Shown piece after piece: positions 1-64,000 of a stretch of 64,000 nt of DNA (position 1 is the stretch's first letter; every line of letters starts with the position of its first letter). Source of the stretch: Candidatus Nanohalarchaeota archaeon (GTDB lineage Archaea > EX4484-52 > B79-G9). The notes beneath the pieces are model-generated. The model was not told where the DNA came from. It saw only the letters and a list, made by a program, of their open reading frames with translations, and searched no databases. A program made the position numbers and the translations under genes. The stretch covers positions 15,010 through 79,009 of the forward strand of contig DAOWAN010000001.1 of NCBI GenBank assembly GCA_030634545.1, written 5' to 3'.

Positions 1-53
1 AACTGTACTCCAATCAAAAAAACATAAATAACTCCCTTTCCAATAAACACAAT

Positions 54-806
54 ATGATAGACGTACACTGCCACCTTGAACAAAAAGATTACAACCCCGA
101 CAGAGACAAAGTCATCAAAAGATGCCAAAAGAAAATGGACGCAGTAGTCACATCATGCGCCCACCCAGACGACTTCGACCTGACCCTCAACCTAAAAAAA
201 CAATATCCCAACTTCATCTACATCTGCATAGGACTCCATCCGGAATACATAAAAGAACTAAAACCAAAACAAAAAACCACACTAATAGAAAAAATAAAAA
301 CCAACAAAGACTCAATATCCGCAATCGGCGAAATCGGTCTAGACTACTATTGGACAAAAGAAGAAGATTACAGAGAAAAACAAAGACAGATGTTTGAACA
401 ATTCATATCTCTTGCAAAAGAACTGAACAAACCAATAGTGATCCACTCCCGCGACGCGCACGAAGACACACTGGACATCCTTGAAAAAACAGAAGCAAGA
501 CAAGTACTACTCCACCTGTGGGGCGCAAACCAACTGGTCCCAAGAATAATCAAAAACAACTGGAACATATCATTTGGTCCCATCCTTCTTCGCTCAAAAA
601 AGCACAAAAAAATATGTCGTGACATGCCTCTTGAAAAAATCATGCTAGAGACAGACTCCCCATGGTTCGGCGAAAACAGACAGAGAAACGAACCGACAAG
701 CGTCGAAAAAGTGATACTAAGAATTGCAGAAATAAAAAAACTAGACCCAAAAGAAATAGACAAAGCCACAACACAAAACGCAAAAAGCTTTTTCACCATA
801 AAATAA
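54..806 (+). CDS. tatD: TatD-family metal-dependent hydrolase (DNase)
   Basis: 250-aa ORF. It has the N-terminal MIDVHCHLE metal-binding motif, then GEIGLDY, IHSRDA and LETDSPW motifs typical of TatD/YcfH amidohydrolase-fold nucleases. Confidence 0.85.
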   Translation: MIDVHCHLEQKDYNPDRDKVIKRCQKKMDAVVTSCAHPDDFDLTLNLKKQYPNFIYICIGLHPEYIKELKPKQKTTLIEKIKTNKDSISAIGEIGLDYYWTKEEDYREKQRQMFEQFISLAKELNKPIVIHSRDAHEDTLDILEKTEARQVLLHLWGANQLVPRIIKNNWNISFGPILLRSKKHKKICRDMPLEKIMLETDSPWFGENRQRNEPTSVEKVILRIAEIKKLDPKEIDKATTQNAKSFFTIK

Positions 807-940
807 GCAGCCTACTTTCTAAAAACCACAGGATAAGCATACTTCACAATATGCCCTCCCTTCCACAAATCAAAAAACAACCAGTCATAAATACACGCCT
901 CATGCTGCATCACAGACACACCGATTTTATAACACAAAAC

Positions 941-1165
941 TTATTCTTTTTCCTTTCTCTCTATCTTTAATATAACTCCGTCAATCTTCCTGATCTTCAC
1001 CTCAATCTCTTCTTCACCACACATTATTTCTACTTCCCATTTACCTTTCTGTTTTTCATATTCAATCTCTTTAACATCTTTTTCACTCACAGAGATTTCC
1101 AGTGCCCGACATGCTTTCAACGCAATCTCTTCAGCCTGCTCTATTGTCTTAACTTCTTCACCCAT
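941..1165 (-). CDS. small hypothetical protein (74 aa, Glu/Lys-rich)
   Basis: Intact ORF with a GGAGG Shine-Dalgarno-like motif (reverse complement of 1174-1178) 8 nt upstream of the ATG. I recognise no family with confidence. Confidence 0.5.
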   Translation of the reverse strand: MGEEVKTIEQAEEIALKACRALEISVSEKDVKEIEYEKQKGKWEVEIMCGEEEIEVKIRKIDGVILKIERKEKE

Positions 1166-1355
1166 TTAAATCGCCTCCTTTATTAAAAATCAAATAATTC
1201 TCCAAGGAAAGACTCCTTCTTTTTCTTCTTGTAATATTTGCCATCTCCCCATGTTTCTTGTAATGTTTACTGCACTCTTCTGCTCTGTCTGAAGAACCAA
1301 TGGATAATTCAATTATAGTTCACGCCGTTACTAAATATACGAATATAACCCAAAA

Positions 1356-1528
1356 CAAATAGGCGTTAACTATCCGGGCAAACGAAGTTTGCTGGATCCC
1401 AAAAATCACAAAGTGATTTTTAATGATCCTAACAAATCACATTGATTTGTTGGATGCTAAAATTGCATCGCAATTTTAAGCATATGGAAAAGTCATATCA
1501 TCAAAATAGTTATGACTTTTACTATATT
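1356..1528. repeat. mosaic hairpin-array intergenic repeat, copy A
   Basis: Positions 1401-1498 are 98/98 identical to 41595-41692. The 5' end (taactatccggg) and 3' end (atagttatgacttttactatatt) are also shared with copy B. It is built of short palindromes such as aaaatcac-aaa-gtgatttt, aacaaatca-cat-tgatttgtt and aaaattgc-atc-gcaatttt. Confidence 0.85.
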
Positions 1529-1650
1529 TTGTCGAGTTCTCCTTTGTCAAGCCATATCCCTCTGCATTTCGGGCAGAAATCAATTTCCACATTTTTCCTT
1601 TCACTTATTGACATATCTACTATCTCACAATTGGGACATTTCGTATTCCT
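1522..1650 (-). pseudogene. zf-TFIIB-like zinc-ribbon mini-ORF without an in-frame start
   Basis: The minus-strand frame reads RNTKCPNCEIVDMSISERKNVEIDFCPKCRGIWLDKGELDKI*. The CPxC...CPxCxGxWLDxGEL pattern is that of small TFIIB-type zinc ribbons. The only SD-preceded ATG (gaggtga-N11-atg) is out of frame. Its stop codon lies inside repeat copy A. Confidence 0.4.
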
Positions 1651-1734
1651 TCACCTCTTTATTCAAATTCTATTATTATATATGTAAACCCTCGCAATAC
1701 ACACATACAATCAACTTGACAATACCCGATGCAT

Positions 1735-3447
1735 CTAGTGATGCGCATATCTTGGATGTTCATGCCCTGCTTCTTTTCGCAATTTCAAATGCTCGATATG
1801 TGCGACCTTTTCCTTCAGGAATCCACTAAAACTTAATTCATTATCTTCAATCATTGTTGATGCATGACATCCACCCAAAAAATGAGGCATTATTACATAA
1901 GTTGCTCCCTCGTCATAGAGTTTCAAAGCTCCATCAATCTGGTGAGAAACAACAGCAATAATAGCTTCCTTATTAGCTTCTTTTATCTTATTGATTAACA
2001 ACAGGTTCGTATCTAGTGCAGGTATAGTCGAAATGATCATCTTTACTTTCGAAAAATTCAAGTCATCAAGAAGTTCCGTATCATTTACATCCCCATATTT
2101 ACAATCATATCCCTGCTTAGATAGTTTTATGATGACCTTTGGATCATAGTCTATTATGAGAAATTTCTTTTTTATCTTTTTTAGTGACGTCGTAATGTCA
2201 AAACCAATCTCATCGTGCCCGAAAAGAATGATATCATAATTCTCATCTTTATGGTACTTATGTTCATCGATTTTTTCCATTTTTCTCTCAAATAAAGTGA
2301 GATATTTCGATAGATAACCATATAGCTTATTTGAATAAAGTATCATGTATGTAGAGCCTGCAATGGTAATTAAAGCTATAAGGGTTATCAAAGAGATGAT
2401 TTCATTACCCAGATGACCTACTTTAACTCCTAATGCAATCAGTATTAAAGAAAATTCACTGATCTGTGCAACAGTAAGACCTGCTAAAAAGCTGTTTCTC
2501 TTGGTGTAACCCCCTAATCCCATCAATGTCATCACAATCAGAGGATTCCCTATAAGGATGAGCAATGAAAATACAATGCTAGGGACGATATATTGAGAAA
2601 TATTAGTAAAAGTCATCTGGGAACCCAACAAGATAAAAAATAATATAAGGAAAAAATCACGTAAAGGTCTCATCTTAGAACTGATTTCATAATGATATGG
2701 AGTCAATGATAAACTAATTCCTGCAAGTAACGCTCCTGCCTCTATTGAAAAATTCAGGTAGTGAAAAAGAGATGCCATTGCAAAACACCAGCTAATAGAA
2801 AAAAGCAACAAAAATTCCTGTGATTTAGCAACCAGTTTGGTTAAAGGAGGAAAAATGTATAAACTGATGATCGCTAATATTATTAGCAAACCCATAGCAG
2901 TCAATATGGACTCAACAGCCAGCCCGGCTATGTTATTCCCATTATTGATGGAGGATATTAGTGTCAGGACAAATATCGCGATAAAATCCTGTACTATGAG
3001 AAAGCCTATAGAAATTCTCCCGTAAAGTGTTTCAAGATCCCTCTTATCTGACAGGAGTTTCATAATTATGATTGTACTGCTAAAAGAAACAGCAATAGCA
3101 AGATAAATCGAAATGATATTCGAGAAACCTAACAGTCTTCCAATAAAAAATCCAACCAGGGATGTAAAGAAAACCTGACCAATACCGGTAACTAAGGATG
3201 TTTTGCCGAGATCCCCGATTATCCGGGGATTAAGATTCAATCCAACCATGAACAAAAGAAATGCTATTCCAATTTGAGCAAAAGTTGTAAACGTATCAGC
3301 AGATTGAACAACATTAAGAACAACAGGACCTGCAATTATCCCTGCCAGAATATAACCTATTATTAGAGGTTGTTTTAAAAAACGCATTACCCCTGAAACT
3401 ATAACAGTCAGAATTAAAATCGCGCTTAGCTCAATGAATACTTCCAT
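1735..3447 (-). CDS. CPA2-family cation:proton antiporter with C-terminal RCK/TrkA-N domain (Kef-type)
   Basis: 570 aa and polytopic. The N-terminus has the Na+/H+ exchanger-type sequence PLIIGYILAGIIAGP. The C-terminal Rossmann-like segment is YDIILFGHDEIGFDI... Confidence 0.8.
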   Translation of the reverse strand: MEVFIELSAILILTVIVSGVMRFLKQPLIIGYILAGIIAGPVVLNVVQSADTFTTFAQIGIAFLLFMVGLNLNPRIIGDLGKTSLVTGIGQVFFTSLVGFFIGRLLGFSNIISIYLAIAVSFSSTIIIMKLLSDKRDLETLYGRISIGFLIVQDFIAIFVLTLISSINNGNNIAGLAVESILTAMGLLIILAIISLYIFPPLTKLVAKSQEFLLLFSISWCFAMASLFHYLNFSIEAGALLAGISLSLTPYHYEISSKMRPLRDFFLILFFILLGSQMTFTNISQYIVPSIVFSLLILIGNPLIVMTLMGLGGYTKRNSFLAGLTVAQISEFSLILIALGVKVGHLGNEIISLITLIALITIAGSTYMILYSNKLYGYLSKYLTLFERKMEKIDEHKYHKDENYDIILFGHDEIGFDITTSLKKIKKKFLIIDYDPKVIIKLSKQGYDCKYGDVNDTELLDDLNFSKVKMIISTIPALDTNLLLINKIKEANKEAIIAVVSHQIDGALKLYDEGATYVIMPHFLGGCHASTMIEDNELSFSGFLKEKVAHIEHLKLRKEAGHEHPRYAHH

Positions 3448-3483
3448 TAGATATCACTTACATCTGATTAAATATTACTGGGT

Positions 3484-4005
3484 CTAATAATTACGTAATA
3501 AATTAAGTATACTACTTGGCGTTACAACACCCACAACTTTCTTGTTTTTATCTAAAACCGGGACATACTGAAAACCTTCCTCATATACCTGCTCTATTGT
3601 CTGATTAATAGGAGTATCAAGGTTTACTGCAGACTTATGTTTATTTACCAGATCTTTCGCTTTTTTATACAAAAATTCTCTTCTATAGCCAATATTCAAA
3701 ATCTTTGTAAGTGGTTCATATCTTACTTGATGCAAAAACAATTTTATCATGTCATCATTACTGATTTCTCCTACAAATCGCTTCTCTTTTGTAACCACAA
3801 TACAAACGTTTATATGCTCTCTCTTTAGTTTTTTTATTATCTTACCTGCACCATCATCCTGGTAAACAAACACTGCCTTAATCATAGCATCTTTTGCAGT
3901 CAGCTTTCTGATATTTTCAGTTTCAGAAATAGTTCTAACTTCCTCTTCTCTCAGTTTTTTAATTGAATCTGTCAGCTCCATCTGATTTATCCCCACAGCC
4001 AGCAA
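3484..4005 (-). CDS. CBS domain pair protein
   Basis: 173 aa with two CBS-like repeats (TAKDAM...VCIVVTKEKRFVGEISNDDMIKLF and VNLDTPINQTIE...VPVLDKNKKVVGVVTPSSIL). It lies directly downstream of the Kef-type gene. Confidence 0.7.
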   Translation of the reverse strand: MLAVGINQMELTDSIKKLREEEVRTISETENIRKLTAKDAMIKAVFVYQDDGAGKIIKKLKREHINVCIVVTKEKRFVGEISNDDMIKLFLHQVRYEPLTKILNIGYRREFLYKKAKDLVNKHKSAVNLDTPINQTIEQVYEEGFQYVPVLDKNKKVVGVVTPSSILNLLRNY

Positions 4006-4110
4006 TCTATTTTTTCATAAATATCTCTATAAATACTAAAATTTTATAGAGAAGAGCATATTTAAATTAGGAATATAAAATCAGAAAAGATAAGGTAAAA
4101 AGAAGGTAAA

Positions 4111-4509
4111 CTATTTGATGATGGAATTACCCAACTCTGTAAGTATAAGATATTTATGATTTCCCCTTACTTCAAAACTAATGTAATGCAAATCAATTAG
4201 ATTACCTAATCTTTTCTTCAGGGTTGGTTTTGTAATCTTCAATCTGGACCTTAAATCTGTTTGATTAATCAAAACACCTTTACATTCAGACTCTTTAACA
4301 ATTTTTAATATTTTCATTAATTCTTCAGGTATTAATCTGTTTATTTTTTGTTCATAAAAAATAGAGAACAGTCTAGATACAACAATGAATAACATTATAA
4401 AAAGCGATAATTGTAATACCGAATGAATAATAGACGGACCTCTTAACGTATAATCCAGAAATTCATCAAAAATCTCAGTGATAATAAAAATAACAAAAAT
4501 CAGGTACAA
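4111..4509 (-). CDS. membrane-anchored winged-helix-like protein
   Basis: 132 aa. Two N-terminal hydrophobic helices are followed by an HTH-like segment (ITKPTLKKRLGNLIDLHYISFEVRGNHKYLILTELG). Confidence 0.45.
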   Translation of the reverse strand: MYLIFVIFIITEIFDEFLDYTLRGPSIIHSVLQLSLFIMLFIVVSRLFSIFYEQKINRLIPEELMKILKIVKESECKGVLINQTDLRSRLKITKPTLKKRLGNLIDLHYISFEVRGNHKYLILTELGNSIIK

Positions 4510-4702
4510 TAAATTGCGCTCATAACCTTCTTTGAATATAATTTATATCTCCTCTTCATATTATCATTTAGAAATTGTTAACCCATTCTTTACACTGTAA
4601 ACCCCACAATCATATATATCTATCTAACCTAAGCAACCAAAACATCTTGATTTTTGACAATACAAAGAAATAGCCAATCAATACAATAATTTAAATTCAC
4701 AA

Positions 4703-5254
4703 TTATCCGGCAAATTCAAGACTCAGTGTCTCATTATCTAGGTTTTTTTCATACAGGTTCAGGTTTTGCGGAGTCTGGATTATTTTAAAATAGAGTTTAT
4801 CTTCAGTATATGCGCGAACTTCACAGGAATTATCAAATTTAAGGATATCTATATTATCCATACAATCTATACCTGGCAAAAGTATGTTTATTTTCAGTTT
4901 TCCCGGCAACTTTGTGATATCTGCTTTAGGCTCAATAGTCTCTTTGGGTATTGGTCTTTTATTAGCAGCCGTCATATCTGGTGCCTGTCTTGTTGACTGC
5001 GCCACAGGTCTCTTGCCGGATGTCATTCTCACTGTGATTCCCTGACGATTTGCGCCCCCGTTTTGTTTGATACTTCCCGCAAGGACCTTAAACAATTTTC
5101 TCATCAGTTGTCTCTCAATACCAGACACTATTTTATCAACAACATCCTTCATTCCATATGAATACATGCTTTTTTTAACCGTCACTTCACCGCAGAACGG
5201 GCAGTACTTCCATTCCTTATTTCCAATATCCTTTTCGCAGGATTTACATTTCAT
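4703..5254 (-). CDS. zinc-ribbon protein with C-terminal HSP20/alpha-crystallin-like domain
   Basis: The N-terminus is CxxC...CPFC (MKCKSCEKDIGNKEWKYCPFCG). The C-terminal ~75 aa (KINILLPGIDCMDNIDILKFDNSCEVRA...LSLEF) resemble the small-HSP beta-sandwich pattern. Confidence 0.45.
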   Translation of the reverse strand: MKCKSCEKDIGNKEWKYCPFCGEVTVKKSMYSYGMKDVVDKIVSGIERQLMRKLFKVLAGSIKQNGGANRQGITVRMTSGKRPVAQSTRQAPDMTAANKRPIPKETIEPKADITKLPGKLKINILLPGIDCMDNIDILKFDNSCEVRAYTEDKLYFKIIQTPQNLNLYEKNLDNETLSLEFAG

Positions 5255-5273
5255 CTGTACATTACCTTCAGTA

Positions 5274-5555
5274 TCATTTGAGATTGAGCTTCTTCAGAAT
5301 TTCAACAGGTTCATTAGGTTCTATTTTAAATCCCTTTGATGTGAGTGACAATATCATCCAAAACACATCAGAGATACATTTTAGTGACGCTACAGCATTT
5401 ACTTTTTTCCCCTGGAATATCAGGGTATCTCCATCATAATCCATTATTATCTGATGGAATTCCTTAGGATTCAACTTAAGTTGCTGGGATTCTGTCCCTG
5501 TGATAGTAAGACTCATCTCTTCAGGGGGCTTAACTTTTATTGTATATTCCGGCAT
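5274..5555 (-). CDS. hypothetical protein (93 aa)
   Basis: Intact ORF co-directional with and 20 nt upstream of the zinc-ribbon/HSP20-like gene. No motif recognised. Confidence 0.35.
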   Translation of the reverse strand: MPEYTIKVKPPEEMSLTITGTESQQLKLNPKEFHQIIMDYDGDTLIFQGKKVNAVASLKCISDVFWMILSLTSKGFKIEPNEPVEILKKLNLK

Positions 5556-5697
5556 TCTAACACCTCGACTGCTTTTTGTATGATTTTTGGCAATATCTGT
5601 ACTTTACACCTATGATAGAGATTATATCATTTGTTATTTATATGGGTTATGGTTATAAAAATTTAAGTGTTCAGAAATATATCTTTTTTGTGAGCAT

Positions 5698-7767
5698 ATG
5701 CGCGAAATTAAAATTCTTGGAGATTCACCGACAATCAAAGACAATCTTGATTTTGATAATTATGCCGATATTTTAATGAGTGCAATAGATAATTTTGATT
5801 CTGAAAGTTCTTTGACCATAGGCATCCATGGCGGGTGGGGATTCGGAAAAACAAGTCTGATGAGAATGCTTGAAAAGAGACTAGAAGATAATGGAACTGC
5901 TACAACTATCTGGTTCAATGCGTGGACATACGGTAAAGAAGAACCAGTTGGACTAGCATTGTTACGGTGCATATTGACAAGGTTCCAAGATGATAGGGGA
6001 CTAAAGGAAAAAAGCAAGAATCTATTTGAAAATATTGGCAAATTTGGTATTGAGGCATTCTTAAGAAAAACCACAACGATTAGTTATGATAAAGCAAAAG
6101 AACTTCTCGAGGGCAGCATTGACATGAAGAAGTCGCTGCGGGAAGATTTTGAGAGCCTTATAGGTAAATGTTTCTCAGATAGACGTTTGGTTATTTTTGT
6201 TGATGATCTAGACAGATGTCTGCCAGAAAATGTAATAGCGATTCTTGAGGTAATAAAACTATATTTAGATGTGCCTAGATGTATATTTGTTCTCGGTGTG
6301 GATCAGGATGTGGTTGAGCAGGCGATTGAAACAAGATACAAACCAGATGAGAAATATGATAAGAAGGCATTAATCTGCGGAAAAGATTATGTCAATAAGA
6401 TAATCCAGATTCCATTCGTTCTTCCACCAATCAGAGTGGATGACATGGCAACATTTATTGAAAATCTGAATATTGATGAAAATGAAAAGAAATACACAAA
6501 AACAGTTGCAAAAGGCACAGGATGTAATCCGAGAAAGGTAAAAATGTTTTTGAATATACTCCGATTAAGGACTGCAATTGTAGAAAAAATGGGCGGGAAA
6601 ATCAGACCGGAATTATCTGCAAAACTTCTGGTTATTGAACACGCGTTTCCGGAGTTCTATGAAGATATCAAGAAATATCTGAAGCAGGATCTCATTTTTA
6701 AACTGGAAAAACATATTAGAAGGAAACCAAAGGCAACTGATGAAGAATTGAAAGAACTACTCAAGTCAGAAACATTCAAGAAGCATTATAATGACGAAGA
6801 TTTGGAGAATTTACTTAATGATAAACCATTTTTCGAAAAGACAAATCTTGAGCCTTATATTCATCTTTGTGGCAGTAAAATACCTGAAAAAACAGATATC
6901 TCAGACTATGTATCAGACAAATCCTTATTTGATGATTTATATAGCAGTAACGAATTGAAGAGGTTGAAAGCGGCAGAAGTAATTAAAAATGGTTCTGATT
7001 CAGATAAAAATAGGTATTTAAACATTTTTTTATCGAAATTAAAAGATGATGATACAAATGTGCGAGAAACTGCGGCATTCGTTCTCGGAGAGATTGGTGA
7101 TATCAGAGCAATTGATTTATTGATTGTGACATTAAATGATAACGTTTCAAGTGTACGTGAGCATTCTGCAATTGCTCTTGGAAAACTACGTGATAGTAGA
7201 GCAGTTAATCCACTAATATTAAAATTAAAAGATCACGTACCTATTGTACGAGCTGCTGCTGCACGTGCCTTAGGTACACTGTGTGATTACAAGGCACCTG
7301 AGTCGTTGATTGAAGCACTAAATGATGAGGATTTCGAAGTACGTGAAGATACTATATCTTCTCTTGGAGAAATAGGTGATCCTAGAACTGTTGAACCATT
7401 GATTGCAAAACTAAAAATACCTCATGCTGATATTTCTTCTCTTGCTTTAGCGCTAGGTCAGATTCGTGATCCAAGAGCAGTAAAGCCATTGATAGCGGCG
7501 TTAGATGATGCTGATGAAGCACAGCGTTATTTTATTGTGATGGCTCTTGGTTCAATCGGTGATTCTAGAGCCGTCGACCCTTTGATAAAGGCATTGAAGG
7601 ATAATGATGCTGATGTGCGCCAGAATGCTATATTTGCTCTTGGGTCTATAGGGAATTCAAAAGCACTTGGACCATTAAATGAATCATTAAATGATGAAAA
7701 TGTCATTACGCGCACAACCACTGAAGAGGCAATCAGAAAAATAAAAGCGAAACAAAAACAAAGATAA
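5698..7767 (+). CDS. KAP-family P-loop NTPase fused to C-terminal HEAT (PBS-lyase-type) repeats
   Basis: The KAP-type N-terminus is DNLDFDNYADIL...IGIHGGWGFGKTSLMRML...FNAWTY, with Walker B LVIFVDDLDRC. From about nt 7060 there are 7-8 repeats of about 31 aa of the form VRxxAAxALGxIGDxRAVxPLIxxLxD. Confidence 0.75.
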   Translation: MREIKILGDSPTIKDNLDFDNYADILMSAIDNFDSESSLTIGIHGGWGFGKTSLMRMLEKRLEDNGTATTIWFNAWTYGKEEPVGLALLRCILTRFQDDRGLKEKSKNLFENIGKFGIEAFLRKTTTISYDKAKELLEGSIDMKKSLREDFESLIGKCFSDRRLVIFVDDLDRCLPENVIAILEVIKLYLDVPRCIFVLGVDQDVVEQAIETRYKPDEKYDKKALICGKDYVNKIIQIPFVLPPIRVDDMATFIENLNIDENEKKYTKTVAKGTGCNPRKVKMFLNILRLRTAIVEKMGGKIRPELSAKLLVIEHAFPEFYEDIKKYLKQDLIFKLEKHIRRKPKATDEELKELLKSETFKKHYNDEDLENLLNDKPFFEKTNLEPYIHLCGSKIPEKTDISDYVSDKSLFDDLYSSNELKRLKAAEVIKNGSDSDKNRYLNIFLSKLKDDDTNVRETAAFVLGEIGDIRAIDLLIVTLNDNVSSVREHSAIALGKLRDSRAVNPLILKLKDHVPIVRAAAARALGTLCDYKAPESLIEALNDEDFEVREDTISSLGEIGDPRTVEPLIAKLKIPHADISSLALALGQIRDPRAVKPLIAALDDADEAQRYFIVMALGSIGDSRAVDPLIKALKDNDADVRQNAIFALGSIGNSKALGPLNESLNDENVITRTTTEEAIRKIKAKQKQR

Positions 7768-7801
7768 ACCACGCCATTTTCTGACTTTCACAGTTGACTT
7801 T

Positions 7802-8965
7802 TCAGAAATACTCTTTCATCTTATCAAAAAAACCCTTACCGACAGTAGCACTTTGCCTTGACTCCACTGCATATTCTTCCATAAGCTGCCTCTGCTTTTT
7901 ATTCAGTGTCTTAGGTATTTCAACAACAACTTTCACAAGCTGGTCGCCTTTGCCCCTGCCATGAACATCAGGCATGCCCTGACCACTCAGCTTAAACACA
8001 GTATGACTCTGCGTACCAGAAGGAATCTTCAGCTTCGCCTTACCTCTAATCGTCGGAATCTCTATCTCATCGCCAAGTACTGCCTGTCCAATCCCTATTG
8101 TTGTCTTACAATAGAGATCATTTTCATAGCGCTCTAATATATCATGAGGCTTGACATGAATAACAATATAGAGGTCTCCACTCGGAGCACCGTTCATACC
8201 TGCTTCACCTTCACCTGCCATTCTCAGGTGGGAATCATTATCAACTCCGGCAGGTATCTCAACATCAATTGTCCTTGTCTTTTTGATTCTTCCATTCCCA
8301 CTGCATTCAGAACATGGAGTTTTTATTATTGTACCTTTACCCTTACACTTGCCGCACATACCAACTGTGACAATCTGACCGAGAAAAGAGCGCCTGACTT
8401 GCCTGACCTGTCCGCTCCCATTGCACTTGTCACATGTTTCTTTAGCTGTACCATCTTTTGCACCAGTACCCTTGCATACGCCGCATTTTTCAAACCGGGG
8501 AACCTGTATCTTCTTGGCAACACCACTATGAGCTTCTTCAAGTGTGATTGTGATATCATACCTCAAATCCGCACCAGGTGCAGAGCTCCTTCTCGTCTCT
8601 TCGCCTCTCATACCAGAAAATGCACTGAATATATCATCAAAACCACTGCCGCTGAATATATCTTCAAAAGACGAGAATCCACCGCCACCGCCACCGCCAA
8701 AACCGCGAAAACCCTGGAAACCACCACCCCCCTGACCCTGCTGAAATGCAGCATGACCAAACTGATCGTACTGGGCTTTTTTTTGCTGATTGCCAAGCAC
8801 TTCAAATGCTTCATTGAGCTCCTTGAACTTCGCCTCTGCGCCCTTATCATCCGGATTGACATCAGGATGATACTTCCTCGCAAGCTTCCTGTAAGCGCGC
8901 TTTATTTCATCAGCAGATGCACTCTTGTCCACACCGACGATATTGTAGTAGTCTTTTTTCGTCAT
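7802..8965 (-). CDS. dnaJ: chaperone DnaJ (Hsp40)
   Basis: It has a J domain with the HPD motif (KYHPDVN), a Gly/Phe-rich linker, and four CxxCxGxG zinc-finger repeats. Confidence 0.95.
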   Translation of the reverse strand: MTKKDYYNIVGVDKSASADEIKRAYRKLARKYHPDVNPDDKGAEAKFKELNEAFEVLGNQQKKAQYDQFGHAAFQQGQGGGGFQGFRGFGGGGGGGFSSFEDIFSGSGFDDIFSAFSGMRGEETRRSSAPGADLRYDITITLEEAHSGVAKKIQVPRFEKCGVCKGTGAKDGTAKETCDKCNGSGQVRQVRRSFLGQIVTVGMCGKCKGKGTIIKTPCSECSGNGRIKKTRTIDVEIPAGVDNDSHLRMAGEGEAGMNGAPSGDLYIVIHVKPHDILERYENDLYCKTTIGIGQAVLGDEIEIPTIRGKAKLKIPSGTQSHTVFKLSGQGMPDVHGRGKGDQLVKVVVEIPKTLNKKQRQLMEEYAVESRQSATVGKGFFDKMKEYF

Positions 8966-9166
8966 TTATTTCACAGAATAAAATTGTATATTTTAGTTAA
9001 TAAATAAGTTTATGATAATAATAAAATAAAAAATCATGAAAATTACGGTTCAATGTGAGTATTCTCAAGCTTTTCGATTGTCGAAGCATACTTTATAACA
9101 ATAAAAAAGAGAAAGGCATTTGTTTATTCTTCGATTAAGCCCAACACTCCTTAATTAAACTCCTCT

Positions 9167-11113
9167 TTATTTTTTACTGCCTTTATCCTTATCTTCATTT
9201 TCCACCTTATAATCTGCATCAACCACTTCTTCATCGCCTTTTTTCTTCTCAGTCTCACCAGGTTTTGCCTGCTCTTTTTGTGCCTGCTCTTTTTGCGCTT
9301 CCTCATACATTTTCGTGGTCAATTCATATATTGTGGCATTCAGTTCCTCTATTTTCTTCTTGATTGTCTCAGTATCTGCCTTTTCGTCTTTCAGTGTCTC
9401 TTTCAGGGCATCTATACCTGTTTTAATTTTTTCCTGCGTACCCTTATCAACTTTGTCACCGTGATCTTTGAGGGTCTTCTCTGCTGTGTAGACTATACTC
9501 TCTGCCTGATTCCTTACCTCAATTGATTCTTTTTTCTTCTTATCTTCTTCACCGTGCTTTTTTGATTCCTCTTCCATTATTTTAATCTCTTCTTCTGAGA
9601 GACCGGATGCAGGCTTGATTGAGATTGTCTGCTCTTTGCCAGTTCCATGATCTTTTGCAGACACATGGATTATCCCATTTGCATCTATATCAAAAGTCAC
9701 TTCAATCTGTGGAATGCCTCTTGGAGCAGGCGGGATTCCTATAAGATCAAACCTGCCAAGTGGATGGTTATCCGCAGCCATTGCACGCTCTCCCTGGAGT
9801 ACATTTATTGTTACAGCAGCCTGGTTATCAGCCGCAGTTGAGAACACCTGCGATTTCTTGGTTGGAATTGTCGTATTCTTCTCAATCAGTTTTGTAAAGA
9901 CACTACCAAGAGTCTCTATACCAAGAGATAATGGAGTCACATCAAGTAAGAGTACATCTTTTACATCACCAGAAAGAACTCCGGACTGGATAGCAGCACC
10001 GATAGCTACTACTTCATCAGGATTTACGCTCTTGTTCGGCTCTTTACCAAACAACAACTGTACTGCTTTTTGGACAGCAGGCATCCTGGTTTGTCCACCG
10101 ACAAGTATTACCTCATGTATATCTGATATCTTCAGGTCTGCGTCTTTGAGAGCTTGTTTGCATGGTGCGATTGTCTTATCTACAAGATCTTCTGTAAGCT
10201 GCTCAAGTTTTGCTCTTGTAAGTGTATAGTTGAAATGTTTCGGACCGGAATCAGTAGATGTTATGAACGGAAGATTTACCTCTGTTTCCTGCGCACTTGA
10301 AAGCTCAATCTTTGCTTTTTCTGCTGCTTCCTTGAGACGCTGGAGTACCATAGTCTCTTTTGATAAATCTACACCTTCCTGTTTTTTGAATTCTTCAACA
10401 AGGAAATGGATAATTTTCTGATCGAAGTCATCGCCGCCAAGGTGCGTATCACCATTTGTAGACTTTACTTCAAATACGCCGTCACCAAGTTCAAGTATGG
10501 ATATATCAAATGTCCCGCCGCCAAGATCAAATACAGCTATTTTTTCATCCTTCTTTTTATCAAGACCATACGACAATGCCGCAGCAGTAGGTTCATTGAT
10601 TATCCTCAAAACTTCAAGACCAGCGATTTTTCCTGCATCTTTTGTTGCCTGTCTTTGGGAGTCATTAAAGTATGCCGGAACTGTGATTACTGCCTTCTCT
10701 ACCTTTTCCCCAAGATATGCTTCAGCATCATTCTTCAGTTTCTGAAGTGTCATTGCAGATACTTCCGGAGCAGAGTATCCTTTGCCATTTGCCTCTACCC
10801 AAGCATCTTTGTTTTTTGCTTCAACTATCTTGAAAGGCATAATCCTGATATCTTTCTGAACTTCCTTATCTGTAAATTTGCGACCAATCAGCCTTTTGAT
10901 TGAGAATAGTGTATTCTCCGGGTTTGTCACTGCCTGCCTCTTAGCTGTAAGACCTACAAGACGCTCTCCTTTCTTTGTGAATGCGATAATCGAAGGGGTT
11001 GTCCTGTTACCCTCTGCATTAGGGATAACCGTAGGCTTCCCGCCCTCCATCACTGCCATACATGAGTTAGTTGTTCCTAAATCAATTCCTATTGTCTTAG
11101 TCATAATATACAC
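9167..11113 (-). CDS. dnaK: chaperone DnaK (Hsp70)
   Basis: Hsp70 signatures are present: [19 protein letters not shown] and [11 protein letters not shown]. The true start is probably the [10 protein letters not shown] Met at 11104. Confidence 0.97.
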
Positions 11114-11121
11114 CTCTGTTA

Positions 11122-11634
11122 TTATTCATTTTTCACTACCTTAACTTTTGATGCTCGTATCAGTTTGTTTTTAAAAGTATATCCTTTCTCAAGTTCCTCA
11201 CACACCACATTATCTTCATGATCTTTTGATTCTATTATCATCATTGCCTCATGCAGATTCGGATCAAATTCAGCACCATCACAATCTATTTTTTCTAAAC
11301 CCTCTTTTTCGAGGATACTGCACAAGCTTTTTTGTGTCATTTCTATACCACAGATCAATGCTTCAATATCATGATTCTTTTTTGATGCAGCAAGTGCGCG
11401 CTCAAGATTGTCAAGTATTGGCAGGAGATTCAACACCAGCTTCTCAAGTTCCCTTTGTGATGCACATTCTCTATCCTTTTCTACCCTTTTTTTATAGTTT
11501 TCAAAATCCGCTTGTGAGCGCTTGATATGATTTACATAATCATTAATTATCTTCCGCATTTTTTCAACATCTTTTTTAAGAGCTTTAATCTCTACCTCTT
11601 CCTTTTTCACCTTGTGTTTTGCTTCAGTCATCAT
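11122..11634 (-). CDS. grpE: nucleotide exchange factor GrpE
   Basis: 170 aa with the GrpE pattern ([13 protein letters not shown]...[12 protein letters not shown]...[16 protein letters not shown]). It sits immediately upstream of dnaK. Confidence 0.9.
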
Positions 11635-11834
11635 ATCACCTTTAACGGAACCATTTTATCGTTTAGTTTTATAACTTTTTGTGTGATGACCGGGAAAAGA
11701 CATGTGACATCCACATCTCTTTGCATTCTTCCAATATCACCAAACAATTCATACAGCACCATCAAATTATACACACCATCCGGATTTTGTTGATAACTTA
11801 TAAACAAAACTTAAATGTTACAGAATCTTTTTAA

Positions 11835-12263
11835 ATGTTTGCATCCATAAATGTACGCATGAGGCGCTTCATACTAGCAGAGATTAAGAAGCCAAGAGAA
11901 AAGGGACTTGACACTGATGTCGAATGGATGTGCGAATGTCTGGGAATAGTCACCCCAAGAGACAGGGACAGGACATCCACAAAAATCCTTATGGTCATGC
12001 TAAGAGCCGCAAAAAAAGACGAAGGTTTGTCAAGTGACGATATTGCAGACAAAGTAGGCGTCACAAGAGGCACGGTAGTACATCACATCAAAAGGTATAT
12101 GAGTTCCGGTGTTGTTGTCAAGCACCACACAACCTACGAACTGCGCACAAACTCCCTACGCGACACTCTAAATGAGATCGAACTTGACATGGAGAGAACA
12201 ATAAGGCGCATGAAACAGATAGCGCAGGAGATTGATGATGAGATGGGCTTAAGAGAGAGATAG
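11835..12263 (+). CDS. winged-helix transcription regulator, divergent from grpE-dnaK-dnaJ
   Basis: 142 aa. The HTH-like segment is LSSDDIADKVGVTRGTVVHHIKRYMSSGVV. It shares the 200-bp divergent intergenic region with grpE. Confidence 0.5.
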   Translation: MFASINVRMRRFILAEIKKPREKGLDTDVEWMCECLGIVTPRDRDRTSTKILMVMLRAAKKDEGLSSDDIADKVGVTRGTVVHHIKRYMSSGVVVKHHTTYELRTNSLRDTLNEIELDMERTIRRMKQIAQEIDDEMGLRER

Positions 12264-12601
12264 TTATTCAATCCCGTCTTCTTTTACCATAGTCATTTAT
12301 TGGACAAATAAAGACAACGCAAATCCATAAACATACAACAAGCCACAACATTAGAAATTCCACTCATCTACTCAATCACATACAGACCTATCATATAGGC
12401 TTTGAAAAGTTTTCCGAAGGAAATTTTGGATGAGCGATAGCGAATCTTAAAGCCCGTGTTAGTTGTCCCTAACCAATTACATAGAATTGTTCGAGCGAAG
12501 CGAGAAAGTTGTCGAGTGGGCGTATGATTATCACATAAGCATTTATTATTTATAAGTAATACTAAGAGTTATATAGTTTTCTGTCTATAATTTATTATAA
12601 T

Positions 12602-13015
12602 GTGATATTGATGAATGATACGATGATTGATGATTTATTTGTAAAAAGCATTGAAAAAGACTCAATAAAGTACACTGATTTTTCAGTTGAATATAAAAGT
12701 AAAGAGGTTCTTGCAAAAAATCATGCTGATTTTTTCCTGAAATATTTAAATGGTTTAGGTAAAGGAGAATATTCTGAAAGTCAAAATCTTCGGAGTGGTT
12801 TTGAAAAAATTAATCCGAATTGTGAATGTTATGATATCAAAAAAGATGGATATGTCTCTCTCAAATCTTTTTTTGTCTTATTTGAACCAGAATCCGTACC
12901 TTCATTTGGTAAGCCTGTTAAAGTATCTATACAAACTATGGGGGGAGAAACAGAAATTTTAGAACAGTATGCTGCCTATTTAACAGATTTAAGTACTGGA
13001 TTTGAACAGGAATAG
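12602..13015 (+). CDS. hypothetical protein (137 aa)
   Basis: Intact ORF with no recognised motif. The start codon is uncertain (GTG at 12602, or a downstream ATG). Confidence 0.4.
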   Translation: MILMNDTMIDDLFVKSIEKDSIKYTDFSVEYKSKEVLAKNHADFFLKYLNGLGKGEYSESQNLRSGFEKINPNCECYDIKKDGYVSLKSFFVLFEPESVPSFGKPVKVSIQTMGGETEILEQYAAYLTDLSTGFEQE

Positions 13016-13051
13016 TGTATTTTTTCGTAGCCCACCCGTTAATTGCAACTA

Positions 13052-13645
13052 TCAACGTTTCTGTATACGCGATTTTTGGAATTTCAACGCATCTTTTACA
13101 GTACGGATATCTCGTTTTTTCATATGCCGATATAACTTGCTAAATACCTCCTTTGTTGCAAGTACATCACCCATGGCCCTGTGAGCCTGTTGATTATTTA
13201 TCTTAAGATTACTGCAGACACTTTCCAGGCAGTATGACGTTAAATTAGGTATCAATCTTCTAGACAGTTTGCATGTACATAGAGCATAGTTTTCTAACTC
13301 ATCGATATCAGTCTCTTTAAAGTAATGATTCAAAAAGTTGTAGTCAAATGTCGTATTGTGGGCAATGATTACATCATCACTTATGAATTCTCTTATGTCT
13401 GCACCAACATCTGTAAAAGTAGGAGCATCTCTCACCAGATTATTTGTTATACCTGTCAGGGATGTTATAAATGAAGGAATCCTTACTTGAGGATTTATCA
13501 ATGTTGAGTATTCATCAATTATATTGAATGTACTAGTATTATTCTCGATATTCACCTTTACAGCAGAGAATTCTGTGATTTTATTCACATATCTTGAGAG
13601 CCCGGTTGTCTCAATATCAAGCACCACAAATATTGCGTTTTCCAT
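13052..13645 (-). CDS. DEDDh 3'-5' exonuclease (DnaQ/epsilon-like)
   Basis: Exo I is VVLDIETTGL, Exo II is IIAHNTTFDYNFL and Exo III is HRAMGDVLAT. Confidence 0.8.
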   Translation of the reverse strand: MENAIFVVLDIETTGLSRYVNKITEFSAVKVNIENNTSTFNIIDEYSTLINPQVRIPSFITSLTGITNNLVRDAPTFTDVGADIREFISDDVIIAHNTTFDYNFLNHYFKETDIDELENYALCTCKLSRRLIPNLTSYCLESVCSNLKINNQQAHRAMGDVLATKEVFSKLYRHMKKRDIRTVKDALKFQKSRIQKR

Positions 13646-13766
13646 ATTATCGCCATCAGCATTCTTTTCTATAATATCTATTCATTGATATAGCACGATA
13701 CTTATTTTAATATCATATTTATATGGATATACTTCTCCCCTCTCTCATCATTATCTTTCTTGCAAA

Positions 13767-14756
13767 TCACAGACCAAGCATATCACCAAAGACTGCAAAC
13801 AGAAGCGCTTTTGCTGTAAAGAATATTACCAGTGCAAGACTTACAAAGACAGGACTGTATTTAACTGCGCCTTTAATATTACCGGACTGTATTTGTGATA
13901 TCAGGATACCTGAAAAGAGAGTCGTTATTATTAGCGCTGCAATTGAAAAGTAATGGAAGACTTCAAGATCAATATCTGGTTTTGAAATTTTCATCATGCC
14001 CTGATCTGCAAATTCTGAATCTATCTCACCCATATCATCCCACATACTTGTTGTTGATGTAACCAGAAATGCAGATATTGCAAAAAGGAATGGCGCGCCC
14101 AGTACAGCAGCCATAAAGATAAACATGACATACATCATTACACTGGACTGAATTTCTTTTTGAAGCATCTCAGTATTCCTGATATCTGCAGCAGTTTCCT
14201 CAAGCAGTTTTGCTACTGCACCGCCGGACCTCAACCCTTCTACCAATAAACCAACAGTTCTTGCAAGTATAGTGGATTTTATTTTTGTTGTAAGACTCTG
14301 GAATGAATCTTCTATTGACTGACCGCCGTATATCTGGAATGCCACTCTTTTGAATTCCTGCCCAAGTTCCCCGAATTCCGGTCTTGCTGAGAAAAGAAGC
14401 GCACGGTCAATAGTCAATCCTGACTTGATATTGGATGCAGTCAAAAGCAGCAAATCAGGCAGGAGCTGTTCCATTGCTTTCCTTCTCGACTCTGCTACAA
14501 GTGAATAGATGACATAAGGTGAGATTAGCCCCACTAATATGATTATAGCCGGAGGTATGATACTGAGCCACAGTGGAGCATTGACAAGACCAATCAGGAT
14601 GAAGAAATCCACAAATGCCATGATATAAAACGCGATGAATAACCTGAATATAAAACTTTCCTTGAAGCTTTCCTGACCAGCAAAACGTGCTTCGCTTTCA
14701 ATGAGTTCCCGGTACCTCTTCGGAAGCATGTTGTAGATTAATATCTCGTAATTCAT
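13767..14756 (-). CDS. type II secretion system F-domain membrane protein (TadC/FlaJ-like)
   Basis: 329 aa and polytopic. The T2SF-type cytoplasmic segment is LPDLLLLTASNIKSGLTIDRALL. It is co-operonic with the ATPase. Confidence 0.75.
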   Translation of the reverse strand: MNYEILIYNMLPKRYRELIESEARFAGQESFKESFIFRLFIAFYIMAFVDFFILIGLVNAPLWLSIIPPAIIILVGLISPYVIYSLVAESRRKAMEQLLPDLLLLTASNIKSGLTIDRALLFSARPEFGELGQEFKRVAFQIYGGQSIEDSFQSLTTKIKSTILARTVGLLVEGLRSGGAVAKLLEETAADIRNTEMLQKEIQSSVMMYVMFIFMAAVLGAPFLFAISAFLVTSTTSMWDDMGEIDSEFADQGMMKISKPDIDLEVFHYFSIAALIITTLFSGILISQIQSGNIKGAVKYSPVFVSLALVIFFTAKALLFAVFGDMLGL

Positions 14757-14762
14757 AATACA

Positions 14763-15632
14763 TTACACCCTGACCGTAGGTCTCTTTGTCTTTATAAGAT
14801 TTATAAATACCAGCTGAAATAATATCAGACCAACAAGAATACTCACAAGGATAACTGGCGGCAAGCCAGTTCCAGTAAAACTTGAAAGTATTATCATAAA
14901 AGTTATACCTAAAGAAGGCATAATTACACCAACCATCATATACATCAAGGTATACGGATTCAATTGTTGACCGTATTTTTTTATTGAAATCAACTGATCT
15001 TTGACAATATCATCAACGATATTACCCAAAGGGGACCCGATATCAGTTCCAGTCTTCATTGCATTCAGCAGCTGCCAGAAGGACCTCCTGTAAGAAAGTG
15101 ACGGATTTATAAGTATACTATCTTCAATTGCTTCGGTCTCTGATTTACCTCCATTGATGTCCTTGACAATTTTCTTAAATTCTTCAGAGACAGCACCATA
15201 CCCTTCTGTAACTGCGACAAGTGACTGATACAGTGGAATCCCGGATCTTACCTCAATTAGAAGGTGGCGCAATGCATTCGGCAGTTCCTGCTCTATCGCT
15301 CTAGCCCTTTTTTTTGCCTGGACCTTAGGTTTAAACATTGACGTGTAAAACATCATAACCGAAACAAGCGGTCCGAAAATGACAAGTATTTTCAATATGA
15401 GCAAAATTTTCAGATTTAATATAAGACCAATTATAATTATACCCGCAAGAAGCATCACAGTCTGATTGACAGTCATATAAATACTGATTGCGATATGCTG
15501 TCTTAATGTAAGATTTGTCTGTGACTGCATGAGATCCATAGTTACAGATGAGAATGTCGGCTCCAGTTTCCCTGCAGTTCGCAGGTATTTTCTGGACTTG
15601 CTGAGAAAATATTTTTTCCTTAATGTCTTCAT
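14763..15632 (-). CDS. type II secretion system F-domain membrane protein (TadB/FlaJ-like)
   Basis: 289 aa. The T2SF-type segment is LPNALRHLLIEVRSGIPLYQSLV. It lies between the ATPase gene and the second T2SF gene. Confidence 0.75.
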   Translation of the reverse strand: MKTLRKKYFLSKSRKYLRTAGKLEPTFSSVTMDLMQSQTNLTLRQHIAISIYMTVNQTVMLLAGIIIIGLILNLKILLILKILVIFGPLVSVMMFYTSMFKPKVQAKKRARAIEQELPNALRHLLIEVRSGIPLYQSLVAVTEGYGAVSEEFKKIVKDINGGKSETEAIEDSILINPSLSYRRSFWQLLNAMKTGTDIGSPLGNIVDDIVKDQLISIKKYGQQLNPYTLMYMMVGVIMPSLGITFMIILSSFTGTGLPPVILVSILVGLILFQLVFINLIKTKRPTVRV

Positions 15633-15649
15633 TTAATCGCATCCGAAAA

Positions 15650-18166
15650 CTATTCATGTGTCTTTTGATTGTCAGAGTCTTCTGATTGAGTAGAGGATTT
15701 TTGTTCAGGGGCGATCTCAGAATACAGTTCCGGACCCAGCAATTCTTCTGGTGATGTAGATGACTTTGCAAGTTTTACAACTGAATTTTCATCGCGATAG
15801 TATTCTGCAAAGACTTTTCCTACAGTATTTATTGTTTTTATCTGATATTTTATCATCCATTCAAGTATTTTTGCCTTATTTACCAGATCAATCTCGATTT
15901 CTTCAGTGCTCATTCCAGTATATAATTGAATCTCTTTGTATATCCTGTAAGATTTATTTACTTTTTCAATTGTGTCTGTCCTTGGATTCCATTGGTATAT
16001 GACATTCAGAGCATCTTCACCTTCTCCTTTAATTATCTCTGCTACTTCAAGTGTCCTCCTTACTCCCTTTCTACGATGCCGATATTGGACGACAATAAGA
16101 TGCAGAGCGCTCAGTGAACTTTTAGGAAGATTTATCGGGGGATTAGTTAACCTTTTTCGGACCTCTTCAGCTTTATCACCATGAAATGTTGCATATGCTG
16201 AGTGCCCTGTTCTGATAGCCTCAAACATGACTTCTGCTTCTTTGGCTCTTCTGATTTCACCGATGATTATTCGATCCGGTCTCATCCTCAACGAATTAGC
16301 AAGTAGGTCAAGCATAGTGACCTGACCCTTACCTTCTGGATTTGCTCCCCGTGATGAAAACGGTACCCAATGCAGGAACTTTGGAAGGTTTATCTCACGC
16401 GTGTCTTCTATGGAGATGATTCTCTGGTTTGGCGGCATGAAAGGCATCAATATGTTCAGCATTGACGTTTTCCCGGAAGCAGTACCGCCAGCAACCAAGA
16501 TATTCAGTTCATATTGTATAGCAAGCCAAAAAAGAGCAGCAACTTCTTTGCTTAGTGTCTTGACTTCAAGGAAGTGGATTATGGTCCATGGAGATCTTGA
16601 GAACTTTCTTATAGTTATTGTATTTCCATTAGTGGATATTGGAAAGAGTGTAGCATTTACCCTATCCCCAGTACTTAGATGCGCATCCATTAGCGGATTG
16701 AGGTTTGTTATTTCACGACCTACCCGTCGACCTATTGACGATGAGAAATTGTATATTTTATCTTCACTCTTGGTGAATACATTTGTTTTGAGCCAGCCAT
16801 AGTGCTTATGATATACCCAGACAGGATCCTTGTGGTTGTTGATTACTATTTCTTCAAGATATGGATCACTTAAAAGCAATTCTATATCTCCAAGCCCAAG
16901 CATTTCGTGTATCAGATTGCCCGATAGTGTCTTTTTCTCTTTATCAGATACATTGGGAAGATAGCGATCAAGCAGATCGTAGGCTTTCTTCATGAATTTT
17001 TCTTTGACAACACTAAGAGCAGAAGGATCTACAAACTCTTTTGTGGTTATCTGGACGAGCATGATAAGCTGCTCTCTTATGGCATTTAGTATCGCAAGTG
17101 TACCGATAGTAACCATAGGTCGTTTTAAATAGTATATTGGAACATATTGAGTAGGCACATTGTATACTGTGACTGTTGCATAGACATCATCTGCATTGAG
17201 GTTATATTTTTCAATTTCAGTGCCAGTACTAACATCTATGTCTCTCTGATCATTTACTTTTTTCAGTATTGAACTTACTGCAATTCTTTTGTTATTATCC
17301 TTTTCTGTAGTTTCGTTTCCGGTTTTGTTATTGCTTTGTATAATTTCTTTGGTTTCTTTTGTCTTTTGATTATCACTTGCAGCTTTTGTCACATCTTTTT
17401 TCAGGACCATCGTTTTATTTTTTTGCAGTTTTGTAGAGACTCCATCAGTATTATCCGATTTATGCACCTTTAGAGTTTGTGTGAGACGCGGAATCATCTC
17501 TTTTTGTGTTGTCGCAGAGGATTTAGTTTTTTGCTGTTCGCTCTTGATTTTCTCCTGCATCTTCTTCCTGATTTCATCTTTAGCCTTCTTCTGGCTTTGC
17601 CCCGTAGACCCTGATTTGCCTTTACTTGAATCATTCACTTTCTGCATTTTCTTCCTGATTTCATCTTTAGCCTTCTTCAGGCTTTGCCCCGTAGACCCTG
17701 ATTTGCCTTTACTCGAATCATTCACTTTCTGCATCTTCTTCCTGATTTCATCTTTAGCCTTCTTCTGGCTTTGCCCCGTAGACCCTGATTTGCCTTTACT
17801 TGAATCATTCACTTTCTGCATCTTCTTCCTGATTTCATCTTTAGCCTTCTTCAGGCTTTGCCCCGTAGACCCTGATTTGCCTTTGCTCGAATCATTCACT
17901 TTCTGCATCTTCTTCCTGATTTCATCTTTAGCCTTCTTCAGGCTTTGCCCGGCAGACTCTACTTTGTCTTTGCGCGAAACATTTTTCTCCTGCATTTTCT
18001 CTCGAATCTCTTCCTTCGCTTTTTTCAGGCTTTGTCCAGTGTCTGTTTTGTTGTTCAGAACATGAGACTTTATATCGCTATGAGAAGTAGCACTCTGATC
18101 TTTCGACTCAGTATCTTCTGTTTTTTTTTTCATAAAATCAAGAATTCCCATAATTACACACATCAA
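15650..18166 (-). CDS. type II/IV secretion-family ATPase (FlaI/TadA/VirB11-like) with long Lys-rich repeat N-terminus
   Basis: Walker A is LVAGGTASGKTSMLN, with the Asp/Walker B region RMRPDRIIIGEIR and then FHGD. About 330 aa of low-complexity N-terminal extension precede the ATPase core. The start may be the MGILDF Met. Confidence 0.85.
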   Translation of the reverse strand: MMCVIMGILDFMKKKTEDTESKDQSATSHSDIKSHVLNNKTDTGQSLKKAKEEIREKMQEKNVSRKDKVESAGQSLKKAKDEIRKKMQKVNDSSKGKSGSTGQSLKKAKDEIRKKMQKVNDSSKGKSGSTGQSQKKAKDEIRKKMQKVNDSSKGKSGSTGQSLKKAKDEIRKKMQKVNDSSKGKSGSTGQSQKKAKDEIRKKMQEKIKSEQQKTKSSATTQKEMIPRLTQTLKVHKSDNTDGVSTKLQKNKTMVLKKDVTKAASDNQKTKETKEIIQSNNKTGNETTEKDNNKRIAVSSILKKVNDQRDIDVSTGTEIEKYNLNADDVYATVTVYNVPTQYVPIYYLKRPMVTIGTLAILNAIREQLIMLVQITTKEFVDPSALSVVKEKFMKKAYDLLDRYLPNVSDKEKKTLSGNLIHEMLGLGDIELLLSDPYLEEIVINNHKDPVWVYHKHYGWLKTNVFTKSEDKIYNFSSSIGRRVGREITNLNPLMDAHLSTGDRVNATLFPISTNGNTITIRKFSRSPWTIIHFLEVKTLSKEVAALFWLAIQYELNILVAGGTASGKTSMLNILMPFMPPNQRIISIEDTREINLPKFLHWVPFSSRGANPEGKGQVTMLDLLANSLRMRPDRIIIGEIRRAKEAEVMFEAIRTGHSAYATFHGDKAEEVRKRLTNPPINLPKSSLSALHLIVVQYRHRRKGVRRTLEVAEIIKGEGEDALNVIYQWNPRTDTIEKVNKSYRIYKEIQLYTGMSTEEIEIDLVNKAKILEWMIKYQIKTINTVGKVFAEYYRDENSVVKLAKSSTSPEELLGPELYSEIAPEQKSSTQSEDSDNQKTHE
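17516..18037. repeat. 87-bp in-frame tandem repeat (about 6 units) inside the ATPase gene
   Basis: The sequence tttcatctttagccttcttc recurs at 17572, 17659, 17746, 17833 and 17920. It encodes the 29-aa unit GQS(L/Q)KKAKDEIRKKMQKVNDSSKGKSGST. The four internal units are nearly identical and the first and last are diverged. Confidence 0.9.
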
Positions 18167-18324
18167 AATATATTAATATAGAAATATACCTACGGTTGTT
18201 AATATAGTTTATCAGGCAGTGGATATAAGTTCTGAATAGACATAGATTTATGAAGTAGACTATTGAACAAATCCAGTACCAATTGAGCCCATCCTACATC
18301 AATTACCAGATTAATCAATAGTTT

Positions 18325-18437
18325 GTCAACAACCGCCGGTCAATAGACCTGCGGCATGCCTTGCATGCCCACAAGTATCACCAAAGTTGTTGACATGCGA
18401 AGATTCCGCATGCCGCCACTCAATAGAGTAGCGGAAT
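18325..18437. other. GC-rich nested-palindrome element (candidate structured RNA or degenerate hairpin-array relative)
   Basis: An outer stem gtcaacaac (18325-18333) / gttgttgac (18386-18394) encloses ggcatgc-ctt-gcatgcc. It is followed by catgcg-N7-cgcatg and attccgc-N22-gcggaat. The region is locally much more GC-rich than its flanks. Confidence 0.4.
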
Positions 18438-18685
18438 GTTCAGCATTTCAATATACTTTCAGTCTTTCCAGCACAGATGAAAATAACAGCACCACTATAA
18501 CTAGAATCGTAAAACAATCTAAAAATCAAAGATAAATATTACATAAAAGAGACAAAACTACAACCATAACAGCCGAGCTCACTTTTTCTTCCTGTGCCTC
18601 ATTTTTTTACTCTTTTTCTTTAGCTTGTGTTGTCTCATTTTCGAGGATTTTCTCTTTTTACCGCAAGGCACATTGTCCACCTGTC

Positions 18686-19447
18686 TTATATTTTAGATAT
18701 TATCTTCCTGATGACACTGTATTTCTTATCGAGAGCTCTGCTTTGCTTCCTGATATCAAGGATATCTTTTTCAATCTCTTCAATTTTACCTGCCATATCT
18801 GAAGGATGCTCCTTACTAATTGCTTTTGATAATCTTTTAATGATTTCGATATCTTTAAATAATCTGTCTTTTTGTGCTTCAAATATCTTCAGATTCTTTT
18901 CTGTTTTTTTAATCTGATCTATCTTGGTTTTGATTATCTGATTGATCGTGAGATTATCTTTTTTTATTTTAGACTCTTCTTCTTCAATCAACTTGAGGAG
19001 TTTTTGCAGATTGTCTTCACGCGCACTGATTTCTTTTAGCTTATTTTCCAGTTTTAATGACTCACCATATTCTCTCTTAATGACATCCTCAAACCTCTCG
19101 ATAGACTTATGTTCTTCACGCATCATTTTTGCTTCTTCTTTTACATTCTGCTCTATACCTGATACTTCACTATCGATTTCATCCCTCAGTCCCTCAACTT
19201 TATTTTTTTTCTCTTTTACATTGCTTACCTTATTAGTCAGTATAAGTTTACCGGAGCGATCGTATTCTACAGAGAGTATGTTTTCTTTGCTCAATATTTC
19301 TGCCCATGTTTCAATAGTCTCAACAGGCAGAGATAACTCTTTAGAGATATCATTAGCACTTATTGACTTTCTTTCTGATACAATTTCCAGCAATTGATCA
19401 ATGCCTGTTTCCAGCATTGCTTCTTTCCATTGAGCCAAAGCTCTCAC
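18686..19447 (-). CDS. coiled-coil protein with N-terminal winged-helix-like segment
   Basis: 253 aa. The N-terminus reads LLEIVSERKSISANDISKELSLPVETIETWAEIL, followed by about 170 aa of Glu/Lys-rich heptad-like sequence. It lies upstream of and co-directional with the ATPase operon. Confidence 0.5.
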   Translation of the reverse strand: MRALAQWKEAMLETGIDQLLEIVSERKSISANDISKELSLPVETIETWAEILSKENILSVEYDRSGKLILTNKVSNVKEKKNKVEGLRDEIDSEVSGIEQNVKEEAKMMREEHKSIERFEDVIKREYGESLKLENKLKEISAREDNLQKLLKLIEEEESKIKKDNLTINQIIKTKIDQIKKTEKNLKIFEAQKDRLFKDIEIIKRLSKAISKEHPSDMAGKIEEIEKDILDIRKQSRALDKKYSVIRKIISKI

Positions 19448-19671
19448 CTCTCGGATAAAACAATAAGTTTGTTGTTATATGCACATATTTATTCTAGGAA
19501 ACATAAATATAATAGTATCCTTTATATTTTATATGGTTGCCTTTATAGTTTTCAGAGATATGTAAAAATGCGAGTTCCATTTTGGACACACATATAATTA
19601 CTAAAACCAGTATTTATACACAACTATAACTATAACAATATAAACTAGTTCTATATATAGAATATATATTT

Positions 19672-20094
19672 ATGCAAAATTTTAAAAGGTTGGGACAAGC
19701 TGCGACAGAATATCTTATTGTAATTGCGATTTCACTTTTGCTCTTGACTCCAGTCATATTGATAGGTAACAATGCAGTAATTGATCTGAAGCGCACTACA
19801 GATAATGTTATTGCGAGAGATGCTGTAGATAAGATTACAGATATGTCACGGATTGTCTATGCTCAGGGACAGCCTGCAAAGATCACAAGTAGTGTGAAGT
19901 TTCCTGGAAATATAATTTCAACTACAATCGCCAACCAGATGATAATTATGACCATATCTGCCGGCACTGCTTCAAATGATATCTTCAATATTATGGATTT
20001 TAATGTAACCGGTAGTCTACCCACAACATCCGGAGTTCATAGTATTTGTGTTGAAGCCATAGATTATGGTGTGAATATCACTATGGCACCTTAA
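19672..20094 (+). CDS. archaeal type IV pilin-like protein (class III signal peptide)
   Basis: The N-terminus MQNFKRLGQAATEYLIVIAISLLLL matches the K/R-G | Q-x-x-x-E-Y-L plus hydrophobic-helix pattern of archaeal pilins. Confidence 0.75.
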   Translation: MQNFKRLGQAATEYLIVIAISLLLLTPVILIGNNAVIDLKRTTDNVIARDAVDKITDMSRIVYAQGQPAKITSSVKFPGNIISTTIANQMIIMTISAGTASNDIFNIMDFNVTGSLPTTSGVHSICVEAIDYGVNITMAP

Positions 20095-20516
20095 GAAGCA
20101 TCATCATACAAATCACAACCATAAGACCCATAGATTCTGTTTTGCAACTTTTAACCCAGGCACTAAAAACAGCAACAATACACACAATTCTCAAATATCA
20201 TGCAACAACAACAGCTTGAACTCGTCAGAAATAATTATTTAATGGTTCTGATTAAAAAATACATGGACTCTTGTCTGATGATGACAAGGAGGTGAGATGA
20301 TCCTATATATACATATATACGGAAATGATTTCACCTACTTATCTGAAAACAAATATCGCTTCTGAGAAGTAAAAATTATTTCGGATGAATTTCGAAACAG
20401 TAGATTGATAGAGCCATTGCTATCTGTAACAATTAAAAAAATCATTTTCCTGTCTGCGACAACAGGTAGACACCACAGAGTAACACTTTAAATAGTTGAT
20501 TATTTATTAAATCCAT

Positions 20517-20990
20517 ATGCCTAACAAAGCGGAATACATAATCGGACGTCTTGACATAATAGAACATTATTATTTCAAAGGTTTGGGCTCAAAATTAAAT
20601 GGATTGAAAGGCGATTTAGAATATTTCCGGGAATTTAGTCGTGAAGATGATTTTGATCCAATAGCGCATGCAAATGAAATGTATTTATGGGTTGCTAAAA
20701 AATATGACAATATTAACAAGGCAAACTTAGCCAAAAATGCTGAAACTAGCTGTTTACAAGATGTACCAGAACTTATTGAGAGACTTGGGAAAAATATAGA
20801 GTATTTAATTCAAGGAAAGGATTCTAATAAAAATATTACCTCAGCATATCAGATATCTTCAGATATAATTGAAAAAGGGCAAGAATTTAGGAAATTCATT
20901 AATGATTATATCAAAGAACTTGAAGAATTAGGTTATGATAAATTAGCTTTAGAATATAAACACAAAACAACGCATAATTTTGGTCAATAA
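20517..20990 (+). CDS. hypothetical protein (157 aa)
   Basis: Intact ORF, soluble and helical-looking. No motif recognised. Confidence 0.4.
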   Translation: MPNKAEYIIGRLDIIEHYYFKGLGSKLNGLKGDLEYFREFSREDDFDPIAHANEMYLWVAKKYDNINKANLAKNAETSCLQDVPELIERLGKNIEYLIQGKDSNKNITSAYQISSDIIEKGQEFRKFINDYIKELEELGYDKLALEYKHKTTHNFGQ

Positions 20991-21056
20991 CACTGCCGCT
21001 TTTGCATTACATCTATCAATACACCAACAACAAGAACCATACCTAGAACAAAATGT

Positions 21057-23117
21057 TTACTTACTAAACCCAAGAACCACATTCTCTTTTTCCAGACTGA
21101 ATCTGCACTTCCTTTTCTTGGTCTTTTTGCCCTTGTACATGATTTGATTTATCCATTCAGGCATAGTCAATTCACATATGAAATTCTTTGGCTTCTGCCT
21201 GAAATCTATCCTGATTTCAATACCATCAGTACTTCTTTCGACTTTTAAATCAAAGATATTATCACCAATAACTTTCCCATGCCTATACATATGTCCCCAA
21301 GCATCAGGTAGTTTCGGCTCAATCGCAAGCATCTTTTTCCCTACATCCGGTCTGATGCCAAAAAGAAAATCATCAACAGCATAAATAAAAAGCGAAGACG
21401 ACCATGCCTGATCCGTTGCACCGAGCAGTTTTCCGGATTTTGCATCAACTATCTCAGATAGTCCCCCCGGCTGAAATTTTTCACAGTCATACGAACAATC
21501 ATCAAGACAATTTATTCCCTCAGAAATCATACCGTATCTCAAAAAAGCCACGGCACCCCATCCAGTAGTCAGCCCCCAACAGGACCCCGTATGATACCCT
21601 GACGAATTGTAATTCCTGCTCATCTTGGATCTGGTTCTGATGCCATAGACACTCTTTAACTCTGTTTTTGTCCTCTCCAATACATGCTGCGCTTTTGCTT
21701 GCGGAGTCAAGCCAAAAAAGAGAGGCACCAATTCATTAGCAGTTATTTCCGGATTAGGTAGTTTCGAGTACGTATCATAATATGTTTTTTTGTTATCATT
21801 CCAGAAATTCTGGTTTAGTTTATTGTTCATTTTCATTGAGAGCTTAGGCTCTATTGTTTTTAGCGCCTCAACCCACATAGCCTGCACCTCAATTGCACTG
21901 CCCGAACGCTCAATTGAATCCATCCATGTTTCATTTGATTCGTGGGCAACAATATAGTCCATAAGTACCAGATTCTTCAGTGAAACAGCGATATTTTTTT
22001 TTAGTTCCTTTCTGAGTGTCAAATCACCGCTCTTTTTCTCATAGTCCAGTAACGTTATCAGAAATAAAGGATCAATATCCACACCGTGATATTCTTTCTT
22101 CCCATCCAGGTGAACGATACAGGGCATTCTTTTGTCCTGAAATTTAGCTATAGTCTGAAATATCTCTCTTGCTACTTTGAATCTACCCATATCTATAAGA
22201 CCAAGAAGACTCCAGAAGATATCCCTTCCCCAGTATTCAAGGAACCAGGGATAACCTGCAAAGATTCCAGTACCGGCATCAGACTTACTTATGAGACCCT
22301 GCAAACTATACTGAGCCCAAAGATACGTCTTATCCAGACGATCATGAGGAGTATTGATATCATGATCATGATATATTTCTATTGATTTCTTTAATTTAGA
22401 GACCATGCCTTTGTCCCAATTTTGAACGCATTTATCGTATATATCTATCAGCACACCCCTGCTTTTGGTTGTCGCGCAGTATACTATAGGTATCTTTACT
22501 TCCTCATTGATACCCAAATCAAATGTAATCTCATATTTTCCCGGAATAAAACAGCACTGCGACGAACCAGGACTGTGGTTCTTGTACTCATTAGATATAA
22601 CATTACAGATTTCAATATCTTTTTCTGTTCTCCCTACCCCATACATACACTCTCCAGCACTTGATTTAACAATAACAGATTTTCTTAGTTCATTGAACTC
22701 TGTTTCGTATTTCCTATCATGAACATTTTCCTGTTTTGTTCTCATATTGACTGCTGCCTCAATATTAATCTTTACTTTTCTTTCTTTCGCAATCATGTTC
22801 TTTATGGAAATTACCGAAATCACAGACGGATAATCATCTGGCGCGAAAACAATTTCAGTAATATTTAAGTCATCCACTAAAAAATGATGTTTAGTACCCC
22901 ATGGCTTTATACTGCATCTTGTACAGTTCTGTTCTGAGAGCCATGTTTCATTAATACGATATGCAAAATATTCAAATGCCTTGATTGGAGGCATCCATAT
23001 ACCGCACCATTTTGTTTTAAAGCCAGTATCTGTATAACGATTAATAAATGAATACATACCGCCAGAGCTATATTGTTTTAAGTTGATTTCCTTTTTTTCA
23101 ATATTCCAGCTTAACAT
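21057..23117 (-). CDS. glycogen debranching enzyme-like (amylo-alpha-1,6-glucosidase, GDE_C type)
   Basis: 686 aa. The GYPWFLEYWGRDIFWSL motif and a later (alpha/alpha)6-barrel-like region are typical of archaeal/bacterial GDE-family proteins. Confidence 0.7.
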   Translation of the reverse strand: MLSWNIEKKEINLKQYSSGGMYSFINRYTDTGFKTKWCGIWMPPIKAFEYFAYRINETWLSEQNCTRCSIKPWGTKHHFLVDDLNITEIVFAPDDYPSVISVISIKNMIAKERKVKINIEAAVNMRTKQENVHDRKYETEFNELRKSVIVKSSAGECMYGVGRTEKDIEICNVISNEYKNHSPGSSQCCFIPGKYEITFDLGINEEVKIPIVYCATTKSRGVLIDIYDKCVQNWDKGMVSKLKKSIEIYHDHDINTPHDRLDKTYLWAQYSLQGLISKSDAGTGIFAGYPWFLEYWGRDIFWSLLGLIDMGRFKVAREIFQTIAKFQDKRMPCIVHLDGKKEYHGVDIDPLFLITLLDYEKKSGDLTLRKELKKNIAVSLKNLVLMDYIVAHESNETWMDSIERSGSAIEVQAMWVEALKTIEPKLSMKMNNKLNQNFWNDNKKTYYDTYSKLPNPEITANELVPLFFGLTPQAKAQHVLERTKTELKSVYGIRTRSKMSRNYNSSGYHTGSCWGLTTGWGAVAFLRYGMISEGINCLDDCSYDCEKFQPGGLSEIVDAKSGKLLGATDQAWSSSLFIYAVDDFLFGIRPDVGKKMLAIEPKLPDAWGHMYRHGKVIGDNIFDLKVERSTDGIEIRIDFRQKPKNFICELTMPEWINQIMYKGKKTKKRKCRFSLEKENVVLGFSK

Positions 23118-23311
23118 TCTATCACTTCAGAGCAATCAATATTTGTTTAGCATAATCCGTCAATTCCATTGAAAATATTTAAACAAAGAGATATATATAT
23201 CTTACAGTGACAAGTAGTAATATAGGATTACCATAGAAAATATTCAGATAAGTCTGATTTGAAACACCAGCGACCATAGGATGATGGGATTCTATTTCGA
23301 AGAGAGACAGG

Positions 23312-25141
23312 GTGAAAGTTATGGATGATGTACTAGCAGAAGCAGATTATTTTTTTGAAGTGTCGTATGAAGTTGCGAATAAGGTTGGAGGCATCTATAC
23401 TGTAATCCGCACAAAATCTGAGCAGATGCTTGGATATTATGGTAAGAATTATTATACTATCGGATTTTATGATCCTAAGCAGGCAAAGGTCGAATTTGAG
23501 GAAAAAGATTCGAAAGCATTTGCTGGCGTCTTTCAGAAGCTTGAGAAGATGGGCATCAAGTGCCACTATGGGACATGGGTCTCTGCAAGAGGCAGACCGA
23601 ATTGTATTCTTTTGGATATTAATGGCTATCGCGGACATTTGAATGATATCAAGACAGAGTTATGGATGAAATATAAGATTGATTCATTGCGATCCGATTC
23701 GTGGTTCGGGGACCCTGTGGTATGGGCATATGCATGCGGGATACTTATCGAGAGACTAAAGGAAGATCTTCACATGAAGAAAGTTGTTGCGCAATTCCAT
23801 GAGTGGATGTCCGGTGCCGGACTTCTTTATCTGAAATCAAGGAAAGTAGAGGTTGCAACTGTATTTACCACACATGCCACAATGCTTGGCAGGAGTATGG
23901 CAAATTGCAGTGATAGCCTTGTCAGGGAGATTGAAGATGGATTAAAAAATGGCAGATCTGTAGATCCAAGAAAGTCTTATGAGTATAATGTTGAGGCAAA
24001 GCATCTTACAGAATGCGCATGCGCTGATAAGTGTGATGCCTTCACAACTGTTTCTGAAACAACAGCACGGGAAGCAGAATACATCCTCTCAAAAAAGCCG
24101 GATGTTGTACTCCCAAACGGGCTTGAGCTTGGAAAATATCCATCCATGGAAGAATGCATTTACCTGCATCGCAAGTGCAAGGAGAAGATTGTGGATTTCC
24201 TCGCAGGATACTTTAAGCCATATTATGAGATTAACCTGCATGACCCCAGAATCATGTTTATCTCCGGCAGATATGAAGTGCGCAACAAAGGAGTAGATGT
24301 ATTTGTCCAGAGTCTTGCAAAGCTCAACAATGAACTCAAAGAGCGCAAAGACAAGACAGACGTATTTGCCTTTATAATGATACCTACAGCCACCAAGAGC
24401 GAGAATCATGAGGCACTTGAAAATCTGTCCCTGTTTTCCGACATCAAGGAATATGTAGATGACTTATCAGTAGACATTAGCACAAATATTATCTCTTCAC
24501 TTACTTCCGGGAAAACAGACATGAGAATATCTGACTCTCTCACAGACTATCAGAAGATAGATATCAAAAAGTTTGCCTCTGCATTCAAATCAAGGAGTGG
24601 CGGTACAGCCCCATTATGCGCATTTGAACTGCAAAATGCAGGGAACGATGTAATATTAAGGATGCTTAGGGAGAACGGACTTTTGAATAGAGAAGAAGAT
24701 AGAGTAAAAGTAGTTTATTATCCTGCATATCTCTCAAATTCAGACCGGATGCTTTCTCTGAGCTATAATTCATTCCTGCTTGGTTGCAGCCTTGGAGTGT
24801 TCCCGTCTTTTTATGAACCATGGGGATATACTCCTCTTGAGACGATTGCTAATGGTGCTTTGACTATAACCACGGACCTTGCAGGCTACGGAAAATTTAT
24901 GGAAAAGCAGATGAAAGGCATGAAAGACACAGGCATTTATATTCTCAAAAGGAATAGCAAGAAAGACGAGGATATTATCGATGATTTAAAATCAATTTTT
25001 TCTGCTGTCGTGAAGATGGACAAGAGCGAGATTCTTTCGAGGAAATATCATGCAAAGAGATTATCTCTGCTTGCAGACTGGAAAAATCTTGCATCTAATT
25101 ATGTGATTGCGCATAACAAAGCACTTGGAAAGATCAAGTGA
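23312..25141 (+). CDS. GT3-type (eukaryote-like) glycogen synthase
   Basis: The N-terminal FEVSYEVANKVGGIYTVIRTKS is the signature opening of GT3 glycogen(starch) synthases. Later HEWMSGAG and PSFYEPWGYTPLE segments fit the same family. Confidence 0.8.
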   Translation: MKVMDDVLAEADYFFEVSYEVANKVGGIYTVIRTKSEQMLGYYGKNYYTIGFYDPKQAKVEFEEKDSKAFAGVFQKLEKMGIKCHYGTWVSARGRPNCILLDINGYRGHLNDIKTELWMKYKIDSLRSDSWFGDPVVWAYACGILIERLKEDLHMKKVVAQFHEWMSGAGLLYLKSRKVEVATVFTTHATMLGRSMANCSDSLVREIEDGLKNGRSVDPRKSYEYNVEAKHLTECACADKCDAFTTVSETTAREAEYILSKKPDVVLPNGLELGKYPSMEECIYLHRKCKEKIVDFLAGYFKPYYEINLHDPRIMFISGRYEVRNKGVDVFVQSLAKLNNELKERKDKTDVFAFIMIPTATKSENHEALENLSLFSDIKEYVDDLSVDISTNIISSLTSGKTDMRISDSLTDYQKIDIKKFASAFKSRSGGTAPLCAFELQNAGNDVILRMLRENGLLNREEDRVKVVYYPAYLSNSDRMLSLSYNSFLLGCSLGVFPSFYEPWGYTPLETIANGALTITTDLAGYGKFMEKQMKGMKDTGIYILKRNSKKDEDIIDDLKSIFSAVVKMDKSEILSRKYHAKRLSLLADWKNLASNYVIAHNKALGKIK

Positions 25142-25555
25142 TGTTTTTGGACATACACGAAGCGAATAATCATTATACCAGACGAGATAAAATATTTATG
25201 AGTAAATTGTTGCTGTTTTTCGAGCAACAGAAATAAATCGTTAAAGGGTAAATGATAAGAGAATGATTTATTCTGTGTGCGAATAGATATGCATTTTATG
25301 ATTTTTGCGCATTGTGTTTCAGGATAGTTTTTTACAATACCGAAATAGCAGTTTCTCTCGTGTATCTGCAAGCATATAAAGTGTTAAGTATTATAGTAAA
25401 ACAGCAGAATCCAATAATACCAAGAAGATATAAATATGTCATATTGTATATATTACATGTGTATATCATGTATGTTGGGATATTGGGACACAATATGTGG
25501 ATTATACGTATTCAGCTATGCGAATTAATGCATAGATGTTCTTGTTGGTGATGAT

Positions 25556-26305
25556 GTGAGTGGGTTGAATCAGGCGAATCAGAAAATCATTGAAAAGATT
25601 TTAAAGCAGCTTCGTATAAGTCCTTCTGATGTCGCCTATGAAAAGAAGCCAAAAAACGTTGTTCTGATTACAGCAGAATACCTACCAAGAGACCTAACCC
25701 CGATTTCACTACAATGCAAGAATCTTGCAGAAGGTCTTGCCCATAGAGGCATCAATACACATGTAGTCTCTTTTGATCCATGGAAAGAGGGTCAGACAGC
25801 AAACATTGGTGGAGCAGAAGTACATTATGTCGGTAATTCTGTTAAATCTTATTCACCCCTTACATGGGCAATTACTTTGAATATGGAAATTGGACGCGTT
25901 GTAGCAGACATATACCACAGCGAAGGCAATATTGATCTGATTCATACACATGAATGGCAGATGTTTCCTGCAGGCATAACACTCCAGAGCGCGCTCAAAA
26001 AGCCGCTGATTTCAAGTTATTACACGCTGCAGGAACAGCGCACACCCGGCATAAACAACGGGTTTACTGAATCTGTGAAACAGATCGAATGGCGGGCATC
26101 TCAGACATCAAATAGCATCCATGTGAATGAAGACTGGATGAAAAGCGCTCTTTTGCAATTTTACTCACCCGCAGAATCTAAAGTAAATGTTCTAAAACCA
26201 GACACATCATCATGGGCAAGGGATGTCGTAAGAGATTATTCATGGGTACTCAAGAATTGGGATGCACCAGTAGAAATATCTGAAAAAGAGAAAAAAGATG
26301 ATTAA
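25556..26305 (+). CDS. glycosyltransferase N-terminal-domain-like protein (no C-terminal GT-B half)
   Basis: 249 aa from a GTG start. VVLITAEYLPRD...LAEGLAHRGINTHVVSF...LIHTHEWQ resembles the N-domain of GT4/GT5 enzymes. The nucleotide-sugar-binding half is absent. Confidence 0.45.
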   Translation: MSGLNQANQKIIEKILKQLRISPSDVAYEKKPKNVVLITAEYLPRDLTPISLQCKNLAEGLAHRGINTHVVSFDPWKEGQTANIGGAEVHYVGNSVKSYSPLTWAITLNMEIGRVVADIYHSEGNIDLIHTHEWQMFPAGITLQSALKKPLISSYYTLQEQRTPGINNGFTESVKQIEWRASQTSNSIHVNEDWMKSALLQFYSPAESKVNVLKPDTSSWARDVVRDYSWVLKNWDAPVEISEKEKKDD

Positions 26306-26314
26306 GGTTTTTTC

Positions 26315-27529
26315 ATGAAAGTACTTCATTTAACATCAGAATACCCGCCTCATAAAGTTGGCGGACTTGGAACACATGTAGAAGAATTGACACGCGCACA
26401 GGTAAAAGCAGGTATTGAACCTATAGTTGTAGTATGCGCTTTCTCAGGGAATCAGGGCTATGAAAATGTCAATGGAGTTCACGTCTTTCGATTTGATGCA
26501 GACAATATCCCCGCAGAAGATTTTCCATCTTGGGCGCTCCAGATGAACGTTCTTATGCAGAAACAGGCAAGTCAGGTAATTGAAGAATTTAAGGATATCT
26601 CATTGATACATGCACATGACTGGCTTGTAGCAACAGCAGCAGTAGGGCTCAAACATATTTTCAGGATACCCCTGATTTCCACAATCCATTCACTTGAAGA
26701 AGGACGACGCGGTGGCATTTATGAAGACAGACAGGAACTGATACATGATATTGAACGCAAGATGACGTATGAATCATGGCGGGTTATTGTATGTTCTAAT
26801 TTTATGAAACAAAGCGTATGTTCTGCATTTTCTACCCCTTGGGAAAAAATGGATGTAATCCCAAATGGAGTGGATTTGTCCAAGTATAGTTCTGATTCCG
26901 GACATTATTCAGAAGTGAGAAGCAGATTCGCTTTGCCGCATGAGAAGATTGTCTTTTTTGTCGGGAGGCATGTATGGGAAAAAGGAGTTGATGTACTTGT
27001 AGGCGCTGTACAGTCAGTCCTTTCAGAAGTTCCTGACGCGAAGTTTGTTATTACAGGAGAAGGATATATGACAGATAAATGTAAGGATATGACCTGGCAT
27101 ATGGGACTTGGAGATAAGGTATTATTTACCGGCTACACTGACGATAAGACCCTTGATGCTCTTTTACATGTATCAGATGTCATTGTTATCCCATCACGCT
27201 ACGAGCCATTCGGGATTGTGGCACTTGAAGGTATGGCTTCGCATACGCCGGTTGTAGCTGCGGATACAGGCGGACTGTCTGAGATAATTCAGCATGACTT
27301 GAACGGCTTGAAAGTATGGTCCGGACATTCAGAGTCACTTGCGATGGGAATAAAAAGGGTTCTTAAGGACGATGGTTTGAGAAATAGTATTGTAAACCAT
27401 GCTTATGATACTGTTACAAGTACATATAACTGGGACAAGATTGCAGGCGATACAAAAAGAACTTATGAAAGAGTTATCGAAGAATATAATTGCGCTGACT
27501 GGAAACCGAGCCCCGGACTTATGTGGTAA
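26315..27529 (+). CDS. GT4-family (group 1) glycosyltransferase
   Basis: The N-terminus is MKVLHLTSEYPPHKVGGLGTHVEEL. The C-terminal half has the PSRYEPFGIVALEGMASHTPVVAADTGGLSEII (E-x7-E) motif. Confidence 0.8.
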   Translation: MKVLHLTSEYPPHKVGGLGTHVEELTRAQVKAGIEPIVVVCAFSGNQGYENVNGVHVFRFDADNIPAEDFPSWALQMNVLMQKQASQVIEEFKDISLIHAHDWLVATAAVGLKHIFRIPLISTIHSLEEGRRGGIYEDRQELIHDIERKMTYESWRVIVCSNFMKQSVCSAFSTPWEKMDVIPNGVDLSKYSSDSGHYSEVRSRFALPHEKIVFFVGRHVWEKGVDVLVGAVQSVLSEVPDAKFVITGEGYMTDKCKDMTWHMGLGDKVLFTGYTDDKTLDALLHVSDVIVIPSRYEPFGIVALEGMASHTPVVAADTGGLSEIIQHDLNGLKVWSGHSESLAMGIKRVLKDDGLRNSIVNHAYDTVTSTYNWDKIAGDTKRTYERVIEEYNCADWKPSPGLMW

Positions 27530-27567
27530 CTTTTGTTCTTTCTACATATCAACAAAATACAAACACC

Positions 27568-28578
27568 TTAATGTGACTGATAATCAAACTTTAAATATTT
27601 AGCAGCCATACTTTCGCAGTAGCTGCATTTATTGCAGTTTTTGTCGCACAGTATAACTTTCGCATGAAAATCCATCAATTGTGCATTATCGATATATGCA
27701 TTGAATCGTTTTTTAAACGCATGTAAATTCGAATCCATCAACTCAAGGACATTGCCATCATATGATTCCTCCAGATAAGCTTTCGCCGCATTTATTATCC
27801 ATTCTTTATCTCTCGTGCGACCGGATATTTTAAATGATGACGTAATTCCCCTGTATTTTCCTGTATCCTCAGGACGTATCCAATTGGATTTAAATATCTG
27901 TGATGGGTCCATCTTATCTATAAGAGAGCAATTATTAAAAAAATGATCCGCAGAACGTTGACTTTCTTTGTTTAAGTGCGCCATATAGTTGAAATGAAAA
28001 ATGCGATAAGGACAGCGATACATACAACCTTCATTCACCATAATCCGAATGTCCGCATCAACTGCCTCCTTTATTTCCTTAAGCACCCCAATGTCCCTAT
28101 TTATATCGCGATCAGGCACAATTACATCTGCCCCCAGTTTATCATAGAACATCGCTCTTTGCACAGAATCAATCTCACCAAGCACAGACGCTGTGATGCG
28201 TATCTGTGGAAGCCGACTCTTCACAGTCTGTATAAGCAAAGGATTCGCGATAGTCAAAGCATCAAGATCACATGTCCTATACAGTTTGGCAATCGATTTT
28301 ATGAGCCTCTCTATTGTTTTCAAGTCATACGCTTTCGCGCCATCACATGTACTGTTCATAACTAGATTTGCACGGATATCATTCTCATGTATTAACTTTA
28401 TAGTATCCACGGTATTGATACCTTTTTTAGGAATCCTGCCGGATCCATATATCGCGGGATCTGAAAAATATATTTCATCAATCTTATTTTTGCAATCTCC
28501 TGTTTCCAGATACTGCATTAACTCATCTATCGTTTCAGAGTTGCCATTATAGGGTATTGAAAATTTAAGTGAACTCAT
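27568..28578 (-). CDS. peptidase-U32-family-like protein
   Basis: 336 aa. The layout is reminiscent of U32 proteins: SIPYNGNSETIDEL...IDEIYFSDP, then DALTIANPLLIQTV...PQIRITASV, then NEGCMYRCPYRIFH. The C-terminus carries a Cys cluster, CDKNCNKCSYCE. Confidence 0.55.
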   Translation of the reverse strand: MSSLKFSIPYNGNSETIDELMQYLETGDCKNKIDEIYFSDPAIYGSGRIPKKGINTVDTIKLIHENDIRANLVMNSTCDGAKAYDLKTIERLIKSIAKLYRTCDLDALTIANPLLIQTVKSRLPQIRITASVLGEIDSVQRAMFYDKLGADVIVPDRDINRDIGVLKEIKEAVDADIRIMVNEGCMYRCPYRIFHFNYMAHLNKESQRSADHFFNNCSLIDKMDPSQIFKSNWIRPEDTGKYRGITSSFKISGRTRDKEWIINAAKAYLEESYDGNVLELMDSNLHAFKKRFNAYIDNAQLMDFHAKVILCDKNCNKCSYCESMAAKYLKFDYQSH

Positions 28579-28581
28579 AAT

Positions 28582-29580
28582 CTACATCATTGTCTTTGTC
28601 ATTTTAATTTCTTTCGAACTTTGCGCACGATGAAACCCCATGTGTTCATTCACATGATTTACTATCTCATTCAATATTCCTTCAACCTCAGTATTTTTCA
28701 GGCTAGAGAATACTTTTTTGTTATCATATATTTCCACAATATACTCTGGTTTTTTATTGTGGTATGAGACACAGAGATTTTTAGATGAACTATTTATTGT
28801 ATCTTTTGAAGCTGTTTTGTCATGAATGACACTTAACGTATTTTGCGGACTATATGGAGCAAACGTAAGATGGACCTCGATTTGCCTGCTTTCTTTACTA
28901 TGCCTATTATTGGTCTGTTGCGTGTACATTCCCTCAAATCTGATGAGAACATGCTTCTTATTTTCATACTCTGTTTTGCAGGTCTTATTGCATATTGTAA
29001 TAAGAGAAAAACGACCTATATTTTTTTTAAGAAGTCGAAGACCTTTGAATAAATGCAATTGTTTCACTGATGGCGAGGATTTTATAATCAGTTCTGCAAG
29101 CGCTATCAATTTTGGATCCTTCTCTCTATTTATGAACTCATTACACACCCCTGGCAACTGATCATATCTTGTTGGCTCAAAAGACAAATTGACTAGCGTA
29201 AAAATTCTCGCGCCTTCTGTCCATGATAAGAAAGAGCATCCCTTCAGAATATGTTCTTTTACAGTGTCAACATATGGAATGTACCCAATATATAAGCCAC
29301 TACCTGTACCGTTTTGTATCTCATCGCATTTTTTAGCAAGTGCTGACATCACCAAAAGCCCCGGTTTTTTAAATTCCTCAATAACATACATGTACCCACT
29401 CGAAGAACCTATCCTTTTGTTTTCTTCTTTTGCAGTGTCATAGAGGAGGCATCCAAGATATACAGAATCCCTATCCGACTCGCAGCCATAGAATAACTCA
29501 CTATGATAATAGCCAGTATCTACTCTTTTTGGTACCTCTGTAAGAAGATTGCTCAATTTATTTATCATATTTTCTGTCAT
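28582..29580 (-). CDS. hypothetical protein (332 aa)
   Basis: Intact ORF 4 nt upstream of the U32-like gene on the same strand. No motif recognised. Confidence 0.4.
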   Translation of the reverse strand: MTENMINKLSNLLTEVPKRVDTGYYHSELFYGCESDRDSVYLGCLLYDTAKEENKRIGSSSGYMYVIEEFKKPGLLVMSALAKKCDEIQNGTGSGLYIGYIPYVDTVKEHILKGCSFLSWTEGARIFTLVNLSFEPTRYDQLPGVCNEFINREKDPKLIALAELIIKSSPSVKQLHLFKGLRLLKKNIGRFSLITICNKTCKTEYENKKHVLIRFEGMYTQQTNNRHSKESRQIEVHLTFAPYSPQNTLSVIHDKTASKDTINSSSKNLCVSYHNKKPEYIVEIYDNKKVFSSLKNTEVEGILNEIVNHVNEHMGFHRAQSSKEIKMTKTMM

Positions 29581-29772
29581 ACACGACCAACCACTGAGTG
29601 TTTATCCTACCTGAATTCAATAATAAGGTAGTGTTCGTAATAATTATTTATTATTTCTATGATTATATATTGTTGTCTACTTATGATTTAATCGAAACAT
29701 ACTCAATTGACAAAATAGGAATCCACATACAATCAAAATATTAGCGGATTCACTACATATACAGGTCACTAT

Positions 29773-31200
29773 ATGAAAGTCGCTCTAATATTCCCACCAT
29801 ACAAACACAAAAAGTTTGCAGAAAACGTGAATGTAGTTGATGAAGAATTCGGGTGTTATCCACCTCTTGCACTTGCCTATACTGCCGCGATTTTAGAAAA
29901 TAAAAAACATGATGTCATCATTATTGATTCTAATGCACTTAGCATCTCTAAAGAAGAGACACTTGAAAAACTAAAAAAATTCAATCCGGATGTCATTAGC
30001 TTTAATCTCCATTCAGTCTATTCCTTCTTTGACACACTCGAATGGATAAGATACTTTAAGCAAAACACAAAACTGCCGATAGTAGCTGGCGGAAACATTG
30101 TACCTGTCTATCCACGCGAAATCATGAAATACAATGTGATTGACTACATTGTTTTGGATAATTCCCTGAAATCCCTGCCAAAACTGCTCTATGCACTGGA
30201 TAACAAAAAGACATACAATAAAATAAAGGGAATAGGCTACAGAAAGAATAACAGCACTATTGTAATCAATAAATCAGATGCAAAAGATTATTACTGCAAT
30301 CTGGACGAACTTTTCATGCCGGCAAGGCATCTTCTGCCAAACGACAAATATTACTCTTTTATATCAAAGAAAAAGAATTTCACGATAATGCTCACTTCAA
30401 GAGGCTGTCCTTACAATTGTGTTTTTTGTGCAATCAGGAAAGACAAGTATTTACAGAGAAACCCAAAGAAAGTAGTGGATGAGATTGAGATATGCATAAA
30501 AAAGCATGGTATCAGAGAAATAGATTTTTTTGATGCAACATTTACTGCAAATAAAAAATGGGTTTCACGTTTCTGCGCTGAAATAAAAAAAAGAAATCTG
30601 GTAGTTGACTGGTCATGCAGGACACGCGTAGATTGTGTAGATGACAAACTTCTCTACACAATGGCAAATGTAGGATGCAAAAGAATATACTACGGCATTG
30701 AATCAGCAGATGAGGAAGTACTTAACTCCATATCAAAAGAGATATCTTTTTCACAGGTAAAAAAAGCCATCATCCTCACAAAGAAACATGGCATCAAAGC
30801 ACTCGGCTTCTTTATGATTGGAAATCCAAATGATACAAAAAAATCAGTTGAAAAGACAATTCAACTTGCAAAAGGACTTAGTCTGGACTATGTACAGTTT
30901 TCAAGGACAATACCAAAACCAGGCACCGATCTGGAAAAGGAATTATCTGGCGCTGACAGTGATTACTGGAGAAATTACATTAAAGGCATTGTACCAGAGA
31001 GAAGAATCAAGACAAATTATTGCAAATTAAGTGACAAAGAAATAGAATACTATACTAAAAAAGCATATATTACATTCTACTTGAGACCAAAATACGTTTA
31101 TCATACACTAGGTGAAATCCGCTCATATCATGAGTTCAAAAGATACATAAAAGCCGGTCTGTTCATGATTATGTCTTTTTTCTCATCTGACAATTCGTAG
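29773..31200 (+). CDS. B12-binding-domain radical SAM enzyme (class B type)
   Basis: An N-terminal Rossmann-like B12-binding segment (KVALIFPPY...HDVIIIDSN) is followed by MLTSRGCPYNCVFCA (CxxxCxxC). Confidence 0.8.
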   Translation: MKVALIFPPYKHKKFAENVNVVDEEFGCYPPLALAYTAAILENKKHDVIIIDSNALSISKEETLEKLKKFNPDVISFNLHSVYSFFDTLEWIRYFKQNTKLPIVAGGNIVPVYPREIMKYNVIDYIVLDNSLKSLPKLLYALDNKKTYNKIKGIGYRKNNSTIVINKSDAKDYYCNLDELFMPARHLLPNDKYYSFISKKKNFTIMLTSRGCPYNCVFCAIRKDKYLQRNPKKVVDEIEICIKKHGIREIDFFDATFTANKKWVSRFCAEIKKRNLVVDWSCRTRVDCVDDKLLYTMANVGCKRIYYGIESADEEVLNSISKEISFSQVKKAIILTKKHGIKALGFFMIGNPNDTKKSVEKTIQLAKGLSLDYVQFSRTIPKPGTDLEKELSGADSDYWRNYIKGIVPERRIKTNYCKLSDKEIEYYTKKAYITFYLRPKYVYHTLGEIRSYHEFKRYIKAGLFMIMSFFSSDNS

Positions 31201-32263
31201 AACCAGACTGCTTGCATTTTACAAGCATTTTATCAGACTTATTCATGAAAAATGCACCGATTATTGCAGGATAGATATAATCTATCACAGATATCAAAAG
31301 ACCTGCACCAAGAAGTGATTCATAAGATGCATAATTTGCGAAGAATATAAGAATCAAGCTTTCTCTTGCTCCGAAACCGGATATTGTAAGTGGCAGTTGA
31401 CAGAGGATAATTGTTATACTCATAAAGAGCACATATTCTATGAATGGTATATAAATGCCAACTGAAAGAAAGATGATATAATAATTTACAATTATCAAAA
31501 GCTTATTCAAAAAACAATATACAGAGATCTTAAATATATTTTTGTATGCACCCCCACATTTCATATTAATTGATGATACATATGATAATTTAGAAACAAC
31601 TTTCTTTAGATGGCACGATTTTTCAATCACATTTAGAATAAACTGTTCTATCCATTTTCTCTTGAGTATGACAATAAAAAACGTAAGAAATAAAATACAG
31701 ACTATTATCAGTTGATTAACTGAGGATACTAAAATAAATGAACTAACAAGAATTATCAGAATTATATTTATTATACCCATGATGAGATGAAGTGTAACAG
31801 ATGCTGCTGAAATTTTTATAGGTATATTATTATATTTTTTGAGATATATGGATTTTACAAAGTGACCCAGTTTTAGCGGTATAACAGTTAGTACAGGGAT
31901 AACTGATGCATTAATGATTATGGATTCCCTGTAAGTTATATTATACCCAAATTGTTTCAATATCTGCATCCACACATGTGAACTAAATATTATATTTGTA
32001 CATACAGATATCACAAGACTAAGTAAAATCAGAAGAATATTTGCACCAGTTACAACTTCTATTGTTTGACCAATATTTACTTTAGAGAATATTATCCAAA
32101 ATATAGCAATTGTTATTAGTAATGTGATTAGTGTTCTATAAATGATTTTTGATTGTCTGGTAATATTAAGCATATGACGACAATCAAAAAGCTTGGGATT
32201 CATAAATTTTAACCAATATCCAATGATTTTTGATTTTTGCAATTGCATTATAAATAACAACAT
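31169..32263 (-). CDS. polytopic membrane protein, flippase-like (lysyl-PG-synthase TM-region/UPF0104-like)
   Basis: 364 aa with about 8 hydrophobic helices. It lies directly downstream of the DPM1-like GT2. The family call is tentative. Its 3' end overlaps the convergent B12-rSAM gene by 32 nt. Confidence 0.45.
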   Translation of the reverse strand: MLLFIMQLQKSKIIGYWLKFMNPKLFDCRHMLNITRQSKIIYRTLITLLITIAIFWIIFSKVNIGQTIEVVTGANILLILLSLVISVCTNIIFSSHVWMQILKQFGYNITYRESIIINASVIPVLTVIPLKLGHFVKSIYLKKYNNIPIKISAASVTLHLIMGIINIILIILVSSFILVSSVNQLIIVCILFLTFFIVILKRKWIEQFILNVIEKSCHLKKVVSKLSYVSSINMKCGGAYKNIFKISVYCFLNKLLIIVNYYIIFLSVGIYIPFIEYVLFMSITIILCQLPLTISGFGARESLILIFFANYASYESLLGAGLLISVIDYIYPAIIGAFFMNKSDKMLVKCKQSGSTNCQMRKKT

Positions 32264-32269
32264 GTGATT

Positions 32270-33010
32270 TCAGTATTGATTATTTTTAAGTAATCTTCGA
32301 ATATACAGTTTCATGAGCATTTTTATGTTCCCAATAAGGTCATTCGTACTGTATTTCGGTCTTCCTGCTCTTCGCTTGCTGAATATAATCGGTATTTCTC
32401 TTATATTACATTTTTTGTCGATGAATTCAAAGAGAATTGCCACCTGAAACGAGAAATCATCAGGAAGCACATCAAGATTTACCTTATTTATTGCGCTTTT
32501 CTTGTATAGCCTATATCCACTTGTGATATCCCTGACATTTGATTTCAAGAAGAATTTATATAGCATTGACCCAATAATAGGAAATATTTTTCTCACATAG
32601 GCATCGTTTCTCTCGCCACCGCGTATAAATCTTGAGCCAATTACAACATCAGAACCATTCTCCATGGCTTTCATAAAGCACATTATTTCCTTCGGATCAT
32701 GAGAAAAGTCTGCATCCATTTCCATGAGATATGTACCTTTTGCTTTTTTAAATCCATATTTATATGCACTGCCAATACCTTCCTTTCTGAGACGCGTATA
32801 TAGCCGTATATTTTGGTCAGTATTGCATTTTGTACTTTTAATAATCTTTTTTACAACATCAGAAGTACCATCTGGCGAATTATCATCAATTATCAATATC
32901 TCATAGCTAATCATCTCACTTTGCATGACTGCCTGTATTTTAGTAATAATCCCTTTGATGTTCTCACATTCATTATATGTTGGAATTATTATAGATATCA
33001 TGGTTTTCAC
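32270..33010 (-). CDS. GT2 polyprenyl/dolichyl-phosphate hexosyltransferase (DPM1-like)
   Basis: Motifs are ISIIIPTYNECENI, IIDDNSPDGT and MEMDADFSHDP, as in dolichol-phosphate mannose/glucose synthases. Confidence 0.85.
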   Translation of the reverse strand: MKTMISIIIPTYNECENIKGIITKIQAVMQSEMISYEILIIDDNSPDGTSDVVKKIIKSTKCNTDQNIRLYTRLRKEGIGSAYKYGFKKAKGTYLMEMDADFSHDPKEIMCFMKAMENGSDVVIGSRFIRGGERNDAYVRKIFPIIGSMLYKFFLKSNVRDITSGYRLYKKSAINKVNLDVLPDDFSFQVAILFEFIDKKCNIREIPIIFSKRRAGRPKYSTNDLIGNIKMLMKLYIRRLLKNNQY

Positions 33011-34002
33011 GTTATGACTCTGACAGGAGTAAGTGCACTAAGTCTGAATGCCATCAGATAGCTTAATTCCAGTGACCCACAGAACCCACACCCACTGCAT
33101 TTGACACCAGGCATATGATCAAACGCTTTCTTAAACCCACCACCCGGTCCAGCACAATTGTATACTTTTTCTGTATACTCTATCCTGTCGCAAGGTATCA
33201 CATCTCCATTTGGCTGTACCATGCAAAATATTCTGCCAGCAGCACAGGTTATATTTTCGTATCGCGGCCAGTTATAGATGTGATTCAACCCATCAACAGT
33301 ATTTCGTATGTGTATATTGCCCTCTCCTTTTAGTTGAATCAGCTTTTCAATGCATTTTTTGAAATCTTCTTTTGATGGAGATATAGAACCCATACCTTTT
33401 TTACCTCTATATAGTTCCTTAAGTGGCTGTAAAGCTACAACTGTATTGAACTGGCGCGCTTTCTCAAGAATAAAGTCAATATGACCAATATTATGCTTCG
33501 TAAGTGTTGTCGCAAATGTGAACCGTATATTATTCTTTTTGCATACTTCAGCAGCCCCTATTACCGCATCATATGTATTCCCGCCCCTGATCATCTCATG
33601 GACATTTTTTGGTCCGTCCAGACTGAGTTTGATAAGATCCAGATTTCTGATCTCTCCTACCTTTTCACTCACAAGCGAACCATTCGAGTTCATACTGACA
33701 GAGATATCCTTAGTCTTACAGTAATCTATGATTTTCCCGATATCTTTCCTAAGCAATGGCTCGCCGCCGCTGAATGATATCCTCTGCGTACCGAGTTTTG
33801 ACATCTCGTCAATGACCGAGAATATTCGTCTTGTTGACAGTTCTTTTGAAGAATCTGCAGGAGCGCACCATAAATTGCAGTACAGACACTGCTGATTACA
33901 TCTGCTCGTCAGATTCCAGCGAACCGCAAGAGGCGTCTTTTTATTGAACACTTTTGCGCCTGCAATTGCCATACCGGACTTTATTTTATTTTTTAGTTTC
34001 AT
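33007..34002 (-). CDS. radical SAM/SPASM-like enzyme, paralog 1
   Basis: Motifs are NLTSRCNQQCLYCNLW (CxxxCxxC) and FSGGEPLL. C-terminal auxiliary Cys motifs are CAAGRIFCMVQPNGDVIPCD and CSGCGFCGS. The ATGA start/stop overlaps the downstream GT2 gene. Confidence 0.8.
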   Translation of the reverse strand: MKLKNKIKSGMAIAGAKVFNKKTPLAVRWNLTSRCNQQCLYCNLWCAPADSSKELSTRRIFSVIDEMSKLGTQRISFSGGEPLLRKDIGKIIDYCKTKDISVSMNSNGSLVSEKVGEIRNLDLIKLSLDGPKNVHEMIRGGNTYDAVIGAAEVCKKNNIRFTFATTLTKHNIGHIDFILEKARQFNTVVALQPLKELYRGKKGMGSISPSKEDFKKCIEKLIQLKGEGNIHIRNTVDGLNHIYNWPRYENITCAAGRIFCMVQPNGDVIPCDRIEYTEKVYNCAGPGGGFKKAFDHMPGVKCSGCGFCGSLELSYLMAFRLSALTPVRVIT

Positions 34003-35587
34003 TCAACCCACCAGATGATTCTGCACCAGGTATTATTTCGTATATCTTATATCTGTCACCAGAGTAATATAGTTCTTTATCATAGTCTTTTATGACTTCA
34101 CAGAAGCGCACATAATAGTTCAATTTACAATGTTCTTCAAATTCATCTTCAAAATCAATAAGATATATGTTGCATTTTGTATTGCTGTTATTGCAGACAT
34201 TTAAAATAGGTATAGCCCCCTCATTGTGGAGCTGCCATGCAGTATGTACGTTTTGTGGTGGATAATCCCGATATAGGAGTTCAAATGCATTCTTTGATTG
34301 CGGGTCAACAAATATCAGATAGCTATATGATTTATTTGTATTATTGAATATCGCATATATCTCTGGTAGTCTTAAGTCAGTCCAGCGCAGTGGTTGAGCA
34401 ACAAAATATTTGCAGTCTCCCATGGGTTTCTGGCACTCTATTGTTATGTATAACGCTGACATGAGTACAATTACTGCCAAAATGAGAGATACAATATTTT
34501 TATATTTTGTTTTAAGGAGTTTTGAAACCGAGTATGATTCTAAAATAATAAATGGCAGTACGAAAAATAAAAAGTATCTGGTCCCGATGTGTTTATTTAG
34601 AATGAAAGGTATCAGAACTATCGAGAGCCACAATATTAAAAAAAGTATCTGTTCACGGATTCTTATAATGACCTTTTTATCTAATAGATATAAGACAGGC
34701 AGAGTCAACATGAGAAATGTTATGTGAAAATTGTATTGAAATATTTCCAGCAGCGAGATAATATTTTTAGTCAGATATGTTGCGCCGAATTGTCCTTCAT
34801 AAAAATTTTCATGCGTTATCTCCGCAATATAAGGCAAAGTAAGTAAAATGCATAAAATAGCATATATACAGATATACATCTTATTTTGCATCTTGATTGG
34901 ACTTTTTTTGTGGATAAAATATAGAATCAACACCAATAGCAGGATAGTTTCTTCTTTTTTTATCAGACCGCAAAAGAGTATTGAAATATATGTCAGAAAA
35001 TACATCTGAGGCTCTTTTGACTTCACAGAAAGCAGGATAAGTATCAGACTGAGCATTATAAAGAAAGATGTAGTTATTTCCACTCCATGCGTACCAGAAA
35101 AGAAGATATGCCATGGAAGCAAACAAAGAATAAGTGCACTCACCATTGCCGCTTTTATATCCTTGAATAACAGATATGTAAGCAGAAACAGCATTATGAT
35201 AGAGAGACTGCCGATAATCATATCAAATAAATGCGATGAGAAGACTATATCCCCAGTCAATGAATATATTGGTGATATGAGAAGCGAGTATCCGCGCGTA
35301 TCCAATGCCGCAGGTATTTTTTGATCTTCTGATATATATATAACAGCATCCCTATGCGACCAGACAGAGACACCGGTAATTGTTTGCATTGGAGAATATG
35401 CGAAGCGCAGGATGAAACCGAAAACAGTTATGATAAGTAAGATAGCCAATGTTTTTTTGCTTATTTTTCTGTACTCGCTTGTAATTATTTTATGGTTTTT
35501 CAAAAGGAAGACAATTAATAGAGAAAAAACAAGGATATAGTAATACATTCTTGTTGCAGGGTCCAGAAAAAAAAGATTATAAGGCAT
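33986..35587 (-). CDS. large polytopic membrane protein, GT-C-like (GT39/ArnT-type candidate), paralog 1
   Basis: 533 aa with about 11-13 TM helices and a soluble C-terminal domain. It is clearly paralogous to 35649..37217 and 38474..40216 (shared FFLD..TRMYYY, TRGYSLL.SP.YSLTG, LLPWHIFFSGT and KSKEP segments). Confidence 0.5.
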   Translation of the reverse strand: MPYNLFFLDPATRMYYYILVFSLLIVFLLKNHKIITSEYRKISKKTLAILLIITVFGFILRFAYSPMQTITGVSVWSHRDAVIYISEDQKIPAALDTRGYSLLISPIYSLTGDIVFSSHLFDMIIGSLSIIMLFLLTYLLFKDIKAAMVSALILCLLPWHIFFSGTHGVEITTSFFIMLSLILILLSVKSKEPQMYFLTYISILFCGLIKKEETILLLVLILYFIHKKSPIKMQNKMYICIYAILCILLTLPYIAEITHENFYEGQFGATYLTKNIISLLEIFQYNFHITFLMLTLPVLYLLDKKVIIRIREQILFLILWLSIVLIPFILNKHIGTRYFLFFVLPFIILESYSVSKLLKTKYKNIVSLILAVIVLMSALYITIECQKPMGDCKYFVAQPLRWTDLRLPEIYAIFNNTNKSYSYLIFVDPQSKNAFELLYRDYPPQNVHTAWQLHNEGAIPILNVCNNSNTKCNIYLIDFEDEFEEHCKLNYYVRFCEVIKDYDKELYYSGDRYKIYEIIPGAESSGGLNETKK

Positions 35588-35648
35588 TATACTTATAATA
35601 GCCTCTCATTTTTTTATATCTCTCATAAAATATTGTATTGATTGCTTT

Positions 35649-37217
35649 TTATTGTGTGATGTTTGCATAATGATATATTTCATATATATCTCCAGAATAA
35701 TATAGTTCTCTTTTACGATCTATAAGTATTTCTTCAGCAAGTTGCAGGTCAATATCATCTTCAAAGAAAATAAGATAGATGTTATAGTTTCCGTATTGGT
35801 TCACAGCTTTATCCTCAATACAGCCCTCGTCAGAGATAGTTTGGCTATTATAGTATTTCCATGCTTCACCATCATCCAATACAATGTATGGATGACAATT
35901 GCCATAAAGAGTAATATACGCTTCCTTTGCCTGATTGTCCAGAAACAAGACCAGCATATCTTCCTTGTTTGTATTATTTAATATCGCATGTATCTTGGAT
36001 AATTTTGTGTCAGTTTTTTCCAGAGGTTGTGCTATAAGGTATTTACAGTTACTGTTTTCTGCGCATTCTGAATAGACATATGTAACAGAAAAAAGAAGCG
36101 CAGCCACTAAAATCAGGGATGTCTGTATTTTATACTTTGTCTTTAAAAGACCTGATATTGCAAATGATCCGAGTATTATGAAGGGCACTAAAAAGAATAC
36201 AAAATATCTGGTATGTATATCTCTATGAATCAGGAAAGGAATTATAGTTATTGAAAACCATAAGACTAAAAATAATATCTTTTCACTCTTTTTGATAATT
36301 ATTTTTTTGTTTACCACATACAGAACAATAGGTGCAAGCATAAGCAATATAATGTAGAAATTGTATTTGAATATTTCTAGTATAGATATTACGTTTTGAC
36401 TTATGTAACCTGATTCTAATAGCCCTTCCTCAATCTTACCATGCAGTGCATCAATTATGAATGGTAAAAATAGCACAGCAGCTGTAAGTAAATATGTAAT
36501 TACATGATATTTTCTTTGCATTTTTACCGGGTTCTTTTTGATAAGAAAATAGATGATAAAAACAATAAGCAAAATCATTTGTTCTTTTCTTACCAGAGCG
36601 CAGAACAATAATGATATAAATGCAAGAAAGTAAATGTCTGGTTCCTTTGACTTAATCGAGAGGAATATCAATATAATAGAGAGCATTCCAAAAAATGACG
36701 CTGTTATCTCCATACCGTGCGTACCTGAAAAGAAGATATGCCATGGAAGCAGGCAGAGTATGAATGCACTAATCATCGCCGCTTTCTGGTCTTTGAAGAG
36801 TAAGTATGTGAGCAGGAATAGCATTATGACAGAGAGACTGCCTACTACAATGTCAAAAGTATGCGCAGACCATACTATGTCCCCAGTTAATGAATATAGT
36901 GGAGACATTAAAAGAGAGTATCCTCTCGTGTGCATTTCTGAGCGTATAATCTGTTCTTCAGATATTTTTACAGCAGCATACCTATTGGACCAGACTGAAA
37001 CATTTGTTATTGTCTGCATAGGTGTAAACGCGAGGCGCAGTATAAACCCAATAAGGACTATGATAATTAGTGCATACCATGTTTTTTTGCTTATTTTCGT
37101 GTATTCAGTTGCGATTAATTTATGATTTTTAAAAAGAAGCATAACTAACAGAATGAAAATAAGCATATAATAGTACATTCTCGTTGAGTTTTCAAGAGAA
37201 AAAAAATCAATTATCAT
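35649..37217 (-). CDS. large polytopic membrane protein, GT-C-like, paralog 2
   Basis: 522 aa with the same conserved blocks as paralogs 1 and 3. Confidence 0.5.
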   Translation of the reverse strand: MIIDFFSLENSTRMYYYMLIFILLVMLLFKNHKLIATEYTKISKKTWYALIIIVLIGFILRLAFTPMQTITNVSVWSNRYAAVKISEEQIIRSEMHTRGYSLLMSPLYSLTGDIVWSAHTFDIVVGSLSVIMLFLLTYLLFKDQKAAMISAFILCLLPWHIFFSGTHGMEITASFFGMLSIILIFLSIKSKEPDIYFLAFISLLFCALVRKEQMILLIVFIIYFLIKKNPVKMQRKYHVITYLLTAAVLFLPFIIDALHGKIEEGLLESGYISQNVISILEIFKYNFYIILLMLAPIVLYVVNKKIIIKKSEKILFLVLWFSITIIPFLIHRDIHTRYFVFFLVPFIILGSFAISGLLKTKYKIQTSLILVAALLFSVTYVYSECAENSNCKYLIAQPLEKTDTKLSKIHAILNNTNKEDMLVLFLDNQAKEAYITLYGNCHPYIVLDDGEAWKYYNSQTISDEGCIEDKAVNQYGNYNIYLIFFEDDIDLQLAEEILIDRKRELYYSGDIYEIYHYANITQ

Positions 37218-37236
37218 CGTATCATCAATCAGCTTA

Positions 37237-38196
37237 TTACTTTTTTAAATACTTTATAAACAAAGCGATTTTTAGTTGAAAAAGCAGATTTAATTCAACA
37301 TTTCCAAAACAATTACATCTGCTGCATACAGGAAAATTAAGTTCTTGAAATCCCTTAAGGAACCCACCTCTGACATTAGGAGGATTCTCTCTGTTATTGC
37401 TTCTACTGCATGCATACATGCTTCCGTCAGGTTCTATCCTGCAAAATATTTTACCTGCACTGCAATTATTGTAATTAAAACCCTCAGGCTTGATAAAATG
37501 TCTTAGGCAATCTGTTGAGTTCATCACATTTTTTTCCTGAGTTAGCTTTCTAATTGCATCTGTAAACTTCTTTTTTTCAGGAATTATGTTTTTAACACCC
37601 TTAGCTGAAAATGTATATGTGTCTACAGGTTGGAAGAGAACACCGACATCCATATCTCTTGCAATTTTCAAGACCTCGTCAAGATGTTCAACATTGTACT
37701 TTGTTATCACAGTTGTGATGTCTACGTTTAAGCCATGCTCTTTTGCAGTCCGGATACCTTCAATTGTTTTTTTGTATGTTCCTTTCCCGCGATGTATTTC
37801 ATGTATCGACTTATCACCGTCAAGACTTATTGAAAGACGATTCAATGGCATTATGTCATCAATTTTTCTCTTCACAAGAGAGCCATTAGAGTTCATTGTG
37901 ACATAAATTTTGCATTCCCTTGCATATTGTATTATTTGTCCTATATCTTCTCTTAATAACGGTTCTCCACCTGTCAGAGAGAGTACTGCTGTCTTTGCAT
38001 TTTTCATTTCTTTGATTAGTCTTAAGATTTCATCTGTTGAAAGTTCATCAGGATTGTTTTTCCATACAGCACAGTACTTGCATGTATAATTACAGCGCCA
38101 CGTTAAAACACAACTGACAATGACAGGAATTTTTTCCTTAAAGAACTTTGCTCTTAGAATTCCTGTCCCTGCACGCAATTTATTTATGAGAGCCAT
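37237..38196 (-). CDS. radical SAM/SPASM-like enzyme, paralog 2
   Basis: Motifs are VLTWRCNYTCKYCAVW and LTGGEPLL. The C-terminal motifs are CSAGKIFCRIEPDGSMYAC and CSRCNCFGN. It is a paralog of 33007..34002. Confidence 0.8.
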   Translation of the reverse strand: MALINKLRAGTGILRAKFFKEKIPVIVSCVLTWRCNYTCKYCAVWKNNPDELSTDEILRLIKEMKNAKTAVLSLTGGEPLLREDIGQIIQYARECKIYVTMNSNGSLVKRKIDDIMPLNRLSISLDGDKSIHEIHRGKGTYKKTIEGIRTAKEHGLNVDITTVITKYNVEHLDEVLKIARDMDVGVLFQPVDTYTFSAKGVKNIIPEKKKFTDAIRKLTQEKNVMNSTDCLRHFIKPEGFNYNNCSAGKIFCRIEPDGSMYACSRSNNRENPPNVRGGFLKGFQELNFPVCSRCNCFGNVELNLLFQLKIALFIKYLKK

Positions 38197-38357
38197 ATCT
38201 TATCTTTATTGTAAGACATATTTAAAATCTTAGCTCTGCTATCTCTTAGACTCTCTTACTTTCAACATCATGATTTCACAGATATAGAATCTATTGACGC
38301 TATGAAATTCAGACATATCACTCAAATTGTCGGATTTACGAGATTTTATGATACAAG

Positions 38358-38441
38358 TCACCCGTAACGATATATCTCATATTTACCCCCGGGATAATAC
38401 ATTCTCGCATGAGTATCCAGAAAAAAGATATCCATTATCAT
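38358..38441 (-). pseudogene. 27-codon relic of a collapsed GT-C-like paralog
   Basis: It translates as MIMDIFFLDTHARMYYPGGKYEIYRYG*. This is the paralog-family N-terminus (FFLD.ATRMYYY) joined directly to the family C-terminus (YSGD.YEIY.Y). Confidence 0.5.
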
Positions 38442-38473
38442 AATATTTGCACCAAAAAACAATAACCATCCAT

Positions 38474-40216
38474 TCATGAGATAAGTTTCTCATAATAGTA
38501 TATTTCGTACTCATCTCCTGAATGGTATATTTCTCTTTTGCGATCTTTTAATATTTTTTTAATGCATCGCAGGTATTCGAAATCATAGAACATTTCAAAA
38601 TCATCTTCAAAGAGAATAAAGTATATATTATATTCCCTGTATCCACTTACAGATTTATGATCAAAGACAGAGCTAGTTGGATAGATTTCTTCGTCATATC
38701 TAAAAAAAAATCCAACGCAATTTTCAAGATCAGACGAATTGAAAGTACAACTAGACAGATTAAAGTCAGTTGTTTTATTGGTTCCATCTGCTCTGTTAGT
38801 TTCAACATTAACTATATTTTCAACACGGGATTCATTAGATATAACACTATTATAAAAATAACATGCCTCATCCACATTCAAAACAATATATCGATTATAT
38901 TTCCCAGAATAAGTAATATATGCCTCTTTTGTATCTCCATCTACAAACAGAACAAGCATACTTTTTTTGTCTGTATTATTTAATATGGTCTGTATCTGTG
39001 CAAATTTTGTAACAATTTCATCTGGAGACTGTGCATAAATGTATTCACAATTGCTGTCTTGCGTACAATCCGAATATACATGAATTGCTGACAAGAGTAA
39101 CGCCGCTATCAAAATAAGGATGACTTTTTCTTCATACTTTGTTTTAAGGAGACCTGATATTGATGATGACCCAAGTATTATGAATGGAACTAAGAAAAAT
39201 ATGAAGTACCTGTTATCTATATCATTGTGAATCATAAAAGGAATTATATTTATTGAATACCATAAAAGTAAGAATAATATCTGTTCTGTTTTTTTTATTA
39301 TGTTTCTTTTGTTTACCAGATATAGAACAACAGGTGCCACTATGAATAGTATTATGTAGAAGTTATATTCAAACATTTCAAGCACAGAGATTATATTCTG
39401 ACTCATATAAACAGAACCGATATCCCCCTCATCGATCTTACCATATAGTGCATCTATAAGAAATGGTATGACAAGAATCACAGCCATAAGCAAATATACA
39501 ATGATATTGATTTTTTTTCGTATTCTTATCGGATTCTTTTTGATAAGAAAGTAAATAATGAGAACCAGAAGCAAAATCATTTCCTCTTTTCTTATCAGGG
39601 CGCAAAACAGCAATGATATAAATGTGAGAAAATAAATCTCTGGTTCTTTTGATTTTATTGAGATGAGTATCAGTATTATTGATAGCATCACGAAGAATGA
39701 TGCTGTTAGTTCTTCTCCCTGTGTACCGGAAAAAAATATATGCCATGGAAGGGCACTTAGTATGATTGCGCTAATAATTGCTGCTTTCTGATCCTTGAAG
39801 AGCAAGTATGTAAGCAGGAAAATCATTATTATAGAGAGACTGCCTATTACGATGTCAAAGATGTGTGCAGACCACATTATATTCCCAGTCAATGAATATA
39901 GAGGAGCGATTAAAAGAGAATACCCTCTTGTATGCGTATCCTGAGGCATCATATGTTCTTCTGAAATAGATACAGCAATATTCCTACTGGTCCCCATAAA
40001 AATCTCTGTTGTCTGCATCTCTAAAAAGGCGAAGCGCACGATGAATCCAAGAATAGTTATGATAAATAACATTAACCATGTTTTTCTATTTATTTTTCTG
40101 TATTCACTTGTGATTAGTTTACGATTTTTCAAGAGAAGTATCATCAATAGCAAAAATACAAATATATAATAATACATTCTAGTTGCAGCATCCAGAAAGA
40201 AGAAATCATAAAGCAT
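38474..40216 (-). CDS. large polytopic membrane protein, GT-C-like, paralog 3
   Basis: 580 aa with the same conserved blocks. It has a longer, insertion-bearing C-terminal soluble domain. Confidence 0.5.
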   Translation of the reverse strand: MLYDFFFLDAATRMYYYIFVFLLLMILLLKNRKLITSEYRKINRKTWLMLFIITILGFIVRFAFLEMQTTEIFMGTSRNIAVSISEEHMMPQDTHTRGYSLLIAPLYSLTGNIMWSAHIFDIVIGSLSIIMIFLLTYLLFKDQKAAIISAIILSALPWHIFFSGTQGEELTASFFVMLSIILILISIKSKEPEIYFLTFISLLFCALIRKEEMILLLVLIIYFLIKKNPIRIRKKINIIVYLLMAVILVIPFLIDALYGKIDEGDIGSVYMSQNIISVLEMFEYNFYIILFIVAPVVLYLVNKRNIIKKTEQILFLLLWYSINIIPFMIHNDIDNRYFIFFLVPFIILGSSSISGLLKTKYEEKVILILIAALLLSAIHVYSDCTQDSNCEYIYAQSPDEIVTKFAQIQTILNNTDKKSMLVLFVDGDTKEAYITYSGKYNRYIVLNVDEACYFYNSVISNESRVENIVNVETNRADGTNKTTDFNLSSCTFNSSDLENCVGFFFRYDEEIYPTSSVFDHKSVSGYREYNIYFILFEDDFEMFYDFEYLRCIKKILKDRKREIYHSGDEYEIYYYEKLIS

Positions 40217-40437
40217 TATATCAATAAGACACTGCTATTTTTTATATTCTTTCTATGATAATATGCTCTAAATTTTATTCCTGATGACACAGCATTAACT
40301 TATTTAAATGTTGAGAGTCACAGAGTTCTATGCATAAGATTATTGATTGTAATCTGGAATTGATTTTGCATACTTAAGCCGCGAAATCGCATTTGTAATG
40401 TATTTCTGGATACATTATAGACTTAGAGAAGATTTTT

Positions 40438-40887
40438 ATGAAAAGTGATGATAAAGCATCTTTTTTGAAAAATGTGGACTTTGATTTAAGTAAAAAAGTT
40501 ACCCGGATTAATTTGAATTCTATGCTTTACCCGCGCACTGTTGTGATGAGAGCAGCATACTCATTTACTGACAGTTTCGATGTCGCTGTCGAAGGAGACG
40601 ATTCATCCAGCATTGTTTTCATCAGGGATAATGGTAATGATAAGCTGACACAAGCGGATTTTGAGGACATTGCCTATCGTTTTTATTCCGAACTGATTCA
40701 TGCAAGTGTTGAAGAGACTCAGGCGCGAAGATACGCAGACACAAGAAATGCACTGATAGGAGCTGCACTGAAATCATTATTTCCTATTACTGGTTCTTTG
40801 AACATACCCAAAGACACAAAATCTCCCCCAATTAAAGAACCTAAATTAAAAAATAATATCAAATCTACAACCAAAAACTGCAAATAA
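40438..40887 (+). CDS. small soluble protein, HxsD-like candidate
   Basis: 149 aa. The pattern YPRTVVMRAAYSFTDSFDVAV...IVFI...FYSELIHASVEE...R.ALIGAAL recalls the His-Xaa-Ser system protein HxsD as I remember that family. It lies directly upstream of the Trp-repeat peptide. This assignment is from memory only. Confidence 0.4.
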   Translation: MKSDDKASFLKNVDFDLSKKVTRINLNSMLYPRTVVMRAAYSFTDSFDVAVEGDDSSSIVFIRDNGNDKLTQADFEDIAYRFYSELIHASVEETQARRYADTRNALIGAALKSLFPITGSLNIPKDTKSPPIKEPKLKNNIKSTTKNCK

Positions 40888-40975
40888 CGATTACAATAAC
40901 AGTTTCCACATAAGAATAAATCCCATAACACTCAATTTATTAGTGCCCTGACAATATAACAAAAAATAAGATGCT

Positions 40976-41299
40976 TTGCAAGTGCGTGGTATTGTGAATA
41001 TTAAAGATAAACTAAAGAAGATAAAGCAAATGGACTTATGGAAACCCGGTGACAATGAAAAGACCGGTGTTGTAAACGGGCTGATTCTCTTGGGTGCTGC
41101 TGTTGGAGCCACGCTGTCTTTCCAGGGTCATGATGCTTGTGCAGATGCACCCCTCTGTAGTAATGATGAATGGGGCAACTGGTCAGACTGGACTAATAGC
41201 TGGAACAACTGGTCAGACTGGACTAACTGGAGTGACTGGAGTGATTGGGAGCATTGGGGCAATTGGGGAAACTGGGGAAATTGGGGAAACGGTGACTAA
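40976..41299 (+). CDS. Trp-Xaa-(Asn/Asp/His) repeat peptide, candidate RiPP precursor
   Basis: The frame is open from TTG 40976, but the most likely start is ATG 41030 (MDLWKPGDNEK...). A hydrophobic helix (GLILLGAAVGATLSF) and HDACADAPLCSNDE are followed by WGN WSD WTN S WNN WSD WTN WSD WSD WEH WGN WGN WGN WGN GD. Synonymous codon variation preserves this frame. Confidence 0.65.
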   Translation: MQVRGIVNIKDKLKKIKQMDLWKPGDNEKTGVVNGLILLGAAVGATLSFQGHDACADAPLCSNDEWGNWSDWTNSWNNWSDWTNWSDWSDWEHWGNWGNWGNWGNGD

Positions 41300-41429
41300 C
41301 CAGTTTGATTGAAATACAGATTATAATAACAAAAGCCTGCAAATGGCTTTATACCGCTACAGACCATGCATGGCAATGTCCTGATTGTATAGTTCAGGTC
41401 GTTACTATCTGGACAAACTGAACCAAAAA

Positions 41430-41767
41430 CCAATAGACCTTAACTATCCGGGCGAATCTCAAAGATTCGCTGGATTTCGCAAATCGTACCGATTTCCTAT
41501 ATCGCCAAAAACGCATGCGTTTTTGCGACACTAAAATTCCCGAGGAATTTTAAGAGTTGCGAAATTAGGAATTGGGTAGCAATTTCGCAATCATAAAAAT
41601 CACAAAGTGATTTTTAATGATCCTAACAAATCACATTGATTTGTTGGATGCTAAAATTGCATCGCAATTTTAAGCATATGGAAAAGTCATATAGTCCATT
41701 TTGAAGACGATAGTCTTCGAAAGCTTGGCATGTAATGCCATGAAATAGTTATGACTTTTACTATATT
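41430..41767. repeat. mosaic hairpin-array intergenic repeat, copy B
   Basis: It shares its 5' end, a 98-nt identical block (41595-41692) and its 3' end with copy A. It shares a 117-nt block (41476-41592, 6 mismatches) with copy C. It ends 2 nt before the radical-SAM gene start. Confidence 0.85.
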
Positions 41768-41769
41768 AC

Positions 41770-43605
41770 GTGAACAATATGTTGAATTCAAAATTATATT
41801 GCGCTTTAGGTTATGCCTGTAATAATAACTGCCTTATCTGTGTTGTTGATTCTGAAAAAAAAGCCAAAGCAAACCTGCAGACCGTTGAAATTATTAACTA
41901 TCTAAAAATACTGGATACAAATCCCGAGATAAAGAATATTGAGTTTTCAGGTGGTGAACCTACAGTCAGACATGATTTATTTTATATACTTGACTGGGTG
42001 CACCAGCATCATCCAAGAATAACTTATACTATTTTCAGTAATGGACGACGCTTTTGCGATATTGATTTTGCAAATAAAATCTCAGGATATCCTGTAAAGG
42101 ATCTTCTTATTGCAATTCATGGCAAAGATGCAAAGACACATGATTTATTGACACAAAGAAAAGGAAGTTTCAATCAGACATTTATGGGCATCAGAAATCT
42201 TTCTGAGAACAAGGTTAATGTTGTCCTGAAGATCATACCCAACCAGCTGAATTATAGACAGATCCCGGACATTGTAAGGATGTTTGTCAGCCATTTCCCA
42301 TATGTCAGGACCATGACTATCAATGGAATTGATATCGGAGGTTGTGCTCTTGATAATATCGATAAAATAGGTCTTCGCCTTACAGATGCGATACCATATA
42401 TCCAGAAAGGACTGGACATCGCAAATGAGCATGGTCTGAAAGTTTGCACTTATTCAATACCAGAATGTCTGTTTGATGCAGAACATAGAAAATATGTGGG
42501 TCCCCAAAAGAGTCCCCTGTACAATTACAAGTCACCATTTCACGAACTGGACGACAAAGGTGACGAGTATGGATTTGGTCCTCTCTGCAGTGCTTGTTCT
42601 GCAAAAGACAACTGTGCCGGCTGCTGGAACACTTACTTAAGTGCTGTCGGGACCGATGAATTAAAACCGATAGTCAGACCAAAAAGCAATCCCTTATCAT
42701 CACCTAAACCCATGCAAAAAAATCGTTATGTTATTGAGATAACCGGTGCCTGTAATAATGATTGTATTTTCTGCCTGTACAACGGCAGCAGAAGTGAATC
42801 TATTTCATATGAAGATATTGTCTCACGCATACAAAGTTTTAACATGAAAAAGGGAGAGCAAGTATCATTATGTGGAGGTGAGCCGACATTAAGCATGGAT
42901 TTTGTAAAGATAATAGACTATGCTGTTTCAAAAGGGTTTCGCATCTCTGTAATATCAAACGGGAGAAAATTTTCAGATAAGCTATTTACAGAACAGGTAA
43001 TTAATGCCGGAGTATCTCATATCACTATTGATATACACGCTCATACAAAAGAACTTCATGACTCCATAACCCAAAAAGATGGGAGTTTTGATGAGACTGT
43101 TCGCGGCATAAGAAACCTGCAATCTACTGGCGTGGCACTCACACTCAAAGTGATAGTCAATAAACTGAATTATAGATATCTAAAAAACATCATTGAATTC
43201 ATTGCTGTAAATTTCACAGGTATAAAATCAGTCGTTTTTGCATCCATCAGTATCAGAGGCAGTGCATTGAAGAACAAAGAACAAGCAATTGTGAAATTGA
43301 ATGAAGCAGCACCATACATACAAAAAGCAATAGATAAAGCACAGGCATCAGGCATTCGTGTTGATCTGGATATGTTTCCATATTGTATTTTTGAACATAA
43401 GTACTTTAAGCAGATCCGTATGAGAAAACAGGACAATTTATTTCTTCTGGATGATAGTTGTGTTGTGAAACCCGACAATGCTTCAAGTGTTAAAGGCAGC
43501 TTTCCATTTTGCAGGGAATGCCGGTTCGCCAATAAATGCCCAGGTGTATGGAAAAACTACAGGGATATTTACGGTGAGAGTGAATTTAAATGTATTCACA
43601 AATGA
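41770..43605 (+). CDS. fused tandem-duplicated radical SAM enzyme (two HxsC-like halves)
   Basis: 611 aa. Half 1 has CALGYACNNNCLICVV, and half 2 (from about residue 315) has EITGACNNDCIFCLY. The halves align over SGGEPT, SNGR.F, TQ.KGSF..T..GIRNL, LK.I.N.LNYR and APYIQK. Each half ends with a Cys motif (CSACSAKDNCAGCW and CRECRFANKCPGVW). Confidence 0.8.
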   Translation: MNNMLNSKLYCALGYACNNNCLICVVDSEKKAKANLQTVEIINYLKILDTNPEIKNIEFSGGEPTVRHDLFYILDWVHQHHPRITYTIFSNGRRFCDIDFANKISGYPVKDLLIAIHGKDAKTHDLLTQRKGSFNQTFMGIRNLSENKVNVVLKIIPNQLNYRQIPDIVRMFVSHFPYVRTMTINGIDIGGCALDNIDKIGLRLTDAIPYIQKGLDIANEHGLKVCTYSIPECLFDAEHRKYVGPQKSPLYNYKSPFHELDDKGDEYGFGPLCSACSAKDNCAGCWNTYLSAVGTDELKPIVRPKSNPLSSPKPMQKNRYVIEITGACNNDCIFCLYNGSRSESISYEDIVSRIQSFNMKKGEQVSLCGGEPTLSMDFVKIIDYAVSKGFRISVISNGRKFSDKLFTEQVINAGVSHITIDIHAHTKELHDSITQKDGSFDETVRGIRNLQSTGVALTLKVIVNKLNYRYLKNIIEFIAVNFTGIKSVVFASISIRGSALKNKEQAIVKLNEAAPYIQKAIDKAQASGIRVDLDMFPYCIFEHKYFKQIRMRKQDNLFLLDDSCVVKPDNASSVKGSFPFCRECRFANKCPGVWKNYRDIYGESEFKCIHK

Positions 43606-43625
43606 TAATATCATGTGATTGATTT

Positions 43626-45047
43626 ATGGATGACAAAACATTTGCACTGAATGAATATTTTACAAAATCTTTAGCAGATAATCGCATTCTTGTAACTACA
43701 CGGCATGGTTCATGGTGTGAACTGGACAAAAGAGAGTATGACTTGCTACAAAGACAGAATTTTGAACACGACAAAGTCCTGTTTAAGAAACTAAAAGACA
43801 TAGGCATTATTCTGACAGAAAGTAATGTTGAATCTGTTGTGAAAAGGACTGCCCTGATGTTTGATGATTACAGGCAGCGCAATTTTACATGCGTGATTAA
43901 CCTCACAAATAAATGTAACCTGGATTGTGCATATTGCCTTGCAGAATCAGGTCCAAATCAGGATGAACAGGATATGTCTATTGAGAATATGTATTCATTG
44001 GTAAAATTTATTAATGGCTCTCCATGGGATAGCATAGATATTGAATTCCAGGGTGGAGAGTCTACCCTGCGATTTGATCTTATCAGGAAGTTTGTTGAAA
44101 TTATTGAGAGTAATCTGGATAAGCATAAGGAAATAAGACATTTTGTACTGGTCACAAATCTCACCTGTTTTAATAAAGAGATTGCAGATTATATTGTCAA
44201 AAAGAATTTTCGGATTGGCTCTTCACTGGATGGACCAGAGAAACTGCATGATTTTCAAAGGGCATTTCCTGACGAAAGTGGTTCTTATGAAAAAGTAGTT
44301 TACTGGGCAGATTACCTGAAAAAACGAGGAGTACATATCGGGTTTTCATCTACAATCACAAAAAAAAGTCTTGAATTCGGTGCGCGCGCAATTATCGATG
44401 AATACATGAACAGAGGTATGGAATATGTTATGCTCCGACCGTTTACATCATGTGGAAGAGGTGAGGACAGGACTGACCTTGTGATGGAACCAGAGGATTT
44501 TTTTAAGTTCTGGAAAGATGCTGTCGATTACCTTGTTGAACTTGCAGATAACGGAATATACATGTCTGAAAAGAATCTTGGACAGATGATAAAAAATATT
44601 TTTACACCTTACAGAACATATATGTGCCTAAAAAGACCATGTGGTGCTGCTATTTCCCAGATGTCCTTTATGCAGGATGGCCCGATATATGCATGTGATT
44701 CCGGGAAAAGGATTGAAGCATTGAAGATCGGCAACTATGTCAGTGGAAAATATGCAGATACATTACTAAATAGTCTGCAACTTAGGACTTTGTCTTCTGA
44801 AGCGCAGCCATTGTGTGATACATGTGTATATACTGCATTTTGCGGTACCTGCATAAGCAGGATGTTTTCAAGCTGGTCTGATTCTGTAGGAAGAACACCA
44901 AGGGATTTTGACTGCAAAGTTCACAAGTGGATGTTCACATACATTTTTAAGAAAATGAATGATCCTCGATATGCGAAACTATTTAGCAGACTAGCTGGCG
45001 CCGGGCGCGGTGATGATACACCATGCAGAACGCATGAGGTCAGTTGA
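43626..45047 (+). CDS. radical SAM/SPASM-domain peptide-maturase-like enzyme (HxsB/anSME-like)
   Basis: Motifs are INLTNKCNLDCAYCLA (CxxxCxxC) and FQGGESTL. SPASM-type C-terminal motifs are CGAAISQMSFMQDGPIYACDSG and CDTCVYTAFCGTC. Confidence 0.85.
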   Translation: MDDKTFALNEYFTKSLADNRILVTTRHGSWCELDKREYDLLQRQNFEHDKVLFKKLKDIGIILTESNVESVVKRTALMFDDYRQRNFTCVINLTNKCNLDCAYCLAESGPNQDEQDMSIENMYSLVKFINGSPWDSIDIEFQGGESTLRFDLIRKFVEIIESNLDKHKEIRHFVLVTNLTCFNKEIADYIVKKNFRIGSSLDGPEKLHDFQRAFPDESGSYEKVVYWADYLKKRGVHIGFSSTITKKSLEFGARAIIDEYMNRGMEYVMLRPFTSCGRGEDRTDLVMEPEDFFKFWKDAVDYLVELADNGIYMSEKNLGQMIKNIFTPYRTYMCLKRPCGAAISQMSFMQDGPIYACDSGKRIEALKIGNYVSGKYADTLLNSLQLRTLSSEAQPLCDTCVYTAFCGTCISRMFSSWSDSVGRTPRDFDCKVHKWMFTYIFKKMNDPRYAKLFSRLAGAGRGDDTPCRTHEVS

Positions 45048-45920
45048 ATGGATCTTTTCTGGCTAATCAAATTACTTAGTATTGTTATTGCCCTTCGTTA
45101 TCTGAGGATATTTAGCATGCATTCTGTTGCAATTTATTTAACCGGGGCATTTGCCATGGTTTTTCTGAAACCAAGAGCGCATTATTTCGTACCAGAATAT
45201 ATTTTAATAATGACAGTTTCATTGTTTTTTGCTTATATTTTATCTCTTTCAGTATATGACTTTTTAAGAAATATCAAAAGTATTAAATTTGAATCCATTT
45301 TGAGTAAAGATATTCTTGAAAGATATGGCGACTTCTTTTTTGCCATGTTTGTGATTTCATCCATATTATCTTTTTTTAATCTCCCATTTATCGGGACAAT
45401 ATTTTTTATGATAGTATTTTTTATTGCTCTTGAGATTATCCGCCTTAATATGCATGGCGAAACACAATGGTTCTTTAATTACAGAATATGGTCCGCTGTC
45501 CTTTTTTTGTATTTTGTGTTCTTTAACCAGTTCCCGGTTCTTCTGATTGTTATTCAACAAAGTATTTTTCTATGTGGACTGTTATTTATCTTCTCATTCG
45601 TACGATACTTCAACGTATATGCCTGCCCATTAGATGAACTCAAGGCAGGAATGGTTCCTGCTGAAACAATCATAAAAAAAGGCAGTACATTTACCAAGGA
45701 AAATGTGCCATATATCTCCCCTTTTGTTTATCTCAGGAAAAAAGTGATTAATAAGATATTTAAAAGACATGAACTGATAACTCCTTTCAGGCACTTGACC
45801 AATGACTCCATCAAGATATTGAGAACTAAGACACATTTCGATATTTTAATGGTACAAAGAACTATAGATATGAGCATTTTTTTAATTTTAGGCATCATTG
45901 CAACCTATTTTGTCAGGTAA
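45048..45920 (+). CDS. polytopic membrane protein of unknown function, translationally abutting the SPASM enzyme
   Basis: 290 aa with about 6-7 hydrophobic helices and a basic soluble C-terminal segment. The ATG follows the upstream TGA directly (45047/45048). Confidence 0.55.
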   Translation: MDLFWLIKLLSIVIALRYLRIFSMHSVAIYLTGAFAMVFLKPRAHYFVPEYILIMTVSLFFAYILSLSVYDFLRNIKSIKFESILSKDILERYGDFFFAMFVISSILSFFNLPFIGTIFFMIVFFIALEIIRLNMHGETQWFFNYRIWSAVLFLYFVFFNQFPVLLIVIQQSIFLCGLLFIFSFVRYFNVYACPLDELKAGMVPAETIIKKGSTFTKENVPYISPFVYLRKKVINKIFKRHELITPFRHLTNDSIKILRTKTHFDILMVQRTIDMSIFLILGIIATYFVR

Positions 45921-45969
45921 TTTATTGTATAGTGAAGGCATGAAATAAATGAGCAAACATCACAAAAAA

Positions 45970-46320
45970 CCAATATGCCTTCGTCTATCCGGGAAAATCT
46001 TCGATTTTCTGGATTTTCGAAATGTTCACCCATTTCGAATTTCGAAAATTGGAAATTTATGATAAATTTTCAAAATTTCGCAAATCGTTCCGATTTCCTA
46101 TATCGCTAAAAACGCATGCGTTTTTGCGACACTAAAATTCCCGTGGAATTTTAAGTGTTGCGAAATTAGGAATTGCGTAGCAATTCCGCAATCCTAAAAT
46201 TGCAAAGCAATTTTAAGGATTCTGGCAAATCCACAGATTTGCTGAATCATAAAAATAACAACGTGATTTTTAATGATATGGCAAGGCACTGTACTCAAGT
46301 TATTAGTGCCTTGACTATAG
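45970..46320. repeat. mosaic hairpin-array intergenic repeat, copy C
   Basis: The 5' end ctatccggg plus hairpin plus tggat matches copies A and B. The 117-nt block 46077-46193 matches copy B. Additional modules include ttcgaaatg-N6-catttcgaa, ggaattgc-gta-gcaattcc, aaaattgc-aaa-gcaatttt and gcaaatc-cac-gatttgc. It lies between convergent genes. Confidence 0.85.
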
Positions 46321-46335
46321 ATACATTGCATCTGA

Positions 46336-48147
46336 CTAACAAGCAGAATCCGTAGTATGTATACCAGTGCATGAATTACCATCACAATCATTATCTTCTA
46401 CTTTATCAATAAGGATATAAAACTGAAGTGTCGGATTCACCCACTGATTTGTGCTAACATCATAATATTTGTATTTTGCATCTGTAATCTTTACAAGAAC
46501 TTTGATATGTTTCAAAGCATAAAAGTGACCATAGGTCACAGTACAGGTTACTTTACGACACTTAATGGGATTGCCATCAGTGCCACAGTCACCATAACCA
46601 CACGTGCAGCTACTCACACTACAATCACTTTTCATATGATCATGATATGTCAGATAAGCATCAGATCCAGTCTCTACATTATCCCCGCCAGTGCATTCAT
46701 CCGTCCCGGAACCGAAAGAGGTATGATCATTTGTATGACCATCTGCACAGTCCATTCTAATACTTACAGGACCAACGAACTCCCACACCAGATCATCAGA
46801 ATTATAAATCGTATTAAGATTAGTTTCAGCACTATTCAGAGCAGATTGAATAATATTTAAGAAATCATTCTCATCATATTTATCCGTATCATCATTAGGA
46901 CACAAAGGTTCACAGCTATCACAACAACCACCCAGACAGTTACCACTACACTCATCGCAACAATCACGCGTTTCACTTTCACGATGATAGTCATCAAGAG
47001 CATTAAGCCCATCAAATACCTTGTTTTTTATGAGTGTATCAAGATTCAACAAAAGATATTCACCTGCATCACTAAGCGCATAATGCCTGACTTTGATCTC
47101 CTCTTCTATCAGCCCGGAACTCGTTATTGTTACAAGATTATCATCCGGTTTTCCAAACAGGTCTTTTACTGAAAGTGTTATGCCATCTTCCTCAGACCAT
47201 ACTATACCTTTTGTGAAACTACCGGGAATATATATACCCTGCAGTGGTTTGATTTCTGTAACGATATCATTTTCCAGTTCGGAATTTTTTTCGGTAAGCA
47301 GCGTTTCCATATTAGCATGATATTTATTAAGATTTTCTGTAAACAGTTCATTTTGTGCATGTATAATATTATTATCATAAATTGTAATACCTATTTGCTT
47401 TATTACTGCAACCTCATCTACTTCACCAATTGAATTAGTACCATTGAACTGTATAGTCAATGGACATTCATTTCCAGCCGCAAGATTACCTGCACCAATA
47501 TCAGTTATTATGTACTCATATGTCCCGTCATAGGTTATTATATTTGGAGTCGGAATTACCGGTTCAATGGTAATCCCAGGACCCCCTGTAATCTGCACTT
47601 CTCCTTTCTTTATCATAATCAGATTGACAACCATGTGCATATCATATACATCATCAGCTAGTTCCTCTATATACTGTTGAAGTTCACCATCCTTATTAGA
47701 CTTAACGCAATAGTTGAGTTCCCCCACCAGAATATTAGGATCTTTAGCTACCAGATATGGCACTCGCATATCTGTTCTCATGCAGCCCGGAAGCGCCCAA
47801 TAAGGTATCGCTGTAGATCCGCTTTCAATTCTCAGTCTGGGTCCTGTACCATCCACATAGCCATCCGCATTCGTATCGACAAGAGTATCCTCTGGAAAGT
47901 TACCACCCGCCATCAACTCTTCATGCGTTTCCATCAATGAATGAAATGCCGCTGTCTTCTCAAAACCCTGCTTTATATTCTGGATGTTTTTGTCCATTGT
48001 AAGGCTGAAGTATTTATTGTAAAGATTAATTGATTCCTTTGTACCCCATATTAATTCACCGCTTACTCTTAGAATCATGACACCAAGTACAACCATTATA
48101 ATAAATACACTTATCATTACCGTCATATTTGCTTTATTATAGTTCAT
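46336..48147 (-). CDS. large Cys-rich surface protein with pilin-like N-terminal helix
   Basis: 603 aa. The N-terminus is MNYNKANMTVMISVFIIMVVLGVMIL. It contains dense Cys clusters (RDCCDECSGNCLGGCCDSCEPLC) and is the last gene of the minus-strand pilin-like operon. Confidence 0.6.
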   Translation of the reverse strand: MNYNKANMTVMISVFIIMVVLGVMILRVSGELIWGTKESINLYNKYFSLTMDKNIQNIKQGFEKTAAFHSLMETHEELMAGGNFPEDTLVDTNADGYVDGTGPRLRIESGSTAIPYWALPGCMRTDMRVPYLVAKDPNILVGELNYCVKSNKDGELQQYIEELADDVYDMHMVVNLIMIKKGEVQITGGPGITIEPVIPTPNIITYDGTYEYIITDIGAGNLAAGNECPLTIQFNGTNSIGEVDEVAVIKQIGITIYDNNIIHAQNELFTENLNKYHANMETLLTEKNSELENDIVTEIKPLQGIYIPGSFTKGIVWSEEDGITLSVKDLFGKPDDNLVTITSSGLIEEEIKVRHYALSDAGEYLLLNLDTLIKNKVFDGLNALDDYHRESETRDCCDECSGNCLGGCCDSCEPLCPNDDTDKYDENDFLNIIQSALNSAETNLNTIYNSDDLVWEFVGPVSIRMDCADGHTNDHTSFGSGTDECTGGDNVETGSDAYLTYHDHMKSDCSVSSCTCGYGDCGTDGNPIKCRKVTCTVTYGHFYALKHIKVLVKITDAKYKYYDVSTNQWVNPTLQFYILIDKVEDNDCDGNSCTGIHTTDSAC

Positions 48148-48176
48148 TTATTCACTTCATATTTTCTTGTATTCTG

Positions 48177-48842
48177 CTAGACTAGGAGATCTTTGCAACA
48201 ACAGTGATTTATGTCACATGCATATTTATCTTTGCATATACCGCCAAATATCTGACACGTCTTTTTTTGTACACAGTACAAATCATCATCCTCTGGACAC
48301 GTCGATTTATCAGTATCTATTTCAAAATTTTTCTTTATTTTCAATACTGCAATAGCAATCCCATTATTTTTTGGTAGAGCTATGTGTTCCTCTTCTATTG
48401 AGATATCACCTTCATCCAGTTCCCATCCAACTGTCAGATAATTCATATCTCCATATTTCACATAAAAATAGTACTCATCAATGTAGAGTCTATCTGCATA
48501 TTCTTCTATGCATTCTCCTATCTGTATGATATCTTCATTGCCATTATATTCTATTTTAATGTCATCATCTGCATCAGGGATTGGACTTTGCGAAAGTGCT
48601 ATTGCGATTACATCTTTGAGTGGCAGTGTTGTATTTGAAGTGCAGTGATTATTGTTCAAAAGCACATATAGATACGTATCCACAGTTGATGTTTCCTCTG
48701 CAAATTTTAATGTTTCAACTGCCTGTTTTGTGAAAAGTACTTGTGCCAGAATTATCACCACAGCACAGACCAGCAGTATTACCATAGTCAAATAGATGTC
48801 AAACATCATTATTCCCTTCTTGTGCGTGTTTCGTGTATTCAT
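48177..48842 (-). CDS. class III signal peptide (pilin-like) protein, Cys-rich C-terminus
   Basis: 221 aa. The N-terminus is HKKG|IMMFDIYLTMVILLVCAVVIIL and the C-terminus is CPEDDDLYCVQKKTCQIFGGICKDKYACDINHCCC. Confidence 0.6.
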   Translation of the reverse strand: MNTRNTHKKGIMMFDIYLTMVILLVCAVVIILAQVLFTKQAVETLKFAEETSTVDTYLYVLLNNNHCTSNTTLPLKDVIAIALSQSPIPDADDDIKIEYNGNEDIIQIGECIEEYADRLYIDEYYFYVKYGDMNYLTVGWELDEGDISIEEEHIALPKNNGIAIAVLKIKKNFEIDTDKSTCPEDDDLYCVQKKTCQIFGGICKDKYACDINHCCCKDLLV

Positions 48843-48844
48843 AT

Positions 48845-50050
48845 TTACACCTGTTTCAACAATACATTCAACTGTGTTGATTGTCCTGATTTATATAGCA
48901 ACGTGCTTTTTTCATAATCTTCATATCCGTCTTTAGTTATCTTCACATTAACATATCCGGATGTAGAACCAGCTATAACTGTTGAGAAATCTATATTTTG
49001 TATCAGATAATCACCATCTTTATCCGATTCAGTGGAGAATAAATTCTCCGGTATTTCGATTAATGCTCCTTTTATTGGTTCTCCTGTAGCATCATCAGAT
49101 ATTGTTCCTGTAAGGTGCGCGTATATTAATTCGTAATTCTCTGCACATCGTCTGTTTGTTTCACAAATTTCAGATTCGCAACTATCCTTTAATTCTCCAA
49201 GGCACGGCTGACCCAGTATCAATTTGTCAGGTATAGAACCCCCCGCACACTTTTGTTCATCTGTGCAGTCAAATGTTTCACATTCACAATCATTGGAACA
49301 CCCATCCCCTGATTTTTTGATATATGTACATTCTTCTGGCTGACATGTTGCATTTGCCTGCCCCGGACCCTTTATGCAATTCTCTAAAAAGCAATTATTT
49401 ACAGCGTATTTGTAGATATGTGATATATGATCTAACTCTGAACCAGCGATTGTTGTTTTACCTTCGCTTTTGTAATCACAGAACATTTCATCCTGAAGTT
49501 TGTCAGTCCATGTATTTGTCTCAATATTCGCACTAAGTATTGCAGTATGATATTCATCCAGCAATACATATCCGAATTCCTCATCCACAGGTTCACTATT
49601 CGTATTTAACTGTATTATCATGTCGAAGTCAGGTTTCATCTTTTCTATTATCAGCGGCTGATAGTTGCTGAATGTCCATCTTTGCCTGCTCTCAAGATCT
49701 TTTATATCTATCCGGTATTTGATATTGCCAATATCCAGACAGGACAATGTAGCACTATTTAATTCAGAAGAGATTCTTATCTGATCCACAATGAATTTCC
49801 TGATTTCCACACGGTCCCCTAGATTATTATTTGTACAGGGCGCTGTAAGATAATTATTAAACATTGCTATTTCAAGGCTTTCCTCAGATAATATATCTTG
49901 TATCTGTTGTTCATCTGATGTACTTACCATGGAAAATATAAGGAAAAACATTAGTAATGATAATGTAATGAATATAACGATCATCTGAATTGTTTCACCA
50001 GCCATAAAATCACTGAAATAAATTAATGTCATTGTGTGACATATTTGCAA
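48845..50050 (-). CDS. pilin-like N-terminus, Cys-rich middle, carboxypeptidase-regulatory-like C-terminal domain
   Basis: 401 aa. The likely start is MAGETIQMIVIFITLSLLMFF at 50005. The C-terminal GTISDDATGEPIKGALIEI...TDKDG-like beta-sandwich pattern is of the CarboxypepD_reg type. Confidence 0.6.
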   Translation of the reverse strand: MQICHTMTLIYFSDFMAGETIQMIVIFITLSLLMFFLIFSMVSTSDEQQIQDILSEESLEIAMFNNYLTAPCTNNNLGDRVEIRKFIVDQIRISSELNSATLSCLDIGNIKYRIDIKDLESRQRWTFSNYQPLIIEKMKPDFDMIIQLNTNSEPVDEEFGYVLLDEYHTAILSANIETNTWTDKLQDEMFCDYKSEGKTTIAGSELDHISHIYKYAVNNCFLENCIKGPGQANATCQPEECTYIKKSGDGCSNDCECETFDCTDEQKCAGGSIPDKLILGQPCLGELKDSCESEICETNRRCAENYELIYAHLTGTISDDATGEPIKGALIEIPENLFSTESDKDGDYLIQNIDFSTVIAGSTSGYVNVKITKDGYEDYEKSTLLYKSGQSTQLNVLLKQV

Positions 50051-50499
50051 CTATTTTGTTTTATGTCACAGCATTCTTCCCCTGCATCACATATTGTTAT
50101 CTGCGGCTTGCATTCAATTATTCTTTTTGATATGCATATCCTTTCTGTGCCTGCCATATTCTCACTATTAATTACATTTTTCTGGTAATGAGGCATTGCA
50201 AACGAGTGTATCATTCCAGATTCATCTGCAAGAGTGTGCGTTTGTTCAATAAATGTCAGACGTACATGCGTCTCGTTCAGTTCATATGCAAAGTTCTTTT
50301 TCAGATCAAATTGCCTTACACCCTGTTCAACTGTCGCTAGATTCACAATTATACTTGTAATCGCACGTGTTGTCTGATCTGTTATTATGTCAAGTTCTGC
50401 ACCAGTAAGTCCAGTCATCATTTTCGTACCAACAACCACTACAAGAGCAGCAACAATTAACGAACCTAAAATAGTGATAATCTCTACAGTTTCTGACAT
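50029..50499 (-). CDS. membrane-anchored/pilin-like protein (156 aa)
   Basis: The N-terminus is MSETVEIITILGSLIVAALVVVVG and the C-terminus is Cys-rich (CKPQITICDAGEECCDIKQNSC). Confidence 0.5.
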   Translation of the reverse strand: MSETVEIITILGSLIVAALVVVVGTKMMTGLTGAELDIITDQTTRAITSIIVNLATVEQGVRQFDLKKNFAYELNETHVRLTFIEQTHTLADESGMIHSFAMPHYQKNVINSENMAGTERICISKRIIECKPQITICDAGEECCDIKQNSCKYVTQ

Positions 50500-50529
50500 A
50501 TATTACAACCTCTCTTCACTTACTACAAT

Positions 50530-50694
50530 CTATTTCTTTGATGCAACATCCACAATTTCTGCCGGTAGGTTAACAAGTCTCAATATATCAAGAACATTTC
50601 CAAAAACCCGGTTTACTGCAATGACAATCACAGCAGCAGCTAACATCGCAATCAATAATCCACGTATCCAGCGCGGAATTTCCATGACACCCAT
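50530..50694 (-). CDS. small pilin-like protein (54 aa, not in the supplied ORF track)
   Basis: It translates as MGVMEIPRWIRG|LLIAMLAAAVIVIAVNRVFGNVLDILRLVNLPAEIVDVASKK. A GGTGA motif lies 6 nt upstream of the ATG. Confidence 0.55.
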   Translation of the reverse strand: MGVMEIPRWIRGLLIAMLAAAVIVIAVNRVFGNVLDILRLVNLPAEIVDVASKK

Positions 50695-50716
50695 TTATCA
50701 TCACCTGTTTTACATT

Positions 50717-52540
50717 TCACTTTTTAATGCATCCATACTCTGATTTTTGCTCATCCAATTCCCATTCACATATACCAGAACATTCGCCACATATTGTTTT
50801 ACTATGACAGCTCACACAGTCTCCACAGCATTGCCGGTATATTATTATTGTTTCTTCTTTTATGTTGTTATCTTCTCTTTGTTTTTCATTGATGACAGGA
50901 TATATTGCAGTATCTATATTATCTATTCTTACTTTTACTGTGTTCAGTTCACTCTTATCGAAACTGCCTGCACTCAATCCATCAGTAGTTATATCGGATA
51001 TATCAACAGTCTCAGATGGGTCAATTGTTACTTCATTTACATGAACAGTCTCTTCATTACCATTTATTGTGACATACAGGTTCTCCCCGTCAAATGATAT
51101 TGCCTCAGCTCCATTGTTTCTGATTTTTACATTAATATATCTTAAACCAACATCCATAGAACTAAATATAGTATTCTCATCACAGTCTTCAACAGCTTTG
51201 CATGGGTGTATGTCCACAATACTTATATCTGGAGGAGCACTGCATTCATGTGTTCCTTCATTTTCTATAATTGTTCCCTCTCGATATACCTTCTCTGGCA
51301 GATGGCATGCACCTTCTGGTTCATCTGTAACAACATGGGTCAATATATTCACACAGCCGGTTTCGTATTCTGTCTTTAGAGAATATTTACAGACGCCATC
51401 AAGAGTGTATTCACCGTCATCTGAGCGACTGGAGAGAATATATTCCCAGTATTTACCATCATCATCAGTCTCACCATAGCAAAGATATTTTTCCAGATTA
51501 GTACATCTCATACTTGCAGAAACTCTCGCTGTACATACACCAACATCACTACCCTCTGCTTCAATAAGAATATTGAACAGAATCTCTTTTAATTCCCCGT
51601 TGATTTTAGGCATAGTGAAATGATAGTACGAATCACCTTCATTATATTTAAGCCCAAGATCATGAGATGATGCAATTCTACAATCTGCAATAATAACGCC
51701 TGTTTCAGGATGCCTGCATCCACCACCGCTTCCACCAAATATAATCTGCACATCTGCTTTCATATGTGAAGACAATGCTGATTTCACTTCTTTTTTGAAA
51801 TTAACTTTTGTTATATCCTTTGTACCCATCTGATTAAAATTTATGCCCTCAGGAAAACTTGCATCATTCACGCAGGTCCATCTTTTAGTGATTGGCTTGA
51901 CTTCTTCTACATTGAATGATATTTCATAAATCTCGGGCTTGAATTTTTCCAGTTCTGCTTTCTTTTCACATGGCAGTTGAAATTCAACATCACTGCAGAT
52001 GCCGTCACATAATTTGTAATAATCATCAACTAATATTAAAGACACTCCGTCTTTATCCCGTATAGCTATCGCTTCAGTATCATCACCGGTCTTGGGTTTA
52101 ATTTTCATACTAGGATTTACGATATCTTCTTTGAGTGTAAGGGTCATTGTTGAGCATGGCTGAAACTCTCCTTTAAGTGCATAATATTCCGTAGTTGAAG
52201 TACCTGTTGAACCACCTCCGGATGCTTCCTGTTCATCATGAATCTCCTTTATTTTTGTAAATATCTCACCACAGGTAAGTTCACTTTCTTCATACGGCAC
52301 TTCGTTGCACTTTAGCCTTTCATCTTCAGTATATGACTCCCCTGGACATTTTGGCATACATAATGCTTCTTCAAGGTACAATGCAGTTAGTTCAGGACTC
52401 ACATCAGGTATTGCTTCTCTTCCCCCTTCTTCACCCTGAGCTGTGAAAACAGCAAAAAGACCAATAGCTACCACAGCAATCACTAACAGTGCAAACAGAT
52501 GAACTTGACCTTTACAATTATTCCTTTGCATATACATCAA
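50717..52540 (-). CDS. large class III signal peptide protein with CARDB-like domain and Cys-rich C-terminus
   Basis: 607 aa. The N-terminus is MQRNNCKG|QVHLFALLVIAVVAIGL. It has a CARDB-like segment (YINVKIRNNGAEAISFDGENLYVTING) and the C-terminus CCGDCVSCHSKTICGECSGICEW. Confidence 0.6.
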   Translation of the reverse strand: MMYMQRNNCKGQVHLFALLVIAVVAIGLFAVFTAQGEEGGREAIPDVSPELTALYLEEALCMPKCPGESYTEDERLKCNEVPYEESELTCGEIFTKIKEIHDEQEASGGGSTGTSTTEYYALKGEFQPCSTMTLTLKEDIVNPSMKIKPKTGDDTEAIAIRDKDGVSLILVDDYYKLCDGICSDVEFQLPCEKKAELEKFKPEIYEISFNVEEVKPITKRWTCVNDASFPEGINFNQMGTKDITKVNFKKEVKSALSSHMKADVQIIFGGSGGGCRHPETGVIIADCRIASSHDLGLKYNEGDSYYHFTMPKINGELKEILFNILIEAEGSDVGVCTARVSASMRCTNLEKYLCYGETDDDGKYWEYILSSRSDDGEYTLDGVCKYSLKTEYETGCVNILTHVVTDEPEGACHLPEKVYREGTIIENEGTHECSAPPDISIVDIHPCKAVEDCDENTIFSSMDVGLRYINVKIRNNGAEAISFDGENLYVTINGNEETVHVNEVTIDPSETVDISDITTDGLSAGSFDKSELNTVKVRIDNIDTAIYPVINEKQREDNNIKEETIIIYRQCCGDCVSCHSKTICGECSGICEWELDEQKSEYGCIKK

Positions 52541-52741
52541 TTAACATTCACTATAGTTAACAAACAAACTTTCTATGATTATGATTTGACCGAAATAAAT
52601 AATCGACCGAACATTTTGAGCATCAACTCAAAAACTTAAGACATAATCTCAGGATTTTCAACAAATATTGAAAAGCTTCAAACGATAATGAGATGATATA
52701 GGAATCCATACACCATTTAACTGTTAGTGGATTCACTGTAA

Positions 52742-53041
52742 TTATACTGGCAGACACTCTACACCTACACCTTCATCCATACAATTTTCACCAGTACCCC
52801 CCTCTGTGGCCCAGTCAGGGCAATCCCCGCCGTGCAGGCTGCGGCATGAATCACAAAGCCGTTTGCACATCTCTATCTTGATAGTGTTACCACCCTGCTC
52901 TATGGGTTCTATTGTACCAGCTTCTGCTCTTTTTGTTGTACTGTACAGCATAGTGATTAATATAAGTGCCACTACAAGACTGACAACTATTACCATCACA
53001 ATCCATATTGTTTGACTCATTCCTTTTCTCATTTTAATCAC
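52742..53041 (-). CDS. class III signal peptide (pilin-like) protein, 8 Cys in C-terminal half
   Basis: The probable start is ATG 53032, giving MRKG|MSQTIWIVMVIVVSLVVALILI. Confidence 0.6.
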   Translation of the reverse strand: MIKMRKGMSQTIWIVMVIVVSLVVALILITMLYSTTKRAEAGTIEPIEQGGNTIKIEMCKRLCDSCRSLHGGDCPDWATEGGTGENCMDEGVGVECLPV

Positions 53042-53049
53042 TACTGAGA

Positions 53050-53217
53050 TTATGCACTTGGAAACTTTATAACACTGGTTACCATTTCTTCTGCTTTACC
53101 ACCAAGGAAAATATAGAACCCTGCAACAATTACAAGCACAACTATTCCCAGAACCAAAAGCATTGTCTGATTGATTGCCAGCGAGCCATGTCTCGTTCTT
53201 TTAGATATCTTATTCAT
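53050..53217 (-). CDS. small pilin-like protein (55 aa, not in the supplied ORF track)
   Basis: It translates as MNKISKRTRHG|SLAINQTMLLVLGIVVLVIVAGFYIFLGGKAEEMVTSVIKFPSA. A GGGGG motif lies about 7 nt upstream of the ATG. It is the first gene of the minus-strand operon. Confidence 0.6.
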   Translation of the reverse strand: MNKISKRTRHGSLAINQTMLLVLGIVVLVIVAGFYIFLGGKAEEMVTSVIKFPSA

Positions 53218-53345
53218 TAATGTCCCCCTAAATAAATATTAGTTTTTTGTAGTATTTATAGTTTGCATTATTTTCGCATCCGTAGTGAAAATTGCACGCA
53301 ATAATACATAATCTATTTATATGACCAAATATAATATATGGATTC

Positions 53346-53477
53346 ATGGTATGGAAAGGTACGACAAAGGTCCAGATTTTTGTTATTTTAGGTTTTATTC
53401 TGGGATTGGTCTTCCTGCTTTTCTTACTTGGATATTCTATGGATATTCTTAATGTTGATTATGGTGATGTAGCTTGA
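53346..53477 (+). CDS. possible small pilin-like protein (43 aa, not in the supplied ORF track)
   Basis: It translates as MVWKG|TTKVQIFVILGFILGLVFLLFLLGYSMDILNVDYGDVA. No clear SD motif is present. Its stop overlaps the next ORF's TTG start (TTGA). Confidence 0.35.
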   Translation: MVWKGTTKVQIFVILGFILGLVFLLFLLGYSMDILNVDYGDVA

Positions 53478-53662
53478 ATAAAATTCTATCTCTAAAATAT
53501 GGTCGATACCGGAAAGGGTTAGAGTTTGGTACAATATGCAAAGTTATACTGTTTATTGTAACTACAGTTCTTCTCTTGATTGTAATTTCATCAATACTTA
53601 ATAGGGGGATAGCAGAGGCACCGATACCAGACCCATTTACTTCATACAGGAATATTGCATGA
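53474..53662 (+). CDS. possible small pilin-like protein (62 aa, TTG start)
   Basis: The N-terminus is YRKG|LEFGTICKVILFIVTTVLLLIVISS. The competing antisense ORF 53449..53730 has no comparable feature. Confidence 0.4.
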   Translation: MNKILSLKYGRYRKGLEFGTICKVILFIVTTVLLLIVISSILNRGIAEAPIPDPFTSYRNIA

Positions 53663-53743
53663 TATTTTGTAGTATCCAAACAACTGGAGATTACGTTACA
53701 CACATGCAAGTTATTTAAGGTCATAAACACTTACTTAAGTAAT

Positions 53744-54289
53744 ATGCATCATAATACTTCTCGCGGATTAAGTCATATTGAATTTATAGGCAACATTATC
53801 CTTGCCCTGCTACTCCTTTCTATTCTTTTATATCTGTTTGGAAGTGTTTTAGGAGACAAACTCAATGATTATGCGGAAAGACTGATCAATGTTAATGAGG
53901 AACAGATTTATGTGAAGGACTGCATACTGCTTGACAGCGATGCAAATGATTTTGAAAAAGACAGCATCAATAATTTTGTTGTTGACATTGGAGAAGTGAA
54001 CGTGAAAGAGATCATACTTCTTGGAATTTTTTTTGACTGGCAGAAGCCCACAGATGGAGCATACATCAAAGAATGGATGACCACATGCCACAATGGTCCG
54101 GATCTTTTTGATTCACCATGGGAAACCGGAGAAGTAAAATACGACACAGCAATACAATTTACCGAATCAAATGCCTACCAGACAGAAGTTGAATGCGAAA
54201 ATAAGATTGATGTTTCTATAACAATAGGTGACCGATTTTTGGCAGGCAGTGATGCAAAAGTTTATCTGTGCTATAAGGCTGACAGATAA
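53744..54289 (+). CDS. class III signal peptide (pilin-like) protein (181 aa)
   Basis: The N-terminus is MHHNTSRG|LSHIEFIGNIILALLLLSILLYLF. Confidence 0.6.
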   Translation: MHHNTSRGLSHIEFIGNIILALLLLSILLYLFGSVLGDKLNDYAERLINVNEEQIYVKDCILLDSDANDFEKDSINNFVVDIGEVNVKEIILLGIFFDWQKPTDGAYIKEWMTTCHNGPDLFDSPWETGEVKYDTAIQFTESNAYQTEVECENKIDVSITIGDRFLAGSDAKVYLCYKADR

Positions 54290-54307
54290 GCAAAGTAAAT
54301 TATATAT

Positions 54308-57300
54308 ATGAGTAGACCCTATATCTTTTGTATGTCTGTTCAAATGTCAACATCATTACTGGGTGGAATCGTTCTGGGTTTGCTTGCTCTTTTAATCTCT
54401 TTGCAGTTAATCGGCGTTCTTGACGTAATGAATGTTGCAGAGTGGGCTATTGAAAGTTTTACTTTTCTGCTGGAAGAACTGTTCAATATTCGTACAGAAG
54501 AGGATAGAATTGCAATAGAATCCACATCGGCTCTTACTTGTGCAACAGATACTGTTGCGAGGATAAACCAGTTAATTGAAGATGGAGAGGTAATCCCTGA
54601 AAATATATTTGATAGTCCTTCCTGCAGTCAAGGTATGCCTGTCGGGCTTGCCATTGCAAGGAATGCGCCAAGACACGGTCTTATGACTGCGAGAGTGATT
54701 GCTGTAACAGATAAGATTACTGGTGCAGGTATAGCTGACATCGAGAACCCTGATGCTGCTTATGAATGCGGATCAGATGATAATGTAAAAGAATGCGGTA
54801 AAATCGATAACGAGATATGTAAGAAAGGCGAACGCTGTGTTGAGGGTATTGGTCTAGCTGGAATTACCGTATGGGACTGCAAAAAGGATGATACCTGTAT
54901 TCCACCAGCAGAACGCGTCAGCAAAGAATTTTTTCCAGATGCATCATCATTATGTTTTGGTAATGATATGCATGTTTGTGTTTTGTGCGGAACACAAGCA
55001 GATTTGACACCAGATAAGGTCTGCTGCAAGTGTAACTTTGGTGGTGCTATTTCCTATTCTTATGGTTTAAAATGTGGTGGATGCTTTGGCATGACGGGTC
55101 TATGTGAAGATGCACCAAATCAAAATAAATGTAAGGATTTGGGCGTTGAGTTTGTACATTCCTGTGCAGCCGAAGTTTATGAAGATGAACGTAGTTTCCA
55201 ATGCGAAGTACTCGGTTTCGAACTCCCACAGAAAGGACTGGTAGAAGACGAATTATTTAAAAGCGACCCCCTGCTGGGACCAATTAATTACATCGCAGTC
55301 ACAGGAGACCCGAAATATGTTGTTTTTAATGAGAAATTCCCTGAAAGCGTGTCTCAAAACTGGAATCTTCTTGGGGAGGACCTAGCCATAATATACATCG
55401 GTACTGCAGCAGGAATTACACTGCTCACCGATTGTGCAATACCCGGGGTTGGAAAAATGCTTGGAAAGGCAAGTGAAGGTGTTGTTAATACCGGCATCGC
55501 AAAAACTCTTAAAAGCCATGTTGATGATACCAAGAACTTTATCGGAGGTTTTCAGGACGGTGCAACCAATAAAATCAGCAGGATTTTTCTAAAGAGAGGT
55601 CTGAATAAAGCCAAAAAAAACAGCCTTAAAAAACAAGCTGAAAAAAACATAGAGGATATTTCAAGGCTCCCTCTTGCAAAGGAAGATATTTATGCCTTGA
55701 AATGGGAACTTCGTGCCGCTTCTGATTTGAGTGAGACTGCAGAAGATTTGACTGATGAAGCTGCAGAGGAATTAGCGTATGAACTTGGAGAACTCTGGCT
55801 TGTGAAAAATAATGCAGACTTAAGTGATGCTGTACGACAGGAAGCAGATGATAAAATAATAGAAAAACTAGGGAAACTGGAAATCTACCCGAATACCGTG
55901 CCGGATGATGAATATATAATGAATCCAATCATTCGTGCATCCGACGGGCTGGTCCAGATTCACCGAGCACGAAGCCACAGACTCCCCGAACTCACAAATT
56001 TTATGAAGACCGGCTCGATAGTGGTAGAAAATCACGATGTTGATGAAAAAGTACTCCAAAAATTAATCTTCGAAACAACAGACATGTTTCCGGATAAATC
56101 AAAGGTCGATATGGCAGTAGAAGTAATTGTAAAACAGGCATCTGAAGGAGATGCCGCTGCAAAGGGATTCATTTCTGCTGCCGGGGCTATTGCTGATGGA
56201 GATGGTAAAGTAAAGGCTGCCACATTTTTAAAATTAATGAGAGATAACGGGATAACAGGCAAATCATTAGACCCAACAACAAAAAAGGGAGCTGCAACAA
56301 TCGGTCTGGGTCTTGCAATGGTTGGCGCAGCAAAAATTGAGAATATGGACTACCTGCGCGATCCAAGCAACTGCGGAACAAACGCACTATGCCTTTTCGG
56401 GCATGATTGGTCACTCGATATTTCAGCAGACATGAAATTTCAGGGAAAAATGGGTGATGATGCACTAAACCTCCCTCTTGAACTCAAAGAAGCAGAAAAC
56501 GGCGGTCAGTTTTATCTTGCAAGCCCATGCAAAGCAGATATTATACTGACACAATCCAAATGCGAGTGCCGTAAGTTCTATGAAGCAGATATTTTTTATT
56601 CAGACATAGTAATAGAAGAATGGGGTATTAAACTTGTACCTGCGCCGGGACTTGCTCCAGTGTTCATATTTACTATTATTGAAACCTTCACAGTTGAAGC
56701 AAAATTCCCCACAGATTCAACTTACGAATTTAAATATGACGGAGATCCAATAACTTTTAAATTTACTCCAGAAGAAGACGAGAAAAATACTGAAGAAATA
56801 ACGCTTAAAGATGGAGATACAATAACGGATCCATTGGTTCTTGAGCATGCGCTCAGAAGCATGGATAAAGACCAATTAAATCACTGGGTTAGACCAAATA
56901 CCAATTATGAAAAGCAACTTCACAACCCACTTAATGATGATGAACCTAATGAATATAAATTTTCGCGCATGATACGCCAAAATTTGGAACAAGGCGTAAA
57001 CTATAAGAAGTGCATTAAGGGAGACTGGTGGGAATTCTGGCAGGAGAATGAAAATCCAGACTGCATAAAAGTTGAGTTGAAAGGTTATGGCGATTACGAT
57101 CCGAATTTTTGCTTTGAGAAAAAATGGGATGAAGCAAGCAGAGCAGAAGCGGCACTTTTCGGAACAGAAATGGTTGTAGGTGCCGCTGCAGCACTATTAG
57201 CAGCACCGACAGGTCCAGGCGCATTAGTTGCATACTGCGGAACATCAATGGCTGTATCTACTGCAGGTGCATGGGTGCTTGCAGGGTACATGGCAGAAGA

Positions 57301-57328
57301 TAAATGGCCAAACGGCATAAACCAGTAA
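54308..57328 (+). CDS. giant (1006 aa) surface protein with N- and C-terminal hydrophobic anchors and a Cys-rich N-terminal third
   Basis: The N-terminal helix is LLGGIVLGLLALLISLQLIG. About 30 Cys lie in residues 100-330. The C-terminus has hydrophobic segments (VVGAAAALLAAPTGPGALVAYCGTSMAVSTAGAWVLAGYM). No family recognised. Confidence 0.6.
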   Translation: MSRPYIFCMSVQMSTSLLGGIVLGLLALLISLQLIGVLDVMNVAEWAIESFTFLLEELFNIRTEEDRIAIESTSALTCATDTVARINQLIEDGEVIPENIFDSPSCSQGMPVGLAIARNAPRHGLMTARVIAVTDKITGAGIADIENPDAAYECGSDDNVKECGKIDNEICKKGERCVEGIGLAGITVWDCKKDDTCIPPAERVSKEFFPDASSLCFGNDMHVCVLCGTQADLTPDKVCCKCNFGGAISYSYGLKCGGCFGMTGLCEDAPNQNKCKDLGVEFVHSCAAEVYEDERSFQCEVLGFELPQKGLVEDELFKSDPLLGPINYIAVTGDPKYVVFNEKFPESVSQNWNLLGEDLAIIYIGTAAGITLLTDCAIPGVGKMLGKASEGVVNTGIAKTLKSHVDDTKNFIGGFQDGATNKISRIFLKRGLNKAKKNSLKKQAEKNIEDISRLPLAKEDIYALKWELRAASDLSETAEDLTDEAAEELAYELGELWLVKNNADLSDAVRQEADDKIIEKLGKLEIYPNTVPDDEYIMNPIIRASDGLVQIHRARSHRLPELTNFMKTGSIVVENHDVDEKVLQKLIFETTDMFPDKSKVDMAVEVIVKQASEGDAAAKGFISAAGAIADGDGKVKAATFLKLMRDNGITGKSLDPTTKKGAATIGLGLAMVGAAKIENMDYLRDPSNCGTNALCLFGHDWSLDISADMKFQGKMGDDALNLPLELKEAENGGQFYLASPCKADIILTQSKCECRKFYEADIFYSDIVIEEWGIKLVPAPGLAPVFIFTIIETFTVEAKFPTDSTYEFKYDGDPITFKFTPEEDEKNTEEITLKDGDTITDPLVLEHALRSMDKDQLNHWVRPNTNYEKQLHNPLNDDEPNEYKFSRMIRQNLEQGVNYKKCIKGDWWEFWQENENPDCIKVELKGYGDYDPNFCFEKKWDEASRAEAALFGTEMVVGAAAALLAAPTGPGALVAYCGTSMAVSTAGAWVLAGYMAEDKWPNGINQ

Positions 57329-57465
57329 GAAACAGATACGAAATAACCTATCAGTTTAGATTTTAGAACGATATAGACGATGCTTAATATAGCTTGATTC
57401 CCATAGATTAAGAACAAAATTTGTACTTTGAGGATGTTAATTTATTTTCATTCCCACGCAGGCGT

Positions 57466-58614
57466 TCATGAATCTTTATCTTTAAGTTTAAAGACGCCCG
57501 AAGCAAAAGACTTATCAGGTGTTCCTTTTGCTCCACTATCTTCACGCGGCGTCATTGGTGATGTTTGAGAGAAAAAATCATGCACAGGTGTTCTAACATC
57601 ATAATGTTCATTTGGTTCAAGATCCCATATATTTTTCCATTCAATATCATCTATGCCTATTACTTTTAAGTCATCCAGATTTTCTGTTCTGCCAGTTGCA
57701 TAAATTCCCATCTTATAATCGCTATATTCTAAAAATTTCTTATTATAAACCACCACATGGTGAAGTGTATCGCCATCGGAAACTATACCTGAACAGATAT
57801 CTGGCTTATTCTTGTCCAAAAAATGGTCATCAGTACCCCCCTCCATATATCCCCAACCCCAATATTCCGTAGACTTTTTAAGCATACTGCAATCTCCCTC
57901 TGGAGTCACAAAATACTTAGGGTCAGTAGAATATGGAATTCCATCCACCATTAGCGGAGATGCTTCGTTTTCAGAATCGCCACCATCACCATGATAATTA
58001 TCATCTACGAACTCACCAAGTTTTGTCAATCCTCCATCGGGATCATCAAATTCCCCGTCAGATATTTCTTTTGTCATTTTACTATTTATACCATCCATAT
58101 CAACAGATATTATCCCCTCAGCCTCTTCAACACACCCGGAAGTCATTATTTCAGCATATACTATTGCCCCTGCAACCATCATATATGCAAGTATTTCTTT
58201 TGGTCCTGCGGAGGCAACAGTATTTGCATATAATGTTCCTGCCGTCATCATGACCATGCCCAGTTCATTTTCCTGTGCAGGAGTAAGCATAGTAGTAATA
58301 TCATAATTATCCACTAAATCCGGAAATGCCTGGGCAAATATGTCGTTATATGCCTCGTGAATTTTAGCATCACTATTTACAGAATCATCAAAAATATCTG
58401 CATCAAATCCCGAAAGGTCTGAAAGAAGTTTAGTTGCTACTAATGCGAGAGAGCCTTTTTTGAAATACCCCGGCATATTATTTAATGTCTTACCTGCTTC
58501 CACAATTGCATCTGTGTACATGCGTTCTATATGTTTATAGTTGGGTCTCGTGCCTTGTCCACTACGTATGAATCTTTCTATATTGAATGAATCCCCAGTT
58601 AGATACGATGCCAT
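57466..58614 (-). CDS. hypothetical protein (382 aa)
   Basis: Intact ORF with one internal hydrophobic stretch (MVMMTAGTLYANTVASAG...MVAGAIVYAEIM). It converges on the 1006-aa gene. No motif recognised. Confidence 0.5.
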   Translation of the reverse strand: MASYLTGDSFNIERFIRSGQGTRPNYKHIERMYTDAIVEAGKTLNNMPGYFKKGSLALVATKLLSDLSGFDADIFDDSVNSDAKIHEAYNDIFAQAFPDLVDNYDITTMLTPAQENELGMVMMTAGTLYANTVASAGPKEILAYMMVAGAIVYAEIMTSGCVEEAEGIISVDMDGINSKMTKEISDGEFDDPDGGLTKLGEFVDDNYHGDGGDSENEASPLMVDGIPYSTDPKYFVTPEGDCSMLKKSTEYWGWGYMEGGTDDHFLDKNKPDICSGIVSDGDTLHHVVVYNKKFLEYSDYKMGIYATGRTENLDDLKVIGIDDIEWKNIWDLEPNEHYDVRTPVHDFFSQTSPMTPREDSGAKGTPDKSFASGVFKLKDKDS

Positions 58615-58704
58615 ATGTTACACCTTCAGTGATTTTTACTGCTTTCATATCACCCGAATTACTATTAACTAGTAATAGCTATCTTTTTATATGTTTCGCT
58701 TTTC

Positions 58705-58781
58705 ATCACTTTTGTGATGAGGTTCCATCACTATAGTGATATTACGGAGGCACACATATAAATACATATCACTTTTGTGAT
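58705..58781. promoter_or_regulatory. three copies of a 14-bp palindrome ATCAC-N4-GTGAT (candidate operator array)
   Basis: The copies are atcacttttgtgat at 58705-58718, atcactatagtgat at 58727-58740 and atcacttttgtgat at 58768-58781. They lie 91-167 nt upstream of the minus-strand ATG at 58614. Confidence 0.45.
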
Positions 58782-59130
58782 ATTTGGGCAGAGAGAACAC
58801 GCCGCAACACCAGACACATCACCCCCAACCGAAATAAGCATACAGAAGAGCATGCCACATCTTTTGGAGTTCTCCCGCACCAAGGACATTCCATAACAAG
58901 AATTCCGGAAAAATATCCATAACAGGTAAAGAAGCCACAACAGAGAAAAGAATACACACACGAGACACAACAGAATAAAATGCATAACAGCAACAGATTT
59001 TGTATTTTATTCTCTTTTTTAGAGGAGAACATAAATAAGGTACCATTAACCCCGAAAGGAAAAGTATTATTGACACCGCAGTCAGATCCCACACAGTTAA
59101 CTATAAAAAAAAGCGCAAAGAAACATAACC

Positions 59131-60180
59131 ATGACCCCAAAAGAAACCAACATCCTGGAACTATCAAAACGCTGCCCAAAAAAAATGAAAAACGGGCCCT
59201 GCGGCTCATCATCCAATGGCAGATGCGAAGTAGGAGGGCTGTGCGTCTGGACTGAAATCTATCACCAGCTAAAAAAAGCAGGCAACATTTCCATACTAGA
59301 CAACGTCCTGGGCGCAGAAAAATACGGATACAGCCCATACAGCGACAAAAAAGCACCCTCATTCATGGACACAAAAGGATTCATAGTAACAACAGAACTT
59401 GACCCACCCAAAGGAACAAACCTCTCAAAGATAAAGACATTCCTGAAAAATATCCACGACATCAGCGCAATAAACGTCGTAGACAACCCACTCGGAAAAC
59501 CATTGATGTCACCGCTCCTCCCATGCTTCTACATCACAAAACACAACATAACACCAATCTACCAGATAACATGCAGAGACAGAAACATTGCCGCCATCCA
59601 GTCAGACATATTCGCAGCATACGCCTCAGGAATCCGCGACATACTCGTACTCACAGGAGACTATGTCACCCGAAACACAAAACCAGTATATGACATTGAT
59701 TCAACAATCCTCGCATACCTAATAAAGACAAAACTACCAGAAGGACAAGACTTCACAGGCGAAAAAACAGACACAAAGATAATAATGAATGTAGGCATTG
59801 CAGTAAACCCAAATGCAGAACCATTAGACATGGAATTGACAGCATTTCGAAAGAAGATGCAATTTGCAGACTTTGCACAGACTCAGGCAATCTTTGACCC
59901 CGACATCCTCGACAGGTTCTCAAGAGAAACAAACCATCACGACAAGACACTCATAGGAATACTCCCGATAACCTCTTACAAGATGGCAGAAGCAATCTCA
60001 AAAGTGCCCGGCATATCTATCCCGGACGCATTTATAGAAGAAATCAGACAAGACAAAAACGCAGGGATAAAGCGCGCAAAAGAACTAATAGCACAGGCAA
60101 AAACACTCGGTTTCAAAGGCGTACATCTGATGACATTTACAGACCATAAACTGCTATCTAAACTAATGAAGAGCGTGTAA
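59131..60180 (+). CDS. metF: methylenetetrahydrofolate reductase-like protein with N-terminal MetV-type Cys-rich domain
   Basis: The N-terminus CPKKMKNGPCGSSSNGRCEVGGLCVW matches the domain usually annotated as the MTHFR C-terminal/MetV zinc-ribbon-like domain. It is followed by a TIM-barrel MTHFR-like body (FIVTTELDPPKG...ITCRDRN...VLTGD). Confidence 0.75.
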   Translation: MTPKETNILELSKRCPKKMKNGPCGSSSNGRCEVGGLCVWTEIYHQLKKAGNISILDNVLGAEKYGYSPYSDKKAPSFMDTKGFIVTTELDPPKGTNLSKIKTFLKNIHDISAINVVDNPLGKPLMSPLLPCFYITKHNITPIYQITCRDRNIAAIQSDIFAAYASGIRDILVLTGDYVTRNTKPVYDIDSTILAYLIKTKLPEGQDFTGEKTDTKIIMNVGIAVNPNAEPLDMELTAFRKKMQFADFAQTQAIFDPDILDRFSRETNHHDKTLIGILPITSYKMAEAISKVPGISIPDAFIEEIRQDKNAGIKRAKELIAQAKTLGFKGVHLMTFTDHKLLSKLMKSV

Positions 60181-60183
60181 CTT

Positions 60184-60864
60184 GTGAGACTAGGCATATT
60201 ATTCTCCGGCGGCAAAGACTCATGCTATGCCTTATATAAAGCGCAAAAGACCGACAAAATCACCTGCCTGATTTCCATCCTCTCAAAAAACAAGGAAAGC
60301 TACATGTTCCACACACCAAACATAGACCTAACCAGACTACAGGCAGAATCAATCAGCATCCCACTCATACAAAAAATCACAGAAGGAAAGAAAGAAGAAG
60401 AACTGCACGACCTGAAAGAAGCCATTTCAGAAGCCAAAAAGACACACAATATTGAAGGCATTGTCACAGGAGCAATTGAATCAGTCTACCAGGCAAAAAG
60501 AGTCCAGAACATATGCAACGAACTGGACTTATGGTGCTTCAATCCACTCTGGATGAAAGACCAGAAAGAGCTATTGCATGAACTGGTAAATCATGGATTT
60601 CACATAATAATCACAGGGATATTCGCATATCCCCTTGACGAGAGATGGCTTGGAAGAAAGATAGACAATAATGTCATTGACGAACTAGCCATTCTAGAAA
60701 AAAAGTACCAGATGAACCCCGCAGGCGAAGGCGGCGAGATAGAGACAACAGTCCTTGACGCGCCTTTTTTCAAGAAAAAAATCAAAATTATTGATTCCTG
60801 CGCCATAGCAGAAGAAAACTCAGGAACACTCACAATAAAAAAAGCAAAACTGGTGAGCAAATGA
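60184..60864 (+). CDS. N-type ATP pyrophosphatase, diphthine-ammonia ligase (Dph6/MJ0570)-like
   Basis: It uses a GTG start. The PP-loop is LFSGGKDSCYALYKA, followed by GIVTGAIESVYQ and a later EGGEIET motif typical of the MJ0570 family. Confidence 0.75.
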   Translation: MRLGILFSGGKDSCYALYKAQKTDKITCLISILSKNKESYMFHTPNIDLTRLQAESISIPLIQKITEGKKEEELHDLKEAISEAKKTHNIEGIVTGAIESVYQAKRVQNICNELDLWCFNPLWMKDQKELLHELVNHGFHIIITGIFAYPLDERWLGRKIDNNVIDELAILEKKYQMNPAGEGGEIETTVLDAPFFKKKIKIIDSCAIAEENSGTLTIKKAKLVSK

Positions 60865-61403
60865 TACTTATAGTTGACATGAATCACAAAAAAGACTCAC
60901 TTGCATTTTCAGAATTTATCCTGCCAATCATATCTGTTGCAAAAAAGACAGACACATGCATAGCAAAACATTATAGCGATATCAACCAAAAAGAAATCGA
61001 AAAATACAGCAAAATCATACTCTCAGGCACTGCGCTAAAAGACAATACCTACCTAAAAGACGCAGACAAATTGGCATGGCTAAAAAAAACAAATACACCG
61101 GTTTTAGGCATCTGCGCAGGCATGCAGATCATCAGCGCCGTATTTGGCTCAGACACAAAAAAATGCATGGAAATCGGCATGACCGAAATAGAGACAGTAA
61201 AAAAGAATCCTTTATTTACAGGCAATTTCAGCGCATACGAACTTCACAACTGGACCGTTGACATACCATCTAATTTTTGCATACTTGCAAAATCAAAGAA
61301 ATGCGCACAGGCAATAAAGCACAAGAAAAAAGATATCTACGGCATCCTCTTCCACCCGGAAGTCAGAAACAGAGAGATAATTGGGCGATTTGCACAATCA
61401 TGA
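60861..61403 (+). CDS. class I glutamine amidotransferase (GMP synthase subunit A-like)
   Basis: 180 aa. The nucleophile elbow is LGICAGMQ and the His-Glu motif is FHPEV. Its ATGA overlaps the upstream gene. Confidence 0.7.
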   Translation: MILIVDMNHKKDSLAFSEFILPIISVAKKTDTCIAKHYSDINQKEIEKYSKIILSGTALKDNTYLKDADKLAWLKKTNTPVLGICAGMQIISAVFGSDTKKCMEIGMTEIETVKKNPLFTGNFSAYELHNWTVDIPSNFCILAKSKKCAQAIKHKKKDIYGILFHPEVRNREIIGRFAQS

Positions 61404-61493
61404 AAGGATACATATCTCATAACAGACCATATCAGCTCAAAAGAGGCATACATCACACATACATAACATATGGTGCCTCTATTGGAACAGAAC

Positions 61494-61955
61494 TTACTGT
61501 TTCTTCATAGAACCCAGCAACATCAGCAAGAGTATCTCCCCAATCCGTATCTCTTTGCCTGTTCCCAGTGCGATGATTACGGCATCAGTAATATCCATAC
61601 CATAAAATTCGCCCCCAACAACCAATCCACCATATAGCTTTCCGCGATTTAACCCATCTTTTTCCATATCTGTAATCACAGCATACTCAATCTTTAATTT
61701 ATTATTCGCAGCAACTTCAATAAATGCAAAAGATGTACTTCCTTTAAAAACATCATCAGATTCTTCGCCAGCAGGATATTTCAGAATTTCTGCATCTTTC
61801 GAAGAAAATATAATTGGAACTGTTAATTCTGAACCATATTTAAGGTTAACCGTAGTACAGAGAGAGAAATCATCATCATCAACACCGCACCGATAAGCAC
61901 TATGAATTTCAACACCTTTTGCAGAGAGATAACCTGAAAATTGTCCGACATCCAT
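61494..61955 (-). CDS. hypothetical protein (weak bifunctional-nuclease/DUF151-like C-terminal pattern)
   Basis: 153 aa. Only MDITDAVIIALGTGKEIRI resembles the D..DAI.LA...G.PI motif of BFN-domain proteins. Confidence 0.35.
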   Translation of the reverse strand: MDVGQFSGYLSAKGVEIHSAYRCGVDDDDFSLCTTVNLKYGSELTVPIIFSSKDAEILKYPAGEESDDVFKGSTSFAFIEVAANNKLKIEYAVITDMEKDGLNRGKLYGGLVVGGEFYGMDITDAVIIALGTGKEIRIGEILLLMLLGSMKKQ

Positions 61956-62076
61956 AATAATTCTCTACCAGTAACAAATAAATAACTATGATTATTACCT
62001 CACATAAGACCATCACAATTCCAACTCCACAACACATATAAAACTTGGCAGAAAAAGAGACATGCGGTGTTTTATC

Positions 62077-64000
62077 ATGGACAAAAATAAAGACAATACA
62101 AAAAAGAAAAAAGTAACATACGACCCCCAGGCAAGAGAGCCGCAACTCCAGCAGTTCTAGGAAAAAGAGCACATATACTGCTTTGAAAAAGACAGCAACA
62201 AACCCGTCTTCAGCATCGACACCCCCCCGCCCACAGTATCAGGCAAGATGCATCTGGGTCACGCATTCTCATACAGCCAGGCAGACTTCATCGCAAGATA
62301 CAAGCGCATGAGAGGTCATAACGTATTCTACCCATTCGGCTTCGACGACAACGGGCTTGCCACAGAACGATACGTCGAAAAAAAAGAAAAAGTACGCGCA
62401 ACAAAAATGCCGCGCAAAAAATTCGTAGAACTATGCCTAAAATCCACAACCGACGCAGAGAAATCACTCAAAGATTCATGGTCACGCTTAGGCGTCAGCC
62501 CAGACTGGAACATCACATACCGCACAATAGACCAGAACTGCCAGAGGACATCACAACTGTCATTCATCAGACTTTACGAGATGGGCAGGGAATACCAGAA
62601 AGAAGCACCCACCATATGGTGCCCGAAATGCCAGACAGCAATTGCGCAAGTAGAACTTAATGACCAGGAATTTGCATCCACATTCAATGACATAATATTC
62701 AGATTTGAAGACAACACAGAATTGACAATTGCAACAACAAGACCGGAACTGCTTCCAAGCTGCGTTGCCGTATTTGTCCACCCGGATGACAAAAGATACA
62801 AAAAACACATAAATAAAGATGTAATCGTACCGCTTTTTAATCAGAAAGTAAAAATACTTGCAGATAAAAGAGCAGACCCAGAAAAAGGAACAGGTGCGGT
62901 AATGTGCTGTACATTCGGCGACCAGACAGACATAGAATGGTACAAAGCGCACAATCTCCCGATGAAGATATCCATCACAAAAGACGGGTACATGAACGAG
63001 AATGCAGGCAGATACAAAGGCATGACAATAAAAGACGCGCGCAAAAACATAATCGACGACCTCAAAAACAAAGACCTCCTCAAAACCCAAAAACACATCA
63101 CACACTCAGTCAACATACACGAGAGATGCAGCACAGAAGTAGAAATACTCAACACAAAACAATGGTTCATCAAATACCTTGACCTCAAAGAAGAGTTCAT
63201 CAAAGCAGGCAAAAAAATCAAGTGGTATCCAGAATACATGCGCATCCGCTATGACAACTGGATAAACGGTCTCCAATGGGACTGGTGCATATCGCGCCAG
63301 CGATATTTCGGTGTGCCATTCCCGATATGGTACTGCAAAAAATGCAAAAAAGTCATGGTAGCAGACGAAAAAGACCTGCCAGTTGACCCCCTTGAAGACA
63401 AACCCAAAATTGCATGCAAATGCGGCTCAAATGAGTTTGATGCAGAAAAAGATGTGCTTGACACTTGGGCAACATCGTCGCTTACACCAGAAATTGCACT
63501 CAAGTGGCAGAAAGATAACAAATTCTTCAAAAGCATGTATCCAATGGACTTAAGACCCCAGGCACACGATATCATCACATTCTGGCTATTCAACACAGTC
63601 GTCAAAGGAATCCTTCATGAAAAAGATATACCATGGAAAAATACAATGATATCAGGTCACGCACTTGACCCAAGAGGAAAAAAAATGTCAAAAAGCAAAG
63701 GAAACGCAATAGACCCTATCGCAACAATCGAAAATCACTCCGCAGATGCCCTGAGATTCTGGGCAGCAGGCTCAAAACTAGGCGATGATCTGGCATACCA
63801 GGAAAAAGACCTCATCACAGGCAGGAAATACATCGTGAAACTCTTCAATGCCACCAGGTTTGCGATGATCCATCTTGAGAACTACAAAGTATCAAGACCA
63901 GAAAAACTAACGACAATCGACAGGTGGGCTTTATCGAAACTAAACAAGCTAGTCAAATTGTCAATCGACGAATTTGAAAGATACGAATACACAAAATCAA
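62077..64000 (+). CDS. valS: valyl-tRNA synthetase (3' end beyond window; 5' end disrupted by two frame changes)
   Basis: Frame 1 is open from 62116 to the window end and reads ...FSIDTPPPTVSGKMHLGHAFSY...KMSKSKGN... (class I HIGH and KMSKS motifs). The conserved N-terminus YDPQAREPQLQQF lies in frame 3, and the only ATG (62077) is in frame 1 before a TAA at 62113. Confidence 0.85.

Follow-up and report, generated by a model that had tools for sequence, protein, structure and literature searches.

The locus considered here raises the question of why genes for small radical SAM (rSAM) enzymes are interleaved with genes for large membrane proteins that resemble GT-C glycosyltransferases. It is found in a 64,000-nucleotide stretch of DNA, referred to below as the window, from Candidatus Nanohalarchaeota archaeon (GCA_030634545.1 DAOWAN010000001.1:15010-79009). 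The source is an uncultured archaeon, and the habitat is anoxic cold-seep and marine sediment. A search of the literature found no paper describing the cassette. As read from the sequence, the rSAM enzymes may tailor a sugar carried on polyprenyl phosphate before this sugar is flipped across the membrane and transferred by the GT-C proteins, an explanation to which we assign a probability of about 0.5.

Layout, extent and distribution of the cassette

The features are, in window coordinates:

38474..40216, minus strand: GT-C-fold membrane paralogue 3 (580 aa; PMT_2 43 bits)
38358..38477, minus strand: 39-codon ORF, fossil of a fourth paralogue (family N-terminal motif DIFFLDTHARMYY joined to C-terminal motif GGKYEIYRYG)
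37237..38196, minus strand: small radical SAM enzyme 2, rSAM2 (319 aa; CxxxCxYC and four invariant C-terminal Cys)
35649..37217, minus strand: GT-C-fold membrane paralogue 2 (522 aa; PMT_2 34 bits)
33986..35587, minus strand: GT-C-fold membrane paralogue 1 (533 aa; PMT_2 28 bits)
33007..34002, minus strand: small radical SAM enzyme 1, rSAM1 (331 aa; rSAM2 family, other clade)
32270..33010, minus strand: soluble GT2, DPM1/ArnC/GtrB-like (246 aa; Glycos_transf_2 113 bits)
31169..32263, minus strand: MprF-type flippase-like membrane protein (364 aa; LPG_synthase_TM 91 bits)
29773..31200, plus strand: B12-binding-domain radical SAM enzyme, B12-rSAM (475 aa; B12-binding and Radical_SAM domains)
28582..29580, minus strand: partner protein of the U32-like gene, family unmatched (332 aa; syntenic on contig L102)
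27568..28578, minus strand: U32-family protein (336 aa; Peptidase_U32 45 bits)

An earlier note on this DNA listed seven minus-strand genes in the order paralogue 3, rSAM2, paralogue 2, paralogue 1, rSAM1, GT2 and flippase-like protein, which matches the gene calls exactly. The overlapping junctions that it pointed out are likewise seen in the gene coordinates, i.e., the genes for paralogue 1 and rSAM1 share 17 nt (33986-34002) and those for rSAM1 and the GT2 share 4 nt (33007-33010). The seven genes stand, but the extent was drawn too narrowly, with the B12-rSAM gene, the U32-like pair and the fossil of a fourth paralogue left out. The B12-rSAM gene is convergent with the operon, with a 32-nt overlap at the operon's 3' end. 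This gene and the U32-like pair belong to a functional unit that exceeds seven genes, as indicated by their synteny on L102, a contig with an orthologous cassette, and by the enrichment of B12-rSAM genes at small-rSAM loci. On L102, genes for a GT-C protein, rSAM1, the flippase-like protein, the B12-rSAM and the U32 pair are found in the same order, where the encoded proteins are 60% (paralogue 1), 68% (rSAM1), 54% (flippase-like protein), 70% (B12-rSAM), 68% (U32-family protein) and 42% (332-aa partner) identical to those of the window. The GT2 is absent from the cassette on L102 and is therefore not an obligate member.

A B12-rSAM family gene is located within 10 kb of the small-rSAM gene in 17 of 24 loci as compared to 2 of 62 control rSAM loci (Fisher p 1e-10), and GT-C profile matches were obtained at 11 of the 24 small-rSAM family loci and at 5 of the 62 controls, where the co-occurrence profiles had been derived by iteration from these loci, which are phylogenetically non-independent. 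In the related loci the B12-rSAM gene is usually found directly upstream of the small-rSAM gene, which it overlaps.

The adjacency of small-rSAM and membrane-protein genes recurs in DPANN archaea, Methanosarcinales, Omnitrophota, Elusimicrobiota and Patescibacteria, i.e., it is conserved in both domains, and the objection considered in the earlier note, that it might not be conserved in any related genome, therefore does not apply. A Nanohaloarchaeota contig shows the same alternation of rSAM and GT-C genes and also encodes B12-rSAM and LPG_synthase_TM proteins. The bacterial membrane partners identified are YfhO-type GT-C proteins, and in about one-third of the small-rSAM family loci a large membrane protein is lacking within 10 kb. 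Sugar enzymes encoded in related loci include DegT aminotransferases (L022, L034) and AsnB-like amidotransferases (L021, L022); among the carrier and transfer enzymes are GT4 proteins with a WecA-like transferase (L020), as well as a cis-prenyltransferase (L016). None of the other 41 species of the phylum that were examined has the cassette, which is therefore accessory and was probably acquired horizontally.

Pilins are encoded near the cassette. Directly upstream, on the opposite strand, is a Trp-repeat system, an Hxs-like RiPP locus that includes rSAM genes of its own.

Properties of the component proteins

All three membrane paralogues score above the PMT_2 cut-off of 26.1 bits, and the 27 best Foldseek matches in the PDB to an AF2 model of paralogue 2 (pTM 0.77) are all GT-C enzymes (among them ArnT, PglB, STT3, ALG9/12, Aft, Emb and Pmt), with ArnT (5f15, E 8.5e-7) at the top, which bears out the GT-C fold proposed earlier. 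The model has about 12 TM helices, one of them an additional N-terminal helix, and an external alpha/beta C-terminal domain. A conserved TM core and a divergent C-terminal domain, also proposed earlier, are reflected in pairwise identities among the paralogues of 57-67% at residues 1-390 and 32-52% from residue 391 to the end; the external domain of paralogue 3 is also enlarged by about 60 inserted residues. Paralogue 2 is 64% identical to paralogue 3 and 56% identical to paralogue 1, and the GT-C genes are best described as recent paralogues.

The first external loop of the wider family has the consensus D74-E75-x-x-Y78, where DE is found in 80 of 145 representatives. In an alignment of this loop the acidic D-E-x-x-Y motif is absent from all three paralogues and from their orthologue; the residues at the DE position of the paralogues are SV, SV and FM, and the loop of paralogue 3 reads IFMGT where the wider family has D-E. 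The earlier note held that its claim would fail if either the fold or the acidic loop were lacking: the fold is present, but the canonical motif is missing in all three proteins, so that their transferase activity must be regarded as uncertain. A conserved E87-E/D88 pair is a candidate alternative acid.

The two small rSAMs display Radical_SAM domain scores of 88 and 108 bits and are 39% identical to each other. In a phylogenetic tree, rSAM1 is sister to an Omnitrophota protein (54% identity, support 95/94) and rSAM2 belongs to a clade shared with the archaeal contigs L014, L016 and L018. Judged by the tree, the two enzymes are old paralogues from different well-supported clades, while the GT-C genes are recent. 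There is therefore no duplicated rSAM-plus-GT-C block, and the view that each such block is paired with an rSAM enzyme has to be abandoned.

Members of the small-rSAM family score at least 225 bits over their full length and other rSAMs at most 203 bits; the family is distinct and without a name, and no NCBIfam model reaches its cut-off on these proteins. Four cysteines (C245, C263, C291 and C294) are invariant in 54 members, and C252 is found in at least 90%. The auxiliary cysteines fit the first half of the SPASM motif (C-x12-G-x4-C) and a C-x2-C, sufficient for one auxiliary cluster. The SPASM/twitch-like motifs pointed out earlier are in this sense a partial SPASM; the Pfam SPASM model itself gives no match to the small rSAMs.

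Foldseek matches to an AF2 model of rSAM2 (pLDDT 93) include SkfB, BlsE, SuiB, MoaA, anSME and viperin with TM-scores of 0.6-0.7, and the structural neighbours of the family include BlsE, viperin, DesII and MoaA, which act on sugars or nucleotides. The closest solved relatives by sequence are peptide maturases, i.e., SkfB (E 4.5e-33) followed by CteB, PqqE and anSME, a circumstance that speaks against a sugar substrate; BlsE is also among the profile matches. An N-terminal peptide-recognition domain (RRE or other) is absent from the predicted structure of the family. With this absence and these structural neighbours, the expectation that such enzymes usually act on peptides is weaker here than the earlier note assumed.

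Among solved structures, the archaeal Dol-P-Man synthase of P. furiosus (5mlz, E 3e-30) is closest to the GT2, as expected from the description of the GT2 as DPM1-like, and is followed by ArnC and GtrB; sub-threshold NCBIfam matches are AglJ, ArnC and PgfS. The assignment of a flippase-like protein is supported by its LPG_synthase_TM score and by TIGR00374 ("flippase-like"; 55 bits, cut-off 43).

For the B12-rSAM, NCBIfam matches are BchE (166 bits) and HpnJ (161 bits), both far under their cut-offs, and a ladderane-lipid B12-rSAM model. The U32-family protein shows a weak match to TrhP; the U32 family holds the oxygen-independent hydroxylases UbiU/UbiV and TrhP. The 332-aa partner protein has no Pfam or NCBIfam match.

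A proposed pathway and its alternatives

With roughly even odds, we consider this to be an envelope-glycosylation cassette, which follows the logic of a lipid-phosphate-sugar synthase, a flippase and an outward-facing GT-C enzyme, with oxygen-independent tailoring added. The substrate, chemistry and acceptor that we infer are as follows. Homology suggests that, on the cytoplasmic side of the membrane, the GT2 loads the sugar of a nucleotide-sugar onto dolichyl or polyprenyl phosphate. The two small rSAMs and the B12-rSAM, possibly with the U32-type pair, would then alter the still-cytoplasmic sugar; candidate reactions are keto-sugar oxidation, epimerisation, deoxygenation, C-methylation and ring contraction. 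Because the small rSAMs belong to different old clades, they would perform different steps. The MprF-type protein may move the product across the membrane, where the three GT-C paralogues would deliver it to different acceptors by means of their divergent external C-terminal domains, candidates being S-layer proteins or the nearby-encoded pilins, a glycan or a lipid. Lacking the loop-1 Asp-Glu, the paralogues may use another acid, such as the E87-E/D88 pair, or may not be conventional transferases.

Tailoring of a polyprenyl-phosphate sugar is supported by an Elusimicrobiales locus where two fusions, B12-rSAM+GT2 (729 aa) and GT2+rSAM (877 aa), immediately precede an rSAM1-clade gene. Both Cds, an archaeal rSAM of Sulfolobus acidocaldarius, and HpnJ, for which ring contraction of a lipid-linked sugar has been proposed, were assigned to such ring contraction from knockout phenotypes, with Cds converting a lipid-linked hexose to a carbocyclic head group (PMC13459092). 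One point against this reading is the U32-type hydroxylase, which does not sit easily with a sugar and for which a hydrocarbon or aromatic substrate would be a better fit.

That fit is found in an unlikely alternative, where the rSAMs, the B12-rSAM and the U32 hydroxylase modify the isoprenoid itself, i.e., the polyprenyl or dolichyl carrier or a host-scavenged membrane lipid, by methylation, hydroxylation, C-C bond formation or HpnH-like adenosylation, and the GT-C-fold proteins without the catalytic Asp handle or translocate the modified lipid together with the MprF-like protein. In favour of this, UbiU/UbiV-type enzymes hydroxylate a prenylated lipid, the GT2 is missing from L102, the GT-C paralogues have lost the DE motif, and the alignment of rSAM2 with the HpnH model (E 1.5e-25) starts at residue 2 and takes in the N-terminal helix. 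Some small-rSAM homologues contain PF11946, presumably the HpnH C-terminal domain. For the B12-rSAM, the nearest models are BchE and HpnJ, and the ladderane-lipid model is matched as well. The HpnH-like and the B12-domain types account for most of the lipid rSAMs characterised so far (PMC13459092). However, the HpnH, HpnJ and Tes scores are far under the cut-offs (90 vs 225 for HpnH; 161 vs 578 for HpnJ), many unrelated rSAM models score equally high or higher, and the HpnI and HpnL models find no match. Furthermore, the N-terminal helix is not amphipathic (hydrophobic moment 0.23, the protein mean), the cassette is found in both bacteria and archaea, which differ in membrane lipids, and the related loci are rich in sugar enzymes and include the GT2-rSAM fusions.

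It is rather improbable that the rSAM substrate is a soluble NDP-sugar, modified ahead of the GT2 step, for example by BtrN- or DesII-like oxidation or deamination and subsequent C-methylation by the B12-rSAM, in an otherwise ordinary three-component glycosylation. Because about one-third of the loci lack a large membrane protein, the substrate could be a nucleotide sugar rather than a lipid-linked one. One such locus, L034, encodes a soluble-looking pathway (DegT, the family rSAM, a B12-rSAM, another rSAM and a second B12-rSAM), DegT adjoins the cassette in L022, and nucleotide-linked substrates are used by the structural neighbours BlsE, DesII and viperin. On the other hand, the fusions place rSAMs beside the lipid-loading enzyme, which fits either side of that step, the archaeal rSAM genes are interleaved and translationally coupled with those of the membrane proteins, and domain searches found no nucleotide-sugar synthesis gene in the window's cassette.

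Cross-linking or modification of a ribosomal peptide or surface protein, followed by external PMT-like glycosylation, might be tied to the neighbouring Hxs-like system and would suit the relation to peptide maturases and the protein O-mannosyltransferases among PMT_2 relatives, but is very unlikely given that the family lacks a peptide-binding N-terminal domain, that the cassette holds no conserved small ORF in the window or related contigs, that Hxs genes adjoin the family in none of 8 related contigs (gene and Pfam calls), and that the family is linked to GT2, B12-rSAM, DegT and AsnB and fused to GT2 domains.

Comparison with known systems

The cassette has parallels in several known systems. 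The twitch/SPASM enzymes BtrN and BlsE, which act on small molecules, and anSME and SkfB, which act on proteins, share with the small rSAMs the CxxxCxxC core and C-terminal auxiliary-cluster cysteines, but the small rSAMs have no peptide-recognition domain, only four invariant auxiliary cysteines and no Pfam SPASM match. Compared by description only, Cds provides a precedent for a radical reaction on a lipid-bound sugar, but its substrate is a GDGT membrane lipid of thermoacidophiles, and no connection of Cds with a GT-C protein or flippase has been reported. The mycobacterial decaprenyl-phosphate-arabinose pathway (DprE1/DprE2 with Emb and Aft) likewise remodels a sugar on polyprenyl phosphate and uses several paralogous GT-C transferases with different acceptors, where Aft and Emb are among our structural matches; its tailoring is a flavin/NADH epimerisation rather than a radical SAM reaction, by enzymes unrelated in sequence.

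In ArnC/ArnD/ArnE-F/ArnT (lipid A aminoarabinose) and GtrA/GtrB/GtrC (O-antigen glucosylation), a GT2 also loads a sugar on polyprenyl phosphate (the cassette GT2 has ArnC and GtrB among its best solved matches), a membrane flippase acts next and a GT-C transferase last, ArnT being the best structural match of the paralogues; in Arn the lipid-linked sugar is also modified before flipping (ArnD deformylation). The cassette differs in that tailoring involves rSAMs and a B12-rSAM, plus the U32 pair, instead of a hydrolase, in that an MprF-type protein (LPG_synthase_TM) takes the place of GtrA or ArnE/F as candidate flippase, and in its three transferase paralogues without the loop-1 Asp-Glu.

Another related system is the hopanoid side-chain cassette HpnH/HpnI/HpnJ/HpnK/HpnL, which converts bacteriohopanetetrol glucosamine to the cyclitol ether. 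No component reaches an hpn cut-off; in contrast to hpn, the cassette has no squalene-hopene cyclase genes, a DPM1/ArnC-like GT2, an archaeal host, and GT-C proteins that are not part of the hpn set. Nevertheless, HpnH and HpnJ are among the models matched at full length by the cassette rSAMs, and both cassettes combine a small rSAM (HpnH), a GT2 (HpnI), a B12-domain rSAM (HpnJ) and a membrane protein (HpnL) that we take to be of the LPG_synthase_TM type.

Gene set and genomic setting

The window lies on contig C31 of a metagenome-assembled genome (MAG; 2.18 Mb, 88% complete, 7.4% contamination) originating from cold-seep and marine-sediment metagenomes. A mis-binned contig was ruled out: the aminoacyl-tRNA synthetase at the window end shares 80-91% identity with its counterparts in same-genus MAGs, and the contig therefore belongs to the lineage. 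A run search returned six matches, all DNA (cold-seep and marine-sediment metagenomes), with no RNA run among them. The seven minus-strand open reading frames (ORFs) claimed in the earlier note were recovered at exactly the same positions, and the two junctions that it quoted are true overlaps of 17 nt and 4 nt. These genes, with the additional ones discussed below, are:

38474-40216, minus strand: membrane paralogue 3, one of three large membrane proteins (PMT_2, 28-43 bits, cut-off 26.1)
38358-38477, minus strand: 39-codon ORF between paralogue 3 and rSAM2
37237-38196, minus strand: rSAM2, one of two ~320-aa proteins (Radical_SAM, 88 and 108 bits)
35649-37217, minus strand: membrane paralogue 2
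33986-35587, minus strand: membrane paralogue 1
33007-34002, minus strand: rSAM1, the other ~320-aa protein
32270-33010, minus strand: GT2, 246 aa (Glycos_transf_2, 113 bits)
31169-32263, minus strand: flippase-like protein, last cassette gene (LPG_synthase_TM, 91 bits; TIGR00374 "flippase-like", 55 bits)
29773-31200, plus strand, convergent with the genes above: B12-binding radical SAM protein (B12-rSAM)
27568-29580, minus strand: U32-family protein and a 332-aa partner without a family match, 4 nt apart

In the 39-codon ORF, N-terminal and C-terminal motifs of the GT-C paralogues are joined, and it is the scar of an internal deletion in a fourth such paralogue.

In the PDB, the GT2 (PF00535, 113 bits) matches best the dolichyl-phosphate mannose synthase of Pyrococcus furiosus (5mlz; E 3.4e-30, residues 4-228), with ArnC and GtrB next in rank. 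These closest solved relatives place it, by homology, among enzymes of the polyprenyl-phosphate-sugar-synthase type, with polyprenyl phosphate as the putative acceptor. Its NCBIfam equivalog matches (AglJ, ArnC, PgfS) are all under the cut-offs, so none of the named enzymes is its orthologue; like type-I DPM1, it has no transmembrane (TM) segment. The last cassette gene (PF03706, 90.6 bits vs 33.4; TIGR00374, 54.7 vs 43.2) belongs by its sequence to the MprF-type flippase-like family, which would make it a putative flippase.

The region is rich in surface and accessory functions, and the cassette adjoins a large pilin cluster as well as an Hxs-like radical SAM system (40438-45920, plus strand), which is divergent from paralogue 3. 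The latter comprises an HxsD-like protein (40 bits, cut-off 50), an HxsC-like protein with two fused radical SAM domains (300 bits, over the cut-off of 268), an HxsB-like protein (300 bits, cut-off 370) and a candidate precursor of 107 aa (40976-41299) ending in Trp-Xaa-Xaa triplet repeats where His-Xaa-Ser is expected. That the five neighbouring radical SAM proteins form one system was ruled out: the genes at 40438-45047 match HxsD/HxsC/HxsB, adjoin the Trp-repeat peptide and make up a separate, divergent unit. None of the related contigs with gene and Pfam annotation yielded an Hxs gene. Directly upstream of the cassette lies a glycogen module (21057-27529), which encodes a debranching enzyme of the GDE type, a Glycogen_syn of the eukaryotic type (PF05693, 477 bits), a GT4-like protein that has the N-domain only, and a complete GT4.

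Membrane paralogues and their first external loop

PF13231 (PMT_2) scores 28.1, 34.0 and 43.0 bits on the three membrane paralogues against a cut-off of 26.1, which is a narrow margin, and NCBIfam Agl23 matches are far under cut-off. A single-sequence PDB search with paralogue 3 gave no match. Paralogue 2 was modelled with AlphaFold2 (AF2) on an alignment of 15 sequences from the window and the loci, and the model reached a pLDDT of 74 and a pTM of 0.77. When this model was searched against the PDB with Foldseek, the 27 best matches were all GT-C proteins (probability at least 0.94, TM-scores mostly 0.4-0.55), i.e., ArnT, PglB, STT3, ALG12, ALG9, AftA, DPY19, AftD, Emb, PIG-U (chain U of GPI transamidase 8imx), AftB and Pmt, and unrelated transporters ranked only below them, which supports the predicted GT-C fold of the membrane core. 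Together with the positive-inside rule, the model places both the long loop 1 and the C-terminal alpha/beta domain on the extracellular side. Identity among the paralogues is 57-67% for the TM core and 32-52% for the C-terminal domain, in agreement with the conserved core and diverged C-terminus described earlier.

A word-indexed search for homologues of these paralogues found only 7 proteins and an exhaustive profile search was needed instead, which gave 486 family representatives at E <= 1e-30, of which 145 were aligned. The canonical motif of the first external loop in this alignment is D74-E75-x-x-Y78-x-x-x-A82-K83, with D in 99/145, E in 89/145 and the DE pair in 80/145 representatives; the catalytic "FDP" Asp of STT3 falls in the same profile column as the loop-1 Asp of the family. 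At the D-E positions, the three window paralogues carry S-V, S-V and F-M, and the orthologue in L102, a related locus with an orthologous cassette, carries S-V. Other GT-C family members adjacent to radical SAM genes usually keep D or E at the loop position, and the loss is therefore specific to the clade of the window paralogues. Thus, of the GT-C fold and the acidic loop on which the earlier note had made its proposal depend, the fold is present while the canonical acidic motif appears to be absent from loop 1, where a functional substitute is possible.

The window clade has a conserved acidic pair of its own, E87-E/D88, further along the first loop, and the family-wide polar residues H160, R/K210, E212 and R337 are retained, which would be compatible with binding of a lipid phosphate. 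The window paralogues are conserved, functional-looking GT-C-fold proteins with an uncertain catalytic mechanism. In the external C-terminal domain, between 88 and 112 of the 145 representatives have Cys at each of four positions, which align to 421, 479, 490 and 495 of paralogue 2; in the window paralogues these residues are mostly replaced (M/S/M, N/N/N, D/E/E and E/C/C, respectively), a second family feature gone from this clade.

The small radical SAM family and its loci

The two cassette enzymes rSAM1 and rSAM2 are 39% identical. In an alignment of 54 homologues, which share a GGEPLL motif, CxxxCxYC as well as C245, C263, C291 and C294 are invariant, and the spacing at G258 is that of the first SPASM half-motif. 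PF13186 (SPASM) matches neither rSAM1 nor rSAM2; the pattern suggests a single, twitch-like auxiliary cluster and not a full SPASM domain. In the confident AF2 model (pLDDT 93), the core begins near residue 25, preceded by one helix (residues 3-19), and an N-terminal peptide-recognition (RRE) domain is absent. The helix is only strongly basic; an amphipathic, membrane-anchoring role was unsupported, with a hydrophobic moment of 0.23 that equals the protein mean. Foldseek neighbours of the model at TM 0.6-0.7 include peptide or protein maturases (SkfB, SuiB, PqqE, anSME) and enzymes acting on sugars or nucleotides (BlsE, MoaA, viperin, DesII). Neither a maturase model nor any other curated NCBIfam model matched at cut-off, and membership in HpnH, HpnJ, mycofactocin maturase, PTO1314, NirJ or MoaA was rejected, every score being under cut-off. 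No plausible small ORF for a precursor peptide was found within the cassette.

The family boundary is sharp: against the family profile, no member scores less than 225 bits over its full length, and no other radical SAM protein more than 203. Carriers are found among archaea (Woese-, Iain-, Undin- and Nanohalo-archaeota, Methanosarcinales) and bacteria (Omnitrophota, Elusimicrobiales, Planctomycetota, Myxococcota, Patescibacteria, Armatimonadota, Auribacterota), and a locus often holds two or three copies. By maximum likelihood, an Omnitrophota protein is the sister of rSAM1 (54% identity, support 95/94), this pair being nested with Elusimicrobiales and Nanohaloarchaeota sequences, and rSAM2 groups elsewhere, in a clade of sequences from archaeal metagenome contigs (97/97). 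The low identity and the different supported clades rule out a tandem duplication of a radical SAM plus GT-C unit. Instead of stemming from a recent block duplication, rSAM1 and rSAM2 are old paralogues, which presumably catalyze different steps. Among 41 further species of the phylum that were covered, none contains a member of the family. This makes the cassette an accessory one, probably gained horizontally.

Three archaeal contigs with rSAM2-clade genes (L014, L016 and L018) each encode two to four PMT_2-like proteins, a B12-rSAM directly upstream and overlapping, and a further radical SAM/SPASM protein; DUF2079 is present in L016 and L018, a 295-aa radical SAM protein in L014 and L016, and a cis-prenyltransferase in one of the three. 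On a Nanohaloarchaeota contig, small radical SAM and GT-C genes alternate (two of each), followed by a B12-rSAM, an AsnB-like protein and LPG_synthase_TM. L102 retains the window's order with two GT-C proteins (58 and 60% identity), rSAM1 (68%) and the flippase-like protein (54%), and continues with a convergent B12-rSAM (70%), a 322-aa protein (42%) and a U32 protein (68%); the GT2 is absent. From this synteny it follows that the B12-rSAM and the U32-like pair of the window belong to the unit. A UbiU/UbiV-like role of the pair as an oxygen-independent hydroxylase is possible.

Co-occurrence was counted at 24 family loci and at 62 control loci, i.e., other radical SAM proteins caught by the same GGEPLLRxDI pattern.

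Table. Features within 10 kb at family and control loci (Fisher p); the profiles were built iteratively from the same loci, and the loci are not independent.
B12-rSAM family: 17/24 vs 2/62; p 1e-10
GT-C profile match: 11/24 vs 5/62; p 2e-4
Protein of at least 430 aa with at least 8 TM segments: 16/24 vs 18/62; p 0.003

At bacterial loci, the identifiable membrane partners are YfhO-type GT-C proteins. An Elusimicrobiales MAG contig (JAQTZB010000010.1; L032, 5191-10001) carries two adjacent fusions, GT2 plus radical SAM (877 aa) and B12-binding radical SAM plus GT2 (729 aa), immediately upstream of an rSAM1-clade gene. DegT aminotransferases, AsnB-like amidotransferases, GT4s and a WecA-like transferase occur at other family loci. 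On a contig of an uncultured bacterium (CATXCY010000010.1; L034, 8159-15417), a DegT aminotransferase, a small radical SAM protein, a B12-rSAM, another radical SAM protein and a second B12-rSAM adjoin the dcw cell-wall cluster, with no large membrane protein nearby; this set is possibly a soluble version of a tailoring pathway.

Proposed function and known systems

The division of labor between synthase, flippase and GT-C enzyme is textbook knowledge. The most economical reading of the cassette, to which we assign a probability of about 0.5, is a three-component envelope glycosylation system combined with oxygen-independent radical tailoring of the sugar, which would most likely still be on its lipid carrier when the radical enzymes act. 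Remodelling of isoprenoids or other lipids is an unlikely alternative, to which the U32 pair, the similarities to HpnH and HpnJ, the DE loss in the GT-C paralogues and the orthologous cassette without a GT2 would all lend themselves. Tailoring at the level of the nucleotide sugar, for which locus L034 without a membrane protein would speak, is a still weaker candidate. Maturation of a peptide or protein is improbable, with both recognition domain and precursor missing.

A more far-reaching version of sugar tailoring, which we consider doubtful, is that the small twitch radical SAM enzymes and the B12-rSAM form a mobile, cross-domain, strictly anaerobic sugar-remodelling pair that makes an undescribed envelope sugar, with the GT-C proteins of the window clade altered in mechanism or role. 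Such a pair would convert an ordinary polyprenyl-phosphate hexose into, for example, a carbocyclic, branched or C-methylated sugar, and the GT-C proteins, lacking the universal loop-1 catalytic Asp, would transfer this unusual donor by a different mechanism or, alternatively, would now serve as non-catalytic lipid-sugar receptors or export partners.

We know of no characterized system in which radical SAM enzymes tailor a lipid-linked sugar in this way, and literature searches found no paper on such a cassette. The pairing occurs in many anaerobic lineages without cultivated members, archaeal (DPANN) as well as bacterial (Omnitrophota, Elusimicrobiota, Patescibacteria, Planctomycetota), many of which are ultra-small or host-dependent and have surfaces that mediate attachment. 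Solving the chemistry would yield new envelope sugars, possibly a new radical SAM reaction, and what sets apart a GT-C subfamily without the canonical catalytic residue. New here are a delimited small twitch family tightly linked to a single B12-rSAM family, the GT2-radical SAM fusions, an orthologous cassette through which the U32 pair joins the unit, and the apparent lack of the canonical catalytic motif in the window clade.

In comparison with known systems, RiPP maturases of the SkfB/CteB/PqqE type are recognized by an RRE and a neighboring precursor, whereas for rSAM1 and rSAM2 neither was found. The components also differ from those of the hopanoid cassette, falling under the equivalog cut-offs (HpnH 89.9 vs 225, HpnJ 161 vs 578), and at E <= 0.01 HpnI was not matched by the GT2, nor HpnL by the flippase-like protein. 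Precedents for the proposed tailoring are found in the Arn pathway, where a lipid-linked sugar is modified before flipping, and in two radical SAM enzymes, Cds and HpnJ. The latter two were assigned, via knockout phenotypes, to ring contraction of the lipid-linked sugar (PMC13459092).

What the first reader, a model, noticed from the sequence alone, without database searches (positions are those of the whole stretch)
40438..45920. Candidate archaeal triceptide/His-Xaa-Ser-like RiPP locus built on a Trp-Xaa-Xaa repeat peptide
Seen in the sequence: five co-directional genes.
- A 149-aa soluble protein.
- An 89-107-aa peptide whose last 42 residues are 13 consecutive W-x-(N/D/H) triplets.
- A 611-aa protein made of two homologous radical SAM halves.
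- A 473-aa radical SAM enzyme with SPASM-type auxiliary-cluster Cys motifs.
- A 290-aa polytopic membrane protein whose ATG abuts the previous stop.

Established knowledge: radical SAM/SPASM three-residue cyclophane-forming enzymes (triceptide RiPPs; the Xye, Grr, Fxs and His-Xaa-Ser families) crosslink the ring of an aromatic residue to Cbeta of the residue two positions downstream, in repeated aromatic-X-X motifs. The His-Xaa-Ser system is defined by a repeat peptide HxsA, two radical SAM proteins HxsB and HxsC, and a small protein HxsD. Other radical SAM enzymes also crosslink Trp, as in streptide and darobactin.

Inference: this locus has the same four-part logic with Trp in place of His. 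It differs in having an unusually long all-Trp repeat core, a fused double HxsC-like enzyme, and an archaeal (DPANN-like) genomic context. I do not recognise that combination as described.
Basis: partly seen in the sequence, partly recalled or inferred. Interest (0 to 1): 0.9.

Follow-up and report, generated by a model that had tools for sequence, protein, structure and literature searches.

The report
Tryptophan-rich archaeal cousin of Hxs system
This archaeal locus is a previously undescribed tryptophan-based relative of the His-Xaa-Ser (Hxs) system: radical SAM enzymes sit beside a small exported peptide whose tail is almost one-third tryptophan, and its chemistry and purpose are still unknown.

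Summary

**What the genes are**
- 40438-40887 is HxsD-like.
- 41779-43605 is a fusion of two HxsC-like radical SAM domains.
- 43626-45047 is an HxsB-like enzyme with a peptide-recognition domain, a radical SAM core and a SPASM domain.
- 40994-41299 encodes a conserved 101-aa precursor with a basic leader, a signal-like hydrophobic segment and an acidic tail holding 13 Trp.

**How widespread it is**
- The same module recurs in at least 14 DPANN-type archaeal loci and forms a clade separate from canonical HxsB.
- All members have Trp-rich cores.
- W-x-x periodicity appears only where HxsC is fused (5 of 5 loci). Single-HxsC loci have W-x-N-H-C-W followed by further Trp, mostly as W-x-W-x-W (9 of 9).

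- Hxs is not an established triceptide family.
- No component reaches its NCBIfam cutoff as a single domain.
- Fused or tandem HxsC occurs elsewhere.
- The membrane protein shares only the C-terminal domain of EppA-like prepilin peptidases and lacks their catalytic Asp residues.
- A hairpin-array mobile element (MITE-like) separates the peptide gene from the maturase genes.

**Verdict**
This is a new variant of a known kind. Trp(i) to (i+2) cross-linking of an exported peptide is plausible but untested.

The parts
40438..40887 (+). HxsD-like small protein (149 aa)
   Evidence: TIGR03976 HxsD scores 40.1 bits, E 3e-10, below the cutoff of 50. Orthologues carry a precomputed Pfam PF27806 HxsD hit and sit in the same position in L001, L002, L003, L005-L007, L085-L088 and L093.
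40994..41299 (+). Precursor peptide, 101 aa from GTG 40994 (the ORF listing gives TTG 40976, 107 aa). Basic leader MNIKDKLKKIKQ; invariant K-T-G-V-x-N-x-L; hydrophobic segment residues 26-43; invariant Ala50 (A-C-A, predicted signal-peptidase-type site); invariant Cys55; acidic Trp-rich core.
   Evidence: The family is conserved in the window and L001-L007, L085-L088, L090, L091 and L093. Codon-position bias shows purifying selection. The part after the hydrophobic segment has net charge -10. There is no NCBIfam or Pfam hit.
41171..41296 (+). Trp-rich core: 13 Trp in 42 residues, W-x-(N/D/H) units. The last four WGN units arise from a 9-nt tandem DNA repeat.
   Evidence: Statistics are. Tandem repeats at 41244-41289 have period 9 and 85-89% matches. 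The first about 25 residues of the core, including the irregular WTNS, are conserved in P0121, P0122, P0123 and L002.
41388..41765 (.). MITE-like (miniature inverted-repeat mobile element) hairpin-array repeat inserted between the peptide gene and the maturase genes
   Evidence: About 10 consecutive perfect hairpins with 8-10 bp stems and 3-nt loops. RNA fold z-score is -9.3. Other copies lie at about 1314-1540 and 45925-46290, with shared ends TATAGT.... It is absent from the orthologous loci, where the gap is about 20-100 nt. An independent assembly breaks inside it.
41779..43605 (+). Fused double HxsC-like radical SAM protein (608 aa). N half about 41779-42690, C half about 42691-43605.
   Evidence: The halves are 31% identical. 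Each half scores about 155 bits against TIGR03977 (cutoff 267.9); the whole protein scores 300.2. Both halves keep an invariant CX3CX2C and four invariant C-terminal Cys. The AF2 model shows two radical SAM domains joined by a disordered linker at residues 301-315.
43626..45047 (+). HxsB-like maturase (473 aa): peptide-recognition (RRE-like) domain, radical SAM core and SPASM domain
   Evidence: TIGR03978 scores 300.1 bits, E 3e-89, over residues 13-455, below the cutoff of 370. C97/C101/C104 plus eight SPASM Cys are invariant. The AF2 model has pLDDT 86.5 with an N-terminal three-strand, three-helix domain. Best Foldseek matches are CteB, anSME, TigE, ChlB and SuiB.
45048..45920 (+). Polytopic membrane protein (290 aa) with an EppA-type (Arc_PepC) C-terminal domain and no catalytic Asp motifs
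   Evidence: Orthologues follow the HxsB-like gene in every clade locus that extends that far. Arc_PepC scores 14.8 bits here and 25.6 bits in L003. Profile comparison with the EppA-like peptidases of canonical Hxs loci gives 99% probability, E 5e-18, but only over the last about 110 residues. No acidic residue is conserved in the N-terminal membrane part.
45925..46290 (.). Second nearby copy of the hairpin-array repeat, flanking the maturase block on the other side
   Evidence: 46075-46199 is 94% identical to 41474-41598. Alignment is; hairpins are listed.
46336..48147 (-). Convergent Cys-rich protein (603 aa) with an N-terminal hydrophobic anchor; a conserved neighbour of the module
   Evidence: An orthologue lies convergently right after the membrane-protein gene in L001, L002, L003, L006, L007, L008, L085-L088, L090 and L091. 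It has 22 Cys. There is no family or PDB match.

Best explanation
The locus is a tryptophan-based branch of the Hxs-type radical SAM peptide-maturation systems that are common in DPANN archaea.

**Shown**
- An HxsD-like protein, a fused pair of HxsC-like radical SAM domains and an HxsB-like maturase (peptide-recognition domain, radical SAM core, SPASM domain) are encoded with a conserved 101-aa peptide.
- That peptide occupies the HxsA position and has the same build as archaeal HxsA peptides: a basic N-terminal leader, a hydrophobic signal-like segment, a small-x-small site, then a repetitive core.
- Here the core is acidic and Trp-rich instead of His-x-Ser.

**Inferred mechanism**
1. The HxsB-like enzyme binds the leader through its N-terminal recognition domain.
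2. It uses 5'-deoxyadenosyl radical chemistry to cross-link side chains in the core. The most likely link is each Trp to the residue two positions downstream (Asn, Asp or His here; Trp in relatives with W-x-W cores). That would cost about 2 Da per link, with up to 13 links.
3. The HxsC-like domains act with HxsD, as the HxsC-HxsD complex of E. coli does, and add a second modification or couple modification to N-terminal processing.
4. The product is exported, with the 290-aa membrane protein acting as a non-catalytic docking or export partner.
5. It ends up at the outer face of the membrane, beside the conserved Cys-rich surface protein encoded next door.

**Biological role**
The role is unknown. 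An envelope-associated function is the best guess, either structural or adhesive, or a barrier against viruses by analogy with E. coli HXS.
For: **Homology of three components to HxsD, HxsC and HxsB**
- HxsB numbering is collinear with the E. coli enzyme. The Cys ligands are at 97/101/104 and 397/400 here, against 98/101 and 399/402 in E. coli.

**Conserved module**
- At least 14 loci share the module although their HxsB-like proteins are only 38-73% identical.
- All have Trp-rich peptides with invariant K-T-G-V-x-N-x-L, Ala50 and Cys55.

**Separate clade**
- The HxsB-like proteins form a clade apart from canonical HxsB.

**Parallel architecture in canonical systems**
- Canonical DPANN and CPR (bacterial candidate phyla radiation) HxsA peptides have the same leader, hydrophobic segment and repeat layout.
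- About half of those loci encode an EppA-like membrane peptidase. The window's membrane protein retains the C-terminal domain of that peptidase.

**Peptide-modifying fold**
- The HxsB-like model has a recognition-like N-terminal domain.
- Its best structural matches are all peptide-modifying SPASM enzymes: CteB, anSME, TigE, the cyclophane synthase ChlB and SuiB.
- Both HxsC halves keep all cluster ligands.

**Support for (i, i+2) chemistry on Trp**
- The +2 residue is always N, D or H in the window, and Trp in W-x-W relatives.
- An unrelated peptide with a Sec signal and the same W-x-(D/N) period-3 core (P0203) lies directly upstream of a GrrM/OscB-family cyclophane-forming maturase. That enzyme scores 441 bits against a cutoff of 310.
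- Triceptides are defined by aromatic-to-C-beta links on aromatic-X-X motifs.

**Co-variation of enzyme and core**
- Fused HxsC goes with a period-3 core in 5 of 5 loci. Single HxsC goes with W-x-N-H-C-W cores, mostly period 2, in 9 of 9.

**HxsC-HxsD complex and export-linked maturation in E. coli**
- Reported in PMC13128918.
Against: - No expression, mass or activity data exist for any member of this clade.
- No component reaches its NCBIfam trusted cutoff as a single domain: HxsB 300 against 370, HxsD 40 against 50, each HxsC half about 155 against 268.
- The leader shows no detectable homology to HxsA3/HxsA4-type leaders (hhalign probability 19%).
- The only measured Hxs chemistry is +8 Da on a single SHRSS motif, not -2 Da per repeat. 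Transferring cyclophane chemistry to an Hxs-type enzyme is therefore conjecture.
- The HxsB-like enzyme scores best, outside Hxs, against the thioether-forming PapB family (140 bits), and the peptide has an invariant Cys followed by acidic residues. A Cys thioether is an equally open possibility.
- The core is strongly acidic, unlike the basic DNA-binding repeats proposed for E. coli HxsA. The defence mechanism does not transfer directly.
- Export is inferred from sequence only; no signal-peptide predictor was available.
- The membrane protein has no recognisable catalytic residues.
- L090 and L091 lack an HxsD gene within 6 kb.
- The enzyme-core co-variation may reflect a single ancestral event.
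Confidence: 0.6

Rival explanations
1. First reader's version. The locus is a biosynthetic cluster for a diffusible triceptide-class natural product. [quoted passage not shown]
For: - The core consists of aromatic-X-X units, the defining triceptide substrate motif.
- An almost identical W-x-(D/N) repeat peptide (P0203) is paired with a bona fide GrrM/OscB triceptide maturase.
- The HxsB-like fold resembles the multiple cyclophane synthase ChlB and the Trp cross-linker SuiB, among others.
- A signal-like leader would allow release.
Against: - The maturase is not in any characterised cyclophane-synthase family. It scores 65.7 bits against GrrM/OscB (cutoff 310), 108.8 against DynA (cutoff 450), 61.1 against DarW and 59.8 against WgkB.
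- The Hxs family has no demonstrated cyclophane chemistry.
- Most family members lack the period-3 motif.
- The module sits in a stable chromosomal neighbourhood next to surface-protein genes in distantly related archaea. It is not found in variable biosynthetic islands.
- No protease or ABC exporter typical of such clusters is present.
Confidence: 0.2
2. It is an archaeal antiviral defence system working like E. coli HXS. The matured peptide sits outside the membrane and blocks entry of viral DNA.
For: - HxsB, HxsC and HxsD homologues are present.
- E. coli HXS needs exactly these proteins to mature an exported repeat protein that blocks phage DNA entry.
- The window peptide also looks exported.
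Against: - The core has net charge about -10. The proposed E. coli mechanism relies on basic repeats binding DNA.
- There is no peptidoglycan-binding domain, and the peptide is about 50 aa after the predicted cleavage.
- There is no match in PADLOC beyond generic radical SAM similarity.
- The locus is syntenic and apparently vertically inherited, flanked by housekeeping and surface-protein genes. It does not look like a mobile defence island.
- The KAP NTPase with HEAT repeats that hits QatA/PifA models lies 33 kb away.
Confidence: 0.12
3. The radical SAM enzymes act on something other than the Trp-rich peptide, such as the adjacent Cys-rich surface protein, a lipid or a cofactor. The small ORF would then be an independent small membrane protein that merely travels with them.
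For: - The 603-aa Cys-rich protein is as tightly linked to the module as the peptide.
- anSME, a protein-modifying enzyme, is among the best structural matches.
- A U32-family gene and other radical SAM genes lie nearby in several loci.
Against: - The peptide sits in the HxsA position, directly upstream of the maturase genes and on the same strand, in every locus.
- It is the only component whose core co-varies with HxsC architecture.
- The HxsB-like enzyme has a recognition-like domain typical of enzymes that act on leader peptides.
- The Cys-rich gene is on the opposite strand.
Confidence: 0.06
4. The Trp-repeat ORF is a chance low-complexity reading frame over a DNA tandem repeat and is not a gene.
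For: Part of the core overlaps 9-nt and 18-nt tandem repeats. An alternative frame is also open across the repeat.
Against: - The leader and core are conserved in at least 14 loci with third-position-biased substitutions.
- The alternative frame has no conserved leader.
- The Trp enrichment has P about 7e-17.
Confidence: 0.02

Closest known systems
HXS antiphage system of E. coli and Klebsiella (HxsA, HxsB, HxsC, HxsD; Li et al., Nat Commun 2026, PMC13128918; families first defined by Haft and Basu, cited in PMC9062424)
   Same: - HxsB-like SPASM radical SAM enzyme, HxsC-like radical SAM enzyme and small HxsD-like protein, encoded with a repeat-containing substrate that carries an N-terminal export-type signal.
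- The Cys ligand positions of HxsB are collinear.
   Different: - The substrate is a 101-aa peptide with an acidic Trp-rich core. [quoted passage not shown]
- Gene order is D-A-C-B plus a membrane protein, not D-B-C-A.
- HxsC is duplicated and fused.
- The host is archaeal.
- All scores fall below the equivalog cutoffs.
- Whether it defends against viruses was not tested.
HxS-repeat Hxs systems of DPANN archaea, CPR (candidate phyla radiation) bacteria and Clostridia (HxsA3/HxsA4-type peptides, NF038309 and NF038313)
   Same: - Same peptide architecture: basic leader, K-(T/I)-G followed by a hydrophobic segment, a small-x-small site, then a repeat core.
- Same enzyme set, often with an extra membrane protein and sometimes tandem or fused HxsC.
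   Different: - The core is (H-x-S)n, not Trp-rich.
- Leader sequences are not detectably homologous.
- Their membrane protein is a complete EppA-like A24 peptidase. The window's protein keeps only the C-terminal domain.
- The HxsB proteins form a separate clade at 26-37% identity.
Triceptide systems, especially GrrM/OscB (TIGR04261) with Gly-rich repeat precursors
   Same: - Repeated aromatic-X-X units.
- A W-x-(D/N) period-3 peptide nearly identical in style (P0203) is encoded next to a GrrM/OscB enzyme.
- The maturase is a SPASM enzyme.
   Different: - The window maturase is not a member (65.7 bits against a cutoff of 310).
- Triceptide systems lack HxsC and HxsD partners.
- The window peptide matches no GrrA model.
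- The chemistry here is unknown.
Darobactin and dynobactin maturases (DarE, DynA), and Trp cross-linkers SuiB and WprB
   Same: - SPASM radical SAM enzymes that link Trp to a residue two or more positions away.
- Family members with W-N-W-S-W-C-W cores recall the W-x-W pattern of darobactin. This is a comparison from memory; WprB is documented in PMC11851443.
   Different: - Sequence scores are low: DynA 108.8 against a cutoff of 450, DarW 61.1.
- Those systems use a single enzyme and short cores in Proteobacteria or Firmicutes.
CteB and PapB-type thioether (ranthipeptide/SCIFF) maturases
   Same: - Best solved-structure match is CteB (phmmer 67 bits; Foldseek E 5e-22 over the full length including the N-terminal domain).
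- Best non-Hxs NCBIfam hit is PapB at 140 bits.
- The peptide has an invariant Cys followed by acidic residues.
   Different: - PapB scores 140 against a cutoff of 340.
- There is only one invariant Cys, and the core is dominated by Trp.

Membership tests
His-Xaa-Ser (Hxs) system | HxsB equivalog: TIGR03978 score at or above 370 bits | tested here: not met
   300.1 bits, E 2.6e-89, full-length match over residues 13-455. A clear homologue, but in a separate clade.
His-Xaa-Ser (Hxs) system | HxsC equivalog: TIGR03977 score at or above 267.9 bits | tested here: inconclusive
   The fused protein scores 300.2 bits only because two domains add up. Each half scores 155.4 and 155.8, and the single HxsC-like protein of L003 scores 155.1.
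His-Xaa-Ser (Hxs) system | HxsD: TIGR03976 score at or above 50 bits (LYW and LLNDYxLRE motifs) | tested here: not met
   40.1 bits, E 3.4e-10. Orthologues carry Pfam PF27806 HxsD in precomputed annotation. The motifs read MLYP and ELIHASVEE, so they are only partly kept.
His-Xaa-Ser (Hxs) system | HxsA substrate with His-Xaa-Ser repeats | tested here: not met
   The peptide has no H-x-S repeat. It hits no HxsA, HxsA3 or HxsA4 model, whereas a canonical DPANN HxsA gives weak hits. Leader-to-leader hhalign probability is 19%.
His-Xaa-Ser (Hxs) system | Co-located genes for a repeat peptide, two radical SAM proteins and the small protein | tested here: met
   The arrangement is conserved in at least 12 loci with all parts present.
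His-Xaa-Ser (Hxs) system | Antiphage activity through an exported, matured HxsA | not testable with these tools
   Known only for E. coli. The core here is acidic rather than basic.
[quoted passage not shown] | Precursor core with aromatic-X-X motifs | tested here: met
   13 W-x-(N/D/H) units. The definition is taken from PMC11499958.
[quoted passage not shown] | Maturase belongs to a characterised 3-CyFE family (XyeB, GrrM/OscB, FxsB, YhhB, AmcB and others) | tested here: not met
   GrrM/OscB scores 65.7 bits against a cutoff of 310, and the other families are not among the top 25 hits. By contrast, the L092 enzyme next to P0203 scores 441 bits.
[quoted passage not shown] | Aromatic ring to C-beta cross-link on residue i+2 (-2 Da each) | not testable with these tools
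   Requires mass spectrometry and NMR of the modified peptide.
Peptide-modifying radical SAM/SPASM maturases that act on leader peptides (RiPP-type) | CX3CX2C cluster, SPASM auxiliary-cluster Cys, and an N-terminal peptide-recognition domain | tested here: met
   C97/C101/C104 plus C334, C339, C357, C397, C400, C406, C409 and C430 are invariant. The AF2 model (pLDDT 86.5) has strands at 11-16, 20-25 and 30-34 followed by three helices. Foldseek top hits are CteB, anSME, TigE, ChlB and SuiB.
A24 prepilin peptidase (EppA-like), considered for the 290-aa membrane protein | Two catalytic Asp motifs in the Peptidase_A24 membrane domain | tested here: not met
   There is no Peptidase_A24 hit. Twelve orthologues share no conserved acidic residue in the N-terminal membrane part. 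hhalign aligns only the C-terminal about 110 residues.
A24 prepilin peptidase (EppA-like), considered for the 290-aa membrane protein | Arc_PepC C-terminal domain (PF06819, gathering score 23.4) | tested here: inconclusive
   14.8 bits in the window protein, 25.6 in the L003 orthologue and 23.3 in L006. Family-to-family hhalign gives 99% probability, E 5e-18.

The most novel reading that the evidence does not exclude
Hxs-type enzymes may in general be (i, i+2) side-chain cross-linkers. This clade would then turn an exported peptide into a continuous ladder of up to 13 fused or adjacent Trp macrocycles, a poly-triceptide or darobactin-like rod. That rod would be displayed on the surface of DPANN archaea as part of a conserved envelope module, together with the neighbouring Cys-rich protein. 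The duplicated HxsC would have evolved to handle the period-3 register. If so, this would be the first archaeal Trp-cyclophane peptide, the densest cross-linked ribosomal peptide known, and a clean substrate for solving the chemistry of HxsB and HxsC, which remains unresolved.
Probability: 0.2. Interest if true: 0.85.

Novelty: new variant of a known kind. Interest (0 to 1): 0.6.

Why it matters
**Open chemistry.** The Hxs families have been known from genomes since 2011, and in 2026 they were shown to be a potent antiphage system in enterobacteria. What HxsB and HxsC actually do to their substrate is still unsolved.

**What this clade adds.**
- The same enzyme set has been re-targeted in DPANN archaea from His-x-Ser repeats to an acidic Trp-rich core.
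- The architecture of HxsC (single or fused double) tracks the register of the Trp repeats.
- This natural variation gives a comparative handle on which enzyme reads which part of the substrate.

**Wider points.**
- Hxs-type systems are abundant outside Pseudomonadota, contrary to the distribution inferred from HxsA alone.
- Non-proteobacterial versions often include a prepilin-peptidase-like fifth component.
- A heavily cross-linked Trp peptide on the surface of ultra-small symbiotic archaea would bear on how these cells build their envelope or resist viruses.

Tried and rejected
1. **Homology of the leader to HxsA3/HxsA4-type leaders.** hhalign of two curated leader alignments gave only 19% probability. 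I therefore describe the architecture as parallel, not homologous.
2. **The 290-aa membrane protein as the leader peptidase.** This looked attractive because canonical loci encode EppA-like A24 peptidases and all peptides share K-T-G before the hydrophobic segment. I rejected it as a catalytic assignment because there is no A24 domain and no conserved Asp.
3. **Independent fusions of HxsC as evidence for convergent co-evolution with period-3 cores.** The C-terminal halves of the two fused groups are each other's best matches, so one ancestral event is more likely. The neighbour-joining tree has short internal branches and cannot decide.
4. **Rfam and tRNA scans of the window.** Nothing was found.
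5. **PADLOC.** It returned only generic viperin-type radical SAM similarity and has no Hxs models.
6. **PDB sequence searches.** The Cys-rich neighbour and HxsD gave nothing significant.
7. **Foldseek on the fused HxsC model.** It matched only generic radical SAM cores, with SkfB best, which says nothing about chemistry.
8. **NCBIfam GrrA or HxsA-type models on eight Trp-rich peptides.** No hits.
9. **Literature.**
   - I found no description of Trp-rich Hxs-like peptides or of radical-SAM-modified peptides in DPANN archaea.
   - One search for OscB was wasted on rice gene names.
   - The OscB paper itself is not in the library.
10. **Searching the other loci for the hairpin-array repeat.** No copies were found outside the window.

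Full report
**1.

The + strand carries five ORFs in a row:
- 40438-40887, 149 aa.
- A small ORF ending at 41299.
- 41770/41779-43605, 611 or 608 aa.
- 43626-45047, 473 aa.
- 45048-45920, 290 aa.

The small ORF ends in WGNWSDWTNSWNNWSDWTNWSDWSDWEHWGNWGNWGNWGNGD.
- It has 13 Trp in 42 residues. The spacing is 3 eleven times and 4 once.
- N, D or H sits two positions after every Trp.
- With a background Trp frequency of 0.92%, the probability is 6.5e-17 per stretch. Nothing comparable exists elsewhere in the window.
- The last four WGN units come from a 9-nt tandem DNA repeat.

The two halves of the long protein are 31% identical (E 1e-49).

**2. The peptide is a real, conserved gene, and its start can be corrected**

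Homologues of the 473-aa protein include a tight clade of about 27 protein clusters (38-99% identical). The sources label them only as 'radical SAM protein' from unclassified archaea, Aenigmarchaeota or Nanohalarchaeota.

I fetched their contigs and the GTDB genomes that hold relatives. A small ORF lies in the same position in every case. A profile of its first 45 residues finds it in the window and in L001-L007, and in none of the 77 canonical Hxs loci.

All orthologues start M-x-(I/V/L)-x-(D/N/E)-K.... The window peptide therefore most likely starts at GTG 40994 and is 101 aa long. The internal ATG would remove a conserved leader.

Substitutions between the window, L001 and L002 concentrate at third codon positions: 23-29 changes against 6-8 at second positions. 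There are 20-24 synonymous codon changes in the 59 leader codons.

Invariant features are K23-T24-G25-V26, N28, L30, G34, Ala50, Cys55 and the first core Trp.

**3. What the proteins are**

NCBIfam profile scores:

| Protein | Model | Score (bits) | Cutoff (bits) |
|---|---|---|---|
| 149 aa | HxsD, TIGR03976 | 40.1 (E 3e-10) | 50 |
| 473 aa | HxsB, TIGR03978 | 300.1 (E 3e-89, end to end) | 370 |
| Fused protein, whole | HxsC, TIGR03977 | 300.2 | 267.9 |
| Fused protein, each half alone | HxsC, TIGR03977 | about 155 | 267.9 |
| Single HxsC-like protein of L003 | HxsC, TIGR03977 | about 155 | 267.9 |

These are clear homologues that sit outside the curated equivalog families.

*HxsB-like enzyme.*
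- Across 26 clade members it keeps C97/C101/C104 and eight further invariant Cys in a SPASM pattern.
- An AlphaFold2 model built on that alignment is confident (pLDDT 86.5, pTM 0.86). Its N-terminus has three strands followed by three helices, as in RiPP recognition elements.
- Its best structural matches are peptide- or protein-modifying SPASM enzymes: CteB over the full length, anSME, TigE, the multiple cyclophane synthase ChlB and SuiB.

*Fused HxsC.*
- Each half keeps CX3CX2C and four invariant C-terminal Cys, so both halves look functional.
- The model shows two radical SAM domains joined by a disordered linker.
- Foldseek finds only generic radical SAM cores.

*The peptide.* It matches no Pfam or NCBIfam family, including the HxsA, HxsA3, HxsA4 and Gly-rich-repeat models.

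**4. What is known about Hxs**

The families were defined bioinformatically by Haft and Basu (cited in PMC9062424).

A 2026 paper (PMC13128918) shows that E. coli HXS is an antiphage system.
- HxsB, HxsC and HxsD are all required for N-terminal processing, export and a +8 Da modification of HxsA. The modification maps to one SHRSS motif.
- HxsC binds HxsD.
- Mature HxsA sits in the periplasm and is thought to bind incoming DNA through its basic repeats.
- The radical chemistry is explicitly unresolved.

Nothing in the literature I could search treats Hxs as a triceptide family. The His-modifying triceptide synthases HaaB and HtkB are described without reference to Hxs.

**5. The wider archaeal picture**

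Most of the more than 1,700 HxsB homologues at about 30-37% identity come from DPANN archaea, CPR (candidate phyla radiation) bacteria, Omnitrophota, Myxococcota and Clostridia.

Next to them lie HxsA peptides built as follows:
- a basic leader (KIKKxISSFLxGEEGKISK);
- K-(T/I)-G followed by a short hydrophobic segment;
- a small-x-small site;
- (H-x-S)n repeats.

The window peptide has the same layout with a Trp-rich core. However, the two leader families are not detectably homologous (hhalign probability 19%).

About half of these canonical loci (37 of about 77) also encode a membrane protein of about 370 aa with Peptidase_A24 and Arc_PepC domains. It resembles the archaeal prepilin peptidase EppA.

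The window's 290-aa protein and its 11 orthologues match that family with 99% probability (E 5e-18), but only over the last 110 residues or so. Their N-terminal membrane part has no conserved acidic residue. I therefore call it an EppA-C-domain membrane partner, not a peptidase.

**6. Structure of the Trp clade**

The HxsB-like proteins of the Trp-peptide loci form one clade against canonical HxsB. Two locus types occur.

*Type 1: single HxsC-like gene (299-352 aa).*
- Found in nine loci: L003/L004, L005, L006, L007, L085-L088 and L093.
- Cores start W-x-(N/D)-H-(C/S)-W. In five of the nine loci they continue as W-x-W-x-W, for example SQWKNHCWNWSWCWCWGWGH; L005, L007, L086 and L093 continue differently.

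*Type 2: fused double HxsC (587-608 aa).*
- Found in five loci: the window, L001, L002, L090 and L091.
- Cores have period 3, for example GWSNWGSWGSWSNWCRW and GWSNWAQWCDWCDWSDWCNW.

The extra C-terminal HxsC domains of the two fused subgroups are each other's best matches: 190-223 bits, against 134-190 bits to single HxsC proteins or N-terminal halves. The fusion therefore probably arose once.

Fused or tandem HxsC is also found in canonical CPR and DPANN systems, so the fusion itself is not unique.

The family is rare:
- A word-indexed search of 5.8 billion proteins found 3 relatives of the peptide.
- A full profile search of 1.84 billion cluster representatives found 18 hits, about 13 of them true members.

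**7. Clues to mechanism**

- After the hydrophobic segment the peptide is strongly acidic. Net charge is -10 in the window and -5 to -10 in most relatives.
- The invariant Ala50 sits in an A-x-A or V-x-A context right after the hydrophobic segment. This fits signal-peptidase-type cleavage and would leave a product of about 51 aa starting DAPLCSNDEW. This is an inference from sequence alone.
- The profile search also picked up P0203. This is an unrelated peptide with an ordinary Sec-type signal and the core NWSDWGDWANWTNVWTDWADWANWADWADWGDWGDWGNY.
- P0203 lies directly upstream of a GrrM/OscB-family cyclophane-forming maturase that scores 441 bits against a cutoff of 310. W-x-(D/N) period-3 repeats are therefore, by genomic association, substrates of a characterised triceptide synthase family.
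- This makes Trp(i) to residue(i+2) cross-linking the most economical guess for the window core. The W-x-W relatives fit the same (i, i+2) logic with Trp as acceptor.
- Against this, the window enzyme is not in that family (65.7 bits). Its best non-Hxs hit is the thioether-forming PapB family (140 bits). The peptide also has an invariant Cys followed by acidic residues.
- The only measured Hxs modification is +8 Da.

**8. Genomic context**

- In all twelve clade loci that extend far enough, the membrane-protein gene is followed by a convergent gene for a large Cys-rich protein with an N-terminal hydrophobic anchor. In the window this is 46336-48147.
- In several loci, further small Cys-rich proteins follow, homologous to 48177-50499.
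- Orthologous loci sit among housekeeping genes: fibrillarin, Nop and S17e in L086, and RNase P subunits in L090 and L091.
- This looks like a vertically inherited envelope-related neighbourhood rather than a mobile defence or biosynthetic island. PADLOC recognises nothing specific.
- Together with the acidic core, this lowers the probability of a direct functional analogy to E. coli HXS, though it does not exclude one.

**9.

- The 470 nt between the peptide gene and the maturase genes hold about ten consecutive perfect hairpins with 8-10 bp stems and 3-nt loops. The RNA folding z-score is -9.3.
- It is one of three copies in the window of a modular repeat with inverted ends of the form TATAGT...ACTATA. 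The copies lie at about 1314-1540, 41388-41765 and 45925-46290.
- Orthologous loci have only about 20-100 nt at this position.
- An independent assembly of the same population breaks inside the element and is identical across its junction with the maturase gene.
- It looks like a MITE (miniature inverted-repeat mobile element).
- Two copies bracket the HxsC, HxsB and membrane-protein block.
- All five genes remain intact.

**10. Verdict**

It is an Hxs-like four-part system (really five-part) with Trp in place of His, in a DPANN archaeon. I found no description of it in NCBIfam release 20, Pfam or the searchable literature.
- It is not shown to be a triceptide system.
- Several features called unusual are either shared with other non-proteobacterial Hxs systems (fused HxsC, membrane protein) or specific to a subclade (period-3 repeats).
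- I rate it a new variant of a known kind, with interest 0.6.

Noticed in passing
window 41388-41765; also about 1314-1540 and 45925-46290: A modular repeated element made of a chain of short perfect hairpins (8-10 bp stems, 3-nt loops), with shared inverted ends of the form TATAGT...ACTATA. RNA fold z-score is -9.3. There are three copies in 64 kb with different numbers of hairpin modules, and two of them bracket the maturase genes. There is no Rfam match, and it is absent from all related loci.
   Followed up: partly
window 46336-52540 (- strand): A block of Cys-rich proteins with N-terminal hydrophobic anchors (603, 221, 401, 156 and 607 aa). Two have prepilin-like K-G cleavage motifs (HKKG-IMMF and CKG-QVHLF). 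The 603-aa gene is convergent with the Hxs-like module in all 12 related loci that are long enough. None has a known family.
   Followed up: partly
L009-L084 (canonical Hxs loci), e.g. L047 3935-5062 and L010 497-1576: About half of the non-proteobacterial His-x-Ser systems encode an EppA-like A24 prepilin peptidase next to HxsD and HxsB, and their HxsA peptides share K-(T/I)-G before a hydrophobic segment. The published four-gene definition, and the reported 99.7% restriction to Pseudomonadota (based on HxsA), miss this large group in DPANN archaea, CPR (candidate phyla radiation) bacteria and Clostridia.
   Followed up: partly
L092 385-1920 (Logan SRR20722001 contig): A 106-aa peptide (P0203) with an ordinary signal peptide and a 13-Trp W-x-(D/N) period-3 core lies directly upstream of a GrrM/OscB-family cyclophane-forming radical SAM maturase (441 bits, cutoff 310). 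It looks like a convergent Trp-repeat substrate in a characterised triceptide family.
   Followed up: partly
window 27568-28578 (- strand); L003 5468-6517, L006 1107-2054, L085 3533-4591, L088 982-2067: A Peptidase_U32-family gene lies between the HxsD-like gene and the peptide gene in four single-HxsC loci. In the window and in L001 it lies a few kb upstream. Other U32 members are Fe-S hydroxylases (from memory), so it may be an accessory modifier.
   Followed up: no
window 33007-40216 (- strand): Three paralogous PMT_2 (GT-C fold) membrane glycosyltransferase-like genes are interleaved with two small radical SAM genes, immediately upstream of the HxsD-like gene. This arrangement is specific to the window. 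W-x-x-W is the eukaryotic C-mannosylation motif, and that reaction is also carried out by a GT-C enzyme (from memory). I did not test this lead.
   Followed up: no
L001 2390-5108 and L002 503-3177: The two closest relatives of the window locus carry a second module just upstream: a further HxsB-like SPASM enzyme (268.6 bits against TIGR03978), a second HxsD-like protein and a DUF483-like protein of about 285 aa. No peptide gene is obvious there. The window lacks this module.
   Followed up: no
window 17468-18127 (- strand gene 15650-18166): The N-terminal part of the type IV pilus or archaellum-type ATPase (T2SSE domain) contains six copies of an 87-nt tandem repeat. The repeat encodes a 29-aa unit rich in Lys and Ser (GQSLKKAKDEIRKKMQKVNDSSKGKSGST). 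Two T2SSF genes lie next to it at 13767-15632.
   Followed up: no
window 5698-7767 (+ strand): A KAP-family P-loop NTPase fused to HEAT repeats matches the PADLOC models QatA (166.7 bits), PDC-S20 and PifA. It is a candidate defence gene and lies 33 kb from the Hxs-like locus.
   Followed up: no

What the first reader, a model, noticed from the sequence alone, without database searches (positions are those of the whole stretch)
41171..41290. Thirteen W-x-(N/D/H) triplets whose codon variation is silent only in the Trp frame
TGG recurs every 9 nt, with one 12-nt step at S-WNN.

The same tripeptides are written with different codons. WSD appears as tgg-tca-gac (twice), tgg-agt-gac and tgg-agt-gat. 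WGN appears as tgg-ggc-aac, tgg-ggc-aat, tgg-gga-aac and tgg-gga-aat. WTN appears as tgg-act-aat and tgg-act-aac.

These differences are synonymous in the 40976..41299 frame. In the overlapping +1 ORF (41094..41312, a Gly-x-x repeat) they would change residues. This is direct evidence that selection acts on the Trp frame and on the third-position Asn/Asp.

The region upstream of the core is not a typical soluble RiPP leader. It has a basic start, a hydrophobic helix (GLILLGAAVGATLSF) and two Cys (HDACADAPLC). The peptide may therefore be membrane-tethered or secreted before or after modification.
Basis: seen in the sequence. Interest (0 to 1): 0.7.

Follow-up and report, generated by a model that had tools for sequence, protein, structure and literature searches.

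The report
Trp-repeat substrate of archaeal Hxs cassette
The thirteen Trp-x-Asn/Asp repeats are the real, selected C-terminal core of a small exported peptide that sits where the His-x-Ser protein normally sits in a radical-SAM "Hxs" maturation cassette of a DPANN-type archaeon, so a system known in bacteria as an antiphage module here has a different, Trp-based substrate.

Summary
There are 13 in-frame TGG codons at 41171-41282, spaced 9 nt apart with one 12-nt step, and the codon variants are exactly as listed. The Trp frame is the coding frame: across five orthologues dN/dS is 0.07-0.13 there, against 0.6-1.6 in frame +1 and 0.8-3.8 in frame +2.

The ORF is a 101-aa precursor, with its start probably at GTG 40994. 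It lies between an HxsD-like gene and a fused double HxsC, an HxsB radical-SAM/SPASM gene, and a membrane protein derived from an A24 prepilin peptidase without its catalytic module.

This order recurs in related DPANN loci. More distant HxsB relatives sit next to classical His-x-Ser repeat proteins instead.

The precursor family is rare, with 15 clusters among 1.84 billion representatives. Its members share a basic leader with an invariant EKTG, a hydrophobic segment, an AxA-type site, an invariant Cys and a Trp-rich core. The first core unit is W-x-N/D in 41 of 41 members.

The most likely mechanism is radical-SAM cross-linking of Trp to the i+2 Asn/Asp, as in triceptides, followed by export. 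That chemistry is inferred, not shown. I rate it a new variant of a known kind.

The parts
40438..40887 (+). HxsD-like small protein (149 aa)
   Evidence: It matches NCBIfam TIGR03976 HxsD at E 3.4e-10 and 40.1 bits, below the cutoff of 50. Orthologues in L001, L002 and L085 carry precomputed Pfam PF27806 HxsD hits. It sits immediately upstream of the precursor in the loci where that flank is present.
40994..41299 (+). Precursor gene (101 aa plus stop). The ORF is open from TTG 40976. GTG 40994 (MNIKDKLKKIK...) is the start inferred from homologues.
   Evidence: ORF. Homologues begin M-[SGN]-[IVL]-[KRH]-D-K-[LI]-K-K-I-K. dN/dS is 0.07-0.13 in this frame. No NCBIfam or Pfam family matches.
40994..41068 (+). 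Basic leader n-region, M1-G25, with conserved DKLKKIK and the nearly invariant E22-K23-T24-G25 (G25 invariant)
   Evidence: In alignment A3 of 36 members, K9 and G25 are invariant and E22, K23 and V26 are at least 90% conserved. A local profile-profile match to the leaders of classical archaeal HxsA proteins gives probability 67%, E 5e-5.
41069..41122 (+). Hydrophobic segment V26-F43 (VVNGLILLGAAVGATLSF)
   Evidence: Mean Kyte-Doolittle hydropathy is 1.91. An equivalent segment is present in all 41 family members, range 1.5-2.4.
41135..41143 (+). A48-C49-A50, an AxA-type candidate signal-peptidase site. Cleavage after A50 would leave a 51-aa acidic peptide, D51-D101.
   Evidence: A matching (A/V/T)-x-(A/S/G) sits at the same alignment position in most members, for example ASA, AHA, VHA, VNA, AEA. 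Cleavage is inferred, not shown.
41156..41158 (+). Cys55, invariant across the family. The other Cys, C49, is not conserved.
   Evidence: It is an invariant column in A3. It is followed by an acidic residue within 1-3 positions in the window and in most aligned members, read by eye.
41171..41290 (+). Core array: 13 W-x-(N/D/H) units, with N or D at the third position in 12 of 13 and one extra Ser after unit 3
   Evidence: This is the highest Trp count in the family; other members have 3-10.
41094..41312 (+). Overlapping +1 ORF (Gly-x-x), not a gene
   Evidence: dN/dS is about 0.6-1.6 in that frame. It stays open in L001 and L002 too, because GGN and AYT codons cannot be stops.
41385..41700 (+). 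Hairpin-array intergenic element, copy 1, between the precursor gene and hxsC
   Evidence: It is a chain of at least 6 near-perfect hairpins, -83.8 kcal/mol, z = -8.6. A second copy lies at about 45930-46300, with a core 94% identical. No Rfam family matches. It is absent from L001 and L002.
41770..43605 (+). Fused double HxsC radical-SAM protein (611 aa)
   Evidence: TIGR03977 HxsC scores 300.2 bits, above the cutoff of 267.9, with 2 stretches. The N half is orthologous to the single HxsC of L003-L005 (38-43%). The C half is a 30.6% paralogue. Both halves keep CxxxCxxC and a C-terminal CxxCx5C.
43626..45047 (+). HxsB-like radical-SAM/SPASM maturase (473 aa)
   Evidence: TIGR03978 HxsB scores 300.1 bits over residues 13-455, below the cutoff of 370. 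The next family, PapB, scores 140 bits. C97/C101/C104 and eight C-terminal Cys are conserved. The nearest solved structures are CteB (5wgg) and anSME (4k37). The 27 closest clusters form one clade.
45048..45920 (+). Membrane protein (290 aa) derived from an A24 prepilin-peptidase-like protein, lacking the catalytic module
   Evidence: Residues 182-289 match the C-terminal part of the A24-like proteins of classical Hxs loci (hhalign 99.1%, E 5e-19). An HMM of those proteins aligns residues 43-289 to model positions 104-350 only. The classical proteins keep SYxD..GKIxN and W.AGDxKLF; this clade does not. Arc_PepC is a weak hit here (E 0.035) and stronger for the L004 orthologue (8e-5).
46336..52540 (-). 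Convergent cluster of five membrane-anchored, pilin-like proteins (603, 221, 401, 156, 607 aa) with conserved linkage to the cassette
   Evidence: Homologues lie in the same position in L001, L002, L004, L005 and L006. The N-termini look like archaeal class III signals, for example ..HKKG|IMMFDIYL and ..NCKG|QVHLFALLVIA. A functional link is inferred from synteny only.

Best explanation
The array is the C-terminal core of a 101-aa ribosomal precursor. This precursor occupies the HxsA (substrate) position of an Hxs-type radical-SAM maturation cassette in a DPANN-type archaeon. The cassette order is HxsD-like, precursor, HxsC-HxsC fusion, HxsB, A24-derived membrane protein.

The basic, conserved leader (DKLKKIK...EKTG) is most likely the handle recognised by HxsD together with the maturases in the cytoplasm.

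The radical-SAM enzymes then most likely abstract a hydrogen from C-beta of the Asn/Asp at i+2 and join it to the indole of the Trp at i. That would give up to 13 consecutive three-residue cyclophanes, each with a mass change of -2 Da. This is the chemistry that triceptide enzymes such as OscB perform on Trp-x-Asn/Asp.

The hydrophobic segment and the AxA-type site then direct export. Either a 51-residue, strongly acidic, Trp-striped peptide is released, or, if cleavage is at EKTG|V as in a class III signal, the peptide stays anchored by its hydrophobic helix. It would then act at the cell surface, possibly with the adjacent pilin-like proteins.

Shown: the coding frame, purifying selection, family membership, conserved gene order, and co-variation of the HxsB clade with substrate type.

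Inferred: recognition by HxsD, the cross-link chemistry, export and cleavage, and the biological role.
For: Coding frame and selection.

Cassette identity: HxsC passes the NCBIfam cutoff. HxsB and HxsD are best hits below their cutoffs, and orthologous HxsD proteins carry Pfam hits.

Conserved order: D, precursor, C, B, membrane protein is seen in the window and in L001, L002 and L005. L003 keeps it as far as HxsB before the contig ends, and in L004 no HxsD ORF was listed.

Co-variation: HxsB relatives at or below 35% identity carry classical H-x-S repeat proteins. The 27 closest HxsB clusters form one clade.

Leader: it has the same layout as classical archaeal HxsA leaders, with weak profile similarity (E 5e-5).

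Motif: W-x-N/D at the first core unit occurs in 41 of 41 members. N and D are the commonest +2 residues from any core Trp, 150 of 285.

Chemical precedent: OscB links Trp C7 to C-beta of Asn or Asp at i+2, and XncB links Trp C6 to C-beta of Arg/Asn (PMC11002830).

Functional precedent: in E. coli, HxsB, HxsC and HxsD are all needed for covalent modification, N-terminal processing and export of HxsA (PMC13128918).

Enzyme class: HxsB is a SPASM enzyme whose nearest solved relatives (CteB, anSME) abstract H from peptide C-alpha/C-beta (the mechanism is my own knowledge).
Against: No chemistry is known for any HxsB or HxsC. The only reported mass change is +8 Da on one SHRSS motif, not the -2 Da of a cyclophane.

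HxsB is not a member of the characterised cyclophane-forming families. GrrM/OscB scores 65.7 bits against a cutoff of 310.

Other subfamilies of the same precursor family have cores such as WKNHCWNWSWCWCWSWGWGWG or WxNHCWWDHxW. There the +2 residue is W or H. The conserved target may therefore be Trp itself, or the Cys, rather than a W-x-N/D triplet.

The A24-derived partner lacks the catalytic Asp motifs.

Export has not been tested with a signal-peptide predictor.

The organism is inferred from the taxonomy of homologues only. The window contig is not on record.
Confidence: 0.55

Rival explanations
1. The peptide is the substrate of the Hxs enzymes, but the chemistry is not a Trp-to-(i+2) cyclophane. 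Candidates are the still-undefined HxsA-type modification (+8 Da), Trp-Trp or Trp-His cross-links, or a thioether from the invariant Cys55 to a nearby Asp/Glu as in ranthipeptides. In this reading the W-x-N/D array serves mainly as a structural or binding surface.
For: PapB, a ranthipeptide Cys-Asp thioether maturase, is the second-best NCBIfam hit of HxsB at 140 bits, and CteB is the nearest solved structure. Cys55 is invariant and followed by an acidic residue within 1-3 positions. Sister subfamilies have period-2 W-x cores or HCWW motifs in which N/D is not at +2. The only measured Hxs modification is +8 Da.
Against: The first core unit is W-x-N/D in 41 of 41 members, and N/D at the third position is invariant among five orthologues while the middle residue drifts. 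That pattern is expected if the third residue takes part in the reaction. The classical H-x-S motif has the same i/i+2 geometry.
Confidence: 0.3
2. The peptide is an unmodified exported or pilin-like surface peptide. Its Trp stripe works by aromatic stacking, for example binding glycans, S-layer or host surface. Alternatively it is glycosylated at its W-x-x-W or N-W-S motifs by the neighbouring GT-C (PMT_2) enzymes. In this reading the radical-SAM genes serve another purpose.
For: The peptide has a signal-like N-terminus. A pilin-like cluster is conserved next door. Three PMT_2 glycosyltransferases lie directly upstream in the window. Every Trp lies in a W-x-x-W context, the eukaryotic C-mannosylation consensus (my own knowledge).
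Against: The precursor is flanked by HxsD/HxsC/HxsB in every W-clade locus with enough flanking sequence. The HxsB clade co-varies with the substrate type. The PMT_2 genes are absent from the cassette neighbourhood in L001, L002, L004 and L005.
Confidence: 0.08
3. The real product is the overlapping +1 Gly-x-x ORF (41094..41312), or the array is a non-coding 9-nt satellite.
For: The +1 ORF is open for 72 codons. Tandem Repeats Finder detects 9/18-nt periods.
Against: dN/dS is about 1 in frames +1 and +2, against 0.07-0.13 in the Trp frame. Third-codon-position differences dominate in the Trp frame. The conserved leader and 41 homologues all read in the Trp frame. The +1 frame stays open for compositional reasons.
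Confidence: 0.01

Closest known systems
HXS (His-Xaa-Ser) system: HxsA/HxsB/HxsC/HxsD (TIGR03979/03978/03977/03976; antiphage function shown in E. coli, PMC13128918)
   Same: Both have a pair of radical-SAM enzymes of the HxsB (SPASM) and HxsC types plus a small HxsD. Both have a substrate with an N-terminal signal-like region and a C-terminal array of three-residue repeats whose first residue is an aromatic heterocycle. In archaeal and CPR versions the leader layout is the same: a KIKK-type basic stretch, an acidic/Gly motif, a hydrophobic segment and AxA. Those versions also have an A24-type membrane partner.
   Different: The repeat is W-x-(N/D), not H-x-S, and the precursor does not match TIGR03979. 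The core is strongly acidic (net -6; -9 for the putative mature peptide) rather than basic, so the proposed electrostatic DNA-binding mode does not carry over. There is no peptidoglycan-binding domain. Gene order is D-A-C-B rather than D-B-C-A. HxsC is duplicated and fused. The A24 partner has lost its catalytic part. The host is a DPANN-type archaeon, whereas 99.7% of described systems are in Pseudomonadota.
Triceptides made by three-residue cyclophane-forming enzymes, especially OscB/GrrM on Gly-rich repeat precursors (PMC11002830)
   Same: The substrate motif is the same, aromatic-x-x with Trp at position 1 and Asn or Asp at position 3, repeated many times and often with Gly in the middle (WGN). 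The maturase is a SPASM-type radical-SAM enzyme.
   Different: The maturases here belong to the HxsB/HxsC families, not GrrM/OscB or XncB (65.7 bits against a cutoff of 310). A second radical-SAM enzyme and HxsD are present. The precursor has a signal-peptide-like leader. The host is archaeal. The cross-link is unproven.
Darobactin/dynobactin-type Trp cross-linked peptides (DarE, DynA)
   Same: Both involve radical-SAM/SPASM enzymes acting on short Trp-containing cores such as W-N-W-S-K-S-F. DynA is among the HxsB hits (108.8 bits).
   Different: The score is far below the family cutoff of 450. The core is a long regular array rather than a 7-9-mer. The accessory genes differ.
Archaeal type IV pilin-like proteins with class III signal peptides processed by A24 peptidases (FlaK/PibD type)
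   Same: A basic N-terminus ending in K-T-G is followed directly by a hydrophobic helix. An A24-related membrane protein is encoded in the cassette, and a cluster of pilin-like proteins lies next door.
   Different: The n-region is unusually long at 25 residues. The cassette's A24 relative lacks both catalytic Asp motifs. A conserved AxA-type site after the hydrophobic segment fits a Sec signal peptide equally well.

Membership tests
HXS (His-Xaa-Ser) system | HxsC radical-SAM maturase (TIGR03977) | tested here: met
   300.2 bits against a cutoff of 267.9, with two HxsC modules in one 611-aa protein.
HXS (His-Xaa-Ser) system | HxsB radical-SAM/SPASM maturase (TIGR03978) | tested here: inconclusive
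   It is the best hit by far (300.1 bits, full length 13-455; the next family scores 140) but falls below the equivalog cutoff of 370. It forms a separate clade from NCBI-named HxsB proteins.
HXS (His-Xaa-Ser) system | HxsD small protein (TIGR03976 / PF27806) | tested here: inconclusive
   E 3.4e-10 and 40.1 bits against a cutoff of 50. Orthologues in L001, L002 and L085 carry PF27806 hits.
HXS (His-Xaa-Ser) system | HxsA substrate with tandem His-Xaa-Ser repeats (TIGR03979) | tested here: not met
   The window core has no H-x-S repeat and no NCBIfam hit at E <= 0.01. The W-family profile finds no classical HxsA at E <= 0.001 in 1.84 billion representatives. Leader-only profile similarity is weak (probability 67%).
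HXS (His-Xaa-Ser) system | Antiphage function through a basic, peptidoglycan-anchored periplasmic effector | not testable with these tools
   Function cannot be tested here. The core is acidic and no extra domain is present, so the published mode of action is unlikely to carry over as such.
Triceptides (3-CyFE products) | Aromatic-x-x motif in the core, with Trp/Phe/Tyr/His at position 1 | tested here: met
   There are 13 W-x-(N/D/H) units. W-x-N/D is exactly the OscB motif.
Triceptides (3-CyFE products) | Maturase belonging to a characterised 3-CyFE family (GrrM/OscB TIGR04261, XncB, MscB/FxsB and others) | tested here: not met
   HxsB scores 65.7 bits on TIGR04261 against a cutoff of 310. 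No other 3-CyFE model is near its cutoff.
Triceptides (3-CyFE products) | C(sp2)-C(sp3) bond between the aromatic ring of residue i and C-beta of residue i+2 | not testable with these tools
   This needs mass spectrometry and NMR of the modified peptide.
Gly-rich repeat precursors of GrrM/OscB (TIGR04260) | Match to the precursor family model | tested here: not met
   The precursor has no NCBIfam hit at E <= 0.01.
Class III (prepilin-type) signal peptide substrates | Short basic n-region ending in G/A directly before a hydrophobic helix, plus an active A24 peptidase | tested here: inconclusive
   K-T-G|V-V-N-G-L is nearly invariant. However, the n-region is 25 residues long and the cassette's A24 relative lacks both Asp motifs. 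No intact A24 gene of the Hxs-linked type is in the window.

The most novel reading that the evidence does not exclude
Hxs-type radical-SAM pairs may be general i-to-i+2 side-chain cross-linkers. In that case the long-unexplained His-x-Ser repeats and these Trp-x-Asn/Asp repeats would be two substrates of one chemistry. In DPANN archaea the enzymes would build a rigid ladder of up to 13 consecutive Trp cyclophanes on an exported or pilin-like acidic peptide. That peptide would work with the adjacent pilin-like proteins at the cell surface, in virus exclusion or host attachment. It would be an archaeal counterpart of the bacterial HXS barrier with a different physical principle.
Probability: 0.25. 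Interest if true: 0.8.

Novelty: new variant of a known kind. Interest (0 to 1): 0.62.

Why it matters
The Hxs cassette was predicted bioinformatically more than a decade ago, and only in 2026 was it shown to be an antiphage system. Its chemistry remains unsolved.

A natural variant in which His-x-Ser is replaced by Trp-x-Asn/Asp, the motif that triceptide enzymes cross-link, gives a concrete and testable hypothesis for what HxsB/HxsC do. A Trp-rich substrate is also easier to follow by UV, fluorescence and MS.

The finding extends this type of system to DPANN archaea. It shows that archaeal and candidate-phyla versions carry an A24 prepilin-peptidase-type partner, which bears on the unexplained non-canonical N-terminal processing of HxsA.

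If the product is a 13-fold cyclophane ladder, it would be one of the most densely cross-linked ribosomal peptides known.

Tried and rejected
- Within-array synonymous/non-synonymous counting over all unit pairs did not discriminate between frames. I replaced it with orthologue dN/dS.
- Looking up the window's own contig through its DnaK found nothing on record. The organism is therefore inferred from the taxonomy of homologues (DPANN: Nanohalarchaeota, Aenigmatarchaeota, 'archaeon') and from archaeal markers such as diphthamide synthase.
- AlphaFold2 of the 290-aa membrane protein with a 3-sequence alignment gave pLDDT 40, which is unusable, so I ran no fold search. A word-based homologue search found only 3 relatives.
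- PADLOC gave only generic viperin-type radical-SAM hits for HxsB and HxsC.
- Rfam found nothing in the window at gathering thresholds and nothing credible in the hairpin element. No tRNA genes were found.
- The window's B12-radical-SAM gene (29773..31200) is not the homologue of the extra radical-SAM gene upstream of the cassette in L001.
- Literature searches for DPANN radical-SAM precursor peptides and for HxsB chemistry returned no description of this Trp-type family.
- The +1 Gly-x-x ORF and a non-coding satellite were considered and rejected.

Full report
**1. The observation**

The ORF 40976..41299 (+) ends in 13 in-frame TGG codons at 41171-41282.

Trp is 1.2% of the six-frame translation. 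No other run of more than three W-x-x units exists in the window or in 50 shuffles of it.

Tandem Repeats Finder reports 9- and 18-nt periods, so part of the array is young. Examples are the four terminal WGN units and the duplicated WSD-WTN.

My own unit-by-unit synonymous/non-synonymous count did not separate the frames. The TCA/AGT serine pair is its best element.

**2. Coding frame**

I fetched four orthologous genes:
- L001, whose HxsB is 73% identical to the window's
- L002, whose HxsB is 64% identical
- L083, which encodes precursor P0133 (81% identical to the window's in the search)
- L085, which encodes precursor P0135 (70% identical in the same search)

Nei-Gojobori dN/dS is 0.07-0.13 in the Trp frame, with synonymous sites often saturated. 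It is 0.6-1.6 in frame +1 and 0.8-3.8 in frame +2.

In the ungapped 22-codon block at the head of the core, every Trp and every third-position N/D is identical in all five genes. Their codons differ synonymously, and all replacements fall on the middle residue.

The +1 Gly-x-x ORF is a by-product. In that frame the codons are GGN, NNR and AYT, and two of the three cannot be stops. It is also open in L001 and L002.

**3. The neighbourhood**

NCBIfam assigns the flanking genes to the His-Xaa-Ser (Hxs) system:
- 40438..40887 is HxsD-like (E 3e-10, 40 bits, cutoff 50).
- 41770..43605 is HxsC (300 bits, cutoff 268).
- 43626..45047 is HxsB (300 bits, cutoff 370; the next family scores 140 bits).

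The 611-aa HxsC is a fusion of two HxsC modules. The N half is orthologous to the single HxsC of related loci. The C half is a 31% paralogue. Both keep the CxxxCxxC and C-terminal Cys motifs.

HxsB has the SPASM Cys set. Its nearest solved relatives are CteB and anSME.

The order HxsD, precursor, HxsC, HxsB, roughly 290-aa membrane protein recurs in L001, L002 and L005, which are MAG and metagenome contigs of DPANN type. L003 shows it as far as HxsB, where the contig ends, and L004 shows it without a listed HxsD ORF.

HxsB relatives at or below 35% identity, in DPANN archaea, CPR bacteria and many other bacteria, sit next to classical H-x-S repeat proteins. The 27 closest HxsB clusters form one clade in a neighbour-joining tree. 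The enzyme lineage and the substrate type therefore co-vary.

**4. The precursor family**

A profile search found 38 proteins. An exhaustive HMMER search of 1.84 billion representatives found only 15 clusters, so the family is rare.

All members share these elements in order:
- a start M-x-x-x-D-K-L-K-K-I-K
- a nearly invariant E-K-T-G-V, in which G25 is invariant
- an 18-residue hydrophobic segment
- an (A/V/T)-x-(A/S/G) site
- an invariant Cys (C55 in the window)
- a Trp-rich C-terminus

By homology the window gene probably starts at GTG 40994, giving 101 aa.

The cores come in three styles:
- W-x-N/D-H-C-W-W-D/N-H-x-W
- W-K-N-H-C-W-N-W-S-W-C-W-C-W-S-W-G-W-G-W-G, with period 2
- period-3 W-x-x arrays

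The window has the longest array, 13 Trp against 3-10 elsewhere.

The residue two after the first core Trp is N or D in 41 of 41 members. Over all core Trp the +2 residue is N 79, D 71, W 60, H 38 and other 37.

The putative mature peptide D51-D101 has no Lys or Arg and a net charge of about -9.

**5. Relation to classical HxsA**

Archaeal HxsA leaders have the form ..PKIKKKISSFLxGEEGKISK, then a hydrophobic segment, then AxA. That is the same layout as here. A leader-only profile-profile comparison gives a weak but non-random local match (probability 67%, E 5e-5).

Neither the NCBIfam HxsA model nor the W-family profile crosses between the two families. I therefore treat the window peptide as occupying the HxsA position, with a probably homologous leader and a different core.

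**6. The membrane partner**

In classical archaeal and CPR Hxs loci a 350-380-aa membrane protein precedes HxsD. It matches Peptidase_A24 and Arc_PepC and keeps both catalytic Asp motifs, SYxD..GKIxN and W.AGDxKLF.

The window's 290-aa protein (45048..45920) is homologous to the C-terminal two-thirds of these proteins (hhalign 99.1% for residues 182-289; HMM positions 104-350). It lacks the catalytic N-terminal module. It is best described as a peptidase-derived, probably non-catalytic, membrane partner.

The E. coli work found that N-terminal processing and export of HxsA are non-canonical and depend on HxsB, HxsC and HxsD (PMC13128918). The A24 link seen here may bear on that.

Whether the window peptide is cut at EKTG|V (class III style) or after A-C-A (Sec style) cannot be decided here. 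Both motifs are conserved.

**7. Wider context**

A convergent cluster of five membrane-anchored, pilin-like proteins (46336..52540, minus strand) is syntenic with the cassette in L001, L002, L004, L005 and L006. That suggests a shared role at the cell surface.

The rest of the window is ordinary chromosome:
- DnaK and DnaJ
- a Na/H exchanger
- glycogen synthase
- type IV pilus ATPase and platform genes
- MTHFR
- diphthamide synthase

**8. Mechanism**

The best-supported model has three steps:
1. The leader is recognised by HxsD together with the maturases in the cytoplasm.
2. Radical-SAM hydrogen abstraction at C-beta of the i+2 Asn/Asp is followed by C-C bond formation to the indole of Trp(i), repeated along the array.
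3. The product is exported.

The precedent is the triceptides. OscB links Trp C7 to C-beta of Asn or Asp at i+2 on Gly-rich repeat precursors (PMC11002830).

Several points count against the model:
- HxsB is not a member of those enzyme families.
- The only measured Hxs modification is +8 Da.
- Sister cores lack N/D at +2.

The main rival is other chemistry on the same substrate. It could involve Trp-Trp or Trp-His links, or a thioether from the invariant Cys, given that PapB and CteB are the next-best relatives.

An unmodified or glycosylated surface peptide is a minor rival. Three GT-C/PMT_2 genes lie upstream in the window only, and every Trp lies in a W-x-x-W context.

**9. Verdict**

The feature is a new, Trp-based variant of the Hxs radical-SAM maturation system in DPANN-type archaea. 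Its core motif is that of triceptides, but its enzymes are different. No paper in the searchable library describes it.

Noticed in passing
window 41385-41700 and 45930-46300: A roughly 330-nt element made of at least 6 consecutive near-perfect short hairpins occurs twice in direct orientation. One copy follows the precursor gene and the other follows the membrane-protein gene, so the pair brackets hxsC-hxsB-mem. The core is 94% identical between copies. The RNA fold has z = -8.6. No Rfam family matches, and there are only two copies in the window. L001 and L002 lack it.
   Followed up: partly
window 41770-43605; L001 6122-7975; L002 3890-5947 (extended ORF, called gene 3917-5947): HxsC is a tandem fusion of two diverged HxsC modules (31% identical, both with intact Cys motifs). 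This occurs only in the subclade whose cores are pure W-x-N/D arrays. L003-L005 have a single HxsC of 299-323 aa.
   Followed up: partly
L022 1092-2228, L030 4039-5175, L045 3935-5062 and about 40 other loci: Classical H-x-S Hxs loci of archaea, CPR and several other bacteria encode an A24 prepilin-peptidase-like membrane protein with both catalytic Asp motifs, next to HxsD and HxsB. The published four-gene HXS description does not include such a component.
   Followed up: partly
window 33007-40216 (minus strand): Three paralogous GT-C/PMT_2 (Agl23-like) membrane glycosyltransferases are interleaved with two small PTO1314-like radical-SAM genes. A GT2 gene and an LPG_synthase_TM gene (31169-33010) lie alongside. 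This block lies directly upstream of hxsD but is not linked to the cassette in related loci.
   Followed up: no
L001 2390-5108; L002 503-3177; L085 3122-4906: Close relatives carry a second Hxs-like module upstream of the cassette, next to a Peptidase_U32 gene. In L001 and L002 it is a 466-474-aa radical-SAM gene, a second HxsD (131-135 aa) and a 283-287-aa protein with a weak DUF483 hit in L001. L085 shows only the radical-SAM gene and a 114-aa HxsD. The window lacks this module; its B12-radical-SAM gene at 29773-31200 is not homologous.
   Followed up: partly
P0130, P0131, P0136, P0137, P0139, P0141, P0147 (protein ids); L004 2151-2444: One sister subfamily of precursors ends in period-2 Trp cores such as WKNHCWNWSWCWCWSWGWGWG. 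Another repeats W-W-D-H-x. These cores are unusual in their own right and suggest the enzymes target Trp in several contexts.
   Followed up: no
window 5698-7767: A KAP-family P-loop NTPase fused to HEAT repeats matches PADLOC QatA, PifA and PDC-S20 models (E 2e-49 for QatA). It is a possible defence gene 33 kb from the cassette.
   Followed up: no
L022 5676-7361; L030 8094-10793: In some classical archaeal Hxs loci the second radical-SAM gene is fused to other domains. L022 has a Methyltransf_23 domain. L030 has DUF362 plus ferredoxin domains. This hints at further chemistry in the system.
   Followed up: no
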